Assembly: GCA_963772095.1 (NCBI GenBank)
Contig: CAVYVU010000013.1
Location: 39,358-103,357 of the forward strand
Reading direction: 5' to 3'
Origin: an uncultured Thermoleophilia bacterium
Lineage (GTDB): Bacteria; Actinomycetota; Thermoleophilia; RBG-16-64-13
DNA length: 64,000 bases
Shown here: positions 1-64,000 of the stretch, piece after piece
Position numbering within the stretch: the stretch's first letter is position 1
Layout of the letters: every line of letters begins with the position of its first letter
Program-made: the position numbers and the translations under genes
The notes under the pieces: model-generated
What the model saw: the letters and a program-made list of their open reading frames with translations, nothing else
Told to the model about the DNA's origin: nothing
The model's database searches: none

Positions 1-272
1 GGTCTGACATCCCCGGATCGTGAAGCCACTCTCAATGGCTGCAGCCCAAGTTCGCGGTAGCGCCGAGGCACCTCCCCATGGGCACTGGCGGATCCTCGAA
101 CGCCGCAGCCCCGGTCCAGCAATGGCCACGGTTGGCTCGCGTCCGGCAACTCGGACAGACGCATGTGTCATTCGCCGGGTTCACGGTGCAACCGATGCAA
201 GCCTTCGATCGGACCTGGCATCGGCGTCACGATAGTACGAATGGGGAACGGGGCGCGAGACAGACGCCTTCT

Positions 273-485
273 TTACATCCTCACCAGTTCGATCGCCCTC
301 AAAGGGCAAGCGAGGACGCAGTCGCCGCAACCCTTGCAGGGAGCCGAGTCTGCCATCGGCGTCTCGTAGGGCACTTCCTGGCTGAGCAGCTTGCGGGGGC
401 ACGCCAAGGCGGCGACACAAACGCCGCAGTCGCACCTTTGGGGATCACACTTGTTGTAGTTGACTAGAGCCATCTTCCCCGGCAT
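273..485 (-). CDS. Small 4Fe-4S dicluster (ferredoxin-like) protein
   Basis: 70 aa with CDPQRCDCGVC...ACP and a canonical CKGCGDCVLACP motif; SD AAGGAG upstream of the ATG. Confidence 0.85.
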   Translation of the reverse strand: MPGKMALVNYNKCDPQRCDCGVCVAALACPRKLLSQEVPYETPMADSAPCKGCGDCVLACPLRAIELVRM

Positions 486-639
486 GGCTCTCCTTGGCGA
501 TGGTTCGCTCGATGTCTTCGAGTTCGCTTTCCAGTTCTTCCAACTCCTGCCACATTTGGGGCGGGACGGAGTGAGCCGGCAATCGCGCTTTCAGTTCAGC
601 GATCTTTGCTTCGATCTCTTTCGCTTTGTCCGTGTTCAC
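445..639 (-). CDS. Small coiled-coil hypothetical protein (LKARLPAHS-type)
   Basis: GTG start at 639 after GGAGG; 64 aa heptad-rich sequence IAELKARLPAHSVPPQMWQELEELE; 3' end overlaps the ferredoxin start. Confidence 0.6.
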   Translation of the reverse strand: MNTDKAKEIEAKIAELKARLPAHSVPPQMWQELEELESELEDIERTIAKESHAGEDGSSQLQQV

Positions 640-878
640 TATAGCCTCCATGGGTCCCGTGCCCAGCTCTCGCACGGTTCGGGCGGTCTCGGCAACAGAG
701 GCCGGAACTGGGCGCGGAAAGGGCCCGTAATGCCGAGCGCGATGCTGTGGTCTGGGAAATAATGCCACAGCCAACGCAATCTTCAACACAGGGACGCCCC
801 CCGGGGAGCCTACTGGTGCCGGATAGCTCTCCCGTACTCCAGGGGAGAATCCAAGCCCGGCAGGCACATGAACGGAGG

Positions 879-911
879 TGGTATGCTGTGCCACCGCGGG
901 AAGCGGTGGCA
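879..911 (+). promoter_or_regulatory. Extended -10 promoter followed by a 9-bp inverted repeat (candidate operator)
   Basis: TG-g-TATGCT at 879-887, then TGCCACCGC-GGGAA-GCGGTGGCA at 889-911, directly upstream of the nickel-protein pair. Confidence 0.4.
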
Positions 912-937
912 TCCTGCTGATTCAGGAGAGTGAAGCG

Positions 938-1144
938 ATGGAAAGTGGAATGCGAGAGCTCGACGCCTTGCTCGACTACTTGGTAGAACACAACACGGAA
1001 CACGCCGGCGAGATCATCGATCTTGCCAACCGCGCCAAAGCATTGGGCAAGCAGGAAGTATATGACCACCTGATCAAGGGGGTCGACCTGTTGAACAGCT
1101 CCAATGAGAGCCTCAAGTCAGCCCTGACGATTCTGAGAGGTTGA
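938..1144 (+). CDS. Small His-containing protein (HNxEH motif), likely nickel-related
   Basis: LLDYLVEHNTEHAGE helical motif; stop is 2 nt before the cooT start; start taken at MESGM after SD GGAGAG. Confidence 0.7.
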   Translation: MESGMRELDALLDYLVEHNTEHAGEIIDLANRAKALGKQEVYDHLIKGVDLLNSSNESLKSALTILRG

Positions 1145-1145
1145 G

Positions 1146-1334
1146 ATGTGTCTGGCTAAGGTATACGTCCACACCGATGCTGCCGAAGAATTGGTCATGG
1201 AGAACGTCGCCCGTGTCGTCGTCAACGACGGCCAAGTCCTCCTGACGTCCATAATCATGGAGACCGAAGAGTTACAGGGCCGTATCACGAGCGTGGATTT
1301 CGCCAAGTCGAAGCTGGTGCTCGAGAGCGTTTAG
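1146..1334 (+). CDS. cooT: CooT family nickel-binding protein
   Basis: 62 aa starting MCLAKVY (Cys2 nickel ligand), with EELVMENV and ITSVDF...LVLE pattern typical of CooT. Confidence 0.85.
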   Translation: MCLAKVYVHTDAAEELVMENVARVVVNDGQVLLTSIIMETEELQGRITSVDFAKSKLVLESV

Positions 1335-1424
1335 TCTCGGCCCGCACGCTACGTTGACAGTCACGGGGATCGTAGATCCAAAGCTTTACTTTGGGTATCC
1401 GTCGACGGTGAGAAAGGGGCAGAG

Positions 1425-4400
1425 ATGGCCAACCAACCTCCTCACGAAATCACTGCAGAAAGCGGCCCGCCCGTAAGGATCTTCATCGATGGGCACCATC
1501 TGCAGGTGGATCCCGACGTGACGATCCTCGAAGCCGCACAGGCAAACGATATTTCGATACCGACGCTCTGCCACGACCCCCGTCTAACCCCGGTCGGCCG
1601 TTGTGGGCTGTGCCTCGTGGAGCTCGTGGACGCCGCGTGGTGGGAGGAACACCTGGCCAGAACGCTGGTCGCCGGCGACGGTGTAAACACCGTGTACGCC
1701 TGCCAGACCCCGGTGGCCGAGGGCATGGAGGTCATTACCTTAAGTCCGGCGATAGCAGAGGCGCGCCGGCTGCGGCTCAACGAGTTTCTCTCCAACCACA
1801 ACGCCTATTGTGAGCCACCCTGCCATTACGCCTGCCCGGCAGGCCTCGATATCCCTGGCTACCTGGCGGCGATCGCCCGGGGAGACGACGCCGACGCCGT
1901 CAGGATCGTCAAGCAGCGACTGCCGCTACCCCGGATCATCGGCCGGGTCTGCCCACGACCCTGCGAAGGCGCCTGCCGCCGGACCCAAGTGGACGAGCAA
2001 CCCGTGGCCATCTGCCAATTGAAGCGTTTCGCCGCCGACCGCGCGAGCGCCGGCCATAAGGCGAATATGGAAGAGAGCGCGCCGCCCAGCGGCAAGAAGA
2101 TCGCGGTCATCGGCAGTGGCCCATCGGGTCTCACCGCCGCCTATTACCTGGCTTTGGCCGGCCACCAAGTCACGATCTTCGAAGCCCTTTCCCAGCCCGG
2201 CGGCATGATGCTCAACGGCATCCCCCCGTATCGCCTGCCCCGGGAGACCATCGCGGAGGAAATCGATGACATCCTCCGGCTGGGCATAGAGTTGAGGCTC
2301 AACACGCGCGTTGGCGAGGAATTCACCTTTGACCGCCTTGAGGCTGAAGGTTTTGCCGCGACGTATCTGGCCATTGGCGCCCAGTGTGGCTCCACCGGCG
2401 GGATTCCCGGAGCCGAGGAGGGCGAGGGAATCTATTCGGCCGTTGATTTTCTTCGCGAGAGCAACGCCGGGTCGTGGGGAAAGCCTCTGGGCAGAACGCT
2501 GGTCGTTGGCGGCGGCTTCACCGCCATGGATGCCTCTCGGTCCTCGATGCGTCTTGGCGCAGAAGAAGTGACCGTAGTCTACCGCCGCACCCGCGAGGAG
2601 ATGCCGGCCACCGCGGACGAAGTAGCCGAGGCGGAGGAGGAAGGGGTCGACCTGCTACTACTCACCGCGCCGGTCTCCGTGGTCCGTGAAGACGGCAAGG
2701 TGACCGGCGTAGTCTGTCAAAAGATGGTGCTGGGCGAACCCGACCCGAGCGGTCGGCGGCGCCCGGAACCGGTACCAGGCTCTGAATTCACCATCGCGGC
2801 GGATACGGTCATCCTGGCCATCGGTCAAGACGTCGACGGACGCGACGTGGAGGATGTCTGCAACCTGACCCCCTGGGGCACCATCGAAGTCAACAAGCTT
2901 ACTTTGCTGACGAGCAAGCCAGGGGTCTTTGCCGGAGGAGACTGCGAGACCGGTCCCGGCACCGTGGTCGATGCCATAGCCGCCGGCCGTCGGGCCGCGG
3001 TCGCCATCGACGCATATGTCTCCGGGAAAGACCCCGAGGCAGCCTGCGCGGCTCCCGGGGCGCGCCTCGACCGACACCGGCCGAAGCTGTTCGACATCGG
3101 CGCCAAGCCGCTGTCCACGACCGCGCGCAGTCATATGCCCTTGCTCCCCGCGCCCGCCCGCCGGAACTTCGATGAGGTCGAGCTGGGCTTCGATGAGGCG
3201 GCGGCCAGGCAGGAAGCCGCCCGATGCCTGCAATGCACTTGCCATGAAGCCTCCACCTGCGAGCTGCAAAGCCTTTCTATCCGCTACGGCGCCGGCACGA
3301 CCGAGTTCAAGGGTGCGTTGGGGCAGTTCGACTTGTTCGACGGGTCGCCGATCCTGCAGCTCGACCGCAAACGCTGCATCCAGTGCCACACGTGCGTCCG
3401 TATCTGCGATGAAGTCGAGCAGTACCACGTCTACCAGGTGGACGATGCCGAGTACCCGGCACTCCGGGGGCAGACTTACCGGGATTCAGGTTGCGTGTCC
3501 TGCGGCCAGTGCATAGACGCCTGCCCCACAGGTGCTCTGGTGAATGCGCAGCTGAAGAGCGCCCGAGAATGGGAAATCACCAGGGTGCGGACCACGTGTC
3601 CGCTGTGCGGCACAGGCTGCAACTTCGATCTGAACGTCAAGGACGGCAGGGTCATCGGCGTCACGAGCGCCGCGGACGCCCCGGTCAACGGCAGCGCCTT
3701 GTGCGTGAAGGGCCGTTTCCACACCGATATGATCCATAGCCCCGACCGCCTCACCACTCCCTTGGTGAGAAAGAACGGCGTTTTGGAAGAGGCCAGCTGG
3801 GACGAGGCCATGAGCGTCGTAGCCCACCGGCTTGAAGAAATACGGGATCGGGACGGCGCCAACGCTTTCGCCGCCTTGAGCTCTGCTCGCTGCACCAACG
3901 AGGACAACTGGCTGATGCAGAAGTTCGTCAGAGTGGTGATGCGCACCAACAACCTCGACCACTGCGCCCGAACCTGACACGCTCCCACCGTGGCCGGTCT
4001 GGCCACATCATTTGGTAGCGCCGCCATGACAAACTCCCTCGACGAGGTGGAATTCTACGACGCCCTCTTCATCATCGGCGCTAACCCGACGGAGGCTCAT
4101 CCCATCATCGGTGGCAAGATGAAGCGTGCTGCAAGGCGCGGCGCCCGGCTCATCGTGGCCGATCCGCGGCACACCGAAATGGTCGACTACTCTCAATTGT
4201 GGCTGCAGCTCACCCCCGGCACCGACGCGGCCCTGGTCAACGGCATGATGAACATCATCATCAACGAAGGCTGGGCCGACCGCGAGTTCATCGCCGAGCG
4301 CTGCGAGGGATATGACGAGCTGTGGGAAGTGGTGCAGAGATACACCCCCGCTGTCGTCAGCGCGATCACCGGGGTTCCCGAAGACAAGCTGTACGCAGCC

Positions 4401-5598
4401 GCCGAGATCTACGCGCGCACCCCTCGGACCGGCATCTTCTACACCCTCGGCATCACCGAACACACCACTGGTACGGCCAACGTCATGAACCTGGCCAATC
4501 TGGCTATGGTCACCGGCCACGTCGGTAAGGCGCATTCCGGCGTCAACCCGCTCCGCGGTCAGAACAACGTCCAGGGAGCCTGTGATATGGGCGCCTTGCC
4601 GAACGTGTTGTCCGACTATCGGTCGGTGTCAGACGCCCAGACCAGGGAGACTTTCGAGCAGAGATGGGGGGTGAAGCTAGACGACAAGCCTGGGCTGCGC
4701 ATCCCGGAGATGTTCGACGCGATCATCAGCGGCGATCTCAAAGCCATGTACGTCATGGGCGAAGATCCGGTACTCACCGATGCCGATGCCAACCATGTCC
4801 GCAAGGCTATCGCGGGCCTCGAATTCCTGGTGGTCCAGGACATCTTCTTAACGGAGACGGCCAAATACGCGGATGTGGTGCTGCCGGCCGCCTGCTACGC
4901 GGAAAAAGACGGCACCTTCACCAACACCGAGCGCCGCGTGCAGCGGGTGCGCAAGGCGGTGGAACCTCCTGGCCAGGCGCGTGCCGATTGGGAGATCATT
5001 TGCGACCTGTCACGGCGCATGGGGTATGAGATGAACTATGACTCCCCGGCGGAGATCTTCGAGGAGATCAGGAGCCTCACGCCGTCCTATGCCGGGATGA
5101 CCTACGGCCGGGTGGACGCCTGCGGACTCCAATGGCCGTGTCCCGACATCGATCATCCGGGCACGCCCTATCTGCATGAAGCTACTTTTCCCCGGGGCAG
5201 GGGCAGATTGATCGGCATCGAGTCACGAGGCACCCGACGAACTCACAAACGAGGAGTATCCGATTCTTCTCACGACCGGGCGGATGCTCTATCAGTACAA
5301 CGTCTCCACCAGACGATCCGGGACCCTGGATTCGCTGGCGCCGCATGAACTAGCCGAGATCAATCCGGCGGACGCCGCCGCCATCGGAGTGTCCGAGGGA
5401 GAGAAGATGCGGGTCAGCTCGCGGCGCGGCTCGGTCGTGACCCGGGTGACGGTCACCGAACGCGTGCCCCCGGGGATTCTCTTCATGACCTTCCACTTCT
5501 TGGAAACAGCGGTGAACGAGCTGACCAATTCCGCCTACGACCCGATTTCCAATACGGCGGAATACAAGGTCTGCGCGGTCAGGATCGAAAAGGTTTAG
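1425..5598 (+). CDS. fdhF: Selenocysteine-containing formate dehydrogenase alpha subunit fused to 2Fe-2S and GltD-like NADPH/FAD modules (~1390 aa; one apparent +1 frameshift near 5223)
   Basis: In-frame TGA at 3975-3977 in NLDHCART-U-HAPTVAGL, matching the FdhF Sec site; the frame continues into ORF 3990..5348; removing one base near 5223 joins to YPILLTTGR...EYKVCAVRIEKV; Fer2, GltD (GSGPSG, GGGFTAMD, YRR), 2x4Fe-4S, CPLCGTGC and molybdopterin motifs present. Confidence 0.92.
3978..4010 (+). promoter_or_regulatory. Bacterial SECIS element
   Basis: Perfect hairpin GTGGCC-GGTCT-GGCCAC at 3990-4006, 12 nt after the UGA; the GGUCU apical sequence matches the E. coli fdhF SECIS as I recall it. 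Confidence 0.85.
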
Positions 5599-5626
5599 GA
5601 CCACAGGGCACGTCACCGAGTACGAC

Positions 5627-5685
5627 TTCCGCCGGCTTGGGTCCACCTTCCCCCATATGGAGAAGGTGGACCGCCGCGGCGGAGG
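5627..5685. terminator. Long hairpin between convergent fdh and cocE genes
   Basis: Perfect 11-bp arms GGTCCACCTTC (5640-5650) / GAAGGTGGACC (5662-5672) plus an outer imperfect stem; no clear U-tract. Confidence 0.55.
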
Positions 5686-5849
5686 TCAATTCCTCCGGAA
5701 AGAAGTGGCCGACGCGCTCGACCACCTTTTGGCCTTCTTGCTTCAACCTCCGAAGCTGCGCCGGCCGTTCGAACGCTGGCCGAGCGAACCCCTTTGATGG
5801 CCTCTTCTAAACCGACTTGCTCCTTGAGCCTGGTGTCGCTCAGGTGGGG

Positions 5850-7596
5850 CTACCTGGGTATAACCGGCAGGATGACGTGCGACGCATGGTCCTTGTCGTG
5901 GTAGTAGGTGTCGCGTGCCGACCTTGATGCCGTAGTAGTGACCGCCGAAGTCGAGCGCCGGCGAATCGCCGCAGGCCACGTCGATGCGGATGCGGTGCCC
6001 CTTCTTGAACACGTTGCACGTCGGCCAGACCTCGATCTCGTACTTGTAGATCTTGCCCGGCTCGATGGGCTTGGGCTCGTCGTGCAGGTAGTACGGCCGG
6101 TACGGGCTTGGAGAGCTCCTCGCTCTTGGTGCAGGCGTGCGAGGCCTTGAGCCAACCCCGGGTGAGGATCAGGCCTTTGGACGGCATGCCCGGCACCTGC
6201 TCGGAGTCGGGCGCTTGATCGACCAGGCGGCAGAAGAAGTCGGTGTTCTGTCTGGTCGGAGGAGGCGTAGAGCACCAGCACGATGTTGCCCGAGACCTCC
6301 AGATCCTCTTCCAGCGGCGCGCTCGTGAAGGTGGGGATGCGGCGCTGCCCGTAGACGATGCCGTCGTCGATGACGGCCGTGCCGCCGCCGGAGAAGTGGG
6401 TCCAGTCCTGGTCGGGATAGGAGTAGGTGAAGGAGCTGTCTGGCCTCCGTCGGGCGCTTCCCAGGAGAGCTTGCCGTCGTTCAGCGACTCCACCGCGCCG
6501 CTCGGGCCGGGCCTGCAAGTAGAGCTTGCGGTAGTCGGTGCGGGCAAGCGGCCACTCGTTCTCCGGCCGGTACTCGTCGGCTCCGCGCACGAAGATGGTG
6601 ACCGGCGGTTCGTCCATGAAGCCGGTGTCGTTGCCCTTGAGCCAGTGGTCGTACCAGCGCAGCATGAGCAGCTGCATCTCGGGCGAGTTGTAGATGGCCA
6701 TCTCGTCGCCGTCCATGACGCCGTGGATGAGCATCATCTTCTTGGGCGTCTCGATCTCCTCGTAGCCGCGCACCACGCCGCGCAGGTGCAGGCCCACCTT
6801 GTGCAGGGCGCCCACCACGAACACCGGGCACCTGGATCTTCTTGAAGTCAGGGTTGCGCATCTTCCAGAAGTCGTCGTAGGTGGGATGGTTGATGCTCGT
6901 TCCAGACCATGTCCCACTTGCCCATCTCCGGGTTCGGCGCGGCGGCGTGCCGAAGCGGTCGGGGATGCCCAGGCGGTAGTGGCCGCGGATCTCCCACATG
7001 TGCCAGGCGGTCGGGAAGCCCACCGCCATGATGCCGCCGTGGAAGGCGATGTCGCGGTACAGATCGGCGCCGGCGTCCCAGGGCAGGATGCAGGTGAGGT
7101 GCGGCGGCTGCTGGACGGCGGTGAACCACTGGCTCCAGGCCAGCAGCGACTCGCCCAGCATGCCCACCTTGCCGTCGCACCAGTCCTGGACGGCGATCCA
7201 CTCGGTCATGTCGTAGAGGTCGTTCTGCATCTCCTGGCCGAACAGGTCCCACTGGCCGGTGGGCGAATGGCCGGTGCCGCGCGAGTCGGTGTGCACGAAG
7301 ACGTAGCCGCGGGAGACGAAGTAGTCGATGTCGTTGGTCTCCCGCATGTGGAAGATGGGGAGCAGCGGCAGGTGGTCCAGGTCTTTCTGGTAGGAGTCGG
7401 CCGCGTGGATGGCGGGGAACTTGCCCGGAGCATCCGGGCGGTAGATGTTGGCGGCGATCAGCGTGCCGTCGCGCATGGTGATCATGACGTCCCGCTCCAC
7501 CTTCATCGCGTACTGCGGCTTGCTCAGCTTGTCGGCCGGGAAGTCCTTGGGCAGCATGGTCCGCATGATCTCGGGCTTCAGGGTCTTTGAGTACAT
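5850..7596 (-). CDS. CocE/NonD family hydrolase (peptidase S15 fold), split by several frameshifts
   Basis: MRDGTLIAANIYRP, DSRGTGHS, nucleophile elbow GMLGESLLA, RWYDHWLKG, GHRIRIDV and SHVILPVIP are distributed over ORFs 6481..7596, 5850..6917, 5840..6547 and 5743..6012. Confidence 0.85.
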
Positions 7597-7671
7597 ATTT
7601 CCTTCCCCTACTTCGCTGGAGTTTGTCTGCCGTGTGAGTCGGGCCGGCGCCGGAGGGCCGGCGGCGCCCCA

Positions 7672-8478
7672 CTAGTTGTGGTTGAGCCCGCCGTCCACCA
7701 GAAGCGTCTGCCCGGCCATGAAGTCGCTGTCGGACGAGGCTAGGAAGAAGGCCGGACCGGCGAGATCATCGGCTTGCTCGCTCCGTTGGTTCAGACATTG
7801 CCCCTTGCGGGTCGCCTCCCAGTGCTCGGGAACGCCGGAAGCCTGTTCCATGTTGGCCGCGGTGAGGGTGAAACCGGGAGCAAGCGCGTTCACGCGGATG
7901 CCCTGCGGGCCCAGTTCGCGAGCCAGCGCCCGCGTGAAGCCGATGATGCCGCCCTTGCTGGAGACGTAGTGGATGAAGCCGGCCACGCCTTCCCAGAAGG
8001 TCGAAGAGGTCAGGTTGATGATCTTCCCGTATCCGAGGGGCTGCATGTACGGATGGACGGCTCGTGCGCAGAACCACATCCCCCGCAGGTTCACGTCCAG
8101 CATGTAGTCCCAGTCTTCGATCTTCCAATCGGTGAACGGCTGCCAGCTCTGCTTGGACATGACGCCGCGAAAGGCGGCTGCGTTGTTCACGAGGATGTCG
8201 ATCTTGCCCCCGTAGGTGTCGGCCAGCAGTTTGGCCGCCGCCTCGCATTGGTCGATGTGGGTGATGTCGCACGTGATGGGGATGGCCTCTCCCCCGTCAG
8301 CCTTGATCTCATCCGCTACCCACATGGCGCTTGGTCCGTCGATGTCCAGCACCCCGACCTTGGCCCCCTCTTTCGCAAAACGAAGGGCTATGGAGCGGCC
8401 GATGCTGTTGGTGCCGCCGCCACCCGTGATGAGCGCCACTTTTCCCTGCAGACGCTTCCCTTCGATCTCTTCGCTCAT
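7672..8478 (-). CDS. SDR family NAD(P)-dependent oxidoreductase
   Basis: TGGGGTNSIG Rossmann loop, NNAA, catalytic YVSSK, VNALAPG, GQTLLVDGG; real start MSEEIEG at 8478. Confidence 0.92.
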   Translation of the reverse strand: MSEEIEGKRLQGKVALITGGGGTNSIGRSIALRFAKEGAKVGVLDIDGPSAMWVADEIKADGGEAIPITCDITHIDQCEAAAKLLADTYGGKIDILVNNAAAFRGVMSKQSWQPFTDWKIEDWDYMLDVNLRGMWFCARAVHPYMQPLGYGKIINLTSSTFWEGVAGFIHYVSSKGGIIGFTRALARELGPQGIRVNALAPGFTLTAANMEQASGVPEHWEATRKGQCLNQRSEQADDLAGPAFFLASSDSDFMAGQTLLVDGGLNHN

Positions 8479-8617
8479 TGCTCTCCCCTTCGACTCGGAT
8501 ATGTGTCTTCGCCGTACGTTCGTCTTCTGGGAGCACCCGACCGTGTGCCGCTCCCCGGTTCGCCGCGAATCGGTATGTCGCGTCCCCTCTTGCCCCGGAT
8601 GGCTCGCCGCGGATCGG

Positions 8618-10582
8618 CTAGATCTCCAGTGCGGCCTCGAAACCTTCGTGCACCGCGTTGAACAGGATCCGGGGCGCCTTGCAGTCGCCCACCACGTGCA
8701 CTTCCGGGGCCGCATCCATGAGCTTCTCCACGACACCGGTCCGGGCCCGCAGATTGGCTGCGACCACCACGGCATCGGCGGACAGCTCCTGGAAGTGGCC
8801 ATTCGCGTCCCGGACGACGACCTTTCCGGCAAGCACTTCCTCCAAGACGACGCCCTTGCGCACCCTGATGCCGTATTCCTCCAGTTGGTCTTCCAGGACC
8901 ATCGCGTCCACGAAATTGACCGTCTGATCCTGCGCCGAACCGCCTGGTATCTCGACGATGGCCACCTGCTTGCCCTGGCGGGCAAGGTGGAGCGCGGCCT
9001 CCTGTGCCATGCCGCCTGCCCCAACAACCACAACCCGCGTTCCGGGAGCGTCCCGGCCACTCATGACGTCGCCCGCCAACAGGACGTTCGAACCAGTGAT
9101 CCCAGGCACGTCGGGCAATTCCGGTTCCGCCCCCACAGCCACGATCAGCTCGTCGGCGGCCTCGACCCGTAGGAGTTCGGCGGTCGCCTCGGTGCCCAAC
9201 CTGACCTCGACATCCCATTTCTTGAGCTCACGGAGCAAGTACTCGAGGAAGCGCTTCCAATCGTCCTTGAAGGCGGGCCCGGAAGAGGCCAGGAGATTGC
9301 CGCCCAGCCGGTCTTCTTTTTCGAAAAGCGTGACCTGATGGCCGCGACTACCGGCGATCACAGCAGCCTCCATCCCGGCCGGACCGCCCCCTACCACTAC
9401 CACCTTCTTCTTGCTGGCAGGCCGAGGCAGGCAACGATAGTAATCCTCCCGCACGCTCCAGGGATTGACGGCACATCTCACGGGCAAGCTGTGGGCCCCG
9501 CGGATAAGACAGCTGTTGCACCTGATGCACGGGACAACATCGTCTTTGCGTCCGCGGAAGGTCTTCTTGGGAAGGGCCGTGTCGGCGATAAGCGCACGGC
9601 ACAACGCGACTATGTCGGCCTTGCCGGTGGCGACCCACTCGCCCGCCTCGTCCAGGTCGAGGATGGCGCCGACCACCGCTACCGGGATGCTCACTGCGTT
9701 CTTGATCTGTGCCGCCCGATCGACGTTCTCGCCGTGGGGAAGATAAACGGAGGGGTGCGTGTACGGGTAGGTGCGCGCCTCGCTGATCATGCCCGCCGAC
9801 ACCTGAAAGCAGTCCACTTTGTCCTGCAATAACATGGCATACTCGATGGCGTCGTCGATCTCCATGCCCCCGGGCACCAGGTCGCTGGCGCTGATCCGCC
9901 ACTCGATGGGGAAGTCTGCTCCACAGCGCTCTTTGATGGCCTGGGCGACCCGGATCCCGAAACGGGCTCGATTCTCCAAGCTGCCGCCATACTCGTCCGA
10001 GCGGTGGTTTACGGCGGGGGACGTGAACTGCGAGATGAGCCAGCCGTGCCCGGCGTGGACCATGACCATGTCGAAGCCGGCCGTCTTCGCCCGGAACGCG
10101 GCAGCCGCATAGTGGTCGATGACCTCTTCGATCATCTCAAGGCTCATCTCTTCTATGACCTGCTCACCACGACGCCGGTCCTCGGTGAACTTGCCCACCA
10201 TGGCCGACGGCCCTATCGGGTTCCGGCCTCCGTTGAGTTGGCTCACGGCCTGGCGACCGCCATGGTTGATCTGGATGGAAGCCAGCGCACCATTGTCTTT
10301 GATCGCTTCCACCACTGAGGTCAAGGCGGGGATGTAGAAGTCGCTGCCCAGGTTGAGCTGCGTGGGCTGAGTGATGGCCCGGTCGGAATCTATGGCCGTC
10401 TCGAGAACGGTGATGATGCCGGCCCCACCCTTGGCCTGGGCCCGGTAGAACTCGACCAGTTCCCGTGAGACCGACTGGTCCGCGTAGGCGAGACAGGTGA
10501 GGGTCGGAGCGGCCTCGATGCGATTCTTGGCCGCCAGAACGCCGATTCGCACGGGTTCCAGAAGTGCTTCCCAGGACGCCAT
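8618..10582 (-). CDS. NADH:flavin oxidoreductase (FadH/BaiCD-like old-yellow-enzyme with 4Fe-4S and FAD domains)
   Basis: KNRIEAAP, HGGRQ, HAGHGWLISQFTSP...RSDEYGGSLENRARF, CIRCNSC...CAVNP, VVVGGGPAGMEAA; start MASWE at 10582. Confidence 0.92.
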   Translation of the reverse strand: MASWEALLEPVRIGVLAAKNRIEAAPTLTCLAYADQSVSRELVEFYRAQAKGGAGIITVLETAIDSDRAITQPTQLNLGSDFYIPALTSVVEAIKDNGALASIQINHGGRQAVSQLNGGRNPIGPSAMVGKFTEDRRRGEQVIEEMSLEMIEEVIDHYAAAAFRAKTAGFDMVMVHAGHGWLISQFTSPAVNHRSDEYGGSLENRARFGIRVAQAIKERCGADFPIEWRISASDLVPGGMEIDDAIEYAMLLQDKVDCFQVSAGMISEARTYPYTHPSVYLPHGENVDRAAQIKNAVSIPVAVVGAILDLDEAGEWVATGKADIVALCRALIADTALPKKTFRGRKDDVVPCIRCNSCLIRGAHSLPVRCAVNPWSVREDYYRCLPRPASKKKVVVVGGGPAGMEAAVIAGSRGHQVTLFEKEDRLGGNLLASSGPAFKDDWKRFLEYLLRELKKWDVEVRLGTEATAELLRVEAADELIVAVGAEPELPDVPGITGSNVLLAGDVMSGRDAPGTRVVVVGAGGMAQEAALHLARQGKQVAIVEIPGGSAQDQTVNFVDAMVLEDQLEEYGIRVRKGVVLEEVLAGKVVVRDANGHFQELSADAVVVAANLRARTGVVEKLMDAAPEVHVVGDCKAPRILFNAVHEGFEAALEI

Positions 10583-10665
10583 CTTCGAGCCCCTTTCCCA
10601 GCTTTCCAGCGGCATGATTCTCTCTTCGACTTCACTGACTGAGTACTTGCTCATTGGACCGATTA

Positions 10666-10694
10666 ACCGTACTATCGTCCCTAGACCGTGTCAA
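10666..10694 (-). promoter_or_regulatory. Sigma70-type promoter for the oxidoreductase operon
   Basis: Minus strand TTGACA-N17-TACGGT; an imperfect inverted repeat TGAGTA-CT-TGCTCA lies just downstream (~10640-10653), a candidate TetR operator. Confidence 0.55.
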
Positions 10695-10775
10695 GAGCGC
10701 TGTCGGCCGGTGAACGGCGACTGCTCCACAGAATCGGTCTCGAGCCAGCGATTTTGGCCAAGAAAGGACCGCGTT

Positions 10776-11396
10776 GTGGCAACCAAGCTCACCAGGCCCA
10801 GGACCCTCCCCCCCGAGAAGCGGCGCAAGCAGATCGTCGACGCCGTCTTGCGGGTGGTTTCGGAGCATGGAGTGCCGGGGGCGACTACTGCGCGGATAGC
10901 CAAAGCAGCGGGCGTTGCGGAAGGCACGCTCTACGTGCATTTCGGGAGCCGGATCGAGATGCTCATGGCGGCACTGGACGCCATCCTCGGTCAGATGCTC
11001 GAGCTCGTCGCAGCCTCCACCGAGGCCGACCCCGTGGAGCGGCTCAAAGACATCGCGCGACGCCACTCGGAGTTGATGTCCACCCAGCGCGGTGGGTTCG
11101 CCTATCCATGGATGGAGTTCATCGCGGCTGGGCCTCAGATAGGGCTGCGCGAAGCCATAGCCGAGACTCAGCGCGGCGCGTTCCAGGTGCTTAGGGATAT
11201 CGTCGAAGAAGGAAAAGCCAAAGGACGGATCCGCGCAGACGTCGACTCAGACCAGGTCACCTGGTGGTGGCTTTCCTTCGCGTGGGCCGAGAACATAGGA
11301 TGCCTCATGGGCCTCGACGAATTCCTCGAAGCCAGACCGTCCTACGGGATGCTGGAACTCGCACTGGATGCCGCCGTACAGCCTCTGCACAGCTAA
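10776..11396 (+). CDS. TetR/AcrR family transcriptional regulator
   Basis: HTH ATTARIAKAAGVAEGTLYVHF; GTG start after AGAAAGGA; divergent from the oxidoreductase operon. Confidence 0.92.
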   Translation: MATKLTRPRTLPPEKRRKQIVDAVLRVVSEHGVPGATTARIAKAAGVAEGTLYVHFGSRIEMLMAALDAILGQMLELVAASTEADPVERLKDIARRHSELMSTQRGGFAYPWMEFIAAGPQIGLREAIAETQRGAFQVLRDIVEEGKAKGRIRADVDSDQVTWWWLSFAWAENIGCLMGLDEFLEARPSYGMLELALDAAVQPLHS

Positions 11397-11613
11397 GGTA
11401 TTCGCTCGAAAACCTGACGCTGTTTACGACCGCAAGCCTGCCCAAGATGGCGAGATCATTCGCGCGGCTCTCGACTTGCACCGTCTGCACCGCTATTGTG
11501 CTCCTTCGGGCTACCGTTGCGACTGGCGCACGCCCAAAAGAGGAAGAACGTCGCGGATGAGCTGGGTAGACCAGCCGCACAGAGGCCAGATACCTCAGCG
11601 GCGATGAGAGAGA

Positions 11614-12690
11614 GTGGCCGAGATCGAGCAGCGGCAACAGGCAGACACAAAGTCTCCCACCGAGGGGCAGCGGCCCGAAGCGAGCTGGGGAACCCGTTTC
11701 CTGGGATCGAAATGGTTTCCCTGGGCCAGTTGGGGCCTGTCGGCGGTCGCACTTGGCTACGTGGTGTCGCGCCTCCGCCTATCAGAATTGCGGACAGACC
11801 TCTCCGGCATCACCTGGTGGCTCGTCATCTTGGCGATTCTTCTTCAGGTTCTTCCCCGGCTGCTCGAGGGGCTACGCTGGGAGTATCTACTCCGGCCCCT
11901 TCAGCTGCGCTTTCGCCATCTCCTCCAAGCCATCTACGTCGGCACCCTCTTTAGCGGAATCTTGCCTCTTTCGGGCGGCGACGTCGTTCGCGGGGTGATG
12001 ATCGCCCGCAGGGCTCGGGTCCATGTGATGAGGGTGCTATCCACCGAGCTCATAGAACGCATATCGGACGCCGTCGCGATCATCTTTGTGGTCTGGTTCA
12101 CCCTGCGTGGGCTGATGCTGACCTTTGCCTTGCGTCTAGGCCTCGCGGCCCTCGAAGTCGGAGTGGGACTGGCCGTTCTCTTCGGCATCCTGCTCATCGT
12201 CCAGAACGTGAGCATACGCAACCGTTTTGACGCCTGGAAGCCCACGTCGAGGGCAGGACGGCTGATCAAACCGGCCGGGATCGAAGTGATCGACACGGCC
12301 GCCCGGCTGACACCGCGGCCCCTGGTGGTATCCCTTTCCGCCGCCGTGGCGGCGACTGTGGTCAACGTCGTGTCGTTTTGGTGCCTTCTTCGCGCCTACC
12401 ACATACACTTCGCGGTGCTCGACGCAGCTGCCATTTTCGCCATCATCATGATCGGCACTTTTCTGCCCAACACGCCCAGCAATCTAGGCTCGTGGCAGTT
12501 CTTCTGCGTGGTCGGCTTACAGCTTTTCGGCCTTTCCGCCGCCCGGGCAGCCGGTTTCAGCCTCGTAGCCTTCGTGATCTGGACCGTGCCGCCCATCCTT
12601 ACGGGCTTCGTCGTGCTGCTTGCCTCGCCATTCTCCTTCTCGGAACTCCGGCGAAACCAGAGAACGTCCGAGGCGCCCCCTCCGGAGTAG
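11614..12690 (+). CDS. Lysylphosphatidylglycerol-synthase TM domain (UPF0104/flippase-like) membrane protein
   Basis: RWEYLLRP, GGDVVRG, STELIERISD and PNTPSNLGSWQ motifs; about 8 hydrophobic segments. Confidence 0.8.
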   Translation: MAEIEQRQQADTKSPTEGQRPEASWGTRFLGSKWFPWASWGLSAVALGYVVSRLRLSELRTDLSGITWWLVILAILLQVLPRLLEGLRWEYLLRPLQLRFRHLLQAIYVGTLFSGILPLSGGDVVRGVMIARRARVHVMRVLSTELIERISDAVAIIFVVWFTLRGLMLTFALRLGLAALEVGVGLAVLFGILLIVQNVSIRNRFDAWKPTSRAGRLIKPAGIEVIDTAARLTPRPLVVSLSAAVAATVVNVVSFWCLLRAYHIHFAVLDAAAIFAIIMIGTFLPNTPSNLGSWQFFCVVGLQLFGLSAARAAGFSLVAFVIWTVPPILTGFVVLLASPFSFSELRRNQRTSEAPPPE

Positions 12691-12766
12691 CGGCGGCTTC
12701 CGTGGGGACTCGTGGCGCGCTGGTTACCCTGAGCCGCGACGACCCTGTGCATGAATGGCTACGTGA

Positions 12767-14822
12767 TCAAGAAGCCTCGACGAGCGCTTCCACGAACTGA
12801 CTGTTGTACAGGTCGTAGTAGAATCCGCGTCGAGCCAGGAGCTCCTCATGAGTGCCTTGCTCGAGGATGTGGCCCTCGTTCATCACCAGGATCACGTCGG
12901 CGTCACGTATGGTCGACAGTCGATGGGCGATGACGAAGCTGGTCCGATTCCGGAGCAACCTAGACATGGCTTTCTGGATGAGCACCTCGGTACGAGTGTC
13001 CACCGAGCTGGTCGCTTCGTCCAGGATGAGGATCTGCGGGTCGGCGAGGAAGGCGCGAGCGATGGTGAGAAGCTGGCGCTCCCCTTGGGACACGTTGGCC
13101 GAATCGTCGTCCAGGCGGGTGTCGTAGCCCGCGGATAGCGTGCGGACGAAGTGGTCGACGTGGGCCGCCTCGGAAGCCCTCAGTATCTCCTCCCAGGTGG
13201 CATCTTCCTTGCCATAGGCGATGTTCTCCCGGATCGTCCCCCCGAATAGCCACGCGTCCTGGAGCACCATACCGAACAGCCGCCGCAGATCGGTACGGGT
13301 CATGTTCCGCGTGTCTACGCCATCGATCGCTATGCTGCCCTTGTCGATCTCGTAGAAGCGCATCAGCAGGTTGACGAGAGTCGTCTTGCCGGCGCCTGTC
13401 GGACCCACGATCGCCACCGTCTGCCCGGGTAGGACCTCGAGGTCGAGGTCGTCGATGAGGGGCGTATCAGGCAGGTAGCGGAAAGAGACGTCTTTGAGGC
13501 TGATCTGGCCCCTCGCATGCTTCAGCACTACCGGCTCTGCCACATCGGACGACTCTTCCTCCTCGTCGAGCAGATCGAAGACGCGTTCGGCCGACGCCAC
13601 TGCCGACTGAAGCACGTTGGCAACGCTCGCAGTCTGCGTGATGGGCTGCGTGAATTGCCTGGAATACTGGATGAAGGCCTGCACGTCCCCGAGGGAGAGC
13701 GTGCCGCTCGCCACGCGCAACCCGCCGAGCACGCAGATGGCCACGTAGTTCAGGTTGCCGATGAACATCATGGCCGGCATGATGATCCCCGAGATGAACT
13801 GTGCTTTGAAGCTCGCCTGGTAGAGCGCCTCGTTCTCGTCATCAAACGTGGCGATCGCTTCATTTTGGCGTCCGAAGATCTTAACGATGTTGTGTCCCGA
13901 GTACATCTCCTCGACGTGGCCACTCAGGCTGCCCGTCCGCTGCCACTGGAGCGCGAACTGCTTTTGCGAGCGCCTGGCGATTAACATGGCCACCACCACC
14001 GACACTGGAACGGTGACGACTGAGATCACCGCGAGCAGCGGGCTGATCCAGAACATCATGGCCAGTACACCGACTAGTGTGAGGATGGATGTGATGATCT
14101 GAGTGAGTGTTTGCTGCAGCGTCTGTTGGATGTTGTCGATGTCGTTCGTCACTCGGCTGAGCGTGTCGCCGCGGGCGTGGTCGTCGAAGTACTTGAGCGG
14201 AAGACGGGAGAGCTTCACATCCACTTCGCGACGCAGGCGGTAGACCACTCGCTGGACGACGCCCGCCATGAGATAGCCCTGCAGCCACGCAAAGAGTGAG
14301 CCCAGGACATAGATGACGGCAACCAGAAGGAGCACGTTGCCTACCGCGCGAAAATCAACGCCGTGGCCCGGATTGAGTTGCATGCCCGAGAGCAGACTCG
14401 CGAGCTGATGCTCCCCTTTCGCCAGGAGCCCAGCGAGAACCTGCTGTTTGGTCGCTCCCGCGGGCAGTTGCTTGCTGACGACGCCTTCAAAGATCAGGTT
14501 GATGGCGCGGGCCAGTATCTTCGGGGCCGCCACTGTGAGAGAGACACTGACGACAGCTAGGAAGATGACTATGCTGATCTTGCGATACTCGGGTTGCAGC
14601 CTTCTGACGCAGACGCTTGAAGGAGGCTTTGAAGTTCTTCGCCTTCTCCCCGGACCCCACCAGACCAGGAGGACCGAATCCCGGACCGCTCCTTCGCTGC
14701 CCCGGCCCTTGACCCGCGCCCGGCGGCCCAACGGACTTCGTAGTTGCGGCCCCCACCGCACGATCCGGCGCGGCCGGTGTCTGGGGTGCGTCGCTCCCAG
14801 GAATCTTCTCCTGCTCGCTCAT
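12767..14822 (-). CDS. ABC exporter permease/ATPase half, consensus-site subunit (one frameshift near 14610)
   Basis: Walker A GPTGAGKT, signature SQGERQ, Walker B ILILDEATS; N-terminus MSEQEK at 14822 overlaps the upstream stop (ATGA). Confidence 0.9.
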
Positions 14823-16565
14823 GCCACTTCCTCCGCCGTCAGCTGCGAGTACACGATCTCGCGATAGGTCTCGCAGCTCTCCAGGAGTTCCTCGTGAGTG
14901 CCGATGCCGACGATGGTGCCGTTGTCGAGCACGATGATCTGGTCCGCATGCATGATGCTGCTGACGCGCTGCGCCACGATGATGACTGTCGAGTTGGTCA
15001 TGTCGCCGTTTGAGGGCCGCGCGCAGCATCGAGTCTGTCTTGAAATCGACAGCGGAGAAACTGTCGTCGAATACGTAGATGTCCGCCTTCTTGACGAGGG
15101 CACGGGCGATGGCCAGCCGTTGTCGCTGACCGCCCGACACGTTGGTGCCCCCCTGGGCGATGGGCTCGTCCAGTCCCTCCGGCATGTCCTCGACGAACTC
15201 CTTGCCCTGGGCGACGGAAAGCGCGTGCCAAAGGTCGGCGTCAGTAGCGGCCTCGTCGCCGAAGCGCAGGTTGCTCGCCACCGTGCCCGAGAAGAGGAAG
15301 GCCTTCTGGGGCACAAATCCGATGTGCCGCCACAGATCGGCGCGGTTCATCTCTCGGATGTCACGGCCGTCGATCTCGATGGAGCCGGCGGTGACGTCGT
15401 AGAGGCGGGGAATGAGGCTGATGAGCGTCGACTTGCCGCTCCCGGTGCTGCCAACGATGGCGGTGGTCTGGCCGGGCGAGGCCGTGAACGAGATGTTGCT
15501 GAGCACCGGATCCTGGGCGCCCGGGTAGCGGAACTCCACGTCCTTGAACTCGAGCACGCCCGTCGCCCTCCGTCGCGACGGACACCGGGAGCCGGGATCT
15601 CCGGATCGTCGATCGACGGCTCCACGTCGAGCACCTGCTGGATGCGATCGCGCTGATGCCGCCGCCCGCGGGACCATGGCCATCAACATCGTCGCCATCA
15701 GGACCGAGATGAGGATCTGCGCGACGTACGTGATAAAGGCGGTGAGGTTGCCGATCGGCATGGCCCCGCTGGCGACGCGATGACCTCCGAACTATATGAT
15801 GGCCACGGTGGAGAAGTTGAGGATCGCGAAGCAGCGACGGGAACATGAGGGCGAAGAGACGCGTGACGCGCAGACCCGTCGCGGTCAGATCCTGGTTGGC
15901 TTCGTCGAAGCGCCGTTCCTCGTAGTCGTTCGCGAGCGAACGCCCGGATGACCCGCACGCCGCTCAGGGTCTCGCGCATGACCTGGTTGATGCGGTCGAG
16001 CTTCACCTGCATTGCGCGGAACAGCGGTATGGCGCGGACGACTATGAGACCCAGCACCAGACCCATCACCGGCAGGATGACTGCGAGCGTGGCGGACAGC
16101 GGCACGTCCTGCCGCAGGGCCATGATGATGCCGCCGATAGCCATGATCGGTGCTCCGATCATCACGGTGAGAGCCGATGGCCACCATCATCTGCACCTGC
16201 TGCACGTCGTTGGTATTACGGGTGATGAGCGACGGCGCGCCGAACTGGTTGATCTCGTTCTGGGAGAAGCTCTCCACCTTGCGGAAGAGAGAGCTACGGA
16301 CGTCCCGCCCGAAGGCCATGGCCGTCTTCGATCCCCAATACACCCCAAAGATCGAGCTGACGCCTAGAAGCAACGTAACCAAAAGCATGTAGGCCCCGAT
16401 CCGCATGATGTAGCCGGTGTTGCCCAGAGACACCCCATTGTTGATGATCTGGGCCATCAAGCTGGGCAGGTACAGGTTGGCGAACGACTGGATGAGGACC
16501 AGAGAAACGACCAGGGTTAGTTGCTTCCAGTACGGCCGCAGGAAGGCGCTTAGAAGTCGCTTCAT
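14819..16565 (-). CDS. ABC exporter permease/ATPase half, degenerate-site subunit (TM287-like), several frameshifts
   Basis: SLITRNTNDVQQVQ, DRINQVMRETLSGVRVIRAF, GSTGSGKS, SGGQRQRL, degenerate Walker B VFDDSFSAVD; pieces in ORFs 15885..16565, 15698..16165, 14487..15761 and 14819..15316. Confidence 0.88.
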
Positions 16566-17068
16566 CGGCCGGTCTGCTCGTCTACCTGCAGCACGTGTGA
16601 GATGCGATCGGAGAGCATGTTGAGTAAGCGCTCCAGCTCGAGCCTATCGGCGTCCGTGAGGGCTCCGATGATCTCATTGAGGTAACTCTCGAAGATGGTG
16701 CGCAGCTCCATCTCGCGACGGCGCCCATCAGAGGTGAGAAAGACGCGAGTGAGGCGCTGATCGCTCTCGTCTGCGCGCCTGACTATCGCCCCTTCCTTCT
16801 CCAGGGTCTGCAAGATCTTGGTCACGCGGGGACGCGAGAGGTGGACGATGTCGGCTAGGTCGTGCTGGCTGATGCCGTCGTTCTTTGCCAGCAGGCGAAG
16901 ACAAAAGGCCTCGCCGGGATGAACGCCCTTCCCCGCGAAGACCTTTGGCATGGCCTGGCGCTGGAGGTAGAACGTCTTGCTGAAAGCCTGGAAGACACGA
17001 GCCGTCGAGGGATCGAGGTTCTCGAGGTCCGACTTTGGGAGCGAAGAGCCGCCGGTAGTCCGCGTCAC
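16562..17068 (-). CDS. MarR family regulator (start uncertain)
   Basis: GISQHDLADIVHLSRPRVTKILQTLEKEGAIVR...DQRLTRVFLT; coupled to the ABC exporter genes. Confidence 0.88.
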   Translation of the reverse strand: MTRTTGGSSLPKSDLENLDPSTARVFQAFSKTFYLQRQAMPKVFAGKGVHPGEAFCLRLLAKNDGISQHDLADIVHLSRPRVTKILQTLEKEGAIVRRADESDQRLTRVFLTSDGRRREMELRTIFESYLNEIIGALTDADRLELERLLNMLSDRISHVLQVDEQTGR

Positions 17069-17208
17069 AGTCTGTTCACGTTCCTTGCTATTCGAGACGG
17101 CGCTAGCGCGCCCTTTCGTTTCGTGCGCAACAGTTTCGCAGCTAATCATTGCAAATGCAAGGATGGCTAGCGACTGTGGCCAGATACGGCCCGGTCAGCA
17201 CTCCGCTC

Positions 17209-17807
17209 CTAGCTGGCTCTCGGTACGTAGTGCCGGCTCGCGTAGTAGCCGAAGGTGGCAGCAATCAGGGAGACGATCCCGCCAAGTAAGATCGGCGCCC
17301 GTCCGCCCACCATGTCTGCGAGCCAACCCAAGACGGGGCCTCCGATCAGGGCGCCCCGCCCATGAGGACGATTTGGAGGGCCAGGACTCGTCCATGCATC
17401 TCGGGTTTGGCTTCCACCTGCACTATCGCGGTTGTCGCGGTCAAGTACAGGACGCTCGCCATGCCGAGGAGAAACACCGCCGGAACAGCGAATACGACCC
17501 CGGGGACGAAGGCAAGCAGCAGCATGCGCCGCTTATCCGACCGGTCCGCGATAGCTCCTGCCCACGCCGATAGGAGAAGGATCGGACCCCACTGACAGGC
17601 CGCTAGAATGCCGACCGCGATCCCGCTTCCGGTGATCTTGAGCACCAACAAGACGAGGGCGACGTTGGTCAGCCAATTGCCTGTGTTAGAAATCAATTGG
17701 CCGGTGAAATACAGCCGGAAATTGCGGTTCCTAAGGGAGAGGAAGGTCTTCTTTAACGCCCGGCTGAGTCGCGGGGCGGTGAGATCGTCGGACAAACCGC
17801 AGCTCAC
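17209..17807 (-). pseudogene. MFS transporter (EntS/DHA3-like) with a large internal deletion
   Basis: N-terminal LRNRNFRLYFTGQLISNTGNW...GAIADRSDKRRMLL is joined directly to C-terminal ...EMHGRVLAL; a shifted frame then gives LIGGPVLGWLAD...RAS* ending at 17209; about 190 aa versus about 400 expected. Confidence 0.75.
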
Positions 17808-17892
17808 TGGGCCGCTCCCGACGCGTGGGGTAAGTCACCAGCCAGACGCAGCCGATTCGCGCGCGAGACTGCTTCTTGCGGCATCGATAGCG

Positions 17893-18342
17893 TCAAGTGT
17901 CGGCGTCGGCTAGTCGCTCCAGCAGCTCGACCGCCTTGTCGAGCGTGGCCCGCTCTTCGGCGTCGATGGTCGAGTCGACAGCCCGAGCCAGCCAAGAGTT
18001 GCGGGAGGCGATAATCGACTCGCGCAGCCTGAGACCAGCGTCGGTAATACTGATCAGGGTCTTTCGACCATCCTTCGGGTCGGGTTCTGACTGGACTAAG
18101 TCTGCTGACTTCAGGAGCACCACGCTCTGCGCGATCGCCTGCTGACTGACATGTTCTTCCGCCGCCAACGAGGCAGCTGTTGCCGGACCACTGAGACGTA
18201 GCCGCTGAAGGATAGATAGCTGTGAGATCGATAACCCGGCGATGCTTCCACTTGATTCCTCGCGCAGTCGTGCGCGCAAGCGCGTAAGCGCTAGAGCCAG
18301 TCTGATCGCCAACGCGTCTTTGTCCTGCGTGATTTTGGGCAT
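17893..18342 (-). CDS. MarR family regulator
   Basis: GLSISQLSILQRL...LAAEEHVSQQAIAQSV...DPKDGRKTLISIT. Confidence 0.9.
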   Translation of the reverse strand: MPKITQDKDALAIRLALALTRLRARLREESSGSIAGLSISQLSILQRLRLSGPATAASLAAEEHVSQQAIAQSVVLLKSADLVQSEPDPKDGRKTLISITDAGLRLRESIIASRNSWLARAVDSTIDAEERATLDKAVELLERLADADT

Positions 18343-18360
18343 GACTGTATCTTATTATAC

Positions 18361-18379
18361 ACAAGGCACTTGTACAAGT
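18361..18379. promoter_or_regulatory. Candidate MarR operator
   Basis: Perfect palindrome ACTTGTACAAGT at 18368-18379 overlapping ACAAG-GCA-CTTGT, about 26 bp upstream of the marR start. Confidence 0.45.
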
Positions 18380-18507
18380 CTCTTGCGGTTTTTCTACCGC
18401 ACACTCGGCCTCGCCAGGGTATGCCTTTGGTCCGGGGTCTAGCCTATGCTCTGCACCGAAATCCTTGGAGTTCTGGCCATCGGTGACCTTTCGCACAACC
18501 TCTGTCG

Positions 18508-18537
18508 TTGACATGCATTGGAGGCGAGTGCTATAGG
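18508..18537 (+). promoter_or_regulatory. Sigma70-type promoter of the SDR pair
   Basis: TTGACA (18508-18513), 18-nt spacer, TGc-TATAGG (extended -10). Confidence 0.5.
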
Positions 18538-18653
18538 TCAGTCAATGCTGGCAGGACCAAGTGGAATGGCAGACACTTCGTCAATTTGAGCCAGATAATT
18601 CCCCGGGCTGCCTGAGCACATTCTCGCTTCCGATTTGGAAAGGAGATGGGGAG

Positions 18654-19406
18654 ATGCAAGGTCGACTGAATGGCAAGGTCGCTCTCATCAGTGGTGGCGC
18701 GAGGGGGCAGGGAGCGGCAATCGGCCGACTCTTCGCCGAGCATGAAGCGAAAGTCGTGCTCGGAGATGTTCGGGATGAACTCGGGGAAGCACTCGCCGCC
18801 GACTTAAAGCGAGGAGGCCTCGAGGTCATCTATTCGCACCTCGACGTGACCATCTCCGAGGATTGGGAGAGAATCGTAGCCCTGACCGAGCGCGAATTCG
18901 GATCTCTCAACGTATTGGTCAACAACGCAGGCGTCGTGAGTACGGCTGATGCTGTTCTCGAGACAAGAGAAAACTGGGACCGCGTGATCGCAGTCAACCA
19001 GACGGGCGTCTTTCTTGGCATGAAGCATGCGGTTCCGGCCTTGAGGCGGGCAGGCGGGGGATCGATCATCAACACCTCATCCATCTTGGGATTCGTCGCG
19101 GTTGACGGATGGATAGCCTATACAGCGACCAAGGGTGCCGTGAAACTCATGAGTAAGAGTGCGGCGCTTTCTTACGCCAAAGACAATATCCGGGTCAACT
19201 CCGTAGCCCCTGGGCAGGTTCTGACTCCCATGGTGCTGGAGGAGGGGGACGAGGAGTCCAATGCGGCGTTCGCGGCCTCGACGCCTCTGAAGCGTGGCGC
19301 GCAACCGGTGGAGATCGCGTATGGGGTTCTGTTTCTTGCCTCGGACGAGTCATCGTACGTTACCGGCTCGGAGCTGGTTATTGACGGAGGATTCCTCGCT
19401 CATTGA
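18654..19406 (+). CDS. SDR oxidoreductase (3alpha,20beta-HSD / cyclopentanol dehydrogenase-like)
   Basis: GKVALISGGARGQG, NNAG, YTATK, NSVAPG, GSELVIDGG. Confidence 0.92.
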   Translation: MQGRLNGKVALISGGARGQGAAIGRLFAEHEAKVVLGDVRDELGEALAADLKRGGLEVIYSHLDVTISEDWERIVALTEREFGSLNVLVNNAGVVSTADAVLETRENWDRVIAVNQTGVFLGMKHAVPALRRAGGGSIINTSSILGFVAVDGWIAYTATKGAVKLMSKSAALSYAKDNIRVNSVAPGQVLTPMVLEEGDEESNAAFAASTPLKRGAQPVEIAYGVLFLASDESSYVTGSELVIDGGFLAH

Positions 19407-19432
19407 CCCGAGCTAGACCAAGGAGGCGGAAG

Positions 19433-20236
19433 ATGAAGCTGAAGGTCGAAGCAGCGCAGCGGCTGAGAGGCAAAGTGGCGATTATCACGGGTGGTGGTGG
19501 CACTAACAGCATGGGGCGCTCCATAGGGATCCGCTTTGCCGAGGAGGGCGCCAAAGTTGCTGTCACCGACATAGACGGTCCCAGCGCGGTCCTGGTGGCC
19601 GACGAGATCAAGGCCGGGGGTGGCACGGCCATGGCGATCACCTGCGACGTCACCGACTTTGCTCAGTGTGAGGCGATGGCGAAGAAGGTCGCGGAAACGT
19701 GGGACGGCAAGATCGACATATTGGTGAACAACGCCGGTGCCTTCAAAGGGGTCATTTGCCACTGGAGGCCCTTCACCGAGTGGACCACCGAGGAGTGGGA
19801 CCACACGCTCGCGGTAAACCTTCGGGGGATGTGGTTCTGCGCCAAAGCGGTGTACCCGTACATGCAGCCTCAAGGCTATGGAAAGATCGTGAACATGTCT
19901 TCAGCGAGCTTTTTCGAGGGAGCCCCGGGGTTGGTTCACTATGTTTCGAGCAAGGCCGGGGTCGTCGGGTTCACCAGGGCGCTGGGAAAGGAAGTGGGGC
20001 AGTTCGGCATTCGTGTGAACGCGATAGCCCCTGGATACTGTCTGACTGAGGGAGGACTCGAACTGAGCGCTGGAAACCAGGAGTTCCTCGATGCCCGAAG
20101 GACGAACCAAGCCTTGAGCCAGCGAAATGGGCTGCCAGAAGATATAGCCGGCCCGGCACTATTCTTGGCCTCGGAGGACAGTGACTTCATGACCTGCGGA
20201 ACCATTCTGGTGGACGGCGGCGGTGAGATGTGGTGA
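19433..20236 (+). CDS. SDR oxidoreductase, paralog of 7672..8478
   Basis: TGGGGTNSMG, NNAG, YVSSK, VNAIAPG; SD AAGGAGG before 19433. Confidence 0.92.
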   Translation: MKLKVEAAQRLRGKVAIITGGGGTNSMGRSIGIRFAEEGAKVAVTDIDGPSAVLVADEIKAGGGTAMAITCDVTDFAQCEAMAKKVAETWDGKIDILVNNAGAFKGVICHWRPFTEWTTEEWDHTLAVNLRGMWFCAKAVYPYMQPQGYGKIVNMSSASFFEGAPGLVHYVSSKAGVVGFTRALGKEVGQFGIRVNAIAPGYCLTEGGLELSAGNQEFLDARRTNQALSQRNGLPEDIAGPALFLASEDSDFMTCGTILVDGGGEMW

Positions 20237-20368
20237 GCTACTGACAAGTCGGTCAGGTACGTCATCCCCCACCTCAAGCAGGAGGTCGCGGACGGGATGG
20301 ACGCGACACTGGGGAGCTAGGGCTCCAGACGTATCGACCATCGGTCGGCTCCGTGTGGCGCTCCGGTT

Positions 20369-20740
20369 CTACCTCTTGGGATAGGCAGCGATATTGCCGC
20401 CGAAGTCGATGAGCTCCACCGGTTCTTGCCCCACCACCCAGGCGTCATGGCCAGAGGGCACGATGCCTACTTCCCCAGGACCGAACTCTAGTTCCGCTCC
20501 ATCATTCATGTGCACCCGCATGTGCCCGGACACCATGTAGAAGGCGTGGCGGACCTGGCAGCCATCAGAGCGTACAAGTGGCCAAATGCTCGCAGACCAG
20601 CGCCAGCCAGGTTGGTAGACGTTCCGGCTCACCGTCACCCCGCCCAGACTCACGAGGTCGAGGACCAACTTGTCGTAGGTGCGTTTCTCGTCCGAGGCGT
20701 CGAAGCTTCGGCGCAGTACGTGCTCGGAAGTGGTCGTCAT
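20369..20740 (-). CDS. Cupin domain protein
   Basis: QPGWRWS...CQVRHAFYMVSG and PSGHDAWVVG cupin motifs. Confidence 0.85.
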   Translation of the reverse strand: MTTTSEHVLRRSFDASDEKRTYDKLVLDLVSLGGVTVSRNVYQPGWRWSASIWPLVRSDGCQVRHAFYMVSGHMRVHMNDGAELEFGPGEVGIVPSGHDAWVVGQEPVELIDFGGNIAAYPKR

Positions 20741-20951
20741 AATCGAGGTCTCCCTTCACCTGCTCATAAGAGGTGACACCGTTCTACCCCGGCCGAGGCG
20801 ACTGCACTCACCCCGGGTGGAAACAATTAGCGCGAACGGAAACGCGGAATGGGGCAACGTGGCGTGACGAAAGGCGTTAAGGCCCTTGACACTCACTGTG
20901 GCGCCAGAGGGTGCCCGTGGACCACGGAGTCTGGCAATCGTTCGCCGATCT

Positions 20952-21410
20952 CTACTTAAGAAAGACCGAGAGCGACACCCGGGTACCGCCTTCGGGCAGG
21001 CTGGCGAAGCTCACCTCGTCGGTCGAGGCCACCATCAGGGGTAGACCCATCCCGCGGTGGCGTCTTTCCTGGCCCTTCCGTGCACGAAACTCGCCCGCGT
21101 GTGACACGTCGACGGTGAAGTGGTCCAGGTAGCGCCAAGCCCAGAGGGTGATGTCACCTTTCTCTTTGGGGTGGTCCATGGCGTTGGCGCACGCTTCCGT
21201 GACCGCCAACTGCATCTGGCTGATCCGTTCCAGCGTGACTCCCGCCTCCTCGGCCCACTTTTTGACGAACGCGCGAATAGGGACGAAGGAACTGGGATGG
21301 GAGGGAAAGGTCTCCTTGGCGAGAGTCTGACCGTCCGGGCGACCAGCTCCGTTCAGGATCATCATGAGCTCTGAGGACGCGTCGATGAGGTGCGACAGCG
21401 CAAGAGACAA
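20952..21410 (-). CDS. RsbW-like anti-sigma factor / HATPase_c_2 protein
   Basis: QLAVTEACANA N-box and RGMGLPLM G2-box; start uncertain. Confidence 0.85.
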   Translation of the reverse strand: MSLALSHLIDASSELMMILNGAGRPDGQTLAKETFPSHPSSFVPIRAFVKKWAEEAGVTLERISQMQLAVTEACANAMDHPKEKGDITLWAWRYLDHFTVDVSHAGEFRARKGQERRHRGMGLPLMVASTDEVSFASLPEGGTRVSLSVFLK

Positions 21411-21690
21411 GTGTAGAGCGGCATCGGCCGTTCTCCCCTCGACCGAGGTTTACCCTTCCTTCTATCTTAGGGTGAGGTGTTCCCACTGGTTTTTGCACCT
21501 GAAACATGGCCGCGCTCTCGCTTGGCCATTCTTTTTCACTTTTCCACCGACTTGAAGAAGACGAAACCTGTTCGCACCGTACAGTCCCGGGAGAGAACAC
21601 GGCACACGTGCCGGCCCGCGCCAGACCGTTCGTTCGCGGCATGGACCAAGCCGTTCCGCCAACCCAATCGTTAACTCGGACGGGAACTGG

Positions 21691-24600
21691 CTATCCCGTG
21701 GGTCTCTGCCGATGCCAGCCGTTTCTCCCGCGTTTCTTGCCCGCGTCCTCCACGAGCTTGAGCGCGAGCATGGCCACGTCATCGGAGAGCTCGCCACCGG
21801 AGAATGCAAGCACCTCGGCAAGGAGGGCTTGGGGCAATAGTTCCGGGGAGGGATCGTTCCAGCGCTCGAAGGCCTTGACAAGTCCCTCTTGTCCGAAGAA
21901 CTGGCCGTTGCGGCGCGCTTCTATGGCGCCGTCAGTATAGAGAAGAAGAAGATCGTCCTTCTCCAGCTCAACCTGGTCTTCTTTCCAGGAGTGATGCGGG
22001 AAGACCCCGACCGGCGCCGAAGCCGCCTCCAGAAGTTCCACCTCACCGCTCCGACTTCGAAGAAGGGCGTTCGGATGACCGGCTGAGGAATAGCTGAGAA
22101 CGCCAGTATCCGGGTCGAGAATGCCGAGAAAGACGGTGACAAAGCCTGAAGTACGCTTCTCGATGAGGAGATCATTCGTCTTACTTAAGACCACGTGCGG
22201 GTGACTGAACTGATGGGCGAAGGCGTGGACCACGTCTTTGACGAGGGTGGCTACTCTGGCCGCCTCTACCCCGTGGCCGGAGACGTCCCCGATCAAGATG
22301 GCCAGGCGGCCGTTCTTGACTTTAAGGACGTCGTAGAAGTCGCCGCCGACTGCGGCCTCCTTGGTGGCCGAGCGATAGAGATGGCCGAAAAGGATGCCAC
22401 CCGTTTGCTCAGGGATGTCAAGGAGGGCCTGCTGCAGCGTTTCGGCGATGTGACGCTGCATCTCCAGTTCCCGAAGCGCAGTGATATCCCGCGCGGCCGC
22501 AAAGACACCAAGCACCCTCCCCTCCTCGTCTTTGTAGAGGGAGGCGTTGTAATGGACGTCGGTGGTCTTGCCATCCCGGCCTCGGATGGTGAGGGGATAG
22601 TCGATGACCGAGCCTTCGGCAAAGACCTCGCGATAGCCCGCGCGCGCACTCTCTGGGTCGGTGAAGTAGTCGGAGAAGTCGGTACCGATGAGGTCCTCTC
22701 GCTTTCGGCCGGTGATCTTGATCGTGGCTTCGTTCACGTCGGTGATCTTGCCGTCGGGTCCGATAGTGACCAACGGATCAAGTGCCGCTTCAATCAGGCT
22801 TCGGTTGTACCTGTTTGACTGGAGCTCGTCGTTCTGGGCTCGCAGTTCCTCCTCACTGGCCGCCAGTTCTTCGGTCTGCGCCATCAGTTCCTCGTTGGCG
22901 GCCGCCAATTCTTCAACCAATCCCCGCTCCTGCTGGAGGAGCCTCTCGCGCTCCGCCTCGGCTAGCTTGCGCTCGGTAACGTCAGTGTTGGTGCCGAACC
23001 ATTGCAGCACTCGCCCGGTCTCGTCTTTCAGCGGCATGACGCGCGTCAGGAAGGGACGGAACAGTCCGTCGGCCCCGCGTAATGGGAACTCCATGTCGAA
23101 GGGTTGACCGGTGGCGATCGACCCCTGCCAGCGGGCAAGCACCGCCGGAAGCGCTTCGGGATCGTGCACGCTCTGCCAGCCCCAGCCCTCCATCCCTGCG
23201 AGCGTGGTACCGGTGTATTCGTACCAGCGCTGGTTGTACCAGTAGATGTAACCGTCGGCGTTGGCTATCCAGGCGAGCTGCGGCATGGCGTCGGCCATCG
23301 TGCGGAACCGCTCTTCGCTCTGCTGCAGCTCTTCCTGCGCCCGTATACGCTCAGTGACGTCTCGATTGGAGCCGCGTCGCCCGAGCAAACGACCATCGCC
23401 GTCCCGCACGGCCTGGCATGTGTGCTCTATCCAGCGCTGCTTTCCATCCGCATGAACGATCCGGAACTCCAGGTTGCTAGGCGCGGCATCCAAGTCCTCC
23501 AGGTGCAGTTTGACAGCACCCCGGTCTTCGGGACAAACGAGGCCAAGGAAGAGGCCCGGATCCGCCATGAACTCCTCGCATGAGTGTCCGGTCACCCGCT
23601 CCACCGACGGAGACATGTAGATGAACCGCCCGTCCGGGCCCAGCCAGTGCTCCCAGTCATAGGTAAAATCGGCCACGATCCGGTAGCGTTCCTCGCTTTC
23701 CGCCAGCCGAGCCGCTCTCAGGCGCAGCTGCTCTTCCAGAGTGGCCAGCTCCTCGTTGGCCGCCGCGAGTTCCTCGTTAGCGGCAGCGACTTCCTCGTTT
23801 TGGCACTGCAGCTCCTTGTTGGCAACACCGAGCGAGTCTGTCAAGGTCTCGCGCTCGGCTAGCATATGGCCTAGCAGGGCTTCCCGCTGGGCAGCGTTTC
23901 TCCGCACCCACTCCCCCGCCAAACCGGCCACGGCTGCGGCCAGGGTCCATAGGAGGATGGATACGACGATGGCCGGCCAGGCGACCGAACGGCCGAAATC
24001 GGTGAGGTACACGATGTACGCTGCTCCCCCCGCAAGGGCCACGACTATTCCTGTCAGGGGGCCAGCGATAATGGCGGCGATAACTCCGATGAGAGCGGTC
24101 GCCGCTCCGGGGATGCCAAGGTAGCGGCTCGGCGATCCAAGGTGACTTATGCCTAGGAAGAGCGCCACTTGCAGGACGGCCCCGATCAAGAACACCTGCC
24201 ATGCTCTTTGTCTCTCAAACACGCGCAGGCGCCCAACGGTCGACAGCACGCCGGCGAGGCTCTCCTCGTTCCTTTGCCGCACTTCTTCGGCCTGCTTGCG
24301 CCCGGTGATGTCCTGTACGGCGCCGAATCCGCCGGCAAGCTCGCCTCCTCTGTCGAACTCGAGCTCGGCTGTTTCGCGCACCCATTTGACGGCTTCGCCC
24401 GAAAGGATGCGGTGCTCGATGTCGTAGGGCGCACCGCCAAGAGCCGCCGTCCACGACCGATCTACGAAATCTCGATCCTCTGGATGAACAGCGGCCAAGA
24501 ACAGCTCATATGTCAGTGGCGTGCCCTGCGGAATCCCGAAGATCCGGTAGGCCTCGGCGGACCAGACCAGTTCGTTTCGCGCAAGGTCAAGCCGCCAACT

Positions 24601-26307
24601 ACCGGTGTGGGACAGCTTCTGGGCATGGGCGAGGTCCTGTTGGCTCTGACGCAGTGCTTGCTCGGCCTCATTTCGCGGGGAAAGGTCTCTCATGACAACC
24701 TGGGTGGCGAGGTGCCCATCGAACTCCACCCGTGAGCCGGTGATCTCGATCTCGATGGGAGTGCCGTCCAAGCGCAGTAGCCGGATCTGCCGAGGAGACA
24801 TCACCGCTCCCGCCAGGACTTGCCCCATCCGCTCGGCGACGAGCTCGCGGTCGTCGGGATGGACGTATTCGATTGCGTCTCTCCCGACCAGCTCACTCGG
24901 CGAGGAGGCACCGAGCATTCGGGCAGCCGCAGGATTGGCGAAGACATGCTTGCCCTCGGCGTCCACCAGAATAGCGTCCGGACTGAGGTCGACGAGGTTC
25001 TTGTAGCGATACTCGGTTTCTCTCAGCGCCCTTTGCAGAGGGAGGACCCAGACGCCGCCCTCGCGCTCCACGTTGAAGATGGCCACCAAGAGGAACACGC
25101 CGCCCAGCCACCCGCCCGCCCGGGTGAGCCAGGCAAGCGCAGAACCGGGGACGGCTCCTGTGAGGAGCACCCCTCCCAGGGCCACGCCGATCAGGGCCAG
25201 GCCGGAAAAACACCAGAGCAAGAATCGCGATGGCTCGCGACGGTGAAGGATGCGAAACGAGACCGAGGCCGTAAGCAGTTCAAGGACGCCCAGGCCAAGA
25301 AAGACGTCGCGCAGGGGGGTGTAGCCGTGGCCCTTTGCGAAGAACTCCGGGAGGACGCCGGTGAGCGTGGCCGCTGTTAGGAGTCCTATGAATGCGAGGA
25401 CACCGACATAGGGGGCGACGACATTCCACACTTGTCGGATAGGCCGCAGATCCGGCCCGTTCCCGGTCAAAGACCAGAACGCACTCAGCAGGAAGCACGC
25501 TCCGGCCAGGAAGATCCCCACGTTGCTCACGGTGACCGCTGCGTTCGGACGGGGGATAAGCAGCCCTCCGAGAAGGTAAGAGAGGCCCAGGAAGAGGGCA
25601 CCCCAGCCCAGGGGCCAGAGAGCGCGTGAGCCCCCGAGTAGGTAGCTCCGGGCGGCAAGAAACGCCATGATGAAAAGAGACGCTGCCAAGCACAGGGTGT
25701 TGAGCGTCGCGAGCAGCACCGCGGACTCGTGCGAGGAGTTGACACCCAGAACGCGGAGGATAGCCACCGCCGCGATGAGCAAGGGGATGGCAACCCAGAC
25801 CCAGCGCCCCACCCCCGGCGACGGGCGCTTCTCATCTGAGGGCGCCAGGCTCGCGGGAGCCGGGGTCAAGGAAAAGCCCGGCGCCGTCGGGGGACTCGCG
25901 CTTACCAGAAAGAAGGTGAGGGAGACCTGGGTCTTGCCCCCCGCTAGTCGCGAGACGTGCACCTGGTCGGCAAGCGACACCATGAGGGGAAGGCCCAGAC
26001 CCCGGCGACGGTGCTGGTCATCCTTGTAGAGGCCGGGCTGGAACGTCCCGTCGTTGGTGATCTCGACGATCAGGCAGTCAGGCAGGACCCAGGCCGCTAT
26101 CTCCACCGCGCTCGCGGCATGCTCGATGGCGTTGGCCGTGGCTTCGGAAACGGCTACCTGGAGATCAAAGATACGATCCTCGGGAAGCTGGGCGATGCGC
26201 CCAACCTCTTCCATCAGCCCTCTGGCCTTGGACAGCTCGGAAAGGTCAGCGGCGATTAGGAGATGGAAGAACCGGTCTTGGTCCTTCGGCCTAGGCGCTT
26301 CAGACAT
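21691..26307 (-). CDS. Multidomain RsbW-like HATPase + MASE3-like TM + multiple PAS + second TM block + SpoIIE/PP2C phosphatase (1538 aa)
   Basis: N-terminal VSEATANAIEH...RGLGLPLM; five PAS/PAC-like units (e.g. VHPDDRELV, VHPEDRDFV, SVHDPEA); C-terminal GGDFYD, IGDVSGHG, SAGHP, LLYTDGAIE, DDVAML. Confidence 0.9.
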   Translation of the reverse strand: MSEAPRPKDQDRFFHLLIAADLSELSKARGLMEEVGRIAQLPEDRIFDLQVAVSEATANAIEHAASAVEIAAWVLPDCLIVEITNDGTFQPGLYKDDQHRRRGLGLPLMVSLADQVHVSRLAGGKTQVSLTFFLVSASPPTAPGFSLTPAPASLAPSDEKRPSPGVGRWVWVAIPLLIAAVAILRVLGVNSSHESAVLLATLNTLCLAASLFIMAFLAARSYLLGGSRALWPLGWGALFLGLSYLLGGLLIPRPNAAVTVSNVGIFLAGACFLLSAFWSLTGNGPDLRPIRQVWNVVAPYVGVLAFIGLLTAATLTGVLPEFFAKGHGYTPLRDVFLGLGVLELLTASVSFRILHRREPSRFLLWCFSGLALIGVALGGVLLTGAVPGSALAWLTRAGGWLGGVFLLVAIFNVEREGGVWVLPLQRALRETEYRYKNLVDLSPDAILVDAEGKHVFANPAAARMLGASSPSELVGRDAIEYVHPDDRELVAERMGQVLAGAVMSPRQIRLLRLDGTPIEIEITGSRVEFDGHLATQVVMRDLSPRNEAEQALRQSQQDLAHAQKLSHTGSWRLDLARNELVWSAEAYRIFGIPQGTPLTYELFLAAVHPEDRDFVDRSWTAALGGAPYDIEHRILSGEAVKWVRETAELEFDRGGELAGGFGAVQDITGRKQAEEVRQRNEESLAGVLSTVGRLRVFERQRAWQVFLIGAVLQVALFLGISHLGSPSRYLGIPGAATALIGVIAAIIAGPLTGIVVALAGGAAYIVYLTDFGRSVAWPAIVVSILLWTLAAAVAGLAGEWVRRNAAQREALLGHMLAERETLTDSLGVANKELQCQNEEVAAANEELAAANEELATLEEQLRLRAARLAESEERYRIVADFTYDWEHWLGPDGRFIYMSPSVERVTGHSCEEFMADPGLFLGLVCPEDRGAVKLHLEDLDAAPSNLEFRIVHADGKQRWIEHTCQAVRDGDGRLLGRRGSNRDVTERIRAQEELQQSEERFRTMADAMPQLAWIANADGYIYWYNQRWYEYTGTTLAGMEGWGWQSVHDPEALPAVLARWQGSIATGQPFDMEFPLRGADGLFRPFLTRVMPLKDETGRVLQWFGTNTDVTERKLAEAERERLLQQERGLVEELAAANEELMAQTEELAASEEELRAQNDELQSNRYNRSLIEAALDPLVTIGPDGKITDVNEATIKITGRKREDLIGTDFSDYFTDPESARAGYREVFAEGSVIDYPLTIRGRDGKTTDVHYNASLYKDEEGRVLGVFAAARDITALRELEMQRHIAETLQQALLDIPEQTGGILFGHLYRSATKEAAVGGDFYDVLKVKNGRLAILIGDVSGHGVEAARVATLVKDVVHAFAHQFSHPHVVLSKTNDLLIEKRTSGFVTVFLGILDPDTGVLSYSSAGHPNALLRSRSGEVELLEAASAPVGVFPHHSWKEDQVELEKDDLLLLYTDGAIEARRNGQFFGQEGLVKAFERWNDPSPELLPQALLAEVLAFSGGELSDDVAMLALKLVEDAGKKRGRNGWHRQRPTG

Positions 26308-26313
26308 AGCGCC

Positions 26314-26655
26314 TCAACTCTTCACGGCGACTGCCGCCTCCCGAGAGCTGGAGAATACCCGAAAGTCGGGGTCATCCGTCAACCCGGTTATTTCAAAAAG
26401 GCGGAGCAGGTTTCCGCTGGGAGCTATGACTCCAAGCCAGCCCTTGCCCCTGACCTCGCGCACAGCATAGAGAAGGACGGAAAGGCCGCCACTATCGAGG
26501 TAAGGGCAGCCAGCCAGATCTAGAAGGAGGTGCATGCCGTTCGCCCGGAGGGCCTCTTGGACAGATTGCTCGAAGACTGGGGCGGTTAGATGATCCAGGT
26601 CCCCTGTCACCTTAAGTACGGGCAGTCCAGATAGTGAGGACTCGAGAACTTCCAT
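26314..26655 (-). CDS. STAS-domain anti-sigma factor antagonist (RsbV/SpoIIAA-like)
   Basis: VTGDLD...LLLDLAGCPYLDSGGL with the phospho-acceptor Ser; LFEITGL. Confidence 0.9.
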   Translation of the reverse strand: MEVLESSLSGLPVLKVTGDLDHLTAPVFEQSVQEALRANGMHLLLDLAGCPYLDSGGLSVLLYAVREVRGKGWLGVIAPSGNLLRLFEITGLTDDPDFRVFSSSREAAVAVKS

Positions 26656-27157
26656 CCCTCTCCCTCGAAGACCAAGTTGGGGGCGCGCGCCAATTCTACA
26701 GCAGGCTAACTAGCAGTGTGTGGGCGGGCTACGGCAGTCTTCCCCTTCGACACTTCTCTACATGTCCGGCAGGGGCGAGGTTGTGCCCTGACAGCAAACG
26801 CGACCGACTTGCTCGGTGTCATTTCGGCTCACTCATTATCATCGCTTTGCACGCCGGTAGGGTGTGGGTAGCTGCGCAAGACGAGGGTTTTGGAGACTCG
26901 GTGGTGCGCTGGCCGTTCCGATGAGCGAGTCAATCGGCGTAAGGTCATGGGCTCGTTTACCCGACGCCACCAAACGGTGCCCTTCCGGCGATGCTCAGGT
27001 GCAAACCCAAGGTTGTTCGCCGAATCAAAGAGATCGGCACCCTTTGCTTATCGACCCCCGCCTGTGGGAATGAAGAGAGGGGCGATCGAGAGTTGGTTCC
27101 CATCCTGAGGTCACCGCGGTTCGGAGCGGACCCCGAGAGGAGTCAGACAGTGGACAG

Positions 27158-27451
27158 GTGAAGATAAGACTCTGGCTCACCCCGTGCGCCTGGCGCTCCT
27201 TAAACGCTCTTCGCGATGACGAGGGCAGCGTGGGCGGCTTGACGGAGGCCATCGGTTCCACGCAGCCCCTGGTCTCACAACATCTGGCTGAGCTACGCAA
27301 TCAGGGGCTCCTTCGCAACCGGCGGAACGGGAGTGAGGTCTTTTACAGCATCGCCTGCCCGAAGATGGTCCAGGCCAGCGACCTGTTGCGCGAGGTGCTC
27401 TTCGAGCATTTGCGGGCCCAAGAGGAGCTGTCTCGTCGGGTGACCGGCTAA
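27158..27451 (+). CDS. ArsR/SmtB family regulator, 5' end frameshifted or degenerate
   Basis: QPLVSQHLAELR..GLL..RRNGSEVFYSI; removing one A at 27202-27204 restores KTLAHPVRLALLNAL. Confidence 0.75.
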   Translation: MKIRLWLTPCAWRSLNALRDDEGSVGGLTEAIGSTQPLVSQHLAELRNQGLLRNRRNGSEVFYSIACPKMVQASDLLREVLFEHLRAQEELSRRVTG

Positions 27452-27511
27452 TTGAGGTGATGACCACAAGAGACCATGGTTTCGAAAATTCGTTGTAAAC
27501 CGGAGGGAGAA

Positions 27512-27739
27512 ATGAGAGACCTCTCGGGCATGAGCATTGCCGAAGTAGATGAATACTTGTCAAAGTTGAAGGCAGACCTTGAAGAAGTTGAAGAGGAGAG
27601 AATGTTTGTCCTGAGTCAAGCTGGTCTTCACGTGTCTGCCGGGGCAGTTAAGAAATATGAAGCTGAGATCAACGAGCTAAAGGCTAGGATCGAGGAAGTG
27701 GAACAAGTCGTTCACGCCAAGAAGAGGGGGCAAACATGA
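27512..27739 (+). CDS. Small coiled-coil hypothetical protein
   Basis: 75 aa acidic/heptad-rich ORF after SD GGAGGGAGA. Confidence 0.65.
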   Translation: MRDLSGMSIAEVDEYLSKLKADLEEVEEERMFVLSQAGLHVSAGAVKKYEAEINELKARIEEVEQVVHAKKRGQT

Positions 27740-28047
27740 GTAACTGCGGACTCCGGAGAACTGTCCTGCTCTTAGGCCTAGAGATCTGAAAACGTTCGCC
27801 GCGGCTGAGAATACGACCCGTAGTCAGCTCGGCCTAGAAGATCCGCCGTCAATCTCGGCGGAGGGAGAGTGGCCTGGATGATAACCGGCAGTTCTCAACA
27901 GATCGGAAGAATGAGCAGCAGTCGTTCTTCACCATTCACGAGAAGGGAATCCACAGGAGGAGGGGAGATGGTACCCACAGCCAAGTGTGCCATCGCTCGC
28001 GGCTACGCAGTCGATGCTACCCGCTGGGGAATAGTACATTTGTAAAC

Positions 28048-29544
28048 TCACCTGCTCACCCCCGGGGCTGGCGAGTCTCGAGCGGCCGCGGGTCGATTCC
28101 TGTAGGCAGCCACGAACATCAAGAACCGCCAGACATCGGAGAACGTGGATGCCAGCCCGAGCGAGACGCGGATAGTGTTGGGCACCTTGCCGGTGGCATC
28201 CTCGATTGCTCTCTGGCACTCTCTCAGGCTCATCGCCATCCGAAGGTCGGGGAAGCAGCGCTGCATGTCTTCCTGGGTAATGTTGTGCGCCACCTCGCCG
28301 GCGCCAGGGTTGCAGAAACATCCAGTGCGGATGGAGATGCGCTGGCGACCGGCGGCCACCTCAACCTCGGAGACGTCGTGCGGCCGACCGCTGGGGTCGA
28401 GAAGATGCAGCGCAATGGTCGCGCCACGACGATCCATGTCAGTCGGCCCAAAGATGCGCACCACTGGCCCGCCCTCGTCATGACGCATGCGCTGCAGCTC
28501 GTCGAGGAGCCAGCCGGTCAGCAAGCGCGTGCGCGTGTGTATGGTTTCAATGCCGACGCGCTCCAGGTGACGTAGCCCGATGGTGACGGCCGGCACACCG
28601 AGATAGTCCACCGTACCATCCTCGAAGCCGGCTGCGCCGGGGGCGAGATGGTACCAGCTCTCGCGCTGGACCGATGCCACCGTGATAGTTCCGCCGGCGA
28701 ACCACGGGCGCCGCAGCTTCGCTAGCTTCTCGCGACGCACGATTAACGCCCCGACGCCGGTCGGATATCCGAACATCTTGTAGAAGGAGAGCACGACGTA
28801 GTCTGGCTTGACTGCCCCCAGATCGAGGCCGTTGGTCGGCACATAGCCAGCACAGTCCAGCAGAACGTCCCAGCCTAGAGACTGTGCTTCGGCGACCCAG
28901 CCCAGCGGATGCTGCACGCCGCTGAAGTTGGACTGGGCCGGATAGGCGAAAAGATGATCCGGTCTCGATCCAGCTTCACGGAGTCCGCTCCTAAGCAGAT
29001 CCTCGTCCAAGCGCAAGTCTGGCATGCGGACGGGCACGTAGTTGACGGCTGCACCTTTCCGGCGTGCGAACTCACGGATGCCGTTCACGGAATTGTGGTT
29101 GTCATAGGTCAAGAGATAGACGGAGCCGGGACGGAACGGGTACGCCTCGCCCACCAGCTTCAGAGCGGCGCTGGCATTGGCGCAGAAGACGACCTCGTAC
29201 TCCTCGGCCGCAGCGTTGAAGTATCGGAGTACGGCGCGGCGCGCCTCGGCGACAAGCTCAGAGGAAGCGGCCGACGCCGGATTGGCGGAATGCGGATTGC
29301 CGAGCACGCGGCCTGCGAGCATGTCGTGATGGCAGCGGAGTTGCGACTCTGCGTACAGCCCGCCGCCCATGTAGTCGAGATACGTGTCGCCGAGCTGATC
29401 GAGACGGCCATAGTCGGTCCTGCGCAGATCGTCGAGCGCCGCCGTGGCCCGATAGTCGGGATAGCGCCGAAGGAACTCCTCCTCGGCGCGCTGGAGATCG
29501 CCGGTCGCATACGGCTTTCGATCGTCAGACGGCACCCGACTCAT
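28048..29544 (-). CDS. Class V PLP enzyme, molybdenum-cofactor-sulfurase/NifS-like
   Basis: YLDYMGGG, LGNPHS, DNHNSVNGIRE, AYPAQSNFSG, PLP Lys in SFYKMFGYPTGVGAL, and RTGCFCNPG. Confidence 0.85.
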   Translation of the reverse strand: MSRVPSDDRKPYATGDLQRAEEEFLRRYPDYRATAALDDLRRTDYGRLDQLGDTYLDYMGGGLYAESQLRCHHDMLAGRVLGNPHSANPASAASSELVAEARRAVLRYFNAAAEEYEVVFCANASAALKLVGEAYPFRPGSVYLLTYDNHNSVNGIREFARRKGAAVNYVPVRMPDLRLDEDLLRSGLREAGSRPDHLFAYPAQSNFSGVQHPLGWVAEAQSLGWDVLLDCAGYVPTNGLDLGAVKPDYVVLSFYKMFGYPTGVGALIVRREKLAKLRRPWFAGGTITVASVQRESWYHLAPGAAGFEDGTVDYLGVPAVTIGLRHLERVGIETIHTRTRLLTGWLLDELQRMRHDEGGPVVRIFGPTDMDRRGATIALHLLDPSGRPHDVSEVEVAAGRQRISIRTGCFCNPGAGEVAHNITQEDMQRCFPDLRMAMSLRECQRAIEDATGKVPNTIRVSLGLASTFSDVWRFLMFVAAYRNRPAAARDSPAPGVSR

Positions 29545-29621
29545 CTGCAACACCTCAGTCCCAGCGGCCATGCATCGAGGGACATCTCGTTGTTGTCTTG
29601 GGTTTCCGGTTTTGCTGCTTA

Positions 29622-30596
29622 TCAATCCATGGGGATGGCAAACAGTGACGCCACCCCGCCGGAATGGAGGAACACGATGGTTTCATCATCATTGAAGTAA
29701 CCTTTGGCGCACAGGTCGAGCAGACCGGCAAAGGTCTTGCCCGTGTATACCGGGTCGAGGAAGATGCCTTCGTTTTCAGCCATCAACCTGATCGCCGCGT
29801 TGCCCTGTTCGGACGGCTTGGAATAGCCCGGGCCGACATAATCTTCCATGACAACATCGTCACGGGTCAGCCGGAGCTCTGTTTCCAGAATCTCGCAGGC
29901 GCCGTTCGCCATATCAAAGACCTGTCCCTGGAAATCTTCTTCCGGCGAGACGATGATGCCGGTGACCTTGGCGCCGTTGCCGAACAGCTTGGCGCCCAGA
30001 ACAATGCCGGCGTGCGTACCGCCGGAACCGGCGCAGCAGACGATATGGTCGATCTTCACATCCTGTGCCACGGCCTGTTCCATCATCTCTTTGATGCAGT
30101 TGACGTAGCCGATGCTGCCCAGCGGTGTGGAGGCGCCCACTGGGATGATGTACGGCTTTTTGCCGGCTACGCGCAGTTCGTCAGAGATGTGTTCAATCTC
30201 GGCGTAGACCTCGTCATAATCGTCGCTGTCCACGAACACGACTTTGACTCCCATCAAATCGTCCAGCAGCAGATTGCCTTTCTTTTCCGTGACGCCGCGT
30301 TGTTTCAATACCAAAATCACATCTAGGCCAAGGCGCTTGCAGCACGCCGCTGTTATCGTCGCATGGTTGGACTGGGCGGCACCGGTAGTGATGATCGTAT
30401 CGCAACCTTTTGCCTTCGCGTCAGCCAGAAGGTATTCCAGTTTCCTGACCTTGTTGCCGCCGAGGGCGACGCCGGTCATGTCGTCTCTCTTGATGTAGAC
30501 CAGTTTGCCGCTGACTTTGCTGATATTGTTCAGCTTATAGAAAGGAGTAGGCAAAATGCCTAACTCTAGCTTGGGGATATCGGCTATATCTTTCAG
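29622..30596 (-). CDS. D-cysteine desulfhydrase / ACC deaminase family PLP enzyme
   Basis: IKRDDMTG..LGGNKVRKLEYL, QSNHA, GSGGTHAG, LDPVYTGK, FLHSGG; the frame extends upstream to a CTG at 30596 (KDIADIPKLELGILPTP). Confidence 0.9.
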   Translation of the reverse strand: MKDIADIPKLELGILPTPFYKLNNISKVSGKLVYIKRDDMTGVALGGNKVRKLEYLLADAKAKGCDTIITTGAAQSNHATITAACCKRLGLDVILVLKQRGVTEKKGNLLLDDLMGVKVVFVDSDDYDEVYAEIEHISDELRVAGKKPYIIPVGASTPLGSIGYVNCIKEMMEQAVAQDVKIDHIVCCAGSGGTHAGIVLGAKLFGNGAKVTGIIVSPEEDFQGQVFDMANGACEILETELRLTRDDVVMEDYVGPGYSKPSEQGNAAIRLMAENEGIFLDPVYTGKTFAGLLDLCAKGYFNDDETIVFLHSGGVASLFAIPMD

Positions 30597-30598
30597 TT

Positions 30599-30760
30599 TT
30601 ATCCTTCCTTTCTGCCCACCCGCTCAGCCTTCTCAATTTCCCGGCGTGTCGGCAACGCGTTCCAGGCATCACCAGTTTCAATCGATTCCGCCCCTGTTAG
30701 CAGACAGACCGCAACCGCGGCGAGGCGCCTCAAGTCTCCCGCGTCAGCAATGAGACGGAC
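30599..30760 (-). pseudogene. Possible 3' remnant of a PfkB-family sugar kinase
   Basis: Open frame ...AAVAVCLLTGAESIETGDAWNALPTRREIEKAE...EG* resembles the PfkB tail (ANAVGA...GDxxGLPTREE); no room or start for the rest. Confidence 0.35.
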
Positions 30761-30776
30761 GGGCGCTCGAACGTGT

Positions 30777-31253
30777 CTATAGGGGAACCGCCGGGATCGG
30801 TATCCCCCGTGCCCTCATGAGACAGCAAGGATTGTGGATTTCCCGTAAGCGCTTGATCTTACCGTCCTCCATTTCAAACGAGATGATGTAGTGGTTCTCG
30901 TAGATGCGATTCTGATTCAGGTTCATCTTAAGAATCATCTTGCCCCGACCATCACACTCGACGAAAAACATGTTGGGATTCTGGGTTTGGTAGATCTGCG
31001 CGTTGTAGAAGCCCCAATCGGGAAACATCTCGAAGTCGCCCACGGTGTTCCACTCCACCGCAGCTTTCCCAAAGGGCACACAATCCGCCGTAAAAGTCAG
31101 CTCGAAGGCGGCGTTATCAGCGAACAGCGGCGCGCGCTTGTTCCTGCGTTCCGGTCCTCTTAGGGTCATGTAGTACTCGACGGTCTTGAGGTTCTTTTGG
31201 CGCAGTTGTTCATCTTCCAGGCTCAGCGAGAAGCCAGTTGTTGTTCCAGACAT
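30777..31253 (-). CDS. PhzA/PhzB family protein (copy 1)
   Basis: RQKNLKTVEYYM, FPDWGFYN, PNMFFVECDGRG, YENHYIISFEMEDGKIKRLREIHNP, closely following the PhzB pattern. Confidence 0.88.
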   Translation of the reverse strand: MSGTTTGFSLSLEDEQLRQKNLKTVEYYMTLRGPERRNKRAPLFADNAAFELTFTADCVPFGKAAVEWNTVGDFEMFPDWGFYNAQIYQTQNPNMFFVECDGRGKMILKMNLNQNRIYENHYIISFEMEDGKIKRLREIHNPCCLMRARGIPIPAVPL

Positions 31254-31341
31254 GAGACTCCTCCCTTCGTGGTTGTGCGGGCCCTCGCAAGGGAACTGAC
31301 CCTCACGGCTTGACTTCTTGGAGGGGCTCGGTGCTCAGGCG

Positions 31342-32616
31342 TCATAGGACGATGAGTTCCAGTGGGAAATCGCCGAGGATTTGCGGCTCGTCCTCGCGGA
31401 CGATGACAACTCTGGAGGCGTTTAGTGAAACACCGTTTCTTGTGGCCATGTTGTGCCCGATAGCAAGGGAGTGGCCGACCATCAGATCCATGTCTTCCCA
31501 GTCATAGGGGTAGGCGGGTCTGTCGATGGTGTTGATACCGACACCATGGATCTCTGGCAGAAAGACGCCGTGGATGGCGTGGCCTCTGAGCATCGCGTCA
31601 TCGTAGACAAACGGTTCCAAGCCTTTTGACACCTTGAAAGCGTTGATCTTCTGATGAAGCTCCGCGTACTTGGCACCCGGCCTGAGGAGCGAAATCGTGT
31701 AGCACGTCACGTCTTTCGCGTCATCGTATAAGGCTTTGATTTCCTCGCGCGGCTCCTTGAAGAAGAAATAGCGTCTATTGTAGGAGTAGTAGCCGCCGGC
31801 ACCCGGGGATTCAAGCAGCAGTTGCACGATATCGGTATGCTTGAGCCTGTAATCACGCATCAGTTCGATCGTGCTCTCACCTTTGTGATCGCCTCCGACA
31901 CCGCCGATGGGTTCTCCATACTCATCCAGGAAACCGATGATGACCTTGCCGAAAAGGGAAGGATCGGCCCCCCATATCGACAACTGGCGCGTGATATCGC
32001 AATTGATTTCCCAGATTGTGCGGCCGGGATACATGTAGTTGGCGGCGGAAGCAAAGATCTTGTCGTGCAGATGGGTCGCATCGGCGATGCACACGATTTC
32101 CTCTTCGCTTTTGACAGCCTTCATATGCTCGATCTCATTGCTGATGTCGACGATCTCCATGCCTGGGCAAACCGCCGCGAGATAATCGCGAAAGGCGACG
32201 GTGAGGAAGAAGGCGGTCCCGTCGTAGGCAATACGCTTGGCTCCCCTCAGATAGACGCTCATGTCGTCTACACCTGAGTAGGGCTCCCGATCCTTGCGAC
32301 TGTTGCAGGCCTTTACCCCCGGAACTTCAATCAGCTCGCCGTTCGCCGGCAGAATCAATGTCATCGTGTTGCGGAAGCCGTTGAACCCGCTCAGCCAGTA
32401 CATCGTTGACTGGCTCGCAAAGGTGGCTGTGGGGAACCAGCATTGGGCAATCAACAGGTCACAATCCAGCTCCTTGAGCTTCGCCCGTACGAGATCCTGC
32501 CGCCTTCGTATTTCCGCTTCGGAAAAGGGCGCCACATAGGGGACGATGATGCCTCTTTCCATGTTGCCAAAGACGAGCATGTTCGGCCATCTGGCGCCAT
32601 TGAACGTCTCGAGCAT
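31342..32616 (-). CDS. M24 (creatinase/Xaa-Pro peptidase fold) protein, paralog 1
   Basis: Creatinase-N motif FSEAEIRRRQ, KAVKSEEEI, PGRTIWEI, GGYYSYNRR, LRPG, IHGVG; start at 32616 after AGGGAGG. Confidence 0.8.
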   Translation of the reverse strand: MLETFNGARWPNMLVFGNMERGIIVPYVAPFSEAEIRRRQDLVRAKLKELDCDLLIAQCWFPTATFASQSTMYWLSGFNGFRNTMTLILPANGELIEVPGVKACNSRKDREPYSGVDDMSVYLRGAKRIAYDGTAFFLTVAFRDYLAAVCPGMEIVDISNEIEHMKAVKSEEEIVCIADATHLHDKIFASAANYMYPGRTIWEINCDITRQLSIWGADPSLFGKVIIGFLDEYGEPIGGVGGDHKGESTIELMRDYRLKHTDIVQLLLESPGAGGYYSYNRRYFFFKEPREEIKALYDDAKDVTCYTISLLRPGAKYAELHQKINAFKVSKGLEPFVYDDAMLRGHAIHGVFLPEIHGVGINTIDRPAYPYDWEDMDLMVGHSLAIGHNMATRNGVSLNASRVVIVREDEPQILGDFPLELIVL

Positions 32617-32726
32617 CTTCCCCTCCCTTACCTGCCAAGCTGTGCTTTGCGCCGCTCTCAAGTTTCTTCAACCATGGAAGGAAATCCGTTCACCGACCGA
32701 CTGAGCGAGGACGCGGTTTGGAGAGT

Positions 32727-32763
32727 GATCAGTTCGGACTGTCATCGATCAGTTCAGACTGTC
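32727..32763. repeat. 17-bp direct repeat with 20-bp period upstream of M24 paralog 1
   Basis: GATCAGTTCGGACTGTC (32727-32743) and GATCAGTTCAGACTGTC (32747-32763), 16 of 17 identical. Confidence 0.8.
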
Positions 32764-32811
32764 CTGAGGTTCCCAGGGTCAGAGGGGAACCGCGCCCGGT
32801 GATCAAGCCTC

Positions 32812-33306
32812 TCAGAAGCCTTCAGGGATTTCCGCGTCACCACCTGGCCGCATGCAATTGTAGGGATTAAAGACTTCCCGCAAACGCTTAATCTTTCCGT
32901 CCTTCAAAGTGAAGCTGAGCAGATAGTGATTCTCGTAGTAGTGCGGGTCGTCCCATCTAGGGTCGTACCTCATCCCCCTGCCCCGTAGTTCCGCAAACAC
33001 GGTCCATGGATCGTCGGTCGGGAAGATAGTGACATCATAAAAGCCCCAGTCAGGAAAGGCAGAATTCTCCCCTCGTGCAACGTCCGCCTCTCTCTCATCA
33101 TTGACACGGTATGCAAAATTCGGGTTATCGTGCGGACCGCCGCAGAACGTAAGCTCGAATCTGCCGTCGGTGTCATACAGAGCTTTGCGCTTTTCATGAC
33201 GGTCTGGCCCTTCCAGTTTGACAAAGGCCTCCACAGCCGCCACGTTAGCCAGCCTCTGTTCTTCCAGTTCCTCGCTAAGACAGAAGGGCCCGTACTTGTC
33301 AGACAT
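32812..33306 (-). CDS. PhzA/PhzB family protein (copy 2)
   Basis: RLANVAAVEAFV, FPDWGFYD, TDDPWTVFAELRGRG, YYENHYLLSFTLKDGKIKRLREVFNP. Confidence 0.88.
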   Translation of the reverse strand: MSDKYGPFCLSEELEEQRLANVAAVEAFVKLEGPDRHEKRKALYDTDGRFELTFCGGPHDNPNFAYRVNDEREADVARGENSAFPDWGFYDVTIFPTDDPWTVFAELRGRGMRYDPRWDDPHYYENHYLLSFTLKDGKIKRLREVFNPYNCMRPGGDAEIPEGF

Positions 33307-33322
33307 GCCTGCCTCCTCAGCT

Positions 33323-33802
33323 CTACATGACGCGATCGGGCGCAGGGTTCCAGAAAGCCTGATCGAGCTTCATCGGATTCATGAACTCTTTCATTGACTT
33401 GATTCTTCCATCCACTACTACAAACAGAATGAAGAAATGGTTGTCATATTCATGTGGGTCCGTGAACATAGGATTCTTCATCAGACCCTGGCCGTCGCAC
33501 TCTGCGATGAATCTTTCTGGGCTTGGTGTCCTGTAAATCGTTACATTGGAATAGCCAAAATCAGCCCACTTCTTCTGAAGTCTCAACATCTTTTCGCGTA
33601 GAGCCTTTTTGCCCACGGTACGTTCCGGCAAGCAAGATCTCGTGGAGCAAATCTCGCGCATTCCGTCATCGGCAAACAAGCCGAGCCGTTCCTCGATTCG
33701 ATCGGGACCTTTCAAGGCCATGTATTCTTCCACGGTCTTTCGGTTTCTCTCTTGGAGAGACAAGGCTTCGTCGTTCGGACACGCAGCGAGGTTTACAGAC
33801 AC
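33323..33802 (-). CDS. PhzA/PhzB family protein (copy 3)
   Basis: ERNRKTVEEYMALKGPDR, FIAECDGQG, YDNHFFILF..VDGRIKSMKEFMNP; GTG start after AAGGAGG. Confidence 0.88.
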   Translation of the reverse strand: MSVNLAACPNDEALSLQERNRKTVEEYMALKGPDRIEERLGLFADDGMREICSTRSCLPERTVGKKALREKMLRLQKKWADFGYSNVTIYRTPSPERFIAECDGQGLMKNPMFTDPHEYDNHFFILFVVVDGRIKSMKEFMNPMKLDQAFWNPAPDRVM

Positions 33803-33987
33803 GTGATTACCTCCTTTTCCTGCAGGCTTCGGCCATTAGACATGGCCGGTAGGTTTTTGGTGACTGCTCGTTCGCGGCTGAACGACGGCGACCAGCCCGG
33901 GAAGCCTCTGCCCTGGCGAGCGCTGCAAGGCGAGTATGTAGTCAAACTCGCGATCACACCTCTCGTGCTCCGCTTCGCGCAGTCCGT

Positions 33988-34677
33988 TCAGAGTGACGCC
34001 CGAAATCTTTCCAGCCCGTTCCGCCAGTGTTCTTCGGTCGCCTTACTTGCGGCGTCCGGATTGTGGTTTCTAAGCGCCTCCAGGATCCGCTCGTGCTCTA
34101 CGATAGATTGAGCAGATGAAGCGCCCCGACCATAGAAGTAGCGGGTGAAACGCGCTCCAAATCGGTCGAGTCGCTTCGCGGCGTCCGCAAGATACTGGTT
34201 CCCGGTCGAGTCCACCACAACCTCATGAAACCGCAGGTCCAGCTTGACCAGAAGATCAAGGTCCAGTCTCTCGACGGCGGACTTGGCCTCCGTGATAATC
34301 GCTTCAATCTCGCCGACTCCATCATCAGTGATCCTCGCGGCGGCGAGTGTCGCGGCAAAGGGTTCGAGCACTTCCAGACATTCAACAGCCATGCCGTACT
34401 CGGAGATATCGAGCCCAGCGACCGTCGTCCCCATCCCGGGTACCCGCTTGACCAGATACTCTTGGGCCAGAAGAAGTAAAGCCTCCCGCAGAGGAGTCCT
34501 CCCGACGCCGAGTTGTTCCGCTAATTGACCTTCGCTAACGATGGTTCCTGGTGGAAGCTCACTACTGACGATCATCGACCTGACGGACTCGAGGACGTCT
34601 TTTGACCGACGAGCCATCCTTTGACGAGACGGAGCTGAACCCACATGAGACGAAAGCGTTTTGGCCATGGCCATCAC
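33988..34677 (-). CDS. GntR family regulator (FCD domain), paralog 1
   Basis: SEGQLAEQLGVGRTPLREAL HTH; DLRFH...GNQYL...EHERILEAL. Confidence 0.92.
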   Translation of the reverse strand: MMAMAKTLSSHVGSAPSRQRMARRSKDVLESVRSMIVSSELPPGTIVSEGQLAEQLGVGRTPLREALLLLAQEYLVKRVPGMGTTVAGLDISEYGMAVECLEVLEPFAATLAAARITDDGVGEIEAIITEAKSAVERLDLDLLVKLDLRFHEVVVDSTGNQYLADAAKRLDRFGARFTRYFYGRGASSAQSIVEHERILEALRNHNPDAASKATEEHWRNGLERFRASL

Positions 34678-34700
34678 CCCAGCTTGATCACACTACTGAA

Positions 34701-34743
34701 CGCTGCGGTCTCCCTGCTCTGCCAGGGCAGGGAGACCGCAGCG
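34701..34743. terminator. Very stable hairpin downstream of the substrate-binding protein gene
   Basis: Perfect 17-bp arms CGCTGCGGTCTCCCTGC / GCAGGGAGACCGCAGCG; no U-tract, so it could be an mRNA-stabilising element. Confidence 0.7.
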
Positions 34744-34795
34744 ATTCATCGGTCCTGAGCTTGACTGCTTTGTAACCGTCGGCTGTTGGGCCGGC

Positions 34796-36511
34796 CTATG
34801 CCTTGATCCAAAGGTTCCTGGTATCCGCGTAGGTAACAATGGGTACGGGTTGGGCGCCCCCGATCTTCTGGCTGTATGCGTCCACTTGATCGGCGTCGAC
34901 CGGGACGACCACCGAGCCGCGATCGTAGATGATCACCTGCATCTGGTGGAACAGGTCTTTACGCTTGGCCGGGTCGGCTTCCGCGCGGGCTTGACTGAAC
35001 AGTGAATTGAACTCCGTGTCGTTGAAGTGTGTGGAGTTGTACGGAGAGTCGGGCAGGAAGCTGAGCGCATACTGTACCGAAAGAGTCTGGGCCGGCCAGA
35101 AGCTGGTCGACGTTTGCCGATTCTTGTACTCCGGACCAAAGTACACCGAGGGATCGAGCTTGTTGACCGTCATCTTGATGCCGGCCGCCTGAGCCTGTTG
35201 AGCATAGGCGGTCGCCAGATCCACGATACTTGGGGCGGTGTTGGCAGTGTTCAGTGCGATCGCAGTCGAGCCTTTGCCTGATTTCTGCATGAGAGACTTC
35301 GCTTGGTCAGGGTCGTAGGCACGCTGGGGCAGGTCGGAAGCATAGTTGGGGTCTGCGGGTCCCGGCATAAGATCGTTGGCCACTTGTGCGTGCCCGGCAA
35401 ATACCTGGTCGACCAACTGCTGACGGTTTGCGGCAAACCTGCACGCCTGGCGGACCTGCGGGTCGGTAAAGGGCTCCTTCTGCACGTTCATGTTGATGGA
35501 GTAGACCGTCGGCGTGTGATACGCGACTACCTGCAGGGACTTGTTGGCCTGGACCACAGCGACCTGCGAGAGGTCGAGGTTGGTTAGGACGTCGACCTGC
35601 CCGCCGACGAGAGCGTTGATCCGCGCGGTGTCGTCAGCGAAGGAGTAGACCACCATGCCGTCAGCATAAGGCTTGCCTTGATCCCAGAATCCATCGTACC
35701 TGGAGAGAGTGGCCTTACTCCCGGGGGCGAAAGTGTCCATTTTGAATGGCCCGGTGCCCACGGGCTTGGCAGGATCGAAGTCCGTCGGGACGATGAACAC
35801 CTGCCACAGCCCTTCGTTCATCATGCTGTCCGGGCTCTTCAGGCGAAAGCGCACAGTCCGGTCGTCGACCTTGTCGATCGCGTTGGGGTCGACCGCGTTG
35901 AGGATGCCCGAGGTGAAGGACCCTTTCGTGAGGGCGCGCTTGAACGAGAAGATGACGTCATCCGCGGTGACTGGCTTACCGTTGTGGAAGGTAACCCCCT
36001 GCCGGAGCCGAGCGATCCAACTGGAAGGATTCTCCATCGTGACTTCTTCCGCCAGTGCCAGCTGAAAAGCGAGCGAGCTCTCGACGGGAGGCGGGGCCAG
36101 CAGCTGGTCGTACATCGAGAATATGAGAGTATTCGCCGTCATGGTCGACGCGATGTTGTTCGGGTCCGCCGTGTCCGCGCTGTTGCCTATGCACCCGATG
36201 AGAAGCTGACCGCCTTTGACAGGGCCGGCGGCCGCGGCCGTCGTGGTTGGACCCGCAGCGGTCGTGGTAGGACCGGCACCAGTCGTCGTGGGGCCGGCGG
36301 TGACAGTCGTCGGCGCCCCGGTGGTAGTTGTCGTTCCCGCGTTTCCACAGCCGGCTAGAAAACCCGCGCCGCCAAGCCCGAGAGCCACCGCGCCAGCGCC
36401 AGCAAGCCGCAAGAATTCCCGGCGCGAAGTCTGGCGGACTAGAAAGCTCTGGTCTACTGTTTCTTCCTCCTGATCCTGCCTTTTGTCGAGATGTGTGGGG
36501 TCTGTACTCAT
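34796..36511 (-). CDS. ABC transporter substrate-binding lipoprotein (DppA/NikA family 5), Tat-exported
   Basis: SRREFL twin-Arg and lipobox LAGC; GPTTT 7-residue repeat linker; LRQGVTFHNGKPVTADDVIFS, GTGPF, DPQVRQA. Confidence 0.92.
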   Translation of the reverse strand: MSTDPTHLDKRQDQEEETVDQSFLVRQTSRREFLRLAGAGAVALGLGGAGFLAGCGNAGTTTTTGAPTTVTAGPTTTGAGPTTTAAGPTTTAAAAGPVKGGQLLIGCIGNSADTADPNNIASTMTANTLIFSMYDQLLAPPPVESSLAFQLALAEEVTMENPSSWIARLRQGVTFHNGKPVTADDVIFSFKRALTKGSFTSGILNAVDPNAIDKVDDRTVRFRLKSPDSMMNEGLWQVFIVPTDFDPAKPVGTGPFKMDTFAPGSKATLSRYDGFWDQGKPYADGMVVYSFADDTARINALVGGQVDVLTNLDLSQVAVVQANKSLQVVAYHTPTVYSINMNVQKEPFTDPQVRQACRFAANRQQLVDQVFAGHAQVANDLMPGPADPNYASDLPQRAYDPDQAKSLMQKSGKGSTAIALNTANTAPSIVDLATAYAQQAQAAGIKMTVNKLDPSVYFGPEYKNRQTSTSFWPAQTLSVQYALSFLPDSPYNSTHFNDTEFNSLFSQARAEADPAKRKDLFHQMQVIIYDRGSVVVPVDADQVDAYSQKIGGAQPVPIVTYADTRNLWIKA

Positions 36512-36603
36512 TGTGCCTCCACCTCCGCTGTTTCATGGAGCTTCGAAACAGGTCCCGTTCTTGCGCCCAAGCACCAGCTGAGAGAATGATGGGTCTCATC
36601 CGA

Positions 36604-36618
36604 TCACTGATTCAGTGA
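36604..36618. promoter_or_regulatory. Perfect inverted repeat upstream of the SBP gene (candidate GntR operator)
   Basis: TCACTGA-T-TCAGTGA. Confidence 0.45.
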
Positions 36619-36790
36619 AGCGAGCACCCATTATTGTGTCTACGCTGCTGCCCCGTGACCCATTGCGCTTGTTGCCCAACGTGGACGGTACATGACCTTC
36701 AGTCGCAGGCGCGACGCTCAAGAGGGAACCCCAATAGTTACTCCTTTCCTCTCCCGTCAGCACATGGCCCGGCGTGGATGGTCGACCCTC

Positions 36791-37342
36791 CTAGGTCCTC
36801 TCGGCCGATTCCGCCGCGACTGCTGCAGCTGCCTCTCCAATGGCGATGTCCCAGTTCCGCATGTCGCCGTCAAAAGAAGCCCGCGTGATGTCACCGTTGA
36901 AGTACTCGGAAAAACGCGAGATCTTATCTCCCTCGACCTCCATGAAGACCACGTAGTCGTTGGAGTAGACGTTGCCTTTGCTCGGGCCGAGCAACACCTG
37001 GTTCCAACTCTTGCTCTTGTAGACAAAGAGCGCTGGGTTCTCAGTGGTGTGCATCTCAAGCCAGAGACAATCGTGATTGCCAAAGACACGCATGACCTTG
37101 TAGTACTCTTCCTTGATGGCTTCAGGGCCGATCTTCTGCATGCCGTCGTGTCGGTAGGGTGTCTCGAGGATCCCATCGGGAGTCATCATGTCGGCAAAGC
37201 CATCGACGTCAAACCGATGCCAGCGCTCCAGGAATCGGATGCAAACATCAAGATTCTTGCGTCGCTCAGGATCTAGGGGTCCGATTGTGCTCGGGATTGC
37301 CTGGAAATCGGTTGACAGTGGTTCTTTGTGGCTGCTCTTCAC
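36791..37342 (-). CDS. SnoaL/NTF2-like protein (PhzA/B-related), tandem copy A
   Basis: RKNLDVCIRFL, ADMMTPDGILETP, VYSNDYVVFMEVEGDKISRFSEYFN. Confidence 0.82.
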   Translation of the reverse strand: MKSSHKEPLSTDFQAIPSTIGPLDPERRKNLDVCIRFLERWHRFDVDGFADMMTPDGILETPYRHDGMQKIGPEAIKEEYYKVMRVFGNHDCLWLEMHTTENPALFVYKSKSWNQVLLGPSKGNVYSNDYVVFMEVEGDKISRFSEYFNGDITRASFDGDMRNWDIAIGEAAAAVAAESAERT

Positions 37343-37372
37343 TTTGGGCTCACCTTTCGCGCGAGAGCGCGG

Positions 37373-37915
37373 CTAGCTATTCTGTTGCGCCGCAAGGAAT
37401 GCCGCCGCCTCTTGTTCGGCGATCTTCATGTTATCGAGGTCGTTGTCGAAGGCTTCCATCAGAACCGTGGGGTTGAAGTACTCAGAAAAGCGCGCGATCT
37501 TCTCACCCCGTACCTCCATGAACACGACGTAATCGTTCGAGTACACATTGCCCTTGCTTGGCCCGAACATGACTCTGTTCCAGCTCTTACTCTTGTAGAT
37601 GAATGTGGCGGGATCGTTGGTGGTCCACATCTTCAGCCAGAGACAGTCGTGCTCGCCGAAGAGAGTCATGGTGGTGTAGTAGGCCTTCTTCGCCTCTTCG
37701 GGCCCCACGTGCTGCTCTCCGCCCAGGTACGGTGTCTCGAGAATCCCGTCGGCAGTCATCATCCCGGCGAAGCCGTCTACGTCAAAACGGTGCCAGAGCT
37801 CTAGGAAGCGAATACAAACGTCGAGATTCTTTCGTCGCCCGGGATCCAAGGGGCCGAGCGCGCTAGGGATAGCACCGAAATCTGTGGAGAGCGGCTCTTT
37901 GTAGCTTCCCTTCAC
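37373..37915 (-). CDS. SnoaL/NTF2-like protein (PhzA/B-related), tandem copy B
   Basis: Near-duplicate of copy A (KEPLSTDF, YKSKSWN, GPSKGNVYSNDYVVFMEV); GTG start at 37915 after GAGGAGG. Confidence 0.82.
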   Translation of the reverse strand: MKGSYKEPLSTDFGAIPSALGPLDPGRRKNLDVCIRFLELWHRFDVDGFAGMMTADGILETPYLGGEQHVGPEEAKKAYYTTMTLFGEHDCLWLKMWTTNDPATFIYKSKSWNRVMFGPSKGNVYSNDYVVFMEVRGEKIARFSEYFNPTVLMEAFDNDLDNMKIAEQEAAAFLAAQQNS

Positions 37916-38030
37916 TTGACTACACCTCCTCAGGGATTCCGAGATTCCCAACCGCCTTCCCAGCCCACGGAAGGTGGTGCGCGCTCTTCTCCGATCGTGT
38001 CGCTGACGTTCATGACTGCTTTATCCGTTC

Positions 38031-39923
38031 CTAGCCCCCGGCGAGTACCTCTTCCTCTAGGTGTTCGGATGTGTCGAAGCCTGCACGCGTTTCCACAAGT
38101 ACCTTGGTGTAAGCGTTTTGCGGTCGCTCAAATATCTCGGCAGTGGGTGCGCGTTCAACGATCACGCCGCCGGCAAGGACTGCAACCTCAGTGGCCAGGG
38201 AACGCACCAGGGCGAGCTGGTGGGTGATAAAGACCAAGCCGACGCCTTCCTCTTCGAGGAGTCTTCGCAAAAGCTCGATGATCGAGGCCTGTACGGACAC
38301 GTCCAAGGCGGAAGTGACCTCATCACAGATCAGGTAGCGCGGTCGGCAGATCAACGCTCGAGCCAGTGCGACACGCTGGCGCTCACCACCGCTCAGTTGA
38401 TGGGGGTAGCGGTCAACGTATGAGACCGACAGGGAAACCTTGGCGAGAGTCTCGCCGACTGCAGCACGCGCGCCGGCGCCGCCGAAGAAGAGCTTGTGCG
38501 GTTGCGCGACGATGTCGAAGACCGTCTTCCGCGGGTTGAGGGATGCAAAGGGATTCTGAAATACATATTGGATTGCTTGGCGCGTCGAGGCGGGCCGACG
38601 TTGAACCTCCCGCTCTAGAGTCTGGCCTTCGAGCCGGACCTCCCCTCGATAGCGCCCGTGTAGCCCTGCAAGGCATCGGGCCAAGGTCGTCTTCCCGCTC
38701 CCCGACTCGCCGACAACTGCAAGACAGTCACCGCGGATGACATCCAGGCTGATTCCACGGAGAATCTGTCGCGCCCCATAGCTCGCGTACAGATCAGCGG
38801 CCACAAGACCCTTCAATTCCTCCTGTCTGGTGGACACGGCAAGTACCTGAGGAGGTCGGGACCGCAACTGTTCGACCAATTCCACCCGCAGGCACCTCAC
38901 CTGGTGAGTGGGCGATATGAATCCCGTTTCAGGCAGGACTTGGAAGCAGGCTTCATCCGCGATCTCACATCGAGGTGCAAAGGCGCAGCCTGGCGCACGT
39001 TCAAAGGGTGACGGGGCCTGGCCTGGTATCCCTACCAAGGCGTGACGGCCCGACCCTTCGGGCACTGCGTCAAGCAGCCTTTTCGTATACGGATGTCTCG
39101 GGTTGTCAATGACCTCCCTGATCGGCCCTGACTCGACTACTGTTCCCGCGTACATGACGGCCAGCCTATCCGCGACCGACGAGACGACAGCCAAGTCGTG
39201 ACTCACCCAGACAGCCGCGACCCGGTGACGAGTGCACATGTCGCGCACCAAACGAACGATATGTCCTTGAGTGATCACATCGAGCCCCGTGGTGGGCTCA
39301 TCTAGAATCACGAGAGATGGTCCGCAGGAGAAGGCAGCAGCAATCAATACCCGTTGCTGTTGGCCACCCGACAACTGGTGCGGGTAGCGCCGAAGGAAGG
39401 CGGCGTCGCTTGGCAGCAGCACTTCCTCCATGAGCTGTCTGAGGCGCTGACGTCGGTCGGCTCGGTCGCGCCCGACATGGTGAACACGGAGCATCTCATC
39501 GAGTTGTCGGCCGATTCTTCGCCCCGGGTTGAGTGCGGTGCCAGGGTCTTGCGAGACGTAGGAGACGACTCGGCCACGAACCTGCCTCAATTCCCGAGGC
39601 GCCAACGTCAGAAGTTCCTTGGGCCCGATGATGACCTCACCGGCCGCGATTCGCAGCCCACGCTGCGCGAAACCAAGCAGCGCGAGCGCCAGAGTCGTTT
39701 TGCCGCACCCTGACTCACCGACCAGCCCCAGGATCTCACCCGGAGCGATGACGAAAGAGACTGGGGCAACAATTCCGGTTCCGTCAGTGGTAGTAACACT
39801 CAGGACGTTTGCGCAAGCTGCACCCCCATGGCCTTCCTCGGGGATCGGCTCACCGCGACCATCCATGGCACCCGCCGATTTGCCGACGACCCCGGACAAG
39901 TCTGTGTCTTTGGTACTCATCAT
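38031..39923 (-). CDS. Fused double-ATPase subunit (DppD/DppF-like) of a peptide/nickel ABC importer
   Basis: Two Walker A motifs ([16 protein letters not shown]), two YPHQLSGG signatures, oligo_HPY motif HPYT; start at 39923/39920 coupled to the permease stop. Confidence 0.92.
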
Positions 39924-40789
39924 CACTTGATCGAAGCGTCCGCGCGTGACAAGACCCGCGCTAGGCCATCTGAAATGAGGTTCGTGCCCACGGCCAGAGC
40001 AGCGATCGCGATGACCGGAGCAACCACGCCCCAGGGCTGAATCGACAGTCCGCCTTTGTTCTCGAATACCATCAGACCCCAGTCCGGATGTGGGGGCTGG
40101 GTACCGAAACCCAGGAAGTTGAGGGTCGCCACTATGGCGATCGCCACGGTGAACCGAATCGGCAGTTCGACGAGAAACGTTCCGGTCACGTTGGGGAGCA
40201 CCTCCGAAAACAGGATCTTGAAGCGTTTCATCCCCATCGCCTCGGCTGCCCTGATGTAGTCCCTTTGGTAGACATCCATGGTCGCCGCTCGCATTACCCG
40301 GGCCGTGCCGGGGATCTGTACGAGATCCACAATGATGATGAGCAGCCACCAAGCGGTACCCAGACGCGTAAGCAGGAGCAGCGCGAACACCAGGGGCGGA
40401 AAGACCATGATCACGTCGAGACATCGCATTATCAGGTCGCCACGCCAGGTCTTCGAACTTCCCGCAATGAGGCCCAGAAGGAGCCCGATGGCTACGGCAG
40501 CAACGCTCGCAAGAAAGGCTACGATCAGAAGCGCCTTGCCGCCCGCCAGAAACCGGCTGAACACGTCGCGACCCTGGTAATCCGTCCCAAGCAATGTGTT
40601 GGACGAGGGCGCCGAGTACGACTTCTGAATGAACTGTGTGGGGTCGTGGGGCGCGGCAAACTGCCCAAAAGCGGCGATCAAGATGACGATTCCGGCCAGG
40701 GCGATTCCCAACCAGATCTTCTTAGGCCATCGAGTTGCCGTTACTCTGTCGCCAGCCTTACCGCGACGTCGCACGACCGGCCACTTCAT
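39923..40789 (-). CDS. Peptide ABC permease (DppC-like)
   Basis: LLGTDYQGRDVFSR, YIRAAEAMG...ILFSEVLPN, FLGFG..PP.PDWG. Confidence 0.92.
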   Translation of the reverse strand: MKWPVVRRRGKAGDRVTATRWPKKIWLGIALAGIVILIAAFGQFAAPHDPTQFIQKSYSAPSSNTLLGTDYQGRDVFSRFLAGGKALLIVAFLASVAAVAIGLLLGLIAGSSKTWRGDLIMRCLDVIMVFPPLVFALLLLTRLGTAWWLLIIIVDLVQIPGTARVMRAATMDVYQRDYIRAAEAMGMKRFKILFSEVLPNVTGTFLVELPIRFTVAIAIVATLNFLGFGTQPPHPDWGLMVFENKGGLSIQPWGVVAPVIAIAALAVGTNLISDGLARVLSRADASIK

Positions 40790-41832
40790 CGAAGCCCGGT
40801 CCTTACGCGCGGATTCACCAGCACCGCCAAAACGTCGGCGGCCAGAGTTGCCAGCACATAGACGCCTGCGATAGAAACTGTAAGGATCTGTGCAACCGGC
40901 AAGTCGCGATACTGAATTGCGCTGAAGAGCGACGAACCGATTCCTGGGTAGGAAAAGACCGTCTCGACCGCCACCGCTCCGCCGGCCAGGTAGCCTATTT
41001 GAAGTGCCACCACTTGGGCTGTCGGAGCGACCACGTTGGGAAGTCCGTGCTGCAAGATGACTCTCCACTCGGGTATCCCGTTGAGCCGGGCCTGGGTGAC
41101 GTACGGGCTATCGAGCGCCTCGATCATCGCGCCTCGGATCATATAGGCGACATACGGGAACACGCCCACGCCCAAGGAAACTGCGGGCAATAGCACCAAC
41201 GAGAACTGACTCCAGATACTTTTCGCCGGGTCGATGAGCGACACCGGTGGTAGTAGATGGACGACGCTGGTGGCAAAGACGATGATGAGGGTGAGCCCGG
41301 TGACGAAAGGCGGAATGGCTGTCATGACGAGCCCTACGCCCGACACGAGCCGATCGAGTATGCCACCTCGTCGGACCGCGCATGCTATCCCAACCAACAG
41401 AGCCAGGGGGATCGACAAGAGACAGGCGACCAGCATAAGAGCGAGCGTGTTGCGAACGCGCGGGCCCAGATAGGTGCTCACCGGTTGTCTGTTGGCCAAG
41501 GACGTACCGAGGTTGCCCGTCACGACCCCGCCTATCCAAGAGACGTATTGAACGGCAACCGGGCGGTTCAGACCCAACTGCTGACGCAGCAGTTGCACCT
41601 GTTCTGGTGTGGCGTTCTGGCCCAAGATCGCCCGTGCCGTGTCACCCGGAAGACCCTGGGTGGCAAAGAAGACGAGCAACGTAACAACCCACAGGATGAT
41701 CACCGCGTAGAGACACCGAAACAGAATAAGCCGGGCGAACGGCAATCTGCGTCCGCGCTCGGCCGAACGGCCCTCAGATAGCTCCTCTAGAACTGAGGAA
41801 CCGTCGCCAACCGGTCCGGCTTCGATAGCCAT
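40786..41832 (-). CDS. Peptide ABC permease (DppB-like)
   Basis: LPGDTARAILG, GLNRP..VQY..W...GNLGTS, YVTQARLNG...HGLPN, VETVFSYPGIG. Confidence 0.92.
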   Translation of the reverse strand: MAIEAGPVGDGSSVLEELSEGRSAERGRRLPFARLILFRCLYAVIILWVVTLLVFFATQGLPGDTARAILGQNATPEQVQLLRQQLGLNRPVAVQYVSWIGGVVTGNLGTSLANRQPVSTYLGPRVRNTLALMLVACLLSIPLALLVGIACAVRRGGILDRLVSGVGLVMTAIPPFVTGLTLIIVFATSVVHLLPPVSLIDPAKSIWSQFSLVLLPAVSLGVGVFPYVAYMIRGAMIEALDSPYVTQARLNGIPEWRVILQHGLPNVVAPTAQVVALQIGYLAGGAVAVETVFSYPGIGSSLFSAIQYRDLPVAQILTVSIAGVYVLATLAADVLAVLVNPRVRTGLR

Positions 41833-42253
41833 GCCCCTCCCCACGGTTCCGCCTCGATGTGCAAGATTCTCTCTACTCCCACCGAGGCGATAATGCAAAT
41901 CCCGCGAGCGACTCCAATCGGTCAGTACTCTGGCACGGCTGGATGCTTCTGGCCGTACCCGAAATATCCAACCTAATCAATTGATATCATGACGCTTGAT
42001 ACAAAACAAATCCTGTTTTCATTCGACATGATGCATTTTTGTAGTCGACAACAATAATGGCAATGTGATATATGTGAGAGACACGACCGTGCCGAGAGCC
42101 GGGCGAGGCCACGACAATGATCGGGAGGACGGCTTACACGCACCAGACCTCCGGCGCCGTGACTCAACCCCCCGACGAGTGGCTCTCGCGATGATTCCGA
42201 CGGTTGCGCTAACACACGGCGTCGCAAGCTCTTGTCAGGAGGAGAGTGCGCCC

Positions 42254-43858
42254 ATGGGAACCGAGACCACGCCCTTCAGGAATGAGCCTCCCGTCGACTT
42301 CTCGCTTGAGTCGAGTCGCCAAGCGATGGCTGAAGCACTCGACGTCAGACGCAGACACCTTGGGGGCCATCACCCCCTGATCGTGGACGGCAAAGACGTG
42401 ACCAGCCTTACATCAACCACCTCGGTGAACCCTGCGCATGCCCGTCAGATCATCGGAACGGTATCAGCGGCTGGCCCGAGAGAGGTCGACGCCGCCTTGA
42501 ACGTTGCGCGACAGGCTTTTTCTGCATGGCGCGATACGCTGCCCAGCGAGCGGGCCACCATCATGTTCAAGGCCGCCGCCATCATGCGAGCGCGACGCTT
42601 TCAGCTCTCTGCGCTTCTGGTGCTCGAGGCCGGGAAGCCGTGGATCGAGGCCGACGCGGACACGTGTGAGGCCATTGATTTCCTCGAGTACTACGCTCGC
42701 GAGATGCTTCGTCTTGAAAGACCTTCGCGCCTCGGCCGTGACTCTGCTGAGAGGGGTTTCTACTTCTACGAGCCTCGCGGCGTGGCCGTCGTCATCGCTC
42801 CGTGGAATTTCCCGCTGGCGATTGCCACCGGAATGACGTCGGCGGCTCTTGTGACCGGCAACACGGTCGTCTTCAAGCCTGCCTCTCCCACTTCCGTCTT
42901 GGGCGCCGAGATGGTTCACATATTTCATGAAGCGGGCGTGCCCGTCTCTGCTCTGAGCTTCCTTCCGTGTGTGGGGAAGGACACTGGCGCGATGCTGGTG
43001 CGAGATCCCCGGGTCGACCTGATTGCCTTCACCGGGAGCCTAGAGGTGGGTCTGTTCATCCTCCGCGAAGCCGGCTTGGTGCGCCCAGGGCAGCGCAGCA
43101 TCAAGAAAGTGGTCGCCGAGATGGGCGGCAAGAACGCAATCATCGTAGACTCAGACGCAGACCTCGATTCAGCCGCGGCGGGAGTCGTACGCTCGGCCTT
43201 CTTCTACTCGGGGCAAAAGTGCTCAGCCTGTAGTCGCGTAATCGTCCACGAGGCCGTTTACAAACCGTTTCTAGAGCGCCTGCTGGATCAGACCTCCTCC
43301 CTCGCAGTGGGCGACCCAGCCGACCAAGGGACGCAAGTAGGCCCCGTAATTTCTGCAGAAGCGCGCAGCAAGATCCTCGCGTACATCGAGAGAGGGAAGG
43401 GGGAGGCGCGGCTGGTCCTTCCGTCCAATGGCGAAGAGCCGCAATCGGACGGTTTCTTTGTACGACCCCATGTCTTTGTCGACGTCTCCCGGGGCGCGAC
43501 GATTGCTCAAGAGGAGATCTTTGGTCCTGTCCTAGCCGTATTCAAGACCGCGGACTTCGATCAGGCGCTCGAGTTGGCGCTGAGCGTGCCCTACGCACTA
43601 ACAGGGGGAGTCTACTCGCGGGATCCGCACAATCTTCGGAGAGCTTTCCGTGAGTTCCGGGTGGGCAATCTCTATATCAACCGCCATATCACTGGAGCCT
43701 TGGTCGGGCTTCACCCCTTCGGTGGCTCGCGAATGAGCGGTGTAGGGTCAAAGGCCGGCGGTCCAGACTACTTGCTCCAGTTCCTTGAACCTCGAGTGGT
43801 TACCGAGAGCCTCACGGACATCGACATGGACTTGGTCGGAAGCCTCTATTCTGCCTGA
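42254..43858 (+). CDS. pruA: L-glutamate gamma-semialdehyde (P5C) dehydrogenase, stand-alone RocA/PruA type
   Basis: FRNEP, EADADTCEAIDFLEYY, PWNFPLAI, AEMGGKN, GQKCSACSR, EEIFGP, GSKAGGPDYL; no proline dehydrogenase domain. Confidence 0.88.
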   Translation: MGTETTPFRNEPPVDFSLESSRQAMAEALDVRRRHLGGHHPLIVDGKDVTSLTSTTSVNPAHARQIIGTVSAAGPREVDAALNVARQAFSAWRDTLPSERATIMFKAAAIMRARRFQLSALLVLEAGKPWIEADADTCEAIDFLEYYAREMLRLERPSRLGRDSAERGFYFYEPRGVAVVIAPWNFPLAIATGMTSAALVTGNTVVFKPASPTSVLGAEMVHIFHEAGVPVSALSFLPCVGKDTGAMLVRDPRVDLIAFTGSLEVGLFILREAGLVRPGQRSIKKVVAEMGGKNAIIVDSDADLDSAAAGVVRSAFFYSGQKCSACSRVIVHEAVYKPFLERLLDQTSSLAVGDPADQGTQVGPVISAEARSKILAYIERGKGEARLVLPSNGEEPQSDGFFVRPHVFVDVSRGATIAQEEIFGPVLAVFKTADFDQALELALSVPYALTGGVYSRDPHNLRRAFREFRVGNLYINRHITGALVGLHPFGGSRMSGVGSKAGGPDYLLQFLEPRVVTESLTDIDMDLVGSLYSA

Positions 43859-43934
43859 GGCGCGTCTGCCAAGATGGCCACATGTGTACGATGAGATCCC
43901 CGCCCGGCCGGATCCTGAAAGATCGGCCAACCAC

Positions 43935-45317
43935 ATGAGCCGGACAGCCGAAGCTCGGCCCCGAGCGACCGCCGATCTTGCGCACCACGAAATCGTTCGG
44001 ACCTGGTGGCCGCTAGCTGGCAGCTGGCTCCTGATGAGCATTGAAGGCCCGGCGATGGCCGCCATCATCGCCCGCCTTGCTCACCCCGAAATAAACCTTG
44101 CAGCATACGGCGGTCTGGTCTTTCCCATCGCCGTGTTGATCGAGGCCCCCATAATGATGATCTTGGCTGCCTCCACAGCCCTGAGCCGTGATTGGCTATG
44201 CTACGCAAAGCTGCGTAGGTTCACGCATGTACTTGGGGCTGGTCTGACAGCGATTCACGTAATCCTGGTGGCCACGCCTGTGTACTACTTTGTGGCCCGA
44301 GGGCTGGTACACGCGCCCGAGGAGATCATCAGACCCGCGCGGCTGGGTCTTCTCATCGTGATCCCCTGGACGTGGTCGATCGCCTACCGCCGCTTCGGCC
44401 AGGGAGTCCTCATCCGCCTTCGCCGTTCCATCTGGGTAGGCACAGGAACCGTGATAAGACTGGCAGCTGAAGTCGCGGTTCTAGCCGTAGGGTACGCCAT
44501 CGGCTCGCTTGCCGGCGTAGCGGTTGCAGCCCTGGCCATGAATGCGGGAGTGATGAGTGAAGCACTCTTTGTCTTCATTGTCCTACGGAAACCGCTGAAG
44601 ACTGAATTGAAGCCCGCACCTATACTTCAGCGGCCGTTCACCACGCGGGAGCTCATACGCTTCTACGTCCCACTCGCCTTGACATCGACGATAGCGCAGA
44701 TCTGCGCCCCTATCGGCAGCGCGGCCATAAGCCGCATGCCCAGAGCTCTCGACTCTTTGGCAACGTGGCCGGTGGTGAGCGCGATGAGACTCCTGGCGAG
44801 CAGCCCGGGTCTTGCTTACAACGAAACCGTAGTAGCCCTCGTTGAGCGACCGAAATCATCTCAAAGGCTATGGAGATTCAGTCTCACCCTGAGTGCGTTC
44901 GCCACGGCCGGTCTCGTATTGCTCATCACTCCACCAGTGGCGAACCTCGTATTCAAGAGCCTCCTTCATCTACCTCCAGCGGTTGCCCTACTTAGCCATC
45001 GCAGCCTGTGGTTCCTCTTGCCGATGCCGACGATCGCGGTACTTCAAAGTTGGTATCAGGGCGTAATCCTACACAGCGGAAGGACGCGGAGCATCATCGA
45101 ATCGGTTCTGCTCTTCACGGTGGTCATCGCCAGTTTCCTGGCTGCTGGGGTGAGTTGGGGGATCTTCACCGGTATATACGTGGCAGCAGGAACGTTCACA
45201 GTTGGCGATATCGTGCGGACGGTATGGCTGTGGATCCGCAGCAGAAGTGCCCGCCGATCACTCGCGGCCAGAGATTCGGAAACGATCGAGGCTGTTGATT
45301 CGGCCGCCGCGAGCTGA
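43935..45317 (+). CDS. MATE/MOP-superfamily (ANKH-like) membrane transporter
   Basis: WWPLAGSWLLMSIEGP..AAIIARL..PEINLAAYG; two-fold internal symmetry (FYVPLALT...ISRMP...LATW); about 12 TM segments. Confidence 0.65.
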   Translation: MSRTAEARPRATADLAHHEIVRTWWPLAGSWLLMSIEGPAMAAIIARLAHPEINLAAYGGLVFPIAVLIEAPIMMILAASTALSRDWLCYAKLRRFTHVLGAGLTAIHVILVATPVYYFVARGLVHAPEEIIRPARLGLLIVIPWTWSIAYRRFGQGVLIRLRRSIWVGTGTVIRLAAEVAVLAVGYAIGSLAGVAVAALAMNAGVMSEALFVFIVLRKPLKTELKPAPILQRPFTTRELIRFYVPLALTSTIAQICAPIGSAAISRMPRALDSLATWPVVSAMRLLASSPGLAYNETVVALVERPKSSQRLWRFSLTLSAFATAGLVLLITPPVANLVFKSLLHLPPAVALLSHRSLWFLLPMPTIAVLQSWYQGVILHSGRTRSIIESVLLFTVVIASFLAAGVSWGIFTGIYVAAGTFTVGDIVRTVWLWIRSRSARRSLAARDSETIEAVDSAAAS

Positions 45318-45398
45318 TGAACCGGCTTCCATCCCCTCGTATGCCGTCGTGGACCCTCTTCTATGCGCGCAGAGCAGCGACCCGAGAGCGATCTACAA

Positions 45399-46238
45399 TC
45401 AACTATCCTGCCCCTTGGAAAACGAGCTCGCCTCCTGTAGGTGTCGACTTCGCTCCATGGCCGCTTCAACCGCGTGTTGAAAGGCGTCCCGAACTTCTCG
45501 GTCTATCAATACTTCCATCCCCGCGCTATCTACCTCAGAATGCGAGGTCGTCTGTTCAATGAGTTCAGCCGGAGACTCCGAGTAAGCCGACAGCAGTTGC
45601 GCGGTGGTGACCGCTGTCTGTCGCACAAAAGCACGGGCCATGGCTCTCGGCAAACCTACCGCGACAGCTCCGTCTTCAAGGCTCTCGAGGGCGAGCGCGA
45701 GAAAACCGGGACCTGTTCCAGACACAGCCGTGACGGCGTCCAGCATCTTCTCCGGTACTACCTCACAAATGCCCAGGGCGTCGAACAGACCAATCACACT
45801 CTGCATGTCAACATCCGGCGTGTTGGGTTCAGAAGAGAGGGCCACGACACCGACTCCGAGTTCCACCCCTAGGTTTGGCATGATCCGGTAGAGAGCAGGT
45901 CCCGGGCCGATGGTCTTCCGAAGCCATTTCAGGTGGACCCCGGCCATTGACGAGACTATGGTCTGATCCTTTCGCACGAATGGAGCTACAGCAGTCAGAA
46001 CGCCGAGTGCATCCTTAGGCTTTACGACCACGAACAGAACATCTACATTTCTTACCAGATCTTCGAGGGAGCGAGCCAGCGACACGGGGCCAGGAGTAAG
46101 CAGCCGAAAGGCCGACTCTTTGATCTTATCCCAAACGAGTATTTCCAGGCCTGGCTCCGGCGCACGAAGCCAGCCCTTGACCAAGGCGGAGCCCATGTTG
46201 CCGGTACCTATGACTCCGAGGGTCATTCCCATAATCAT
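45399..46238 (-). CDS. proC: Pyrroline-5-carboxylate reductase-like protein (divergent C-terminus)
   Basis: IGTGNMGSA, VVKP, SSMAGV, RIMPN, DAVTAVSGTGPG, EDGAVAVGLPR. Confidence 0.82.
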   Translation of the reverse strand: MIMGMTLGVIGTGNMGSALVKGWLRAPEPGLEILVWDKIKESAFRLLTPGPVSLARSLEDLVRNVDVLFVVVKPKDALGVLTAVAPFVRKDQTIVSSMAGVHLKWLRKTIGPGPALYRIMPNLGVELGVGVVALSSEPNTPDVDMQSVIGLFDALGICEVVPEKMLDAVTAVSGTGPGFLALALESLEDGAVAVGLPRAMARAFVRQTAVTTAQLLSAYSESPAELIEQTTSHSEVDSAGMEVLIDREVRDAFQHAVEAAMERSRHLQEASSFSKGQDS

Positions 46239-46433
46239 CTGTCCTAAGTGTCGCGATTCTTCCTAATAAGCGCCTGGGACCTGCAAGGATTCGCTCGACG
46301 GGCCTCGACATTTGGGTGGCGTCCTTCAGCGTCAGCGCTAGCACACATGTTCGAGACCAAGACCGGCCCTCCCTTCATTCTCAGTTGCCTTTACTCACAT
46401 TCGCCGATTGCCGGAGAAGCCGTGGCCAGATGA

Positions 46434-47123
46434 TCAAAGACCGGCCCAGAGTCTTCCCAGAGCGTTGTGCCAGTGGTCGAAGGCCACCCTTTCCGCCTCG
46501 TCCGGTGAATGGCTTCTGAGGGCTTCTAGGATGCGCTCGTGCTCGCCAATAGAGGGCATCGTCGGAACGCCACGGCCGTAAGCAAAACGCCAAAAGCGAA
46601 CCGAATAGCGGTTCAAGCGCATTGCCGCATCCCGGAGGTACTTGTTTTGAGTAGCAGCCAGGACTGCCTCGTGAAAGCGTAGATTCAGCAGAGCAGCCTG
46701 GTCTACATCCCCCGCTTCGGCAGCGGATCTCTCCGCGTTCAAGATCGACTCGATCTCCCCCAACTCAGCCTCGGTGATCCGTACTGCAGCCAGTCTCGCC
46801 GCAAAAGGCTCCAGACCCTCTTGACACTCCGAGATGAGCGCATAATCGGCGATGTCGAGCCCCGCGACAGTGCTTCCCATGCCTGGGATTTGTTTGATCA
46901 AATACTCCTGCGCGAGAACGAGCAGGGCTTCCCTTAATGGAGTCCTGCCGACGCCGAGTTGCTTGGCAAGCTGACTCTCACTCACGACGGCACCGGGTGG
47001 CAGCTCGAAACTCACGATCATGGACCTAATGGTCTCCACCAAGTCTGTCGACTGGCGAGCCATCCGGCGCCGTGGCATGGGCCGGTTTGTTTGCGACGAT
47101 CCAGCCTCGGACAATGTCACCAC
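46434..47123 (-). CDS. GntR family regulator (FCD domain), paralog 2
   Basis: SESQLAKQLGVGRTPLREAL; NLRFH...EHERILEAL; closely similar to 33988..34677; start uncertain. Confidence 0.92.
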   Translation of the reverse strand: MVTLSEAGSSQTNRPMPRRRMARQSTDLVETIRSMIVSFELPPGAVVSESQLAKQLGVGRTPLREALLVLAQEYLIKQIPGMGSTVAGLDIADYALISECQEGLEPFAARLAAVRITEAELGEIESILNAERSAAEAGDVDQAALLNLRFHEAVLAATQNKYLRDAAMRLNRYSVRFWRFAYGRGVPTMPSIGEHERILEALRSHSPDEAERVAFDHWHNALGRLWAGL

Positions 47124-47441
47124 TCCTCATTGGCTCAAGCGCGAACGAGATAAAATGCTTCAGACCAAGCCAACTGTGCTACCCGCACACGCGAACTCAC
47201 GGCTACACGGGCAAAGGCTAGCCCAAGTGACCCCGAGCCAACGAATGTTCCGGGACCAGAATGATACCCGAAGTATACCGTCATCAATGCGCGAGATATT
47301 CTCCAAGTATTTTCGACTTGATTTGGCTCGTTGCTTCCGCTCCAGCGACTGATCGAGTACGTGGGTCGAGAACTGGGCAAGTCCATCTGCGACGAGACCT
47401 ACTCCGATTGGCCTCTATGAATCAAACCAACCCTCGGCGTT

Positions 47442-48722
47442 CTACAGAACGATAAGTTCCATCGGGAAGCTGCCGAGAACAAGGGGTTCGTCCTCCTTGA
47501 TAATGCAAGTCTTCTGGGCATTGGCCGACCTAGCCCCTTGGCGAACCTCGCCACCACCATAAATGACCACAGAATGACCGGGTTCTAACACGATGTCTTC
47601 CCAAGAGAACTGCGGCTGCGGCCGGTCGATTGTATTGATGCCAATGCCGGAAATCTCGCCGAGGAAGCAGCCGTGTATCAGGTTTTCCCTGTCTTTTTCG
47701 GGAGTTGTGACCAGGGGCTCAAACCCATGGTCAACTTTGTAAAGGTTGACCTTCTTGTGGATGTCGGCCCCCGTGGCACCAGGACGCAGTAGAGACGCCG
47801 TATAGTAAAGCATCTCCACCGCTTCATCCCACACTTCCCTGATCTCCGGATGGGGTTCGCTGAAGAAGAAATTACGACCATTGGTGGCGTAGTAGCCACC
47901 ACTGCCCTGGGCTTCCAACATTAGGCCGACATAGTCGTCCTCTCCGAGACGGTAGTTCGGGTCGTCTGCAAAGCGCGTGCTGACCCCCGCATTCGCGCTG
48001 GACGTTTCGTCATCGGCGCTGAACGCCGCGTTGCGGCCGAAGCCGACCAGAACCTTTCCCATCAGCGTGGGGTCGGCGCCCCACAGCACCATCTGTCGGG
48101 TGATATCCGCTGTGATTTCCCAGAACGCGCGGCCGGGATGGAGGTAGTTAGCGGCGCTGGCGAATACCCTCTCCTGAATGGCCACAGCATCTGCTATCAG
48201 TTCAATCTCCTCATCGCTCTTGACCGCCTTCATGTGCTCGATTTCATTACTGAAATCAATGATCTCCACCCTGGGCGCCGTCTCCTCTAGATACTGTTTG
48301 AAAGCAGCCGTCAAATACCCCAAGCCATCATAGGCAATACGTTTGGCGCCTTTGATGTGTGTACGCATGTCCACGACCCCGGTGTAGGGGTCCCGGCTCT
48401 TCAGATTGCAGCAGGCCTTGACCCCTGGGATTTCGGCGAGTTCGCCGTCCACGGGGAGGATTAACGTCATGGTATTCCGGTAGCCGTTGTAGCCGCCCAA
48501 CCAGTACAGAGAAGAATGGCAGCCGAAAGTCGCAGTGGGGAACCAGCCCTGGGCAATCAACAGGTCACAGTCCATTTCCCTGAGTTTGGCGCGAACCAGA
48601 GTATGGCGACGTTCAATTTCCTCCTTCGAAAACCGCGAGATGCCGGTGTGTCCGAAGGGCTTATCGTTCGCCAGATGGAAGATCATATTCGGCCATCTTC
48701 GGGCATCAAACAATTCGAACAT
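47442..48722 (-). CDS. M24 (creatinase/Xaa-Pro peptidase fold) protein, paralog 2
   Basis: FSKEEIERRH, KAVKSDEEI, GGYYATNGR, LRPG; colinear with 31342..32616 (shared RWPNM, WFPTATF, FRNTMT/YRNTMT, INTIDRP). Confidence 0.8.
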   Translation of the reverse strand: MFELFDARRWPNMIFHLANDKPFGHTGISRFSKEEIERRHTLVRAKLREMDCDLLIAQGWFPTATFGCHSSLYWLGGYNGYRNTMTLILPVDGELAEIPGVKACCNLKSRDPYTGVVDMRTHIKGAKRIAYDGLGYLTAAFKQYLEETAPRVEIIDFSNEIEHMKAVKSDEEIELIADAVAIQERVFASAANYLHPGRAFWEITADITRQMVLWGADPTLMGKVLVGFGRNAAFSADDETSSANAGVSTRFADDPNYRLGEDDYVGLMLEAQGSGGYYATNGRNFFFSEPHPEIREVWDEAVEMLYYTASLLRPGATGADIHKKVNLYKVDHGFEPLVTTPEKDRENLIHGCFLGEISGIGINTIDRPQPQFSWEDIVLEPGHSVVIYGGGEVRQGARSANAQKTCIIKEDEPLVLGSFPMELIVL

Positions 48723-49300
48723 GGTCTCTGGTTCCTCCTTTGCTTTCTGAATTCAGACCAGAAACTCGAGCAGATTATCTGCTCAGCTCATATCCTGCAG
48801 CCACAGGAATCTTACCTCGACCTCATTTCCCAAGCGATAGTTCGGTCGGTGTCACAGATTCTTAGCCGCAGCACAAATCCTTGGGAATCTTACTTCGGGA
48901 CCGGAGCCACCGTCGCCCACCTGCAGGAGCCGCCTTCTGAAAGTGACGCCCAACTACCGGAGCAATAGTGCCCAGTATCTAGCGGGACCACACAGGCGGG
49001 ACCACGAACATCCGTTGATATTCCCTTGACTTTCCGCGCGATTTCGGCCTTCAAGTGTGCTTGCCCGATCCACACAGAGGAAAGCCCCGCAAACGGGGCT
49101 TCCGGAAATGAGGCGTGATGGTCTCGCACTATCGACCATCGGATTAGAAAGCGGGAACTACGGTCCCTCGAGCGTGCGGCCTCATAGCATGAGCTCGGGT
49201 CGATGCTCCGCCAAGAGGAGCAAAGACTCGCCACAATCACTGAACTAGTGTTGGCCGACAGATACAATGACAGTCAAAACGACCGCGCTCGTCGCGGTCC

Positions 49301-50856
49301 TTGTTAGATCGGAACAACAGCCGGTTGCAGGACATTTCCACGACCAAGGTACAGAGCCCGTCGGAGCTACAGCGGCGGCGGTGGCGCGTGCTCGTCATCG
49401 CTTCGGTGGGCGTGTTCATGGCCACCCTCGATTCGAGCATCGTGGCCGTGGCCTTGCCGGTCATAGGTCCCCATCTGCGCCTCACCTACAGCGATGCCCT
49501 GTGGGTTCAGGCGGCCTACATTCTAGTTGTCACCGTTCTCGTCATCCCCGTGGGGCGCTTGGCCGACATGCGGGGCCCCTTGCGCCTCTACACTCTTGGG
49601 GTCCTCCTTTTCGGCCTTTTCTCGGTGGTGGCGGCGCTCTCCTCTGACGGCCTCTTTCTCGTTGTGGCCAGGGTCTTTCAAGGGGTGGGTGGCGCGTTGC
49701 TCGCCGCCACGAGTGCGGCCATCGTGACCGCGGCGTTCCCGCCGGAAGAGCGGGGCCGGGCGCTCGGCCTCAACTTCATGGTCGCCTACCTCGGCCTCAC
49801 TCTGGGCCCACCCTTGGGCGGCCTCATTGTCACCCATCTCGGCTGGCGCTGGATATTCCTTGTTAATGCCCCGATCGCGGTCGCTATCCTCGTTGGGGGC
49901 TGGGATCTCCTCGGCGCCGAGCGACGGGACCGAGCGGCCGAGCGCGAGCGAAGAGGCATTCCCGTGGAGCGGTGGCCACATCGACACTCTGGGCGCGGCT
50001 CTCTTGGGGATGATGCTGGCGACCTTGTTTGTGCCCTTGATCTTCTCCCCGCTGTGGGGGTGGGCGAACGGGCGCACGATCGGTCTCCTGGCCGCGGCGG
50101 TCGTCTTGGCTGGAGTGTTCGTTCTCGTTGAGGGCCGGGTGAGAGACCCCGTCCTTGACCTTAGCCTCTTCCGGCGCAATCGCGTGTTTGCCGGAGCCAA
50201 CGCCGCTTCCCTTCTCTATTTTGCGGCTACCTATGGGGTAACCATCTTCACGGCGGTGTTCTTGGAAGTAGTCCAAGGGCGCTCAGCCCAGCGGGCTGGA
50301 CTTATCCTGCTGACTCAGCCGGCTATCATGACGGCCTTTGCTCCGTTCACCGGTCGGCTCTCGGACCGAGTCGGCTCGCACGGTCTAGCCGCCGCGGGGA
50401 TGATCGTCATGGCGGCAGGAATGGGGCAGTTGGCCCTCGTCTCTTCCTCGACCTCCGTCTGGCGGGTCGCTGGCCGCGCTGGCTACCTTGGGTCTGGGGA
50501 TGGCCTTCTTCGCCGCTCCCAATGTCTCCGCCGTCATGGGCTCGGTTGACCGGTCTCAGTTGGGCGTGGCTTCGGGGGTTCGCGCCACCATGAACTTCTG
50601 TGGGCAAGGGCTATCCATAGCCCTGCTCGGCGCCATTGCCGCCTCCAAGTTGGGCCCGGCGGGCGGACGCGTCATCTTGCTGGGCGAGAGCGCAGGCCTC
50701 ACCAACGCCCAGGCCTTCGCCGCCGGCTACCGGGAGGCGATGCTGGCGGGGGCCGGGCTGGCCCTCGCCGGTGCCTTGGCTTCACTCGTACGGGAGAAAA
50801 GACCGAAAAAAGTGGCGGCACTGGGAGCCTCAGGCCATCCCGCCGCCCTAGACTAA
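49301..50856 (+). CDS. DHA2 (EmrB/QacA) family MFS transporter, two frameshifts
   Basis: MATLDSSIVAVALP, GRLAD, FPPEERGRALG, WRWIFLVNAP, PVLDLSLFRRNR, GRLSDR; pieces in ORFs 49301..50131, 49827..50549 and 50488..50856. Confidence 0.88.
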
Positions 50857-50991
50857 GTAGCATAGCTCTCCATGCGGTGTCATCGGGTAATGGTGATCAG
50901 TTCGTTTGGTTTCGTATCCGCCTACGATAGTTGCCGCAAGGTCACGGGTGGCGTACGCTGTCCTGGCAACGCGTTGCCAACGCCTCAAAGA

Positions 50992-51062
50992 GCGGCACAA
51001 CGGTTTTCGAGTTCTAGTGTGGGGGTCCAGGGCATTCCGAGGTGGTCCAGAAGACCGGCTAG
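50992..51062 (-). repeat. Diverged att-like repeat (tRNA-Ser CGA anticodon core plus island arm), copy of 63872..63942
   Basis: Ungapped alignment at offset 12880; 50 of 64 identities for 50999-51062 versus 63879-63942 by manual count, including the identical core AACGGTTTTCGA. Confidence 0.8.
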
Positions 51063-51549
51063 TAGATCGGGAATCCGACAACGACAATCCGTCTACGTCC
51101 GGCAACCGAAGGTCTCTCCTCCCTAGTCCGTTTGCCGAAGGAGGGCACCAACCCTCGTCCACTGGTTCCTCACCCCGGCGTGGATCGTCGGCGTCGCGTG
51201 GCTACCCCGCGCGAGGACTCGTCCCTCACGCCAGGCTCCTCGAGAATCGTGCCAGGGGGCTGCCCTGGAGACGAACCTGCGGCTAGGGCGCGACCTTGCC
51301 ACCGCCAGTTGGGCCTGCGCCGCCGTAGCTGCAGGAATCTCCTGCCACGATGACTGTCCAGGCTCTCTTCACGATTTCTTCTGACTCCGGTCGGTTGCCA
51401 ACACTCGAGAGCAACTGCCACAAGCTGATATCGACACAAGGCGACTCGACATTCGGACTACCAACCCGCAGGTCGGGTGTTCGCCAGATCTTCCGTGTAA
51501 CTACGCGTGCAAGCGACACTTGCGGCCAGCGGCCGGGAGCCGGCCGGCC

Positions 51550-51822
51550 TTAGCTCACCATATCCTGAGCCTTTCCCTCACAGACGTTGCGGTTGACCCA
51601 TTCCACTTGCCACTGGCTGCGCCGCGCCCCCGGGCCACGATCGCGGCAGATGCCCGCTTCCGCATCAACACAGGTACCGGGGCCAGTCCGGCGAGCGTGG
51701 CTTATGGCCGATCCCAACTCGTAGTACCAGCCGATGTTGTCCCGCTCGCCTTCGGCGTCGCCTGGGTCTATCAGCCGCCAGACGACATAGCGCACTTCCC
51801 GATGGGGTGATGAACCGTACAA
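51550..51822 (-). CDS. Hypothetical protein
   Basis: 90-aa ORF with TTG start after GGGAGAGAG; no recognisable motif. Confidence 0.3.
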   Translation of the reverse strand: MYGSSPHREVRYVVWRLIDPGDAEGERDNIGWYYELGSAISHARRTGPGTCVDAEAGICRDRGPGARRSQWQVEWVNRNVCEGKAQDMVS

Positions 51823-51998
51823 CTCTCTCCCTCATTCACCACCAGGAGACGGTCGGCGTCGTGGGCGCGCTCTCAACCGCATCGTTCCAGCGTGTTCTCC
51901 TTTAACTCTCGGCTCTTTCCATCCTGGAGGAAGAAGACGAGGTACCTATCCCTAAGGACCTTCGCCACGTATCCAAGTGATCCAGGTGGGCGGCCGCC

Positions 51999-54900
51999 TC
52001 AGCGCCACCCGGCGAAGGCGTTCTTTGCCACCAGTGTGAGGCGCGCTCTGCGCCGCTCCCCGACCGCGCCCAGCGTTATCAGGGCGCCGCCCACGATGGC
52101 CACGACCGCGACCACGCTGGGGATGGCCGAGAGATGAGACGAGGTCAGCCAGAAGGCCGCCAGCACGACTCCACCCAGCCCGCAGCCAAAGTAGAGGCGA
52201 ACGCGGAGTCCGACGCCCGATCCGACGATGGCGGCCGCAAGGCAGATAAGCCATATGGCGTGGCTTGTGCTCGAGACGCTGAGTCCCGAAGCCATCATGA
52301 GCAGCGCCGGGCCACCCAACCCGACGATCAGGGCAACGATGTCGATCGCCATCGCGACGTGACGGTATCTCTTCCTGTGCGACAGCCGCCAGGCGACCAC
52401 AGCGCACCAGACGGCCACCACCGTGAAGTAGGCCTCCGGCACGCCGACATCCGCCGCTCGCAGGAACATGAGCAGACCCGCCAGCAAGACGACGGGACCG
52501 GTGGCCAGACCCCACTTGGTGTGCGCCGAGAGCGACCACCCGGCGCAGTACGCCGCCAGGGCGCACAGGAGCACCGCGAGGCTCCAGTCGCCGCCGGAAA
52601 GCCAGGCTGGAGGCGCCGATTCGAACCCTGCGACGGCGGTCGCAACCAGCACGCTCGCCAGGGCGAGCGCCCCGGCCAGGGCGAGCGACCACGTGGCGCC
52701 CGAGCGTCGGCTGTGGCCGGCCACGGCGGACTACCGCTGGGGCGAGCATGGCGGCCGCGGCGACGATCGCGACGGCCGTGCCCGCCCACGCGCTGGCGCC
52801 GGCCCATGACTCCAGGCTGCAGACGGCGGCGAAGGCGACGAAGGCGGAGGGACCGGCGAGCACCGGCAGGCCGAGCAGCGCCGGTCCTGCGAGAGCGGCA
52901 GCCAGCGCCGCGAGCGCCAGCGTCGCCGACCAGGGCGCAGAGAACGCGCCGATGACGCCGGCCGCGGCTGCGACGGCGGCCCCCAGCGACCACCACAGGC
53001 GCCACTCCACTTTGCGGCGCAGGGCAAGCGGAGCGAGGGCCAGGACGGCGCCGGCGACGGCCGCCGCCAGCGCACCGGCCGCCTGACTCGAAGCGCTCCA
53101 GACGAACAGGCCGGCCGCGGCCGCGAGTGCGGCGGAGGCGGCCGGCAGGTAGTGCGGCCGGCCAAAACGAGCGGTCTCCGCGCACCACGCCAGCCCGGCC
53201 ATCGCCAGCACGGCGCCCGACGCGGGGCCGGGCGCGACGTGGCGCGCTGAGGGCGACGACCAGCACCAGCGCGGCGAGGAAGCCCGACGTGGCGACCCAC
53301 ATGACCTCGACGACCGGTTCGGGACAGCCGAGCAGGCGGCGGACCGGCCGCCGCAGCGTGCGACCAGATGAGACCGGCGACGAAGATCGCGGCCGCGATC
53401 CAGGCGAGATGGGTCGTCCGGATGCACCCAGCGCTCGATGACGCTGGCAAGGTGGAGGGAGAGCGCGTAGGCGACGATGGCGGGGACCGATATCGCGTGC
53501 CAGCACCGATGCGCCCGGCTCCTGCCGAACGCGGCGGCGGCCTTCCACATGCCAGCGGGCCGCCGCCGCGATCAGCCACACGACCAGCGCCAGGCCGCAA
53601 AGGACAGACAGGCTCACCGGACGCTCCAGGTTCCGCCCAGGACAACTCCACGGCAGGCACTGCGCCAGCCGCCGCTCCGGCCATGAGCAGCCAGGCCTCG
53701 GCACTGAAGACGCGGCGCAGGTCGTGCGCTCCCCTCCAGCGCGACTCCGGGCCGATGGCCGTCCGCACCCAGAGGCTCACGAACAGGCAGCAAAGGCCAA
53801 GGAGCAGATCCGTGCCGAGCACCACGGCAGCCTTGTTCCAGCCGCTCGCTCCGAAGGCGTGCACGATGACCACGGGCAGTTCGACTGCCAGCAGCGCACC
53901 GCCGGCCAGCACCCGAGCGTGGCCGCCGCGCCACCAGGCGAAGGCAAGGATGGGAAGGGCAGAGCCAAGCCCCGCGGCGGCCGTCCAATCGGGTGCATCT
54001 CGCCCCACGGCGACTAGGGCCCAGACGAGCAGCGGCACAAGGACGAAGGCGGCCGTCTCGAGGGCGAGCCTGCCGCGGATGCGGGCCCACATCTCGAAGA
54101 CGAACGAACCCACTACGGCCACGGTCCAGGCCAGTCCGAGCTGTATCAGCTCGGTGTGGTGACCGATCGGAAAGCAGGGCGGTGACGACAGCGAGCGCGG
54201 CGCAGGCGGCACCGGCGTCGGCCGGCCAGTTCGCCCACTCAGATGGCGAACGGGGTCGCTCGGCGAGGTGGGCGGCGGCGGCCGCGACGGCCAGGACGAG
54301 CAGGCCCGCCGTCGCGAGGGCAGGTCTCTGGGCCAGCGTTGCGGCGGCAACCAGACCTGCGAGCCAGAGAGGGAGCCGTCCACCAGGTCCGCGATCGTGC
54401 CTCACCACGGCGCAGCGCAGCCGGCAGCGGAAGCAGGACGAGCGCGGCGATGGCGGTCGCAAGACCGGCCGCCGCCCGGCCGCCGATCGCCCACGCCGCC
54501 AGGTAGATCGTCACGGAGGAGGCAATGGATGCGGCGGCCACGAAGACGCGCTCACGGAAGCGCCACGCCTCGAGACCCCACAAGGCCGCCGCCAGGGCAG
54601 CCAGCAGCACGTATCCCACGCCTGGGGCGGCTGAGCCGACGAGCGCGGGAGCGATGGCGAAGACGACGGAGCCGATGCTGGAGAGACCGAACATCCAGGC
54701 AGCCACCCGCGAGGACATGCGCGAGCCGACGCATGGCGAGCGTGCGGGAGTGGGACCACGCAGCCGCGAGGCCAAGCATCACGAACGAGTACCACACGTG
54801 GTCCGCGCCCGGCGCGATCCAGTGCACGGCCAGCGCGGCGGCGAACTGCGAGTAGGCGTAGCCGGCCAGACCCGTAGCGGTCAGTAGGACCACGATCGGC

Positions 54901-56589
54901 TTCGCCGACGGCTACGGCGGCCGACCGCTCGACCCTGCTGCGCACGGCCGTCGAGACCAGCCAGGCCGCCGCGGCCTCGGCCGCCAGCAGTGTGAGGGCC
55001 CCGCCGGACGGCAGTTCGCCGGCCATGAGGGGCTCGGCCACGCCCAGGGCCACGACCTGCAGCACCGATGCGCCGAAGAGGACCAGCCAGCCGCCGACGT
55101 GCATCACCCGGCATGTATTCCGCATGCCCCTCTCGAAACGGCGCAGGGCCATCCGCGGCAGCAGAGAGCCGGCCACCACAGCGAGCGTTCCTAGCGCCAG
55201 CCACGACGCGATGGCGCCGATCCAGGGGCCGGCGCCGCCGTAGCCCAGTAGCCCCGGCATGGCCGGCGCGGCCAGCAGCGTGACCAGCCCGACGACGGCA
55301 CGAAGAGTGCCCCCGCGCCATGCGCTCAGGAACAGGCAGAGCGGCGCCGGCGACGACCATCAGCACGATGGCCGGCCAGACGGGCCCCGTCGCCGGCAGA
55401 GACAGGAAGGCGACCGGCACCGGCAGGAGTGCCACCACCGACGCCTCCCGTACCCAGGCGCCGTCGACGACCTTCTGCAGTTCGAGGGCTGCGGTGGCGG
55501 TGACGGCGATCACCAGCGCCGCGATGACGGCGCTCCAGCCCGGGTCCACGAGGCCGCCGACGATGGCCGACCACCGCGGCGCCGGCGGCCAGCCCCGGAC
55601 CCGCGAGGCCGAGGAGCTGACCGATCGACTCGAGCCGCGCCGCGCCGCACACGAGGCGCGGCCAGCGTCCAAATGAGGCCCACGGTCGTCAGGATGGCGG
55701 CCCGGGCACCGAGCGGCCAGGAGAGTGCGGTGCCGAGCAACCACCACCACGCGATCTGGGCGATGGCCCCGCTGACGGCGAAGAGCTTCACGCGCAGCCA
55801 CGCGCCCATCCCCCAGTGCACGGCCGACCCGACGGCGAACAAGAGCGCCCACCACCACAGGCTGTGCAGACCAGCGGCGGAGAGCAGCAGCCACCCGTCG
55901 ACCAGGACGAGAGCGGCGCCGACGGCGAGCAGGCTGATGCCGATAACGGCCAAGCGGCGGCGCAGCCACAGGCCGCCGCCGTAGAAGGCCGCCGTCACCG
56001 CTACGAGGATGCCCAGCCGGATACCCGCCGCCAGGCTCGGCCAGGCGTAGATGGCAAAGCCGGCGGCGGCCGCGACGACCAGCAAGGCTCCGGCGAGGGC
56101 GACCCAGACGGTCCACGGCACGCTCCGCGCCGCCACGGCGATGCGCGACGGCGGACGAGGTGTCTTCGGCGGCGGGGCAGGCTGCGGTGCCGGGCGTCAG
56201 GCGTGGGAGGCGGAGGCTCGAACTTCGACCGCGTCATCGTAGGCAGGTGTGGGTCGCGCGGCCGTCTCGTCTGAGGCAGCCGCAGGTGTCGCTTCCGCTT
56301 TCTCGGAAGGCTCCAGGCCGAGCTCGCGCGCCCGATCCAGATACCGCTGAGTCAGGAGGAGGTACGCGGAACCCGGTAGCTCTCCCCTCGCCTGCGCCTG
56401 CTCCAGCGCTTCGAGGAGGTAGTCGATCTTGGCGAGCTCGTCGGTCTCGACGGCTTCGCCTTCAGAGCGGATCCTGGCGATCAGCTCCGCGCGAGCCTCT
56501 TTGCGGTTCAGCCAGCAGGCGGCACCACATTCGGGGCAACGCACGTACCGTCCCTGGACTTCGGCGCCGCACACTGGGCAGTCGATCAT
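51999..56589 (-). CDS. Very large polytopic membrane protein (zinc-ribbon N-terminus, DUF2157-like region, SCO7613-like C-terminus), heavily frameshifted
   Basis: MIDCPVCG...CPECG; VWVALAGALLVVAAAAGFAIYAW; C-terminal VPEAYFT...GGALITLGAVGERRR; hydrophobic Ala/Leu/Gly-rich segments in shifting frames across 4.6 kb. Confidence 0.7.
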
Positions 56590-56647
56590 GGAACCCCCCA
56601 CCTGGGTGAATTGGTCGTTCGGGTAGCAGCCGACCAGGGACGCGGCC

Positions 56648-58530
56648 TCACGGGGTCGATGGTGCCGGGCGCCCTTCCTTCCCCAGGAAGTTCCACAGCG
56701 CCTGCGCGGCCTCGGCTCGGGTCGCCGGCCTCCAGGGATCCCACTTACCGCCGAACCCGTAACCGACCAGCCCGTCGACCAGTCCGTTCAACTCAGCCCG
56801 GAGCATGAAGGGGGCGTGCGTAGGGTCGAAGGCACCGAGAGCACCCGAGTAGCCTTGGGGATAGCCGGTCATTGGAGGCGTCCCGAGGACCCCGGGCTTC
56901 ACCTTGTCGATCGCGCGCACAAGCAAGGTCATGAGCTGCGCTCGAGTTAGGGTCGCGTCGGGGGAAAAGGTGCGGGGTCCGGTACCCAGCGCTATCCCGC
57001 GCTCCGCCAGCGCAGCGACGTAGGCGCCGGGGAAGAGACCCGGGGTCACATCGTCAAAGGGAGCGACGGCGGAGGGATCCACCGGAATGTCGAGGGCGAG
57101 CGCCAGCATCTTGGCGAACTGTGCACGGGTCAGGGTGGCGTCGGGGCGGAAGAGGGCACCGGCAGCGGACGAATACCCGCCCACTATCTCCCGCTCTTTC
57201 AAACCCTGGATGGCGGTACGGTAGGGGTGAGTCCCCGGCACGTCCAGGAACGCGGGGGTCTTGGGAGCGGTCGGGCTGGCCAGGATGAGTTGCTGCGGAT
57301 CGTCCCAGCTATAGGGCCAGGAGTTGCCGGTGGTGAAGGCGACGTAGGTGCCGTCTGTACCGTAGCTGTCGTTGTAGCCGGCCAGTGTGTCCAGCCGGGT
57401 GACGATGTCACGGGCGCGATCGTACACGAAGAGGTAGTTCCAGTTGGTGCCGGCGTAGCGCCCGCGGAACTGGCCATGGAAGAGGAGGAGATCACCGCGA
57501 AGGACGAGGCCACCCACGTCATACCCGGTGGTGAGAATCCGCTTGGTCTGCCCGGTGGCGAGATCGCTGAGCGCCACGTAGGTCGATCCGTCGGCATAGC
57601 CTGCCCAGGCGACGGAGCTCCCATCTGCTACCAGGGACGCCCGGGCGACGACCCCTCGGGCACCGCATCCAGCGGGCGCAACTCTCCCGACTCGAGATCG
57701 TAGCTGACGAAGTGCTGCACGCCGCCCTCGCTGCTCCACTGACGCCACGCCAGCAGCATGTCTCCCGCAAGAGCGGCAAGGTTGTAGTTGCGCAGGGAGG
57801 GGATTTCCCGGGTCTCGCCGGTGGTGGCGGAATAGAGCCAGACTTCGAGATCCGGCCCCCCGGGCACGTGGGCAGGCTCGTTCGTCCAGACGACCCTTTG
57901 GGCATCGGCCACATAGTCGCCGCTGGGACCACCCGTTCCTGGCTCCCCGGCAGCTAGGGTGACCGTCTGGTTCTTGGCGATGTCGTGAAGGAGAAGGGAC
58001 ATGTCGCCGGCCATCGGGCCTTCGATGCCCACCCTGGTCGCGGACAGCCAGGTGACCATGTTGCCTTGCACGCTCAGCCGGTAGTTGAACCTGGTCTCGG
58101 CGTCGTTCGTCAGGCGCCTCGTCTCCCCGGTAGAGATGGTGTACAAGAAGACGTCGCCCCCCTCGCGTCCGGAGGAGCTGGGACTGGCGGGGCCGAGGTA
58201 GACGACATGGTCGCCGTCGATCTCAGGTGAGCTACCGTCGGGCGCGATCACCTGTCTCTGCCCGGTCGCCACGTCATAGGAGCACTATCGGAGTAGCGGC
58301 AGGAGGCCTCCCGTCCACCCACACCACGCTGCCCGTCGTCCATCCGCGCGTGCACACCCTGGCCCACGTCTTCGGAGAGCGACGTCGTCTGCCAGCCATC
58401 GACTGGTGGAGCCGCGAGCGCGACGGGGGCGAGGAGAAGAAGCGCGAGGACGGCGGTAAGGAGCGTGAGTAGAACTAGGGAACACAACTTGGACAGGTGG
58501 TGCTGCTTTGGTGGGCGGCGGTGCTCTCAT
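56648..58530 (-). CDS. Secreted beta-propeller-like repeat protein with three C-terminal SLH domains, frameshifted
   Basis: Signal peptide LLLLAPVALA; TolB-like repeats (VFLYTISTGETRRLT, VWLYSATTGETREI); SLH motifs FRPDATLTRAQF, FSPDATLTRAQL, ATRAEAA. Confidence 0.75.
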
Positions 58531-58680
58531 CGTCCCTTCCCCCTCTTGGTGAGTAGAAAGCCCACGCTGCGCTGCATCCGTAGCGCCGCTAACTCTACTA
58601 TGACACTTCATCAACATGTCCGGCAGAGGCGAGATTGTGCCCTCACCTGACAACCAGCCTGGGCTCGTCGAGATCGTGCC

Positions 58681-59883
58681 CTACTTCTTCCTCTCGTACT
58701 TGAGCCAGACCCAGACGGGGCCGTCATTGCTGGCGGCCCTGAACTGGACGGCGATGGCTTTGTTCTGGTCGATGCCCTTGATGGCGTAGATGACGTACTG
58801 CGAGTCTGGGATGGGCACACCCGTCGCGTCTGCCGCGTGCCCGGACCCAACAACGGACAAGTCGGCAGGCGTGTTGCTCGCTACCTTGACCACCTGGAAG
58901 CCGCCGGTATACATCCGCCCTTTGTAGAGGATGTCGGCGGGGATCATCACCCCGATTCGTGTGTCAAACTGATTTAGCTGGGAGGTTGTGGTGGTCTCGG
59001 CACTGGTGGTTGTTGTGCCTAGCAGGCTCGTGACGGGAATGACGAAATAGGCGAAAGCGGTGGACTCATAAGGGGACGTGGTCGCCGTACTGATACCGTA
59101 CGTCGAGGAGGTGTTGGCGCTCGAAGGTGTTGTGGTTGGTGCTACCGGCACTCCAGCGACCGCGCTTAGACCCAGTTGCTGGGAGTCCAGCTGGCGGCTC
59201 CGAGTACTGCCGGTCAGCGGCTGAAAGGCCGAGCCATCCCAGGAGTAGGCCGTACCTTCTGGGGGCAAGGCGCCTTTGTACGCATCCAGGAACATGAGTA
59301 CCAGCCCATAGATCCCCCCTGCGCCCAGCCCAGGGAGCTTGCCAGTTATGTTCTCTGCGCCCACCGCATCAATAGCCGCCAAGACGGAGTACATCGAGTA
59401 ATCGGTGATGCTCTTTGGCTCTCCGCTCGTAATCGCGGTGGTGACGAAGGCACGAACTACCTGGCCAGCTTGCCCGCCATAGCCGTCCCAGGAGACTCTT
59501 ACCTCTCTGCTGTCGGCCGTGACCGCGATGAGGAACAGGTTGACCAGAGACCCGGAAGGCGAGTAGTCCAGTAGGAGGTCCCACGCCCGAGCGCCCTCCG
59601 CGTCAAAACTGCAGGCCTTGGCGACCTGAAGCCAAGCTTCATGCAGGTTGATCTGGTCCGCCGGTCCGAGATCAAGGGCGATCTTCGCAGAGTTCTTGAT
59701 GGAGGAAGCGACAGTGGTTGAGGTCGCTGTAGAGGAGAATGAACTCACCGGCGTGGGAACGGAGGTGATCGAAGCTTCGGTCGAAGCGCTACAGGCTGCT
59801 GCGGCCAAAGTCAGCGCGATACAAAGGAAAGCCATGGCCGCAACGAGTAGTTGCCGACCGGCAGGAGACCGTGCTGTTCTCAT
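58681..59883 (-). CDS. Lipoprotein with Ser/Thr-rich linkers
   Basis: Signal peptide and lipobox LAAAAC; two globular regions separated by Thr-rich tracts. Confidence 0.75.
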   Translation of the reverse strand: MRTARSPAGRQLLVAAMAFLCIALTLAAAACSASTEASITSVPTPVSSFSSTATSTTVASSIKNSAKIALDLGPADQINLHEAWLQVAKACSFDAEGARAWDLLLDYSPSGSLVNLFLIAVTADSREVRVSWDGYGGQAGQVVRAFVTTAITSGEPKSITDYSMYSVLAAIDAVGAENITGKLPGLGAGGIYGLVLMFLDAYKGALPPEGTAYSWDGSAFQPLTGSTRSRQLDSQQLGLSAVAGVPVAPTTTPSSANTSSTYGISTATTSPYESTAFAYFVIPVTSLLGTTTTSAETTTTSQLNQFDTRIGVMIPADILYKGRMYTGGFQVVKVASNTPADLSVVGSGHAADATGVPIPDSQYVIYAIKGIDQNKAIAVQFRAASNDGPVWVWLKYERKK

Positions 59884-59955
59884 CTCGCCCCCTGGCTACC
59901 AGCCTATACAGTGGGTCCGCCCGTTTGACACGTCGGTCAGTTCGACTACCCAGAT

Positions 59956-60126
59956 CTACAGGAACCTGCTCTCAAGCTCCGCGAAGAATGCGACTGGAAG
60001 ACGCTCGAAGTCCATCTCTGTAATCCGAATAGGGTCGCCAATGCTGAGCTTGAGGACCGACTGCTCAGCGACGGTGACTTTCGCGCCGGCATCCTCTTCG
60101 AGCGAGATGGGCTCGTCTACAATCAC
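59956..60126 (-). pseudogene. Probable 3' fragment of a small hypothetical protein
   Basis: Protein-like frame VIVDEPISLEEDAG...LKLSIGDPIRITEMDFERLPVAFFAELESRFL*, with an in-frame stop upstream and no good SD. Confidence 0.35.
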
Positions 60127-60214
60127 ACTGGCATTGCGCGCAGGTTGAGGTGATGAGCGCAGATATGTGGCCGCCGCTCACGGAAGGTCCGCCCGGATCT
60201 TCCCATCGAGAGAC

Positions 60215-60592
60215 CTACTTCTTCCCTTTTGACTGGTTATAGCTTATGGCAGCACGAACGAGAGTCTTTAGCGAACCTTCGTCTATGTGATCACCTTCAG
60301 AGACATCAATAGCCCGCCACTTGTTGCCCGCCAGTCCGGCATTGAAGAGTTTGTCAGGATCACTGAGTGCCGCACCGTCATTGAAGACGAGCTTCACTCG
60401 ATTCTTGAAGATATTTCCAACACAGATAATCCCGTTGAGTGACCAGACTGGTGACCCCATCCATTTCCACTCCTCAATGATCTCAGGATCAACCTCAAGG
60501 ATGGTCTTGCGGAGCTTCGCTAGCGTGGTACCTCGCCAATCCTGATTCTGCGCGATCAAATTGTCAATTTCTTCACTAGGATTCATGACCAT
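60215..60592 (-). CDS. DUF1801 (YdhG-like) domain protein
   Basis: DWRGTTLAKLRKTI..VDPEIIEEWKW, KLVFNDGAALSDPDKLFNAGL.GNKWRAID; visibly lower GC. Confidence 0.88.
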   Translation of the reverse strand: MVMNPSEEIDNLIAQNQDWRGTTLAKLRKTILEVDPEIIEEWKWMGSPVWSLNGIICVGNIFKNRVKLVFNDGAALSDPDKLFNAGLAGNKWRAIDVSEGDHIDEGSLKTLVRAAISYNQSKGKK

Positions 60593-60984
60593 CCCCCTTT
60601 GTTTTCTGCACAATCATCCAGTGGTTGCTGTCTGGATCATCGACACTAAACCATTTGACGCCCGACCCGGGACCGTATAGGTCATCGGCAATCTGGCTAG
60701 CTCCGTCGTCCTGCAACTGGTTATGAGCGGTTCAATATCTGGTGTTGAAAGATACAGCTTCAGTGGAAACCTTGCCCTACCTCTTCCGCACTCGCGAATC
60801 TGCTTTCAAGTTTAACGCTCACCTTATTCGTGGCCTCGCATACTTGGCTAGGCAAAGCGATCCGATAAGAAAAACAAAGGCGGAAAAAGACGGCTGCCCG
60901 ATGGGCGACGCGGGTGCGCAGCACCCACGAGCTGGTACTGCAGCGGACGAGATTGCCTTTCGACTGAACCGTAAAGGAGGGACC

Positions 60985-61743
60985 ATGCGGAAGCCTGGTT
61001 CGCAGGGGAAGCAGCGGAGACCCGGGTGGTGGAATCGGCAAGAGGCGGTCACCAAACTCGTGATCGCAGGTCTCTCAGCCGTCATCGTTCTTCTCATAGT
61101 AGCTGTAGCTCTTGTCGCCACTCTTGGCAACAGCGGAGAGAGCTCGGTCGCGAACGCTTCCTCCACTACGCTCGGGAGCGTGGCTGAGACGAGCACCACT
61201 GCAACTACGACAGCGGCCGAGTCTAGTACTACAGCAACCACTACGGCGGCCGGATCGAGCACAACGGGAACCACTACGGCATCCGGGTCCAGCACCACGA
61301 CCACCACTGGGGCTCCTCAGTCCAGCACCACCACCGCCACTGCGACCTCAGATACTGCCGACCATGCCGCAGACTATCGAGCTCAGCATCCGTCGACGGA
61401 GTCCTTCACGAATTCCAACTGGGCGACTCTCGATCAGGCACCTGCGAGCCACCTGGGAGCAGCGGTCGACGTAATCGGACGGCTAACGGGTGGACCCACA
61501 ATAGACTCGGATACGGGATATCTGACGTGGCACCTGTCGATCCCGGCCGCTGGGGGTACGGAGCTGCAGGCTCTCTGCAGGACTAACGTCAACCTCGACC
61601 GGAATCTGCTGTCCGCAGGCGGCTGGGTGGAAGTTCGCGGCGTCGCCGTTGGGGCGCAGGCAGCTGACGCGAGTAACGGCGCCGCTATCTATGTCGAAAC
61701 CGTCCTGCCGGCCACGCAGCCTGCTGCCACGCCGACAACCTAA
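60985..61743 (+). CDS. Membrane-anchored extracellular protein with Ser/Thr repeat linker
   Basis: SD AAGGAGG; one TM segment; 11-aa repeats SSTTATTTAAG; C-terminal beta-rich domain. Confidence 0.75.
   Translation: MRKPGSQGKQRRPGWWNRQEAVTKLVIAGLSAVIVLLIVAVALVATLGNSGESSVANASSTTLGSVAETSTTATTTAAESSTTATTTAAGSSTTGTTTASGSSTTTTTGAPQSSTTTATATSDTADHAADYRAQHPSTESFTNSNWATLDQAPASHLGAAVDVIGRLTGGPTIDSDTGYLTWHLSIPAAGGTELQALCRTNVNLDRNLLSAGGWVEVRGVAVGAQAADASNGAAIYVETVLPATQPAATPTT
61189..61311 (+). repeat. 33-bp (11-codon) tandem coding repeat
   Basis: TSTTATTTAAE / SSTTATTTAAG / SSTTGTTTASG / SSTTTTTG. Confidence 0.75.
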
Positions 61744-61891
61744 CCGGGGAAAGCCAATCGGATGCCCATCAACCTCTCTATGAAGGGCGTGCCCGATACG
61801 GGCTAACACAACGGCTCCCCATCTCGACTTCTACATGTGTCCGGCTGTCTACTCCCAGCACCCGCTTTACACTCTGGCTCCGGTTCCTTCT

Positions 61892-62083
61892 TTACGGCTT
61901 ACCGGACCTCTTGCCCAAGCCGATCACGAAGAGCGGCAGCCCTACCACAACCAGTACGATGCCGATAATCAGGGTTGCCTGCGGTGATAGGTGGCCGTGG
62001 CTCGTAAGCGCGTAATGTCCAAGCGCGATGAGTCCGCTAACTATGAAGATGATGCCTAAACGGAGATAGTTCCTCCACGACAT
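61892..62083 (-). CDS. Small two-TM membrane protein
   Basis: 63 aa with two hydrophobic stretches flanked by basic ends. Confidence 0.6.
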   Translation of the reverse strand: MSWRNYLRLGIIFIVSGLIALGHYALTSHGHLSPQATLIIGIVLVVVGLPLFVIGLGKRSGKP

Positions 62084-62428
62084 TCTTCGCTATGCCTCCA
62101 ATAAGCTCGCCCAGAGTCGGAACTGCAGCCAGTGTCGCACACGTGCCGGAGCGGCGTCCGAAAGTCTAAAGCACCTACCGGTGGCCAATGTGTCAAGTAT
62201 GTGCCGGGACTGCAGTTCATTATCAACCTCTACCTGAGGAAGAGGGGGAGCCTTCCCGGTAACGCCCACACACGCCTGACTTCGCAGACCCGTTGTGGTC
62301 CTGGGAGAGCGGGGTCCGAGTAGAGCAGTCTCCGCGGCACCAGACTCTCGGTCCAACAAGGCACTAGACACCACCGCACTTTTGTCCGATTGTGGGACCA
62401 GTGAAACTCAGTTCTGCGGGAGGTTCTC

Positions 62429-63199
62429 ATGGGAACAATCGCGAGACTGTGGACGAAGGCAAAGGCGATTGGTGGCGCGGTTTCTGCCGAAACGGAGAAG
62501 GGAATCGCGGCAGGGTTGACGGGGGCAGAGGCACTTGGTGGCGCGGTCGGTGCCGAGGCGGAGAAGGGAATCTCGACCGGGTGGACGGGGCTAAAGGCGC
62601 TTCCCGCCAAGGCGTGGGCGGCTTCCGGGCTTACGAAACTCGCGGTGGGTATCGGGGCTGTGGTCGTCATAGGACTCATCGCGGCTGCTTCAGCCGGGGT
62701 TTTTGGGGGTTCTGCACCGAGCGGACAAACAGACAAAGCAGCGCTGTTGCAGTCTCAGACCACGACCATCGCGACCCAGCAGACAAAAACGGCCAGCGCG
62801 TCCACGAGCTCGGACACCTGGCTCCTGTGGGACTGGTCGTCCCGGACAGCAAAACCGCCCTACAGCTGGAACCCCACCTGGCACGTCGTACTCAATGGCA
62901 GCCTTGAGTCAGGGACCGTCACCATACCGGAGGACAAGACCGTCACTGCCACTTACACGGCCAACGGCGACAAACTCACCATCGACATCACCCGCATACT
63001 TGGGCCAGAAAACCCTCAGCCACAGAAGTTCCACTACGAGTTCACGGGATACCCGAGCGACTACTGGACGGGGACCATCCTCGTCGGTCGGATCGGTAAT
63101 GACACCAGCGTTACCGCATGGTCGGAGCCAAGAGACGCACGAGCGACGCGGGGCTTGAACACGCCACCCACTGGTACTGGTACGCCGCCTTCCTCATAA
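62429..63199 (+). CDS. Membrane-anchored protein with an N-terminal 22-aa tandem repeat
   Basis: KAIGGAVSAETEKGIAAGLTGA / EALGGAVGAEAEKGISTGWTGL (66-bp duplication), TM segment, Thr linker, beta-rich C-terminal domain. Confidence 0.7.
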   Translation: MGTIARLWTKAKAIGGAVSAETEKGIAAGLTGAEALGGAVGAEAEKGISTGWTGLKALPAKAWAASGLTKLAVGIGAVVVIGLIAAASAGVFGGSAPSGQTDKAALLQSQTTTIATQQTKTASASTSSDTWLLWDWSSRTAKPPYSWNPTWHVVLNGSLESGTVTIPEDKTVTATYTANGDKLTIDITRILGPENPQPQKFHYEFTGYPSDYWTGTILVGRIGNDTSVTAWSEPRDARATRGLNTPPTGTGTPPSS

Positions 63200-63785
63200 C
63201 AAGCGGCTTCGGCTGAGGAGCGCTGCCTTAGTCTCCGGAGCGGATGAGCGCACACCGTCCTATTCCTTCCCGGAAGAGCTTGCAAATAGGCGGGGGAATT
63301 AGAACCAGATTCTAACCCCCGCTCGCCGAAGGCGCATGACGACCACGCGTCTGCGCGGCGTGTAGCTACATCTTTGTGAACGCACGCAACGCGATGTAGA
63401 TGGCGACGACTCCCAGCACGATTATGCTTCCCTTGAAACCCGGGGTGCTGTCGCGCATTCCCAGCCATCGCCACTTCCATATCGCGGCGCTCTGCCTCTG
63501 ACGGAGTTGCTCCCGATGTTTGTGCACGTGACGACTCCTTCCCAACCGATCCAGCTCACCCGTCGGCATCTGGCGCGAATGACTTTAGGTTCGGGGGCGA
63601 GTCGGGCCCCAATTCCTTCTGCGATGCGGCAGCCGGACGCCCAGGAATGCGACATCGCCGCTGAGGTGGTGATGTCGACAGAGTTGCCCACGGGTCTGTC
63701 ATTCGGTGTCTTCTCGTCCGTCTCGATCCATTGGCTGGTGGCGAGTTTGCCCCCGAATTGCCCCCGAAGTCGCCTGAAAGACGCC

Positions 63786-63811
63786 AAAACCCGGCCTCCC
63801 GGGCCAGGTTT
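63786..63811 (-). terminator. Intrinsic terminator downstream of the tRNA fragment
   Basis: Minus strand AAACCUGGCC-CGGGA-GGCCGGG-UUUU. Confidence 0.7.
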
Positions 63812-63834
63812 CTCAACACGTTTTCCCTGTAAAT

Positions 63835-63890
63835 AGGCGGAGGGGGGATTCGAACCCCCTGTACCACTTGCGCCGCATAACGGTTTTCGA
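63835..63890 (-). tRNA. 3' half of tRNA-Ser(CGA), non-functional att remnant
   Basis: Minus strand TCGAAAACCGT, long variable arm with GCAA loop, T-arm GGGGG-TTCGAAT-CCCCC, shortened acceptor CTCC-G-CC; D-arm and 5' acceptor strand absent. Confidence 0.75.
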
Positions 63891-64000
63891 CTTCTGATCT
63901 GGGAGTCTGACGCGATCCGAGGATGTCCAGAAGATCGGCTAGGTCCGGCAACGCAAGGTCAGTCCGGCCTAGTCCGTCTGCATATGGACGCGTTGTGCCA

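Follow-up and report, generated by a model that had tools for sequence, protein, structure and literature searches.

The window analysed here is a stretch of DNA of 64,000 nucleotides. On its minus strand, at positions 45399 to 46238, lies a gene for a full-length homolog of pyrroline-5-carboxylate (P5C) reductase, a ProC-derived paralog that we call ProC'. P5C reductase completes the synthesis of proline by reducing P5C with NAD(P)H. Counted from the first ATG, the protein has 279 amino acids. Translation probably begins at the second ATG, at 46232, which gives 277 amino acids, and public gene calls of the identical protein (P0002) likewise start two codons later and have 277. Pfam places the dimerisation domain P5CR_dimer (PF14748) at residues 163-267 (1.2e-25), while the N-terminal Rossmann part is matched by F420_oxidored and by NAD_binding_2, the latter with 36 bits over residues 7-96. 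The proC model TIGR00112 aligns to ProC' from end to end and scores 192.2 bits, which is below its cut-off of 196.75. Canonical ProCs of the same bacterial family, to which ProC' is 51-58% identical, score 218-230 bits with this model; members of the clade to which ProC' belongs score 181-206 bits, so that some of them are above the cut-off.

Two genes lie upstream on the same strand. The nearer one, 195 bp away, encodes a GntR/FCD-family regulator (46434 to 47123, minus strand), and beyond a gap of 318 bp comes a gene for an M24-fold, creatinase/prolidase-like protein (47442 to 48722, minus strand). On the downstream side the genes converge with ProC'. They include a RocA-type L-glutamate gamma-semialdehyde (P5C) dehydrogenase (42065 to 43858, plus strand; 663.8 bits with NF002852 against a cut-off of 648), which probably begins only at about residue 64 of the open reading frame. 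Between it and ProC' is a multi-pass membrane protein of no known family (43785 to 45317, plus strand), and after the dehydrogenase there is a peptide-type ABC transporter. The order M24, GntR/FCD, ProC', membrane protein, aldehyde dehydrogenase, ABC permease recurs on an independent metagenome contig (L003), which carries an ortholog that is 87% identical to ProC' and on which the membrane protein is conserved too. The intergenic DNA of ProC' is 89% identical to that of L003 and is no more informative than the coding DNA. When a shared operator for the M24, GntR and ProC' genes was looked for, short palindromes only were seen, and no promoter-like site was found upstream of ProC'. Between 30 and 50 kb of the window the GC content is 0.545-0.61, lower than in the flanks.

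Motif E and the rest of the protein

Forlani and colleagues (PMC5539093) describe the motifs of the P5C reductase family as B (GxxGxGxM plus VKP), C (RxMxN), D (GSxPA) and E (SPGGTT, the P5C loop). In human PYCR1, residues Thr238, Ser233 and Ala237 of this loop hold the carboxylate of the substrate, and the ring of the substrate lies against the alphaH-alphaI kink of the other protomer (PMC7939384). In this kink Thr171 contacts the ring, and the substitution T171M removes most of the activity (PMC9878632).

In ProC' motif E, the alphaK-alphaL loop, is degenerate. The stretch T230-T-S-H-S-E-V-D-S-A-G240 (45519 to 45551, minus strand) stands in the alignment where canonical enzymes have V-(A/T)-S-P-G-G-T-T-I-A-G. 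Ungapped phmmer alignments with sequences from PDB put TSHSEVDSAG of ProC' opposite TSPGGTTIAG of the Medicago enzyme (5bse) and CSPGGATIHA of human PYCR2. S232 is thereby equivalent to Ser233 of PYCR1, H233 to Pro234, S234 to Gly235, E235 to Gly236, V236 to Ala237 and D237 to Thr238, and two acidic residues, E235 and D237, occupy the positions of the clamp.

The other motifs are in place. The glycine-rich dinucleotide-binding loop of motif B, GVIGTGNMGSA, covers residues 8-18 (46185 to 46217, minus strand), and its residues G8, G11, G13, G16 and A18 are 96-100% conserved in paralogs and canonical ProCs alike. The second part of motif B as defined in PMC5539093, V72-K73-P74, which contacts the pyrophosphate, is at 46017 to 46025 on the same strand. 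Motif C, R118-I-M-P-N122 (45873 to 45887, minus strand), surrounds the nicotinamide and is invariant in 77 paralogs. The wall against which the substrate ring rests, T170-A-V-S-G-T-G-P-G178 (45705 to 45731, minus strand), comprises the alphaH-alphaI kink and motif D (placed by alignment and by PMC9878632 and PMC7939384). T170 corresponds to Thr171 of PYCR1; the hinge of motif D reads G174-T-G-P-G178 here and G-S-G-P-A in the clade consensus. Thus what the first-pass annotation had noticed at this locus, a missing SPGGTT loop next to intact NADPH-binding and RxMPN motifs, holds in the alignments, and its assignment of the loop as the site for the carboxylate of P5C or proline agrees with PMC7939384 and PMC5539093. 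Of the features of a ProC, the protein shows motifs B, C and D as well as the dimerisation domain; motif E is missing, and the TIGR00112 score lies under the cut-off.

Column statistics over the 77 paralogs indicate that conservation, relative to canonical ProCs, is lost at residues 230-242 only. In all, 31 positions are invariant and about 50 nearly so, among them G16, G22, V72-K73, S96, G100, R118, M120-P121-N122, E163 and G174. The motif E region is hypervariable and prone to insertions and deletions across the clade. It reads, for instance, ASTG-DLDQAG, APPG-DPLREG or VFGYDHVAGPA where canonical homologs read ASPGGTTIAGL, and in one member it is deleted. The clade has also gained features of its own: W36, K38 next to D37, A193/L196 and an invariant M98 (45945 to 45947, minus strand), which is Ala in 94% of canonical ProCs. 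M98 aligns with Ala96 of PYCR1, two residues before Gly98 of the active-site water network (PMC9878632). Since motifs C and D are kept, ProC' probably still dimerises.

The AF2 model of the monomer has a mean pLDDT of 83.8, with values above 90 in the N-terminal domain and of 54-85 in the C-terminal domain. It has the fold of P5C reductases, its best PDB matches are all P5C reductases, and residues 223-246 are modelled as two helices with a one-residue break. Because of the low values in the C-terminal domain the geometry of the pocket is not readable from this model; as a prediction it confirms the fold and nothing further.

Could the altered loop be an artefact, either a compensated frameshift across it or a sign of a decaying pseudogene? 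The genome is a 66%-complete metagenome-assembled genome (MAG), and several assemblies of the family contain split genes. However, the other two frames across 45519-45551 contain stops and never read PGGTT, which excludes a compensated frameshift at the level of sequence. The ortholog on L003 reads TSQSEVDNAG, and about 100 further homologs from independent assemblies have lost the same loop. The open reading frame is intact, and between ProC' and its L003 ortholog dN/dS is 0.165 for the whole gene (Nei-Gojobori; dS 0.40); within residues 228-245 it is higher, 0.44, a value based on few sites. We therefore practically dismiss an artefact.

Canonical copies and the origin of the clade

The source genome, which consists of 28 contigs, also has a canonical proC. 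A fragment of it (VASPGGTTIAGL) is found at a contig end (G000:C16:370874-371035), where it reads ...KDQVASPGGTTIAGLAVLEDEG... and shares 83% identity with the canonical ProC from a genome of the same genus; a DivIVA-like gene comes after it. In relatives that carry the loop-less copy the situation is similar: a gene with (V/R)VASPGGTT is also present in 16 of 18 second-copy regions examined. As for the remaining two regions, one (L067, in genome G047) bears the motif in a host not shown to carry the paralog, and the other (G003) is too partial to judge. Hence ProC' is an extra copy and not the housekeeping P5C reductase, and with a canonical proC in the genome it is not needed for proline biosynthesis. 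In this respect the earlier interpretation stands, the second canonical proC for which it advised looking having been found; its argument from the local context does not stand, as will be seen below.

An extra copy might nevertheless function as a P5C reductase, as a second isozyme with low affinity for P5C or with a different mode of binding it. Everything but motif E is canonical, the TIGR00112 score comes near the cut-off and some clade members pass it, and all four Bacillus subtilis paralogs reduce some P5C in vitro (PMC5539093). Moreover, with ProC' as the query, one genome of the family (G011, 96% complete) gave no copy but the loop-less one. Against this, the loop provides the very carboxylate contacts named in the PYCR1 complexes (PMC7939384), and the positions of the clamp are acidic here, free to vary in the clade and deleted in one member. 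In ComER of B. subtilis, where the loss is comparable, the activity is about 2000-fold below that of ProH (PMC5539093), and in the source genome a canonical copy coexists. We give little credence to such an isozyme.

Where does the extra copy come from? Among 5.8 billion clustered proteins a search found 120 close homologs, of which about 90 are without motif E, each with a different loop; the rest are canonical ProCs. All the loop-less sequences fall on one side of a single branch, both in a FastTree phylogeny of 147 rows and in an IQ-TREE analysis (LG+C20) of 78 rows. The SH-aLRT value of that branch is 100, and 99 after the columns of the loop have been removed. The clade sits within the canonical ProCs of a single GTDB family (f1), which consists of MAGs labelled Thermoleophilia, Gaiellales or Actinomycetota; canonical ProCs from other families of the class branch outside. 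Among GTDB representatives the paralog is present in about 30 of the 61 genomes of this family, belonging to 7 of its 19 genera. Outside the family, 245 genomes from 11 further families of the class gave nothing at E<=1e-45. The trees indicate that the ProC' family arose once, by duplication of a canonical P5C reductase within a single family of uncultured Actinomycetota.

When 1.84 billion representatives were searched with a profile, the picture was similar. The clade corresponds to about 11 clusters, and among the best 150 of the 1.84 billion representatives it alone lacks motif E altogether, all others keeping a loop like S-x-x-G-T-T. The top match of the profile, a protein of 676 amino acids, was considered as an informative fusion and rejected, for it is a tandem canonical P5C reductase. 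ProC' thus represents a small family that is confined to a single group of uncultured Actinomycetota from soil and sediment. Its restriction to one such group suggests that it probably has a different redox job.

Gene neighbourhood across the clade

To the first-pass annotation the P5C dehydrogenase and the M24-fold protein next to ProC' suggested the function. The wider clade gives a different picture. We compared 25 non-redundant paralog loci (the window, L003, L004, L036, L039 and L042-L061), clustering the neighbouring open reading frames by all-against-all BLASTP and annotating the recurrent ones with Pfam. The prevailing gene order is FtsH > ProC' > CBS-domain protein (210 aa) > (formate dehydrogenase (FDH) molybdopterin subunit < Pyr_redox_2/Fe-S module <) (FocA <) (corrinoid protein < GntR/UTRA <) fhs > fchA > folD > metF > lpd. 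The CBS gene is directly downstream of ProC' in at least 13 of the 25 loci. In 21 of about 30 carrier genomes the distance between the paralog and fhs is 2.5-9 kb, and in the same family a canonical proC is found on the same contig within 10 kb of fhs at none of 22 loci; the genomes are kin, and these counts are not independent. As a side observation, the neighbour clusters c7, c16 and c20, and probably c13, c17 and c29, are antisense open reading frames of real genes in high-GC DNA.

The nearest relatives of ProC' after the L003 ortholog (P0006 and P0008, 62-64% identical) are located in an operon with overlapping stop and start codons, which runs ProC', Ldh_2, corrinoid protein, URO-D methyltransferase, pterin-binding methyltransferase; the Ldh_2 gene is in both cases translationally coupled to ProC'. 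Genus g11 has a zinc alcohol dehydrogenase gene that overlaps with the start of ProC', and genus g15 has the usual gene array without ProC'. Two forms of phyletic coupling were considered and rejected. Coupling to FDH or fhs fails because both are family-wide and ProC' is in 7 of 19 genera; coupling to the CBS protein fails because genera g5 and g15 have the CBS ortholog without ProC'.

The C1 cluster is present in the source genome as well, on the contig of the window (C13). At 7-19 kb of the contig there are genes for GntR/UTRA, fhs, fchA, folD, metF, lpd, a corrinoid protein, two URO-D proteins and DUF1638, and a second fhs is at 35-37 kb. When proteins of the cluster were searched against the contig with tblastn, its NADPH-type formate dehydrogenase was located at 40.8-44.6 kb, which is 1425 to 5348 of the window, plus strand. 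FDH on the plus strand and ProC' on the minus strand are convergent here as in the usual array, but they are 40 kb apart. Given this orientation, the genes in between may simply have inserted as an island, and the arrangement can be read economically if ProC' has been parted from its former neighbours by island DNA. The CBS ortholog was not found in this 66%-complete MAG.

These findings bear on the earlier reading of ProC' as a reductase for a cyclic imine produced by a local catabolic island under control of the GntR/FCD regulator, the island being the PhzA/B-like genes, two M24-fold paralogs, the peptide ABC transporter and the P5C dehydrogenase. The gene order conserved in L003, the GC content of the 30-50 kb region and the suitability of P5C reductase chemistry for cyclic imines all speak for it. 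On the other hand, the synteny is common only at a very short evolutionary distance: the relatives that are 62-65% identical already sit in an Ldh_2-corrinoid methyltransferase operon, and the bulk of the clade is in the formate/tetrahydrofolate cluster. Gaps of 195 and 318 bp separate the three same-strand genes, for which no shared operator was found, and the convergent FDH and ProC' genes allow for a mere insertion between them. The setting with P5C dehydrogenase and M24 being the exception in the clade, the argument from context is weak, and we consider this reading rather improbable. A role as a reductase for a different cyclic imine, which no finding connects with the PhzA/B-M24 island, is chemically plausible, and ProC' is a candidate for it.

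Function and relation to known enzymes

What, then, might ProC' do? With somewhat more belief than doubt, we favour the view that it is a neofunctionalised NAD(P)(H)-dependent oxidoreductase with a substrate other than P5C. A canonical P5C reductase was duplicated once within the family. The copy has kept the apparatus for hydride transfer, that is the Rossmann site for NAD(P)H, motif C and the dimerisation domain, and also the wall formed by Thr170 and the alphaH-alphaI kink, which would still hold a small ring against the cofactor. The alphaK-alphaL clamp for the substrate carboxylate has been lost, with E235 and D237 now at its positions. Since the machinery is kept and the clamp is lost, ProC' is most likely still an oxidoreductase, though one that does not serve as P5C reductase in the cell. 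Strong purifying selection acts on the cofactor site, motif C, the ring wall and the dimerisation domain, whereas the clamp drifts freely, with indels and acidic residues. This argues that the protein positions a ligand other than P5C against NAD(P)H. If, as we infer, catalysis is retained and P5C activity is lost, the substrate would probably be a small imine, iminium or aminal ring without an alpha-carboxylate.

A freely varying loop indicates that the loop is not used, and this by itself does not show that there is another ligand. Therefore a non-catalytic role fits the loop equally well: ProC' might have kept NAD(P)(H) binding and dimerisation to serve as a redox-sensing, regulatory or scaffolding subunit, perhaps together with the adjacent CBS protein in genomes that have one. 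The only side-chain-specific part of the substrate site is now hypervariable and prone to insertions and deletions, with no new conserved loop in its place, and no pathway gap was found for ProC' to fill. A CBS-domain protein often adjoins, and the CBS domain is a typical adenylate-sensing module. Yet T170 and motifs C and D are invariant or nearly so, and binding of the cofactor alone would not need them. The clade-invariant M98 near the active site suggests a pocket that has been reshaped and not abandoned, and the source genome gave no CBS ortholog. We take the non-catalytic role seriously, though we consider it unlikely, and prefer an oxidoreductase with a changed substrate.

Several speculative proposals can be made about that substrate, and one of them would link the enzyme to C1 metabolism. 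ProC' would then be a dehydrogenase or reductase of the P5C reductase fold that acts on a five-membered N-heterocycle in Actinomycetota with a Wood-Ljungdahl type of metabolism. Chemically apt candidates are the imidazolidine or imidazolinium ring of 5,10-methylene- or 5,10-methenyl-tetrahydrofolate, or a thiazolidine-type adduct derived from formaldehyde. Oxidation of thiazolidine-4-carboxylate by E. coli ProC has been reported, according to PMC7939384 (its reference 32). A C1 role would explain why the gene is usually placed between ftsH/CBS and the FDH-FocA-fhs-fchA-folD-metF genes, or else in a corrinoid methyltransferase operon. It is a tentative suggestion, and we are rather doubtful of it.

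Other proposals were rejected. If ProC' replaced dihydrofolate reductase, one might look to the distribution of PF00186, but this domain is absent from all 61 genomes of the family, with or without ProC'. As it is absent regardless, the pattern gives no support for such a role, and ProC' is not the general dihydrofolate reductase of the family. An F420-linked enzyme of the Fno (PF03807) type was rejected as well: CofD was not found in 5 genomes of the family, where CofH-like matches were below threshold, and ProC' carries P5CR_dimer instead of the short C-terminal domain of Fno.

Whatever its substrate, the family has practical consequences. ProC' and roughly half of its clade are automatically annotated as 'pyrroline-5-carboxylate reductase' because their scores come near the equivalog cut-off. 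For this clade the name is probably wrong, and it would distort reconstructions of the proline pathway in the MAGs concerned. The clade is also a clean natural experiment, in which the cofactor site and the ring wall are under strong selection while the carboxylate clamp drifts; it is a second example beside ComER of Bacillus. The gene is small, and its product should be soluble and easily expressed. If the placement with formate and tetrahydrofolate genes reflects function, there would be an undescribed NAD(P)H-linked C1 step in uncultured, corrinoid-rich Actinomycetota.

How does ProC' compare with enzymes that are known? With canonical ProC and PYCR (EC 1.5.1.2; PDB 5bse, 5uat/5uau/5uav, 2rcy, 2ahr) it shares the two-domain fold and the length, motifs B, C and D, the equivalent of Thr171 (T170) and P5CR_dimer. 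Unlike them, it has S-H-S-E-V-D for S-P-G-G-T-T, Met98 for Ala, a TIGR00112 score below the cut-off and a different genomic context. Reductases of Pyr2C and Pip2C of the DpkA/Ldh_2 type, as well as imine reductases (IRED, beta-hydroxyacid-dehydrogenase-like), may share the chemistry, a transfer of hydride to C=N in a small ring. Their C-terminal halves, however, are unrelated to that of ProC', of which the N-terminal Rossmann part alone matches NAD_binding_2.

The best precedent for ProC' as a reductase of something other than P5C is ComER of B. subtilis (P39696). In this paralog of P5C reductase motif E is degenerate, kcat/Km for P5C is 29 M-1 s-1 and proline does not inhibit; its proposed role is that of a reductase which uses NADPH on a different substrate (PMC5539093). 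Like ProC', it coexists with real P5C reductases. There are differences: motifs C (R-x-I-x-A/S) and D of ComER are altered and the protein is a monomer, whereas ProC' keeps both motifs. Nor is ProC' an ortholog of ComER, since it scores 74 bits with the ComER model NF005814, whose cut-off is 278, and its clade branches inside the actinobacterial ProCs. ProC' is a new, lineage-restricted paralog of the P5C reductase superfamily which, like ComER, does without motif E.

Neighbours of ProC' and split genes

Two forward-strand genes lie beside ProC', the ProC-derived paralog without motif E (window 45399-46238, reverse strand). The product of the nearer one (window 43785-45317) spans the membrane several times and is about 440-510 aa long; it has no Pfam or NCBIfam match and is kept beside ProC' in the nearest relative (locus L003). 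The other is the P5C dehydrogenase ORF (window 42065-43858). It carries an N-terminal extension of 60-70 residues outside the family models and probably starts at the Met near residue 64.

A DHA2-family MFS transporter in the window is one gene spread over two overlapping forward-strand frames (49301-50131 and 49827-50549), and this split is a frameshift or assembly error. Both fhs and ProC' are divided into adjacent pieces in several assemblies of family f1, the GTDB family of the window genome (G041, G043, G050, G060, G071, G072, G073 and others). Frequent frameshift errors are a more likely explanation for these than pseudogenes.

Corrinoid proteins and methyltransferases

The whole 2.7-Mb assembly of the window genome (G000) encodes no fewer than 11 corrinoid (B12-binding) proteins, alongside 12 or more methyltransferases of the URO-D type. 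Such gene numbers would imply a demethylating or methylotrophic lifestyle. On the metagenome contigs of two further ProC' proteins, P0006 and P0008, ProC' heads a tight operon with an Ldh_2 gene of the DpkA/malate-lactate dehydrogenase-2 family, a corrinoid protein, a URO-D methyltransferase and a pterin-binding methyltransferase, within which stop and start codons overlap.

Proline, folate and the methyl branch in family f1

Two f1 genomes of genus g3, G004 and G021 (98% and 87% complete), have no ProC-like match; these organisms would be either proline auxotrophs or producers of proline by another route. Dihydrofolate reductase (PF00186) is found in 0 of 61 f1 genomes, although the folate C1 clusters there are full.

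Family f1 has a methyl-branch cluster of Clostridium-like type, fhs-fchA-folD-metF-lpd (loci L050, L052, L057, L059 and L061, and contig C13 of the window genome). Genes for an NADPH-type formate dehydrogenase, FocA and a corrinoid protein accompany it, along with one for a GntR/UTRA regulator. In many genomes the cluster is preceded by ProC' and a CBS-domain protein of 210 aa. In the window genome it occupies C13:7-45 kb, directly upstream of the window and overlapping window 1-5348.

Follow-up and report, generated by a model that had tools for sequence, protein, structure and literature searches.

The window analysed here, 64 kb in length, lies on contig C13 of a metagenome assembly of 28 contigs that is 66% complete. 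Its right half carries two remnants of a tRNA-Ser(CGA) gene, J1 and J2, and between them a stretch of DNA without mobility genes, segment A (51011-63699). The features are collected in Table 1. No intact tRNA was found in the 64-kb window by ARAGORN.

Table 1. Features of segment A, its two bordering tRNA remnants and the adjoining arms (window coordinates)
Feature	Position	Strand	Description
J1, truncated tRNA-Ser(CGA) remnant	50983-51010	-	Exact 17-mer TCGAAAACCGTTGTGCC, then [G]CTCTTTGAGG; anticodon loop to end of variable arm (tRNA positions ~34-58), without T arm and acceptor
P-type distal arm of segment A, arm family 2	51011-51101	-	Motifs TCCGACAAC / TCCGGCAAC and CTAGTCCGT, common to the arm at 63891-63976
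Body of segment A	51102-63698		Cargo only; no recombinase or transfer genes
Giant membrane protein gene	51999-56787	-	Zinc-ribbon N-terminus, SCO7613-like C-terminus, numerous transmembrane segments; read in six or more frames
SLH-domain protein, cell-wall-anchored, with beta-propeller repeats	56648-58284	-	Two overlapping frames; Pfam SLH E = 1.4e-19; propeller repeat a hint
400-aa ORF	58681-59883	-	C-terminal third a repeated gene piece, present in other arrays too
DUF1801 protein gene	60215-60613	-	Pfam E = 5.5e-18
Thr/Pro/Ala-rich low-complexity ORF	60742-61743	+	33-nt tandem repeats
J2 module (proximal, P'-type arm)	63699-63835	-	Spacer, terminator hairpin 63786-63808, TTCGGGGGCAA twice (direct repeats, 63747-63768), GACGGACGAGAAGAC tail
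J2, tRNA-Ser(CGA) 3' fragment	63836-63890	-	Anticodon loop to acceptor end; foreign-type variable arm GCGGCGCAAGTGGT; 3-nt acceptor deletion
P-type distal arm of right-hand next segment, arm family 2	63891-63976	-	77% identical to 51011-51062

The giant membrane protein gene shares 83% identity over 4.6 kb with an ORF of 1549 aa that is intact in G006, a genome of a different genus; relative to this ORF it carries 13 single-base insertions. The 400-aa ORF has no match in Pfam, PHROG or NCBIfam, and its DNA is matched in the array of G002 and in G006. None of the long ORFs of segment A matches a recombinase, relaxase, replication, transfer or phage family in Pfam, PHROGs or NCBIfam. Neither an integrase nor a remnant of one was detected in the segment by a genome scan with PF00589 or by tblastn with one integrase of the family over C13:90-110 kb. 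A sequence-only reading of this DNA had called it a 12.9-kb integrase-less surface-protein island. The lack of an integrase is borne out; the other half of the name is only loosely apt, as one SLH/beta-propeller protein is indeed encoded but giant polytopic membrane, low-complexity, DUF1801 and unknown genes are present as well. The G+C content is uneven, 73% at 52-56 kb against 53% at 60-61 kb, so that two or more older cassettes have probably fused to form the body of the segment. Within it, a repeat at 61844-62196 is similar to the tail of the next cassette.

Segment A (51-63.7 kb) is missing from G001 and G002, two genomes of the same genus, except for short pieces that lie, in a different order, inside the tRNA-Ser array of G002 itself. 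The 4.6-kb membrane gene is 83% identical across genera, whereas the neighbouring MFS transporter gene is just 78-80% identical within the genus. A syntenic core location, the outcome that would have spoken against an island, was not encountered in these relatives, and on this comparison segment A is not core genome.

Anatomy of the attachment-site remnants

The tRNA part of J2 is 55 nt long and aligns to all three resident tRNA-Ser(CGA) genes. It begins one base ahead of the anticodon (TCGAAAACCG...), within the anticodon loop, as had been noticed from the letters of the window, and ends with the acceptor. Beyond it, likeness to the resident tRNA loci runs on for ~135 nt downstream, to ~63699 (78.9% over 194 nt against C28:8489-8680, a contig of the same assembly, E = 6.5e-36; nhmmer E = 2e-49 for the J2 unit). 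The tRNA part and this module, with its terminator hairpin and two direct repeats, together form a unit of ~190 nt. The tRNA part is decayed, with a variable arm that differs from those of the resident tRNAs and an acceptor strand that is 3 nt shorter.

The proposed recurrence of core and arm at ~51.0 kb is real. Positions 50992-51062 align without gaps to 63872-63942 with 55 of 71 identities, comprising a 12-nt core and ~60 nt of adjoining arm. The local alignment score of 64 compares with 17.1 +/- 2.4 (maximum 28) in 300 shuffles, which is 19 standard deviations higher. Past 51062 and 63942, the likeness is weaker and gapped, and reaches 51101 and 63976. Left of the core at 50999-51010, likeness to the tRNA extends to 50983 (TCGAAAACCGTTGTGCC[G]CTCTTTGAGG, 27/28 with one indel). 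The left repeat had been taken for a diverged att copy; it is an attachment remnant, but a truncated fragment of host type rather than a simply diverged one. Its variable arm, unremarked in the sequence-only reading, is the host's own sequence, as in the resident tRNAs, whereas those of J2 and of the next unit, J3, are of foreign type with compensatory changes, the J3 arm having exactly the sequence that the native tRNA has in genus g13. A displaced host copy at the outermost repeat and inner copies brought in by elements would give this pattern.

The distal arms fall into families. Arm family 2 was seen only at segment A and its right-hand neighbour and in no other of 61 genomes of the family; its P arms are without the TTCGGGGGCAA repeats that the P' arms carry. 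The motif TCCGRCAAC, earlier proposed as a candidate arm-type site, occurs five times in 64 kb against 1.5 expected. Three of the five matches lie within the two arms (51074, 51098, 63944), an enrichment that is suggestive but weak. In arm family 1, direct repeats of TTCGGNGGC are present in both the P arm and the P' arm, the placement predicted for arm-type binding sites. The junction of this family, AGAGCCC followed directly by TCGAAAACCGTT, is found in 13 of the 61 genomes; a control pattern gave 0 matches.

Arrays of the unit in the genome and in the family

J1 and J2 are not the private pair that they had been taken for. They are two of ~20 units (~20-22 copies in the 66%-complete assembly), and the array system is found across the family. 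The tandem arrangement itself holds, and the segment to the right of J2 has a distal arm related to that of segment A. This second segment had been pictured as a younger island with a tyrosine integrase and an intact tRNA-Ser(CGA) at its far end, but only further tRNA-Ser fragments follow to the right of the window: a T-arm remnant ~545 nt right of J2 (window coordinates 64435-64472) and a third full unit at 70085-70275, with the end of the contig 1 kb further. The genes between these sites encode a GcvT-like protein, a CAT-type acetyltransferase and an aminotransferase, with no recombinase among them. There is neither an intact tRNA nor an integrase on the whole of contig C13, so the stack is seen without its proximal end. 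If the stack was built up behind a tRNA gene, as proposed below, this gene would run on the minus strand and its live copy would lie somewhere to the right. Intact tRNA-Ser(CGA) genes are present elsewhere in the assembly, two on C28, at both ends of the contig, and one on C26, each with an array of the same kind behind it; the link between tRNA and segment is broken by contig ends. Exact-protein look-ups gave no other contigs. Matches to PF00589 in the genome are limited to two on C15 with Xer-like scores and to C-terminal remnants on C25 and C26.

In relatives, the arrays have 10 to 36 copies (14 units in 28 kb in G006, ~20 in G012, 36 matches in G049). There, as in the present assembly, the units bound integrase-free segments of 0.5-13 kb. 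No integrase was found in the arrays of G006 and G012, and the whole genome of G012 has two tyrosine-recombinase matches only. Homology between genomes breaks off at the start of the tRNA part, inside the module (~position 180-190) or at the end of the module. This variety of breakpoints indicates that homologous recombination between units has also reshuffled the stack.

One relative, G072, retains a complete island of 18.9 kb with the same TCGAAAACCG core as J1 and J2. An intact tRNA with its module forms attL (C2:180236-180465). The island encodes a 377-aa tyrosine integrase (PF00589, E = 8.9e-23; N-terminal SAM-like domain), and its cargo includes restriction-modification genes. At the far end lies a P arm, then the TCGAAAACCG core and a 56-nt tRNA fragment (C2:199124-199178). 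The variable arms of attL and attR show compensatory differences. The module is missing from the native flank. The island shows that the unit is the element-side arm of the attachment site. The core and P' module of segment A match those of this island; the P arm is of a different family.

Origin of segment A

The 12.9-kb stretch is foreign DNA, without an integrase and bounded by leftover tRNA-Ser attachment sites. The region 50983-63890 is probably one member of a tandem stack of integrative-element remains, built up downstream of tRNA-Ser(CGA) by repeated site-specific integration. A tyrosine integrase of the anticodon-loop sublocation class, a class of tRNA-targeting integrases reportedly set out by Williams in 2002, would recombine the attP of an element (P arm, TCGAAAACCG core, P' arm) with the tRNA gene. 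The P' arm would bring in a new 3' half of the tRNA together with ~135 nt carrying the terminator and the two TTCGGGGGCAA repeats, while the displaced 3' half would remain at the far end of the element, and every newcomer would push the older elements off the tRNA. On this scheme, J2 with its module (63699-63890) would be the P' arm of segment A and 51011-51101 its P arm, and J1 would be what is left of the host 3' half displaced by segment A. As J1 is without the expected T arm and acceptor, a later deletion must be assumed. Segment A would be a decayed island, or else a cis-mobilizable element whose movement depends on an integrase acting in trans. We infer the order of events, the assignment of the arms and any present-day mobility from the arrangement of these remnants.

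Beyond this, the tRNA-Ser(CGA) locus may serve as a platform for cassette capture, with a ~190-nt site under selection and integrase-less, gene-sized cassettes traded between genera, a possibility that we regard as rather unlikely. Integrases might then be supplied in trans by rare complete islands, and the system might be integron-like in function, with a tRNA gene and lambda-type tyrosine integrases as its basis. It is improbable that the arrays are a dedicated platform of this kind rather than a graveyard of decayed islands, with the unit as a selected recombination site in a role like that of integron attC and the 0.5-13 kb cassettes moved by a recombinase in trans. The small size of the cassettes (mean ~2 kb in G006, with an integrase in 0/13) would suit such a platform, as would the conservation of the module at 80-90% per position in 93 copies, even where the tRNA part is missing. 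Furthermore, the same cassettes occur in different orders in genomes of the same genus and also outside the array, and breakpoints cluster at unit edges and just past the second direct repeat. However, neither the tRNA nor the arrays have a linked recombinase gene in the genome studied here, in G006 or in G012, cassette genes lie in both orientations, and the only inverted repeat of the unit, 7 nt around the direct repeats, has uncompensated mismatches. The canonical G072 island, which has an integrase and shares core and module, accounts for the unit as an ordinary P' arm.

About as improbable is an origin mainly by homologous recombination and duplication, instead of site-specific integration, between dispersed copies of a conserved sequence downstream of the tRNA, the likeness of J1 and J2 then being due to segmental duplication. 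Units that are 75-92% alike over ~190 nt are long enough for homologous exchange, several breakpoints between genomes lie inside the best-conserved stretch of the module, and C25 and C26 hold 93%-identical paralogous or strain copies. Such exchange does not account for the sharp start of the fragments at the anticodon loop, which is seen in J1, J2, three copies on C12 and copies in 13 genomes. Nor would duplication within a genome predict compensatory changes in variable arms that match the tRNAs of other genera. Moreover, the module is missing from genera with a bare tRNA, as it is from the native flank in G072, and the likeness of J1 and J2 covers just ~70-110 nt without the flanking genes. 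That the repeated units led an assembler to join unrelated pieces, or that J1 matches by chance, is very improbable: an incomplete assembly in which five contigs break within arrays and many genes carry single-base indels typical of consensus errors could contain misjoins at such units, but J1 and J2 lie on one contig with unique sequence in between, the exact tRNA 17-mer of J1 adjoins a 60-nt arm homologous to that of J2 far above the level of the shuffles, and similar arrays lie on multi-megabase contigs of relatives (G006:C6, 3.56 Mb).

Relation to known tandem islands

In pSAM2- and SLP1-type elements of actinomycetes, which use a tyrosine recombinase, the identity segment starts in the anticodon loop and extends past the 3' end of the tRNA. 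The start of the identity segment, the actinomycete host and the tyrosine recombinase are shared with the elements described here. In contrast, neither segment A nor the G072 island yielded replication or FtsK-like transfer genes, and the identity segment is unusually long at ~190 nt. By the usual marks of a tRNA island, segment A has a distal repeat of the tRNA 3' part starting at the anticodon loop and a patchy distribution; the intact proximal tRNA and an integrase inside the segment are lacking on C13.

Integrons also come to mind because of the short gene-sized cassettes between repeated recombination-associated sequences and their shuffled sharing between genomes. Here there is no IntI beside the array, no imperfect palindrome of attC type, and the repeat is derived from a tRNA. 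The genes upstream of the tRNA encode an MBL-fold hydrolase, a DUF4332 protein and TadA, and PF00589 has no match within the arrays of this genome, G006 or G012, which rules against an integron. The make-up of the unit, a tRNA part, a terminator and direct repeats, with just the one uncompensated inverted repeat, rules against an attC.

Closer are the cis-mobilizable elements (CIMEs) and accretion arrays of integrative elements of the ICESt1/ICESt3 type (PMC5704250, PMC3146451). Segment A, like these, is flanked by att sites, has no genes for an integrase, an excisionase or transfer, and stands in tandem with a related element, the two sharing an att site; its att type is that of the integrase-bearing island of G072. 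It differs in its target, the anticodon loop of tRNA-Ser(CGA) in uncultured Actinomycetota, in its putative mobilization, for which no helper with this arm family turned up in the 66%-complete assembly, and in a far longer stack of ~20 units, with up to 36 matches in a relative.

Dehalococcoides has many tandem ssrA islands with strain-specific content within ~100 kb on the downstream side of a single small-RNA gene, the 3' end of which is repeated directly at the border of each island; 15 of them are without an integration module and were read as possible CIMEs (PMC3146451). They share with the present arrays the tandem order at one RNA gene, the 3'-end repeats and the many integrase-less members. 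Their integration depends on the serine recombinase DsiB, their repeat is 20 bp long and their site in tmRNA is T-loop-like (PMC3146451), whereas the only recombinases linked to the present elements are tyrosine integrases, the repeat consists of 55 nt of tRNA and a module of ~135 nt, and the crossover is at the anticodon loop. No DsiB-type module lies by the array, and the lone PF00239 (serine recombinase) match of the genome is on C16, outside the arrays, so that an island of the Dehalococcoides ssrA type is ruled against. In the tycheposons of Prochlorococcus, successive integrations at the same tRNA shift older elements deeper into the island, and these islands hold scattered partial tRNAs, integrase fragments and adaptive cargo genes (bioRxiv 10.1101/2020.12.28.424599). 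The outward displacement of older elements at one tRNA, as proposed here, and the partial tRNAs left behind are common to both. The two systems differ in host phylum and in the lineage of their integrases; in the present arrays the segments between most units are very small and integrase-less, and their excision is putative.

The stacking of att-bounded, integrase-less segments at one tRNA or tmRNA gene is the known way in which Dehalococcoides and Prochlorococcus build their flexible regions. The present locus is a genome hotspot of this known kind in a new lineage, a family of uncultured soil Actinomycetota, and on a large scale, with 10 to 36 units in each genome. Its attachment unit is clearly defined and readily searchable, and a reference island that retains its integrase exists. 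The unit marks the flexible region in metagenome assemblies of the family and explains the contig breaks there. If the cassettes can be mobilized in trans, the locus would provide a tractable natural system for the study of hitchhiking islands. The genes between the units, and with them most of the window's right half, are flagged as horizontally traded cargo rather than core metabolism. Left of J1 lies a frameshifted MFS paralogue, of which a better-conserved copy is found on C17, and then a tRNA-Lys fragment; by these signs, the DNA on that side does not appear clearly native either.

Repeats bounding segment A and the anatomy of the unit

The sequence-only reading had put a tRNA-Ser(CGA) 3' fragment at the right boundary of segment A, the integrase-less DNA between the repeats J1 and J2, with a second copy at the left boundary, and both are upheld. 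The fragment within J2 (TCGAAAACCGTTATGCGGCGCAAGTGGTACAGGGGGTTCGAATCCCCCCTCCGCC) aligns with the three resident tRNA-Ser(CGA) genes from one base ahead of the anticodon as far as the acceptor end, and the similarity between J2 and the tRNA loci continues for ~135 nt downstream, to ~63699 (nhmmer E = 2e-49). It is a relic, as its variable arm differs from those of the resident genes and its acceptor strand carries a 3-nt deletion. At the left boundary, 50992-51062 aligns without gaps to 63872-63942 with 55 of 71 identities (alignment score 64 versus 17.1 ± 2.4 for shuffles). Beyond the 12-nt core, J1 matches the tRNA through the variable arm at 27 of 28 positions with one indel; this arm is the host's own sequence, after which the match stops and the T arm is absent. 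A perfect 14-bp palindrome, GGCAACGCGTTGCC, adjoins the truncated J1 where the tRNA similarity ends. TCCGRCAAC has five matches in the window, three of them inside the two arms. Exact-pattern scans of viral and metagenome contigs with the J1/J2 core plus arm gave no match, and among 61 family genomes this arm family occurs in the present genome only; with three mismatches allowed, the arm has one match in those genomes, within a radical-SAM coding sequence, which was taken as chance.

In the complete unit the tRNA 3' part is followed by a module comprising a spacer, a terminator hairpin, GAGTTCGGGGGCAATTCGGGGGCAAACTC and a GACGGACGAGAAGAC tail, the direct-repeat motif being TTCGGGGGCAA. At gathering and E-value thresholds alike, Rfam gave tRNA-type matches only, both for the units and for 46-64 kb, and no family over the module. 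A conserved small ORF considered at the start of the tail (ATGGAnCGAGAC...) was dropped, since several copies run into a stop after ~10 codons and the ATG is not preserved.

The nature of the module is clarified by a relative, G072, in which an intact tRNA with module and a 56-nt fragment that begins at the anticodon loop enclose 18.9 kb carrying a 377-aa tyrosine integrase, encoded at C2:185411-186544, and restriction-modification genes. The native flank past the distal fragment lacks the module, which is thus read as the proximal element-side arm (P' arm) of the attachment site; that it might be native chromosomal DNA downstream of the tRNA is contradicted by this flank and by the many genera with the tRNA and no module. 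The proximal and distal variable arms of G072 differ by compensatory changes (GCTCGCAAGAGT versus GCTGGCAACAGC). Its distal (P) arm also has TTCGGNGGC direct repeats, ~100 nt from the core, and the same P-arm repeats accompany three C12 copies and one C16 copy in the host's own genome. Direct repeats in both arms fit the role of candidate arm-type binding sites. The G072-type arm/core junction is present in 13 of the 61 family genomes.

Locations of the features discussed (plain coordinates are window positions; C, contig; L, extracted locus)
Feature	Location	Strand
Possible flank gene, left of window	C13:18609-19298	
PhzA/B-M24 island	28-48.7 kb	
~95-nt submotif repeat	48897-48994; 62119-62210; C13:110456-110551; C26:12831-12927	
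tRNA-Lys(TTT) 3' fragment	49078-49152	minus
Resident tRNA-Lys	C1:136861	
MFS transporter gene, window copy	49261-50851	
MFS transporter gene, second copy	C17:108587-110177	
14-bp palindrome	50965-50978	
J1	50983-51010	
Putative P arm of segment A	51011-51101	
Segment A membrane gene	51999-56787	
J2	63699-63890	
tRNA fragment in J2	63836-63890	minus
tRNA-Ser-like T-arm remnant	64435-64472 (L001 793-830)	minus
J3 (full unit)	70085-70275	
End of contig C13	71280	
Resident tRNA-Ser(CGA) genes	C26:14755; C28:8624c; C28:222930	
Hybrid-looking tRNA loci	C26:14576-14919 (L004); C28:222748-223092 (L003)	
Integrase C-terminal remnants	L006 (C25) 11587-11838; L004 (C26) 5461-5651	minus
ALIL pseudoknot	L003 9964-10081 (C28:225963-226080)	
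Flavodoxin-like cassette, host	L002 (C28) 4900-5950	
Flavodoxin-like cassette, G006	L026 (G006:C6:716947-718037)	
G072 intact tRNA plus module	C2:180236-180465	
G072 distal fragment	C2:199124-199178	

Unit arrays in the host genome and its family

The host assembly is a metagenome-assembled genome of 2.73 Mb in 28 contigs with an estimated completeness of 66%, and its closest named relatives are 'uncultured Actinomycetota' genomes of the MFD project. BLAST and profile searches find ~20-22 unit copies in it, among them six on C12, three each on C13 and C25, four on C26 and others at both ends of C28; within each array they share one orientation, at spacings of 0.6-13 kb. Genome-wide, PF00589 matches two Xer-like genes (C15) and two C-terminal remnants of ~77 and ~56 aa in the C25 and C26 arrays. 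After each of these remnants (...HDLRH...LGH...Y...KVDAMLG) come a small ORF and a degenerate, tRNA-like T arm whose specificity is different.

ARAGORN found no tRNA in the window. The window spans C13:39358-103357, and the contig runs on for 7.3 kb past its right edge, where the expected younger island leading to an integrase and an intact tRNA did not materialize: only a short T-arm remnant, the full unit J3 and the contig end were found. The intervals between these sites encode a GcvT-like protein, a CAT-type acetyltransferase, an aminotransferase and small membrane proteins, with no integrase among the genes. The remnant, tRNA-Ser-like (GCAAACGGTACCGGGGTTCGAATCTCCCC) and without a module, lies 545 nt right of J2, so the right neighbour of segment A is itself subdivided.

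Of the three 'intact' tRNA-Ser(CGA) genes, those on C26 and at the right end of C28 have ~180 nt of upstream sequence in common. In both, a divergent 5' half is mismatched with a host-type 3' half at A4:C69 of the acceptor stem, and each has the look of a hybrid between an element-borne 5' half and a host 3' half; one of them stands mid-array. An insertion sequence lies in or beside the array at the right end of C28, as indicated by an ALIL pseudoknot (73 bits), the frameshift element of IS3-family transposases.

Relatives sought through the tadA-like gene upstream of the tRNA were mostly from distant phyla, with two close ones (uncultured Actinomycetota, MFD project). Unit arrays occur across the host's family; genomes of other families in the class have normal tRNA-Ser genes only. 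Several genera have the tRNA and no module. Seven units follow the tRNA in the same-genus genome G002, and 13 units in 28 kb follow an intact tRNA on a 3.56-Mb contig of G006, a member of another genus; further relatives have ~20 units (G012), six (G018) and 36 matches (G049). The G006 intervals hold one to four unrelated genes each, on both strands, and the array has no PF00589 match; the whole G012 genome has two. Inside the host's own tRNA-Ser array is a flavodoxin-like cassette (module, promoter-like TTGACA...GAATACT, gene) that recurs in G006 far from the array, where its neighbours are a full tyrosine integrase gene and one for a primase-helicase.

A reading of segment A

Segment A contains a giant gene for a zinc-ribbon polytopic membrane protein, an SLH/beta-propeller gene, a 400-aa ORF, a DUF1801 gene, a low-complexity ORF and a tandem-repeat ORF, with no match to a recombinase or transfer family among them; exact-protein look-ups of two of its proteins returned no further contigs. 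The membrane gene is absent from same-genus genomes and shares 83% identity over 4.6 kb with an intact 1549-aa ORF of G006. Relative to that ORF it has 13 single-base insertions and no single-base deletion, in a stretch of 73% G+C, a one-sided bias that suggests assembly consensus errors rather than decay.

As the tRNA lies on the minus strand, newer elements would be to the right of older ones. J2 would then be the P' arm of segment A, 51011-51101 its P arm, and J1 the remnant of the host tRNA 3' half that segment A displaced. The variable arms fit a displaced host copy at J1: that of J1, the outermost, is of host type, whereas those of J2 and J3 are foreign, J3 having that of the native tRNA of genus g13. 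A later deletion at J1 must be assumed, since it lacks the T arm and acceptor.

The stack appears to be a further case of a tandem-island architecture already known. It matches accretion arrays with cis-mobilizable elements and the ssrA islands that stand in tandem in Dehalococcoides, among them 15 without an integration module (PMC3146451), and it parallels tycheposon-built islands, where older elements are displaced inward by later integrations that leave partial tRNAs behind (bioRxiv 10.1101/2020.12.28.424599). It is not an integron, as IntI and attC-type palindromes are absent and both strands carry genes. A less probable alternative is that the unit is kept by selection, and that integrase-less cassettes are traded between genera by a recombinase acting in trans. 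Contig C1 of G002 is collinear with host contig C28 (8.5-37 kb) at 84-92% identity up to unit position ~190, beyond which the two arrays have a partly identical set of cassettes in a different order; the shared DNA includes 390 bp of the start of the segment A body and part of its 400-aa ORF. Between genomes, homology breaks at the tRNA edge, within the module (~180-190) and at the module end, so homologous exchange between units has also acted.

DNA to the left of J1

The DNA to the left of J1 does not look clearly native. There, an MFS transporter gene is split over three frames, and its 77.6%-identical copy on C17 is better conserved and syntenic with same-genus relatives; on this synteny the window copy is judged an extra paralogue. 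Beyond it lies a 3' fragment of tRNA-Lys(TTT), which again begins in the anticodon loop (score 79 versus 15 ± 2.4 for shuffles) and has the resident tRNA-Lys terminator hairpin after it. The fragment abuts the PhzA/B-M24 island, of which it may be the attachment-site remnant. From 8 to 28 kb, the window has only scattered matches of 66-83% to the same genus.

The flexible zone may be much larger than 13 kb, since homologues of a single-copy gene left of the window lie directly downstream of tRNA-Ser(CGA), in matching orientation, in two other genera (G009 and G020). If this gene marks the ancestral flank, >70 kb of C13, the whole window included, would have been accreted; the gene may just as well belong to a mobile cassette, and this placement of the distal stack end, with its single anchor, was not relied on.

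A ~95-nt repeat of three spaced ACCGGAGCC...TGTC(A/G)C submotifs, resembling an iteron or operator cluster, recurs in several array cassettes and in relatives, with copies in G006 and G018.
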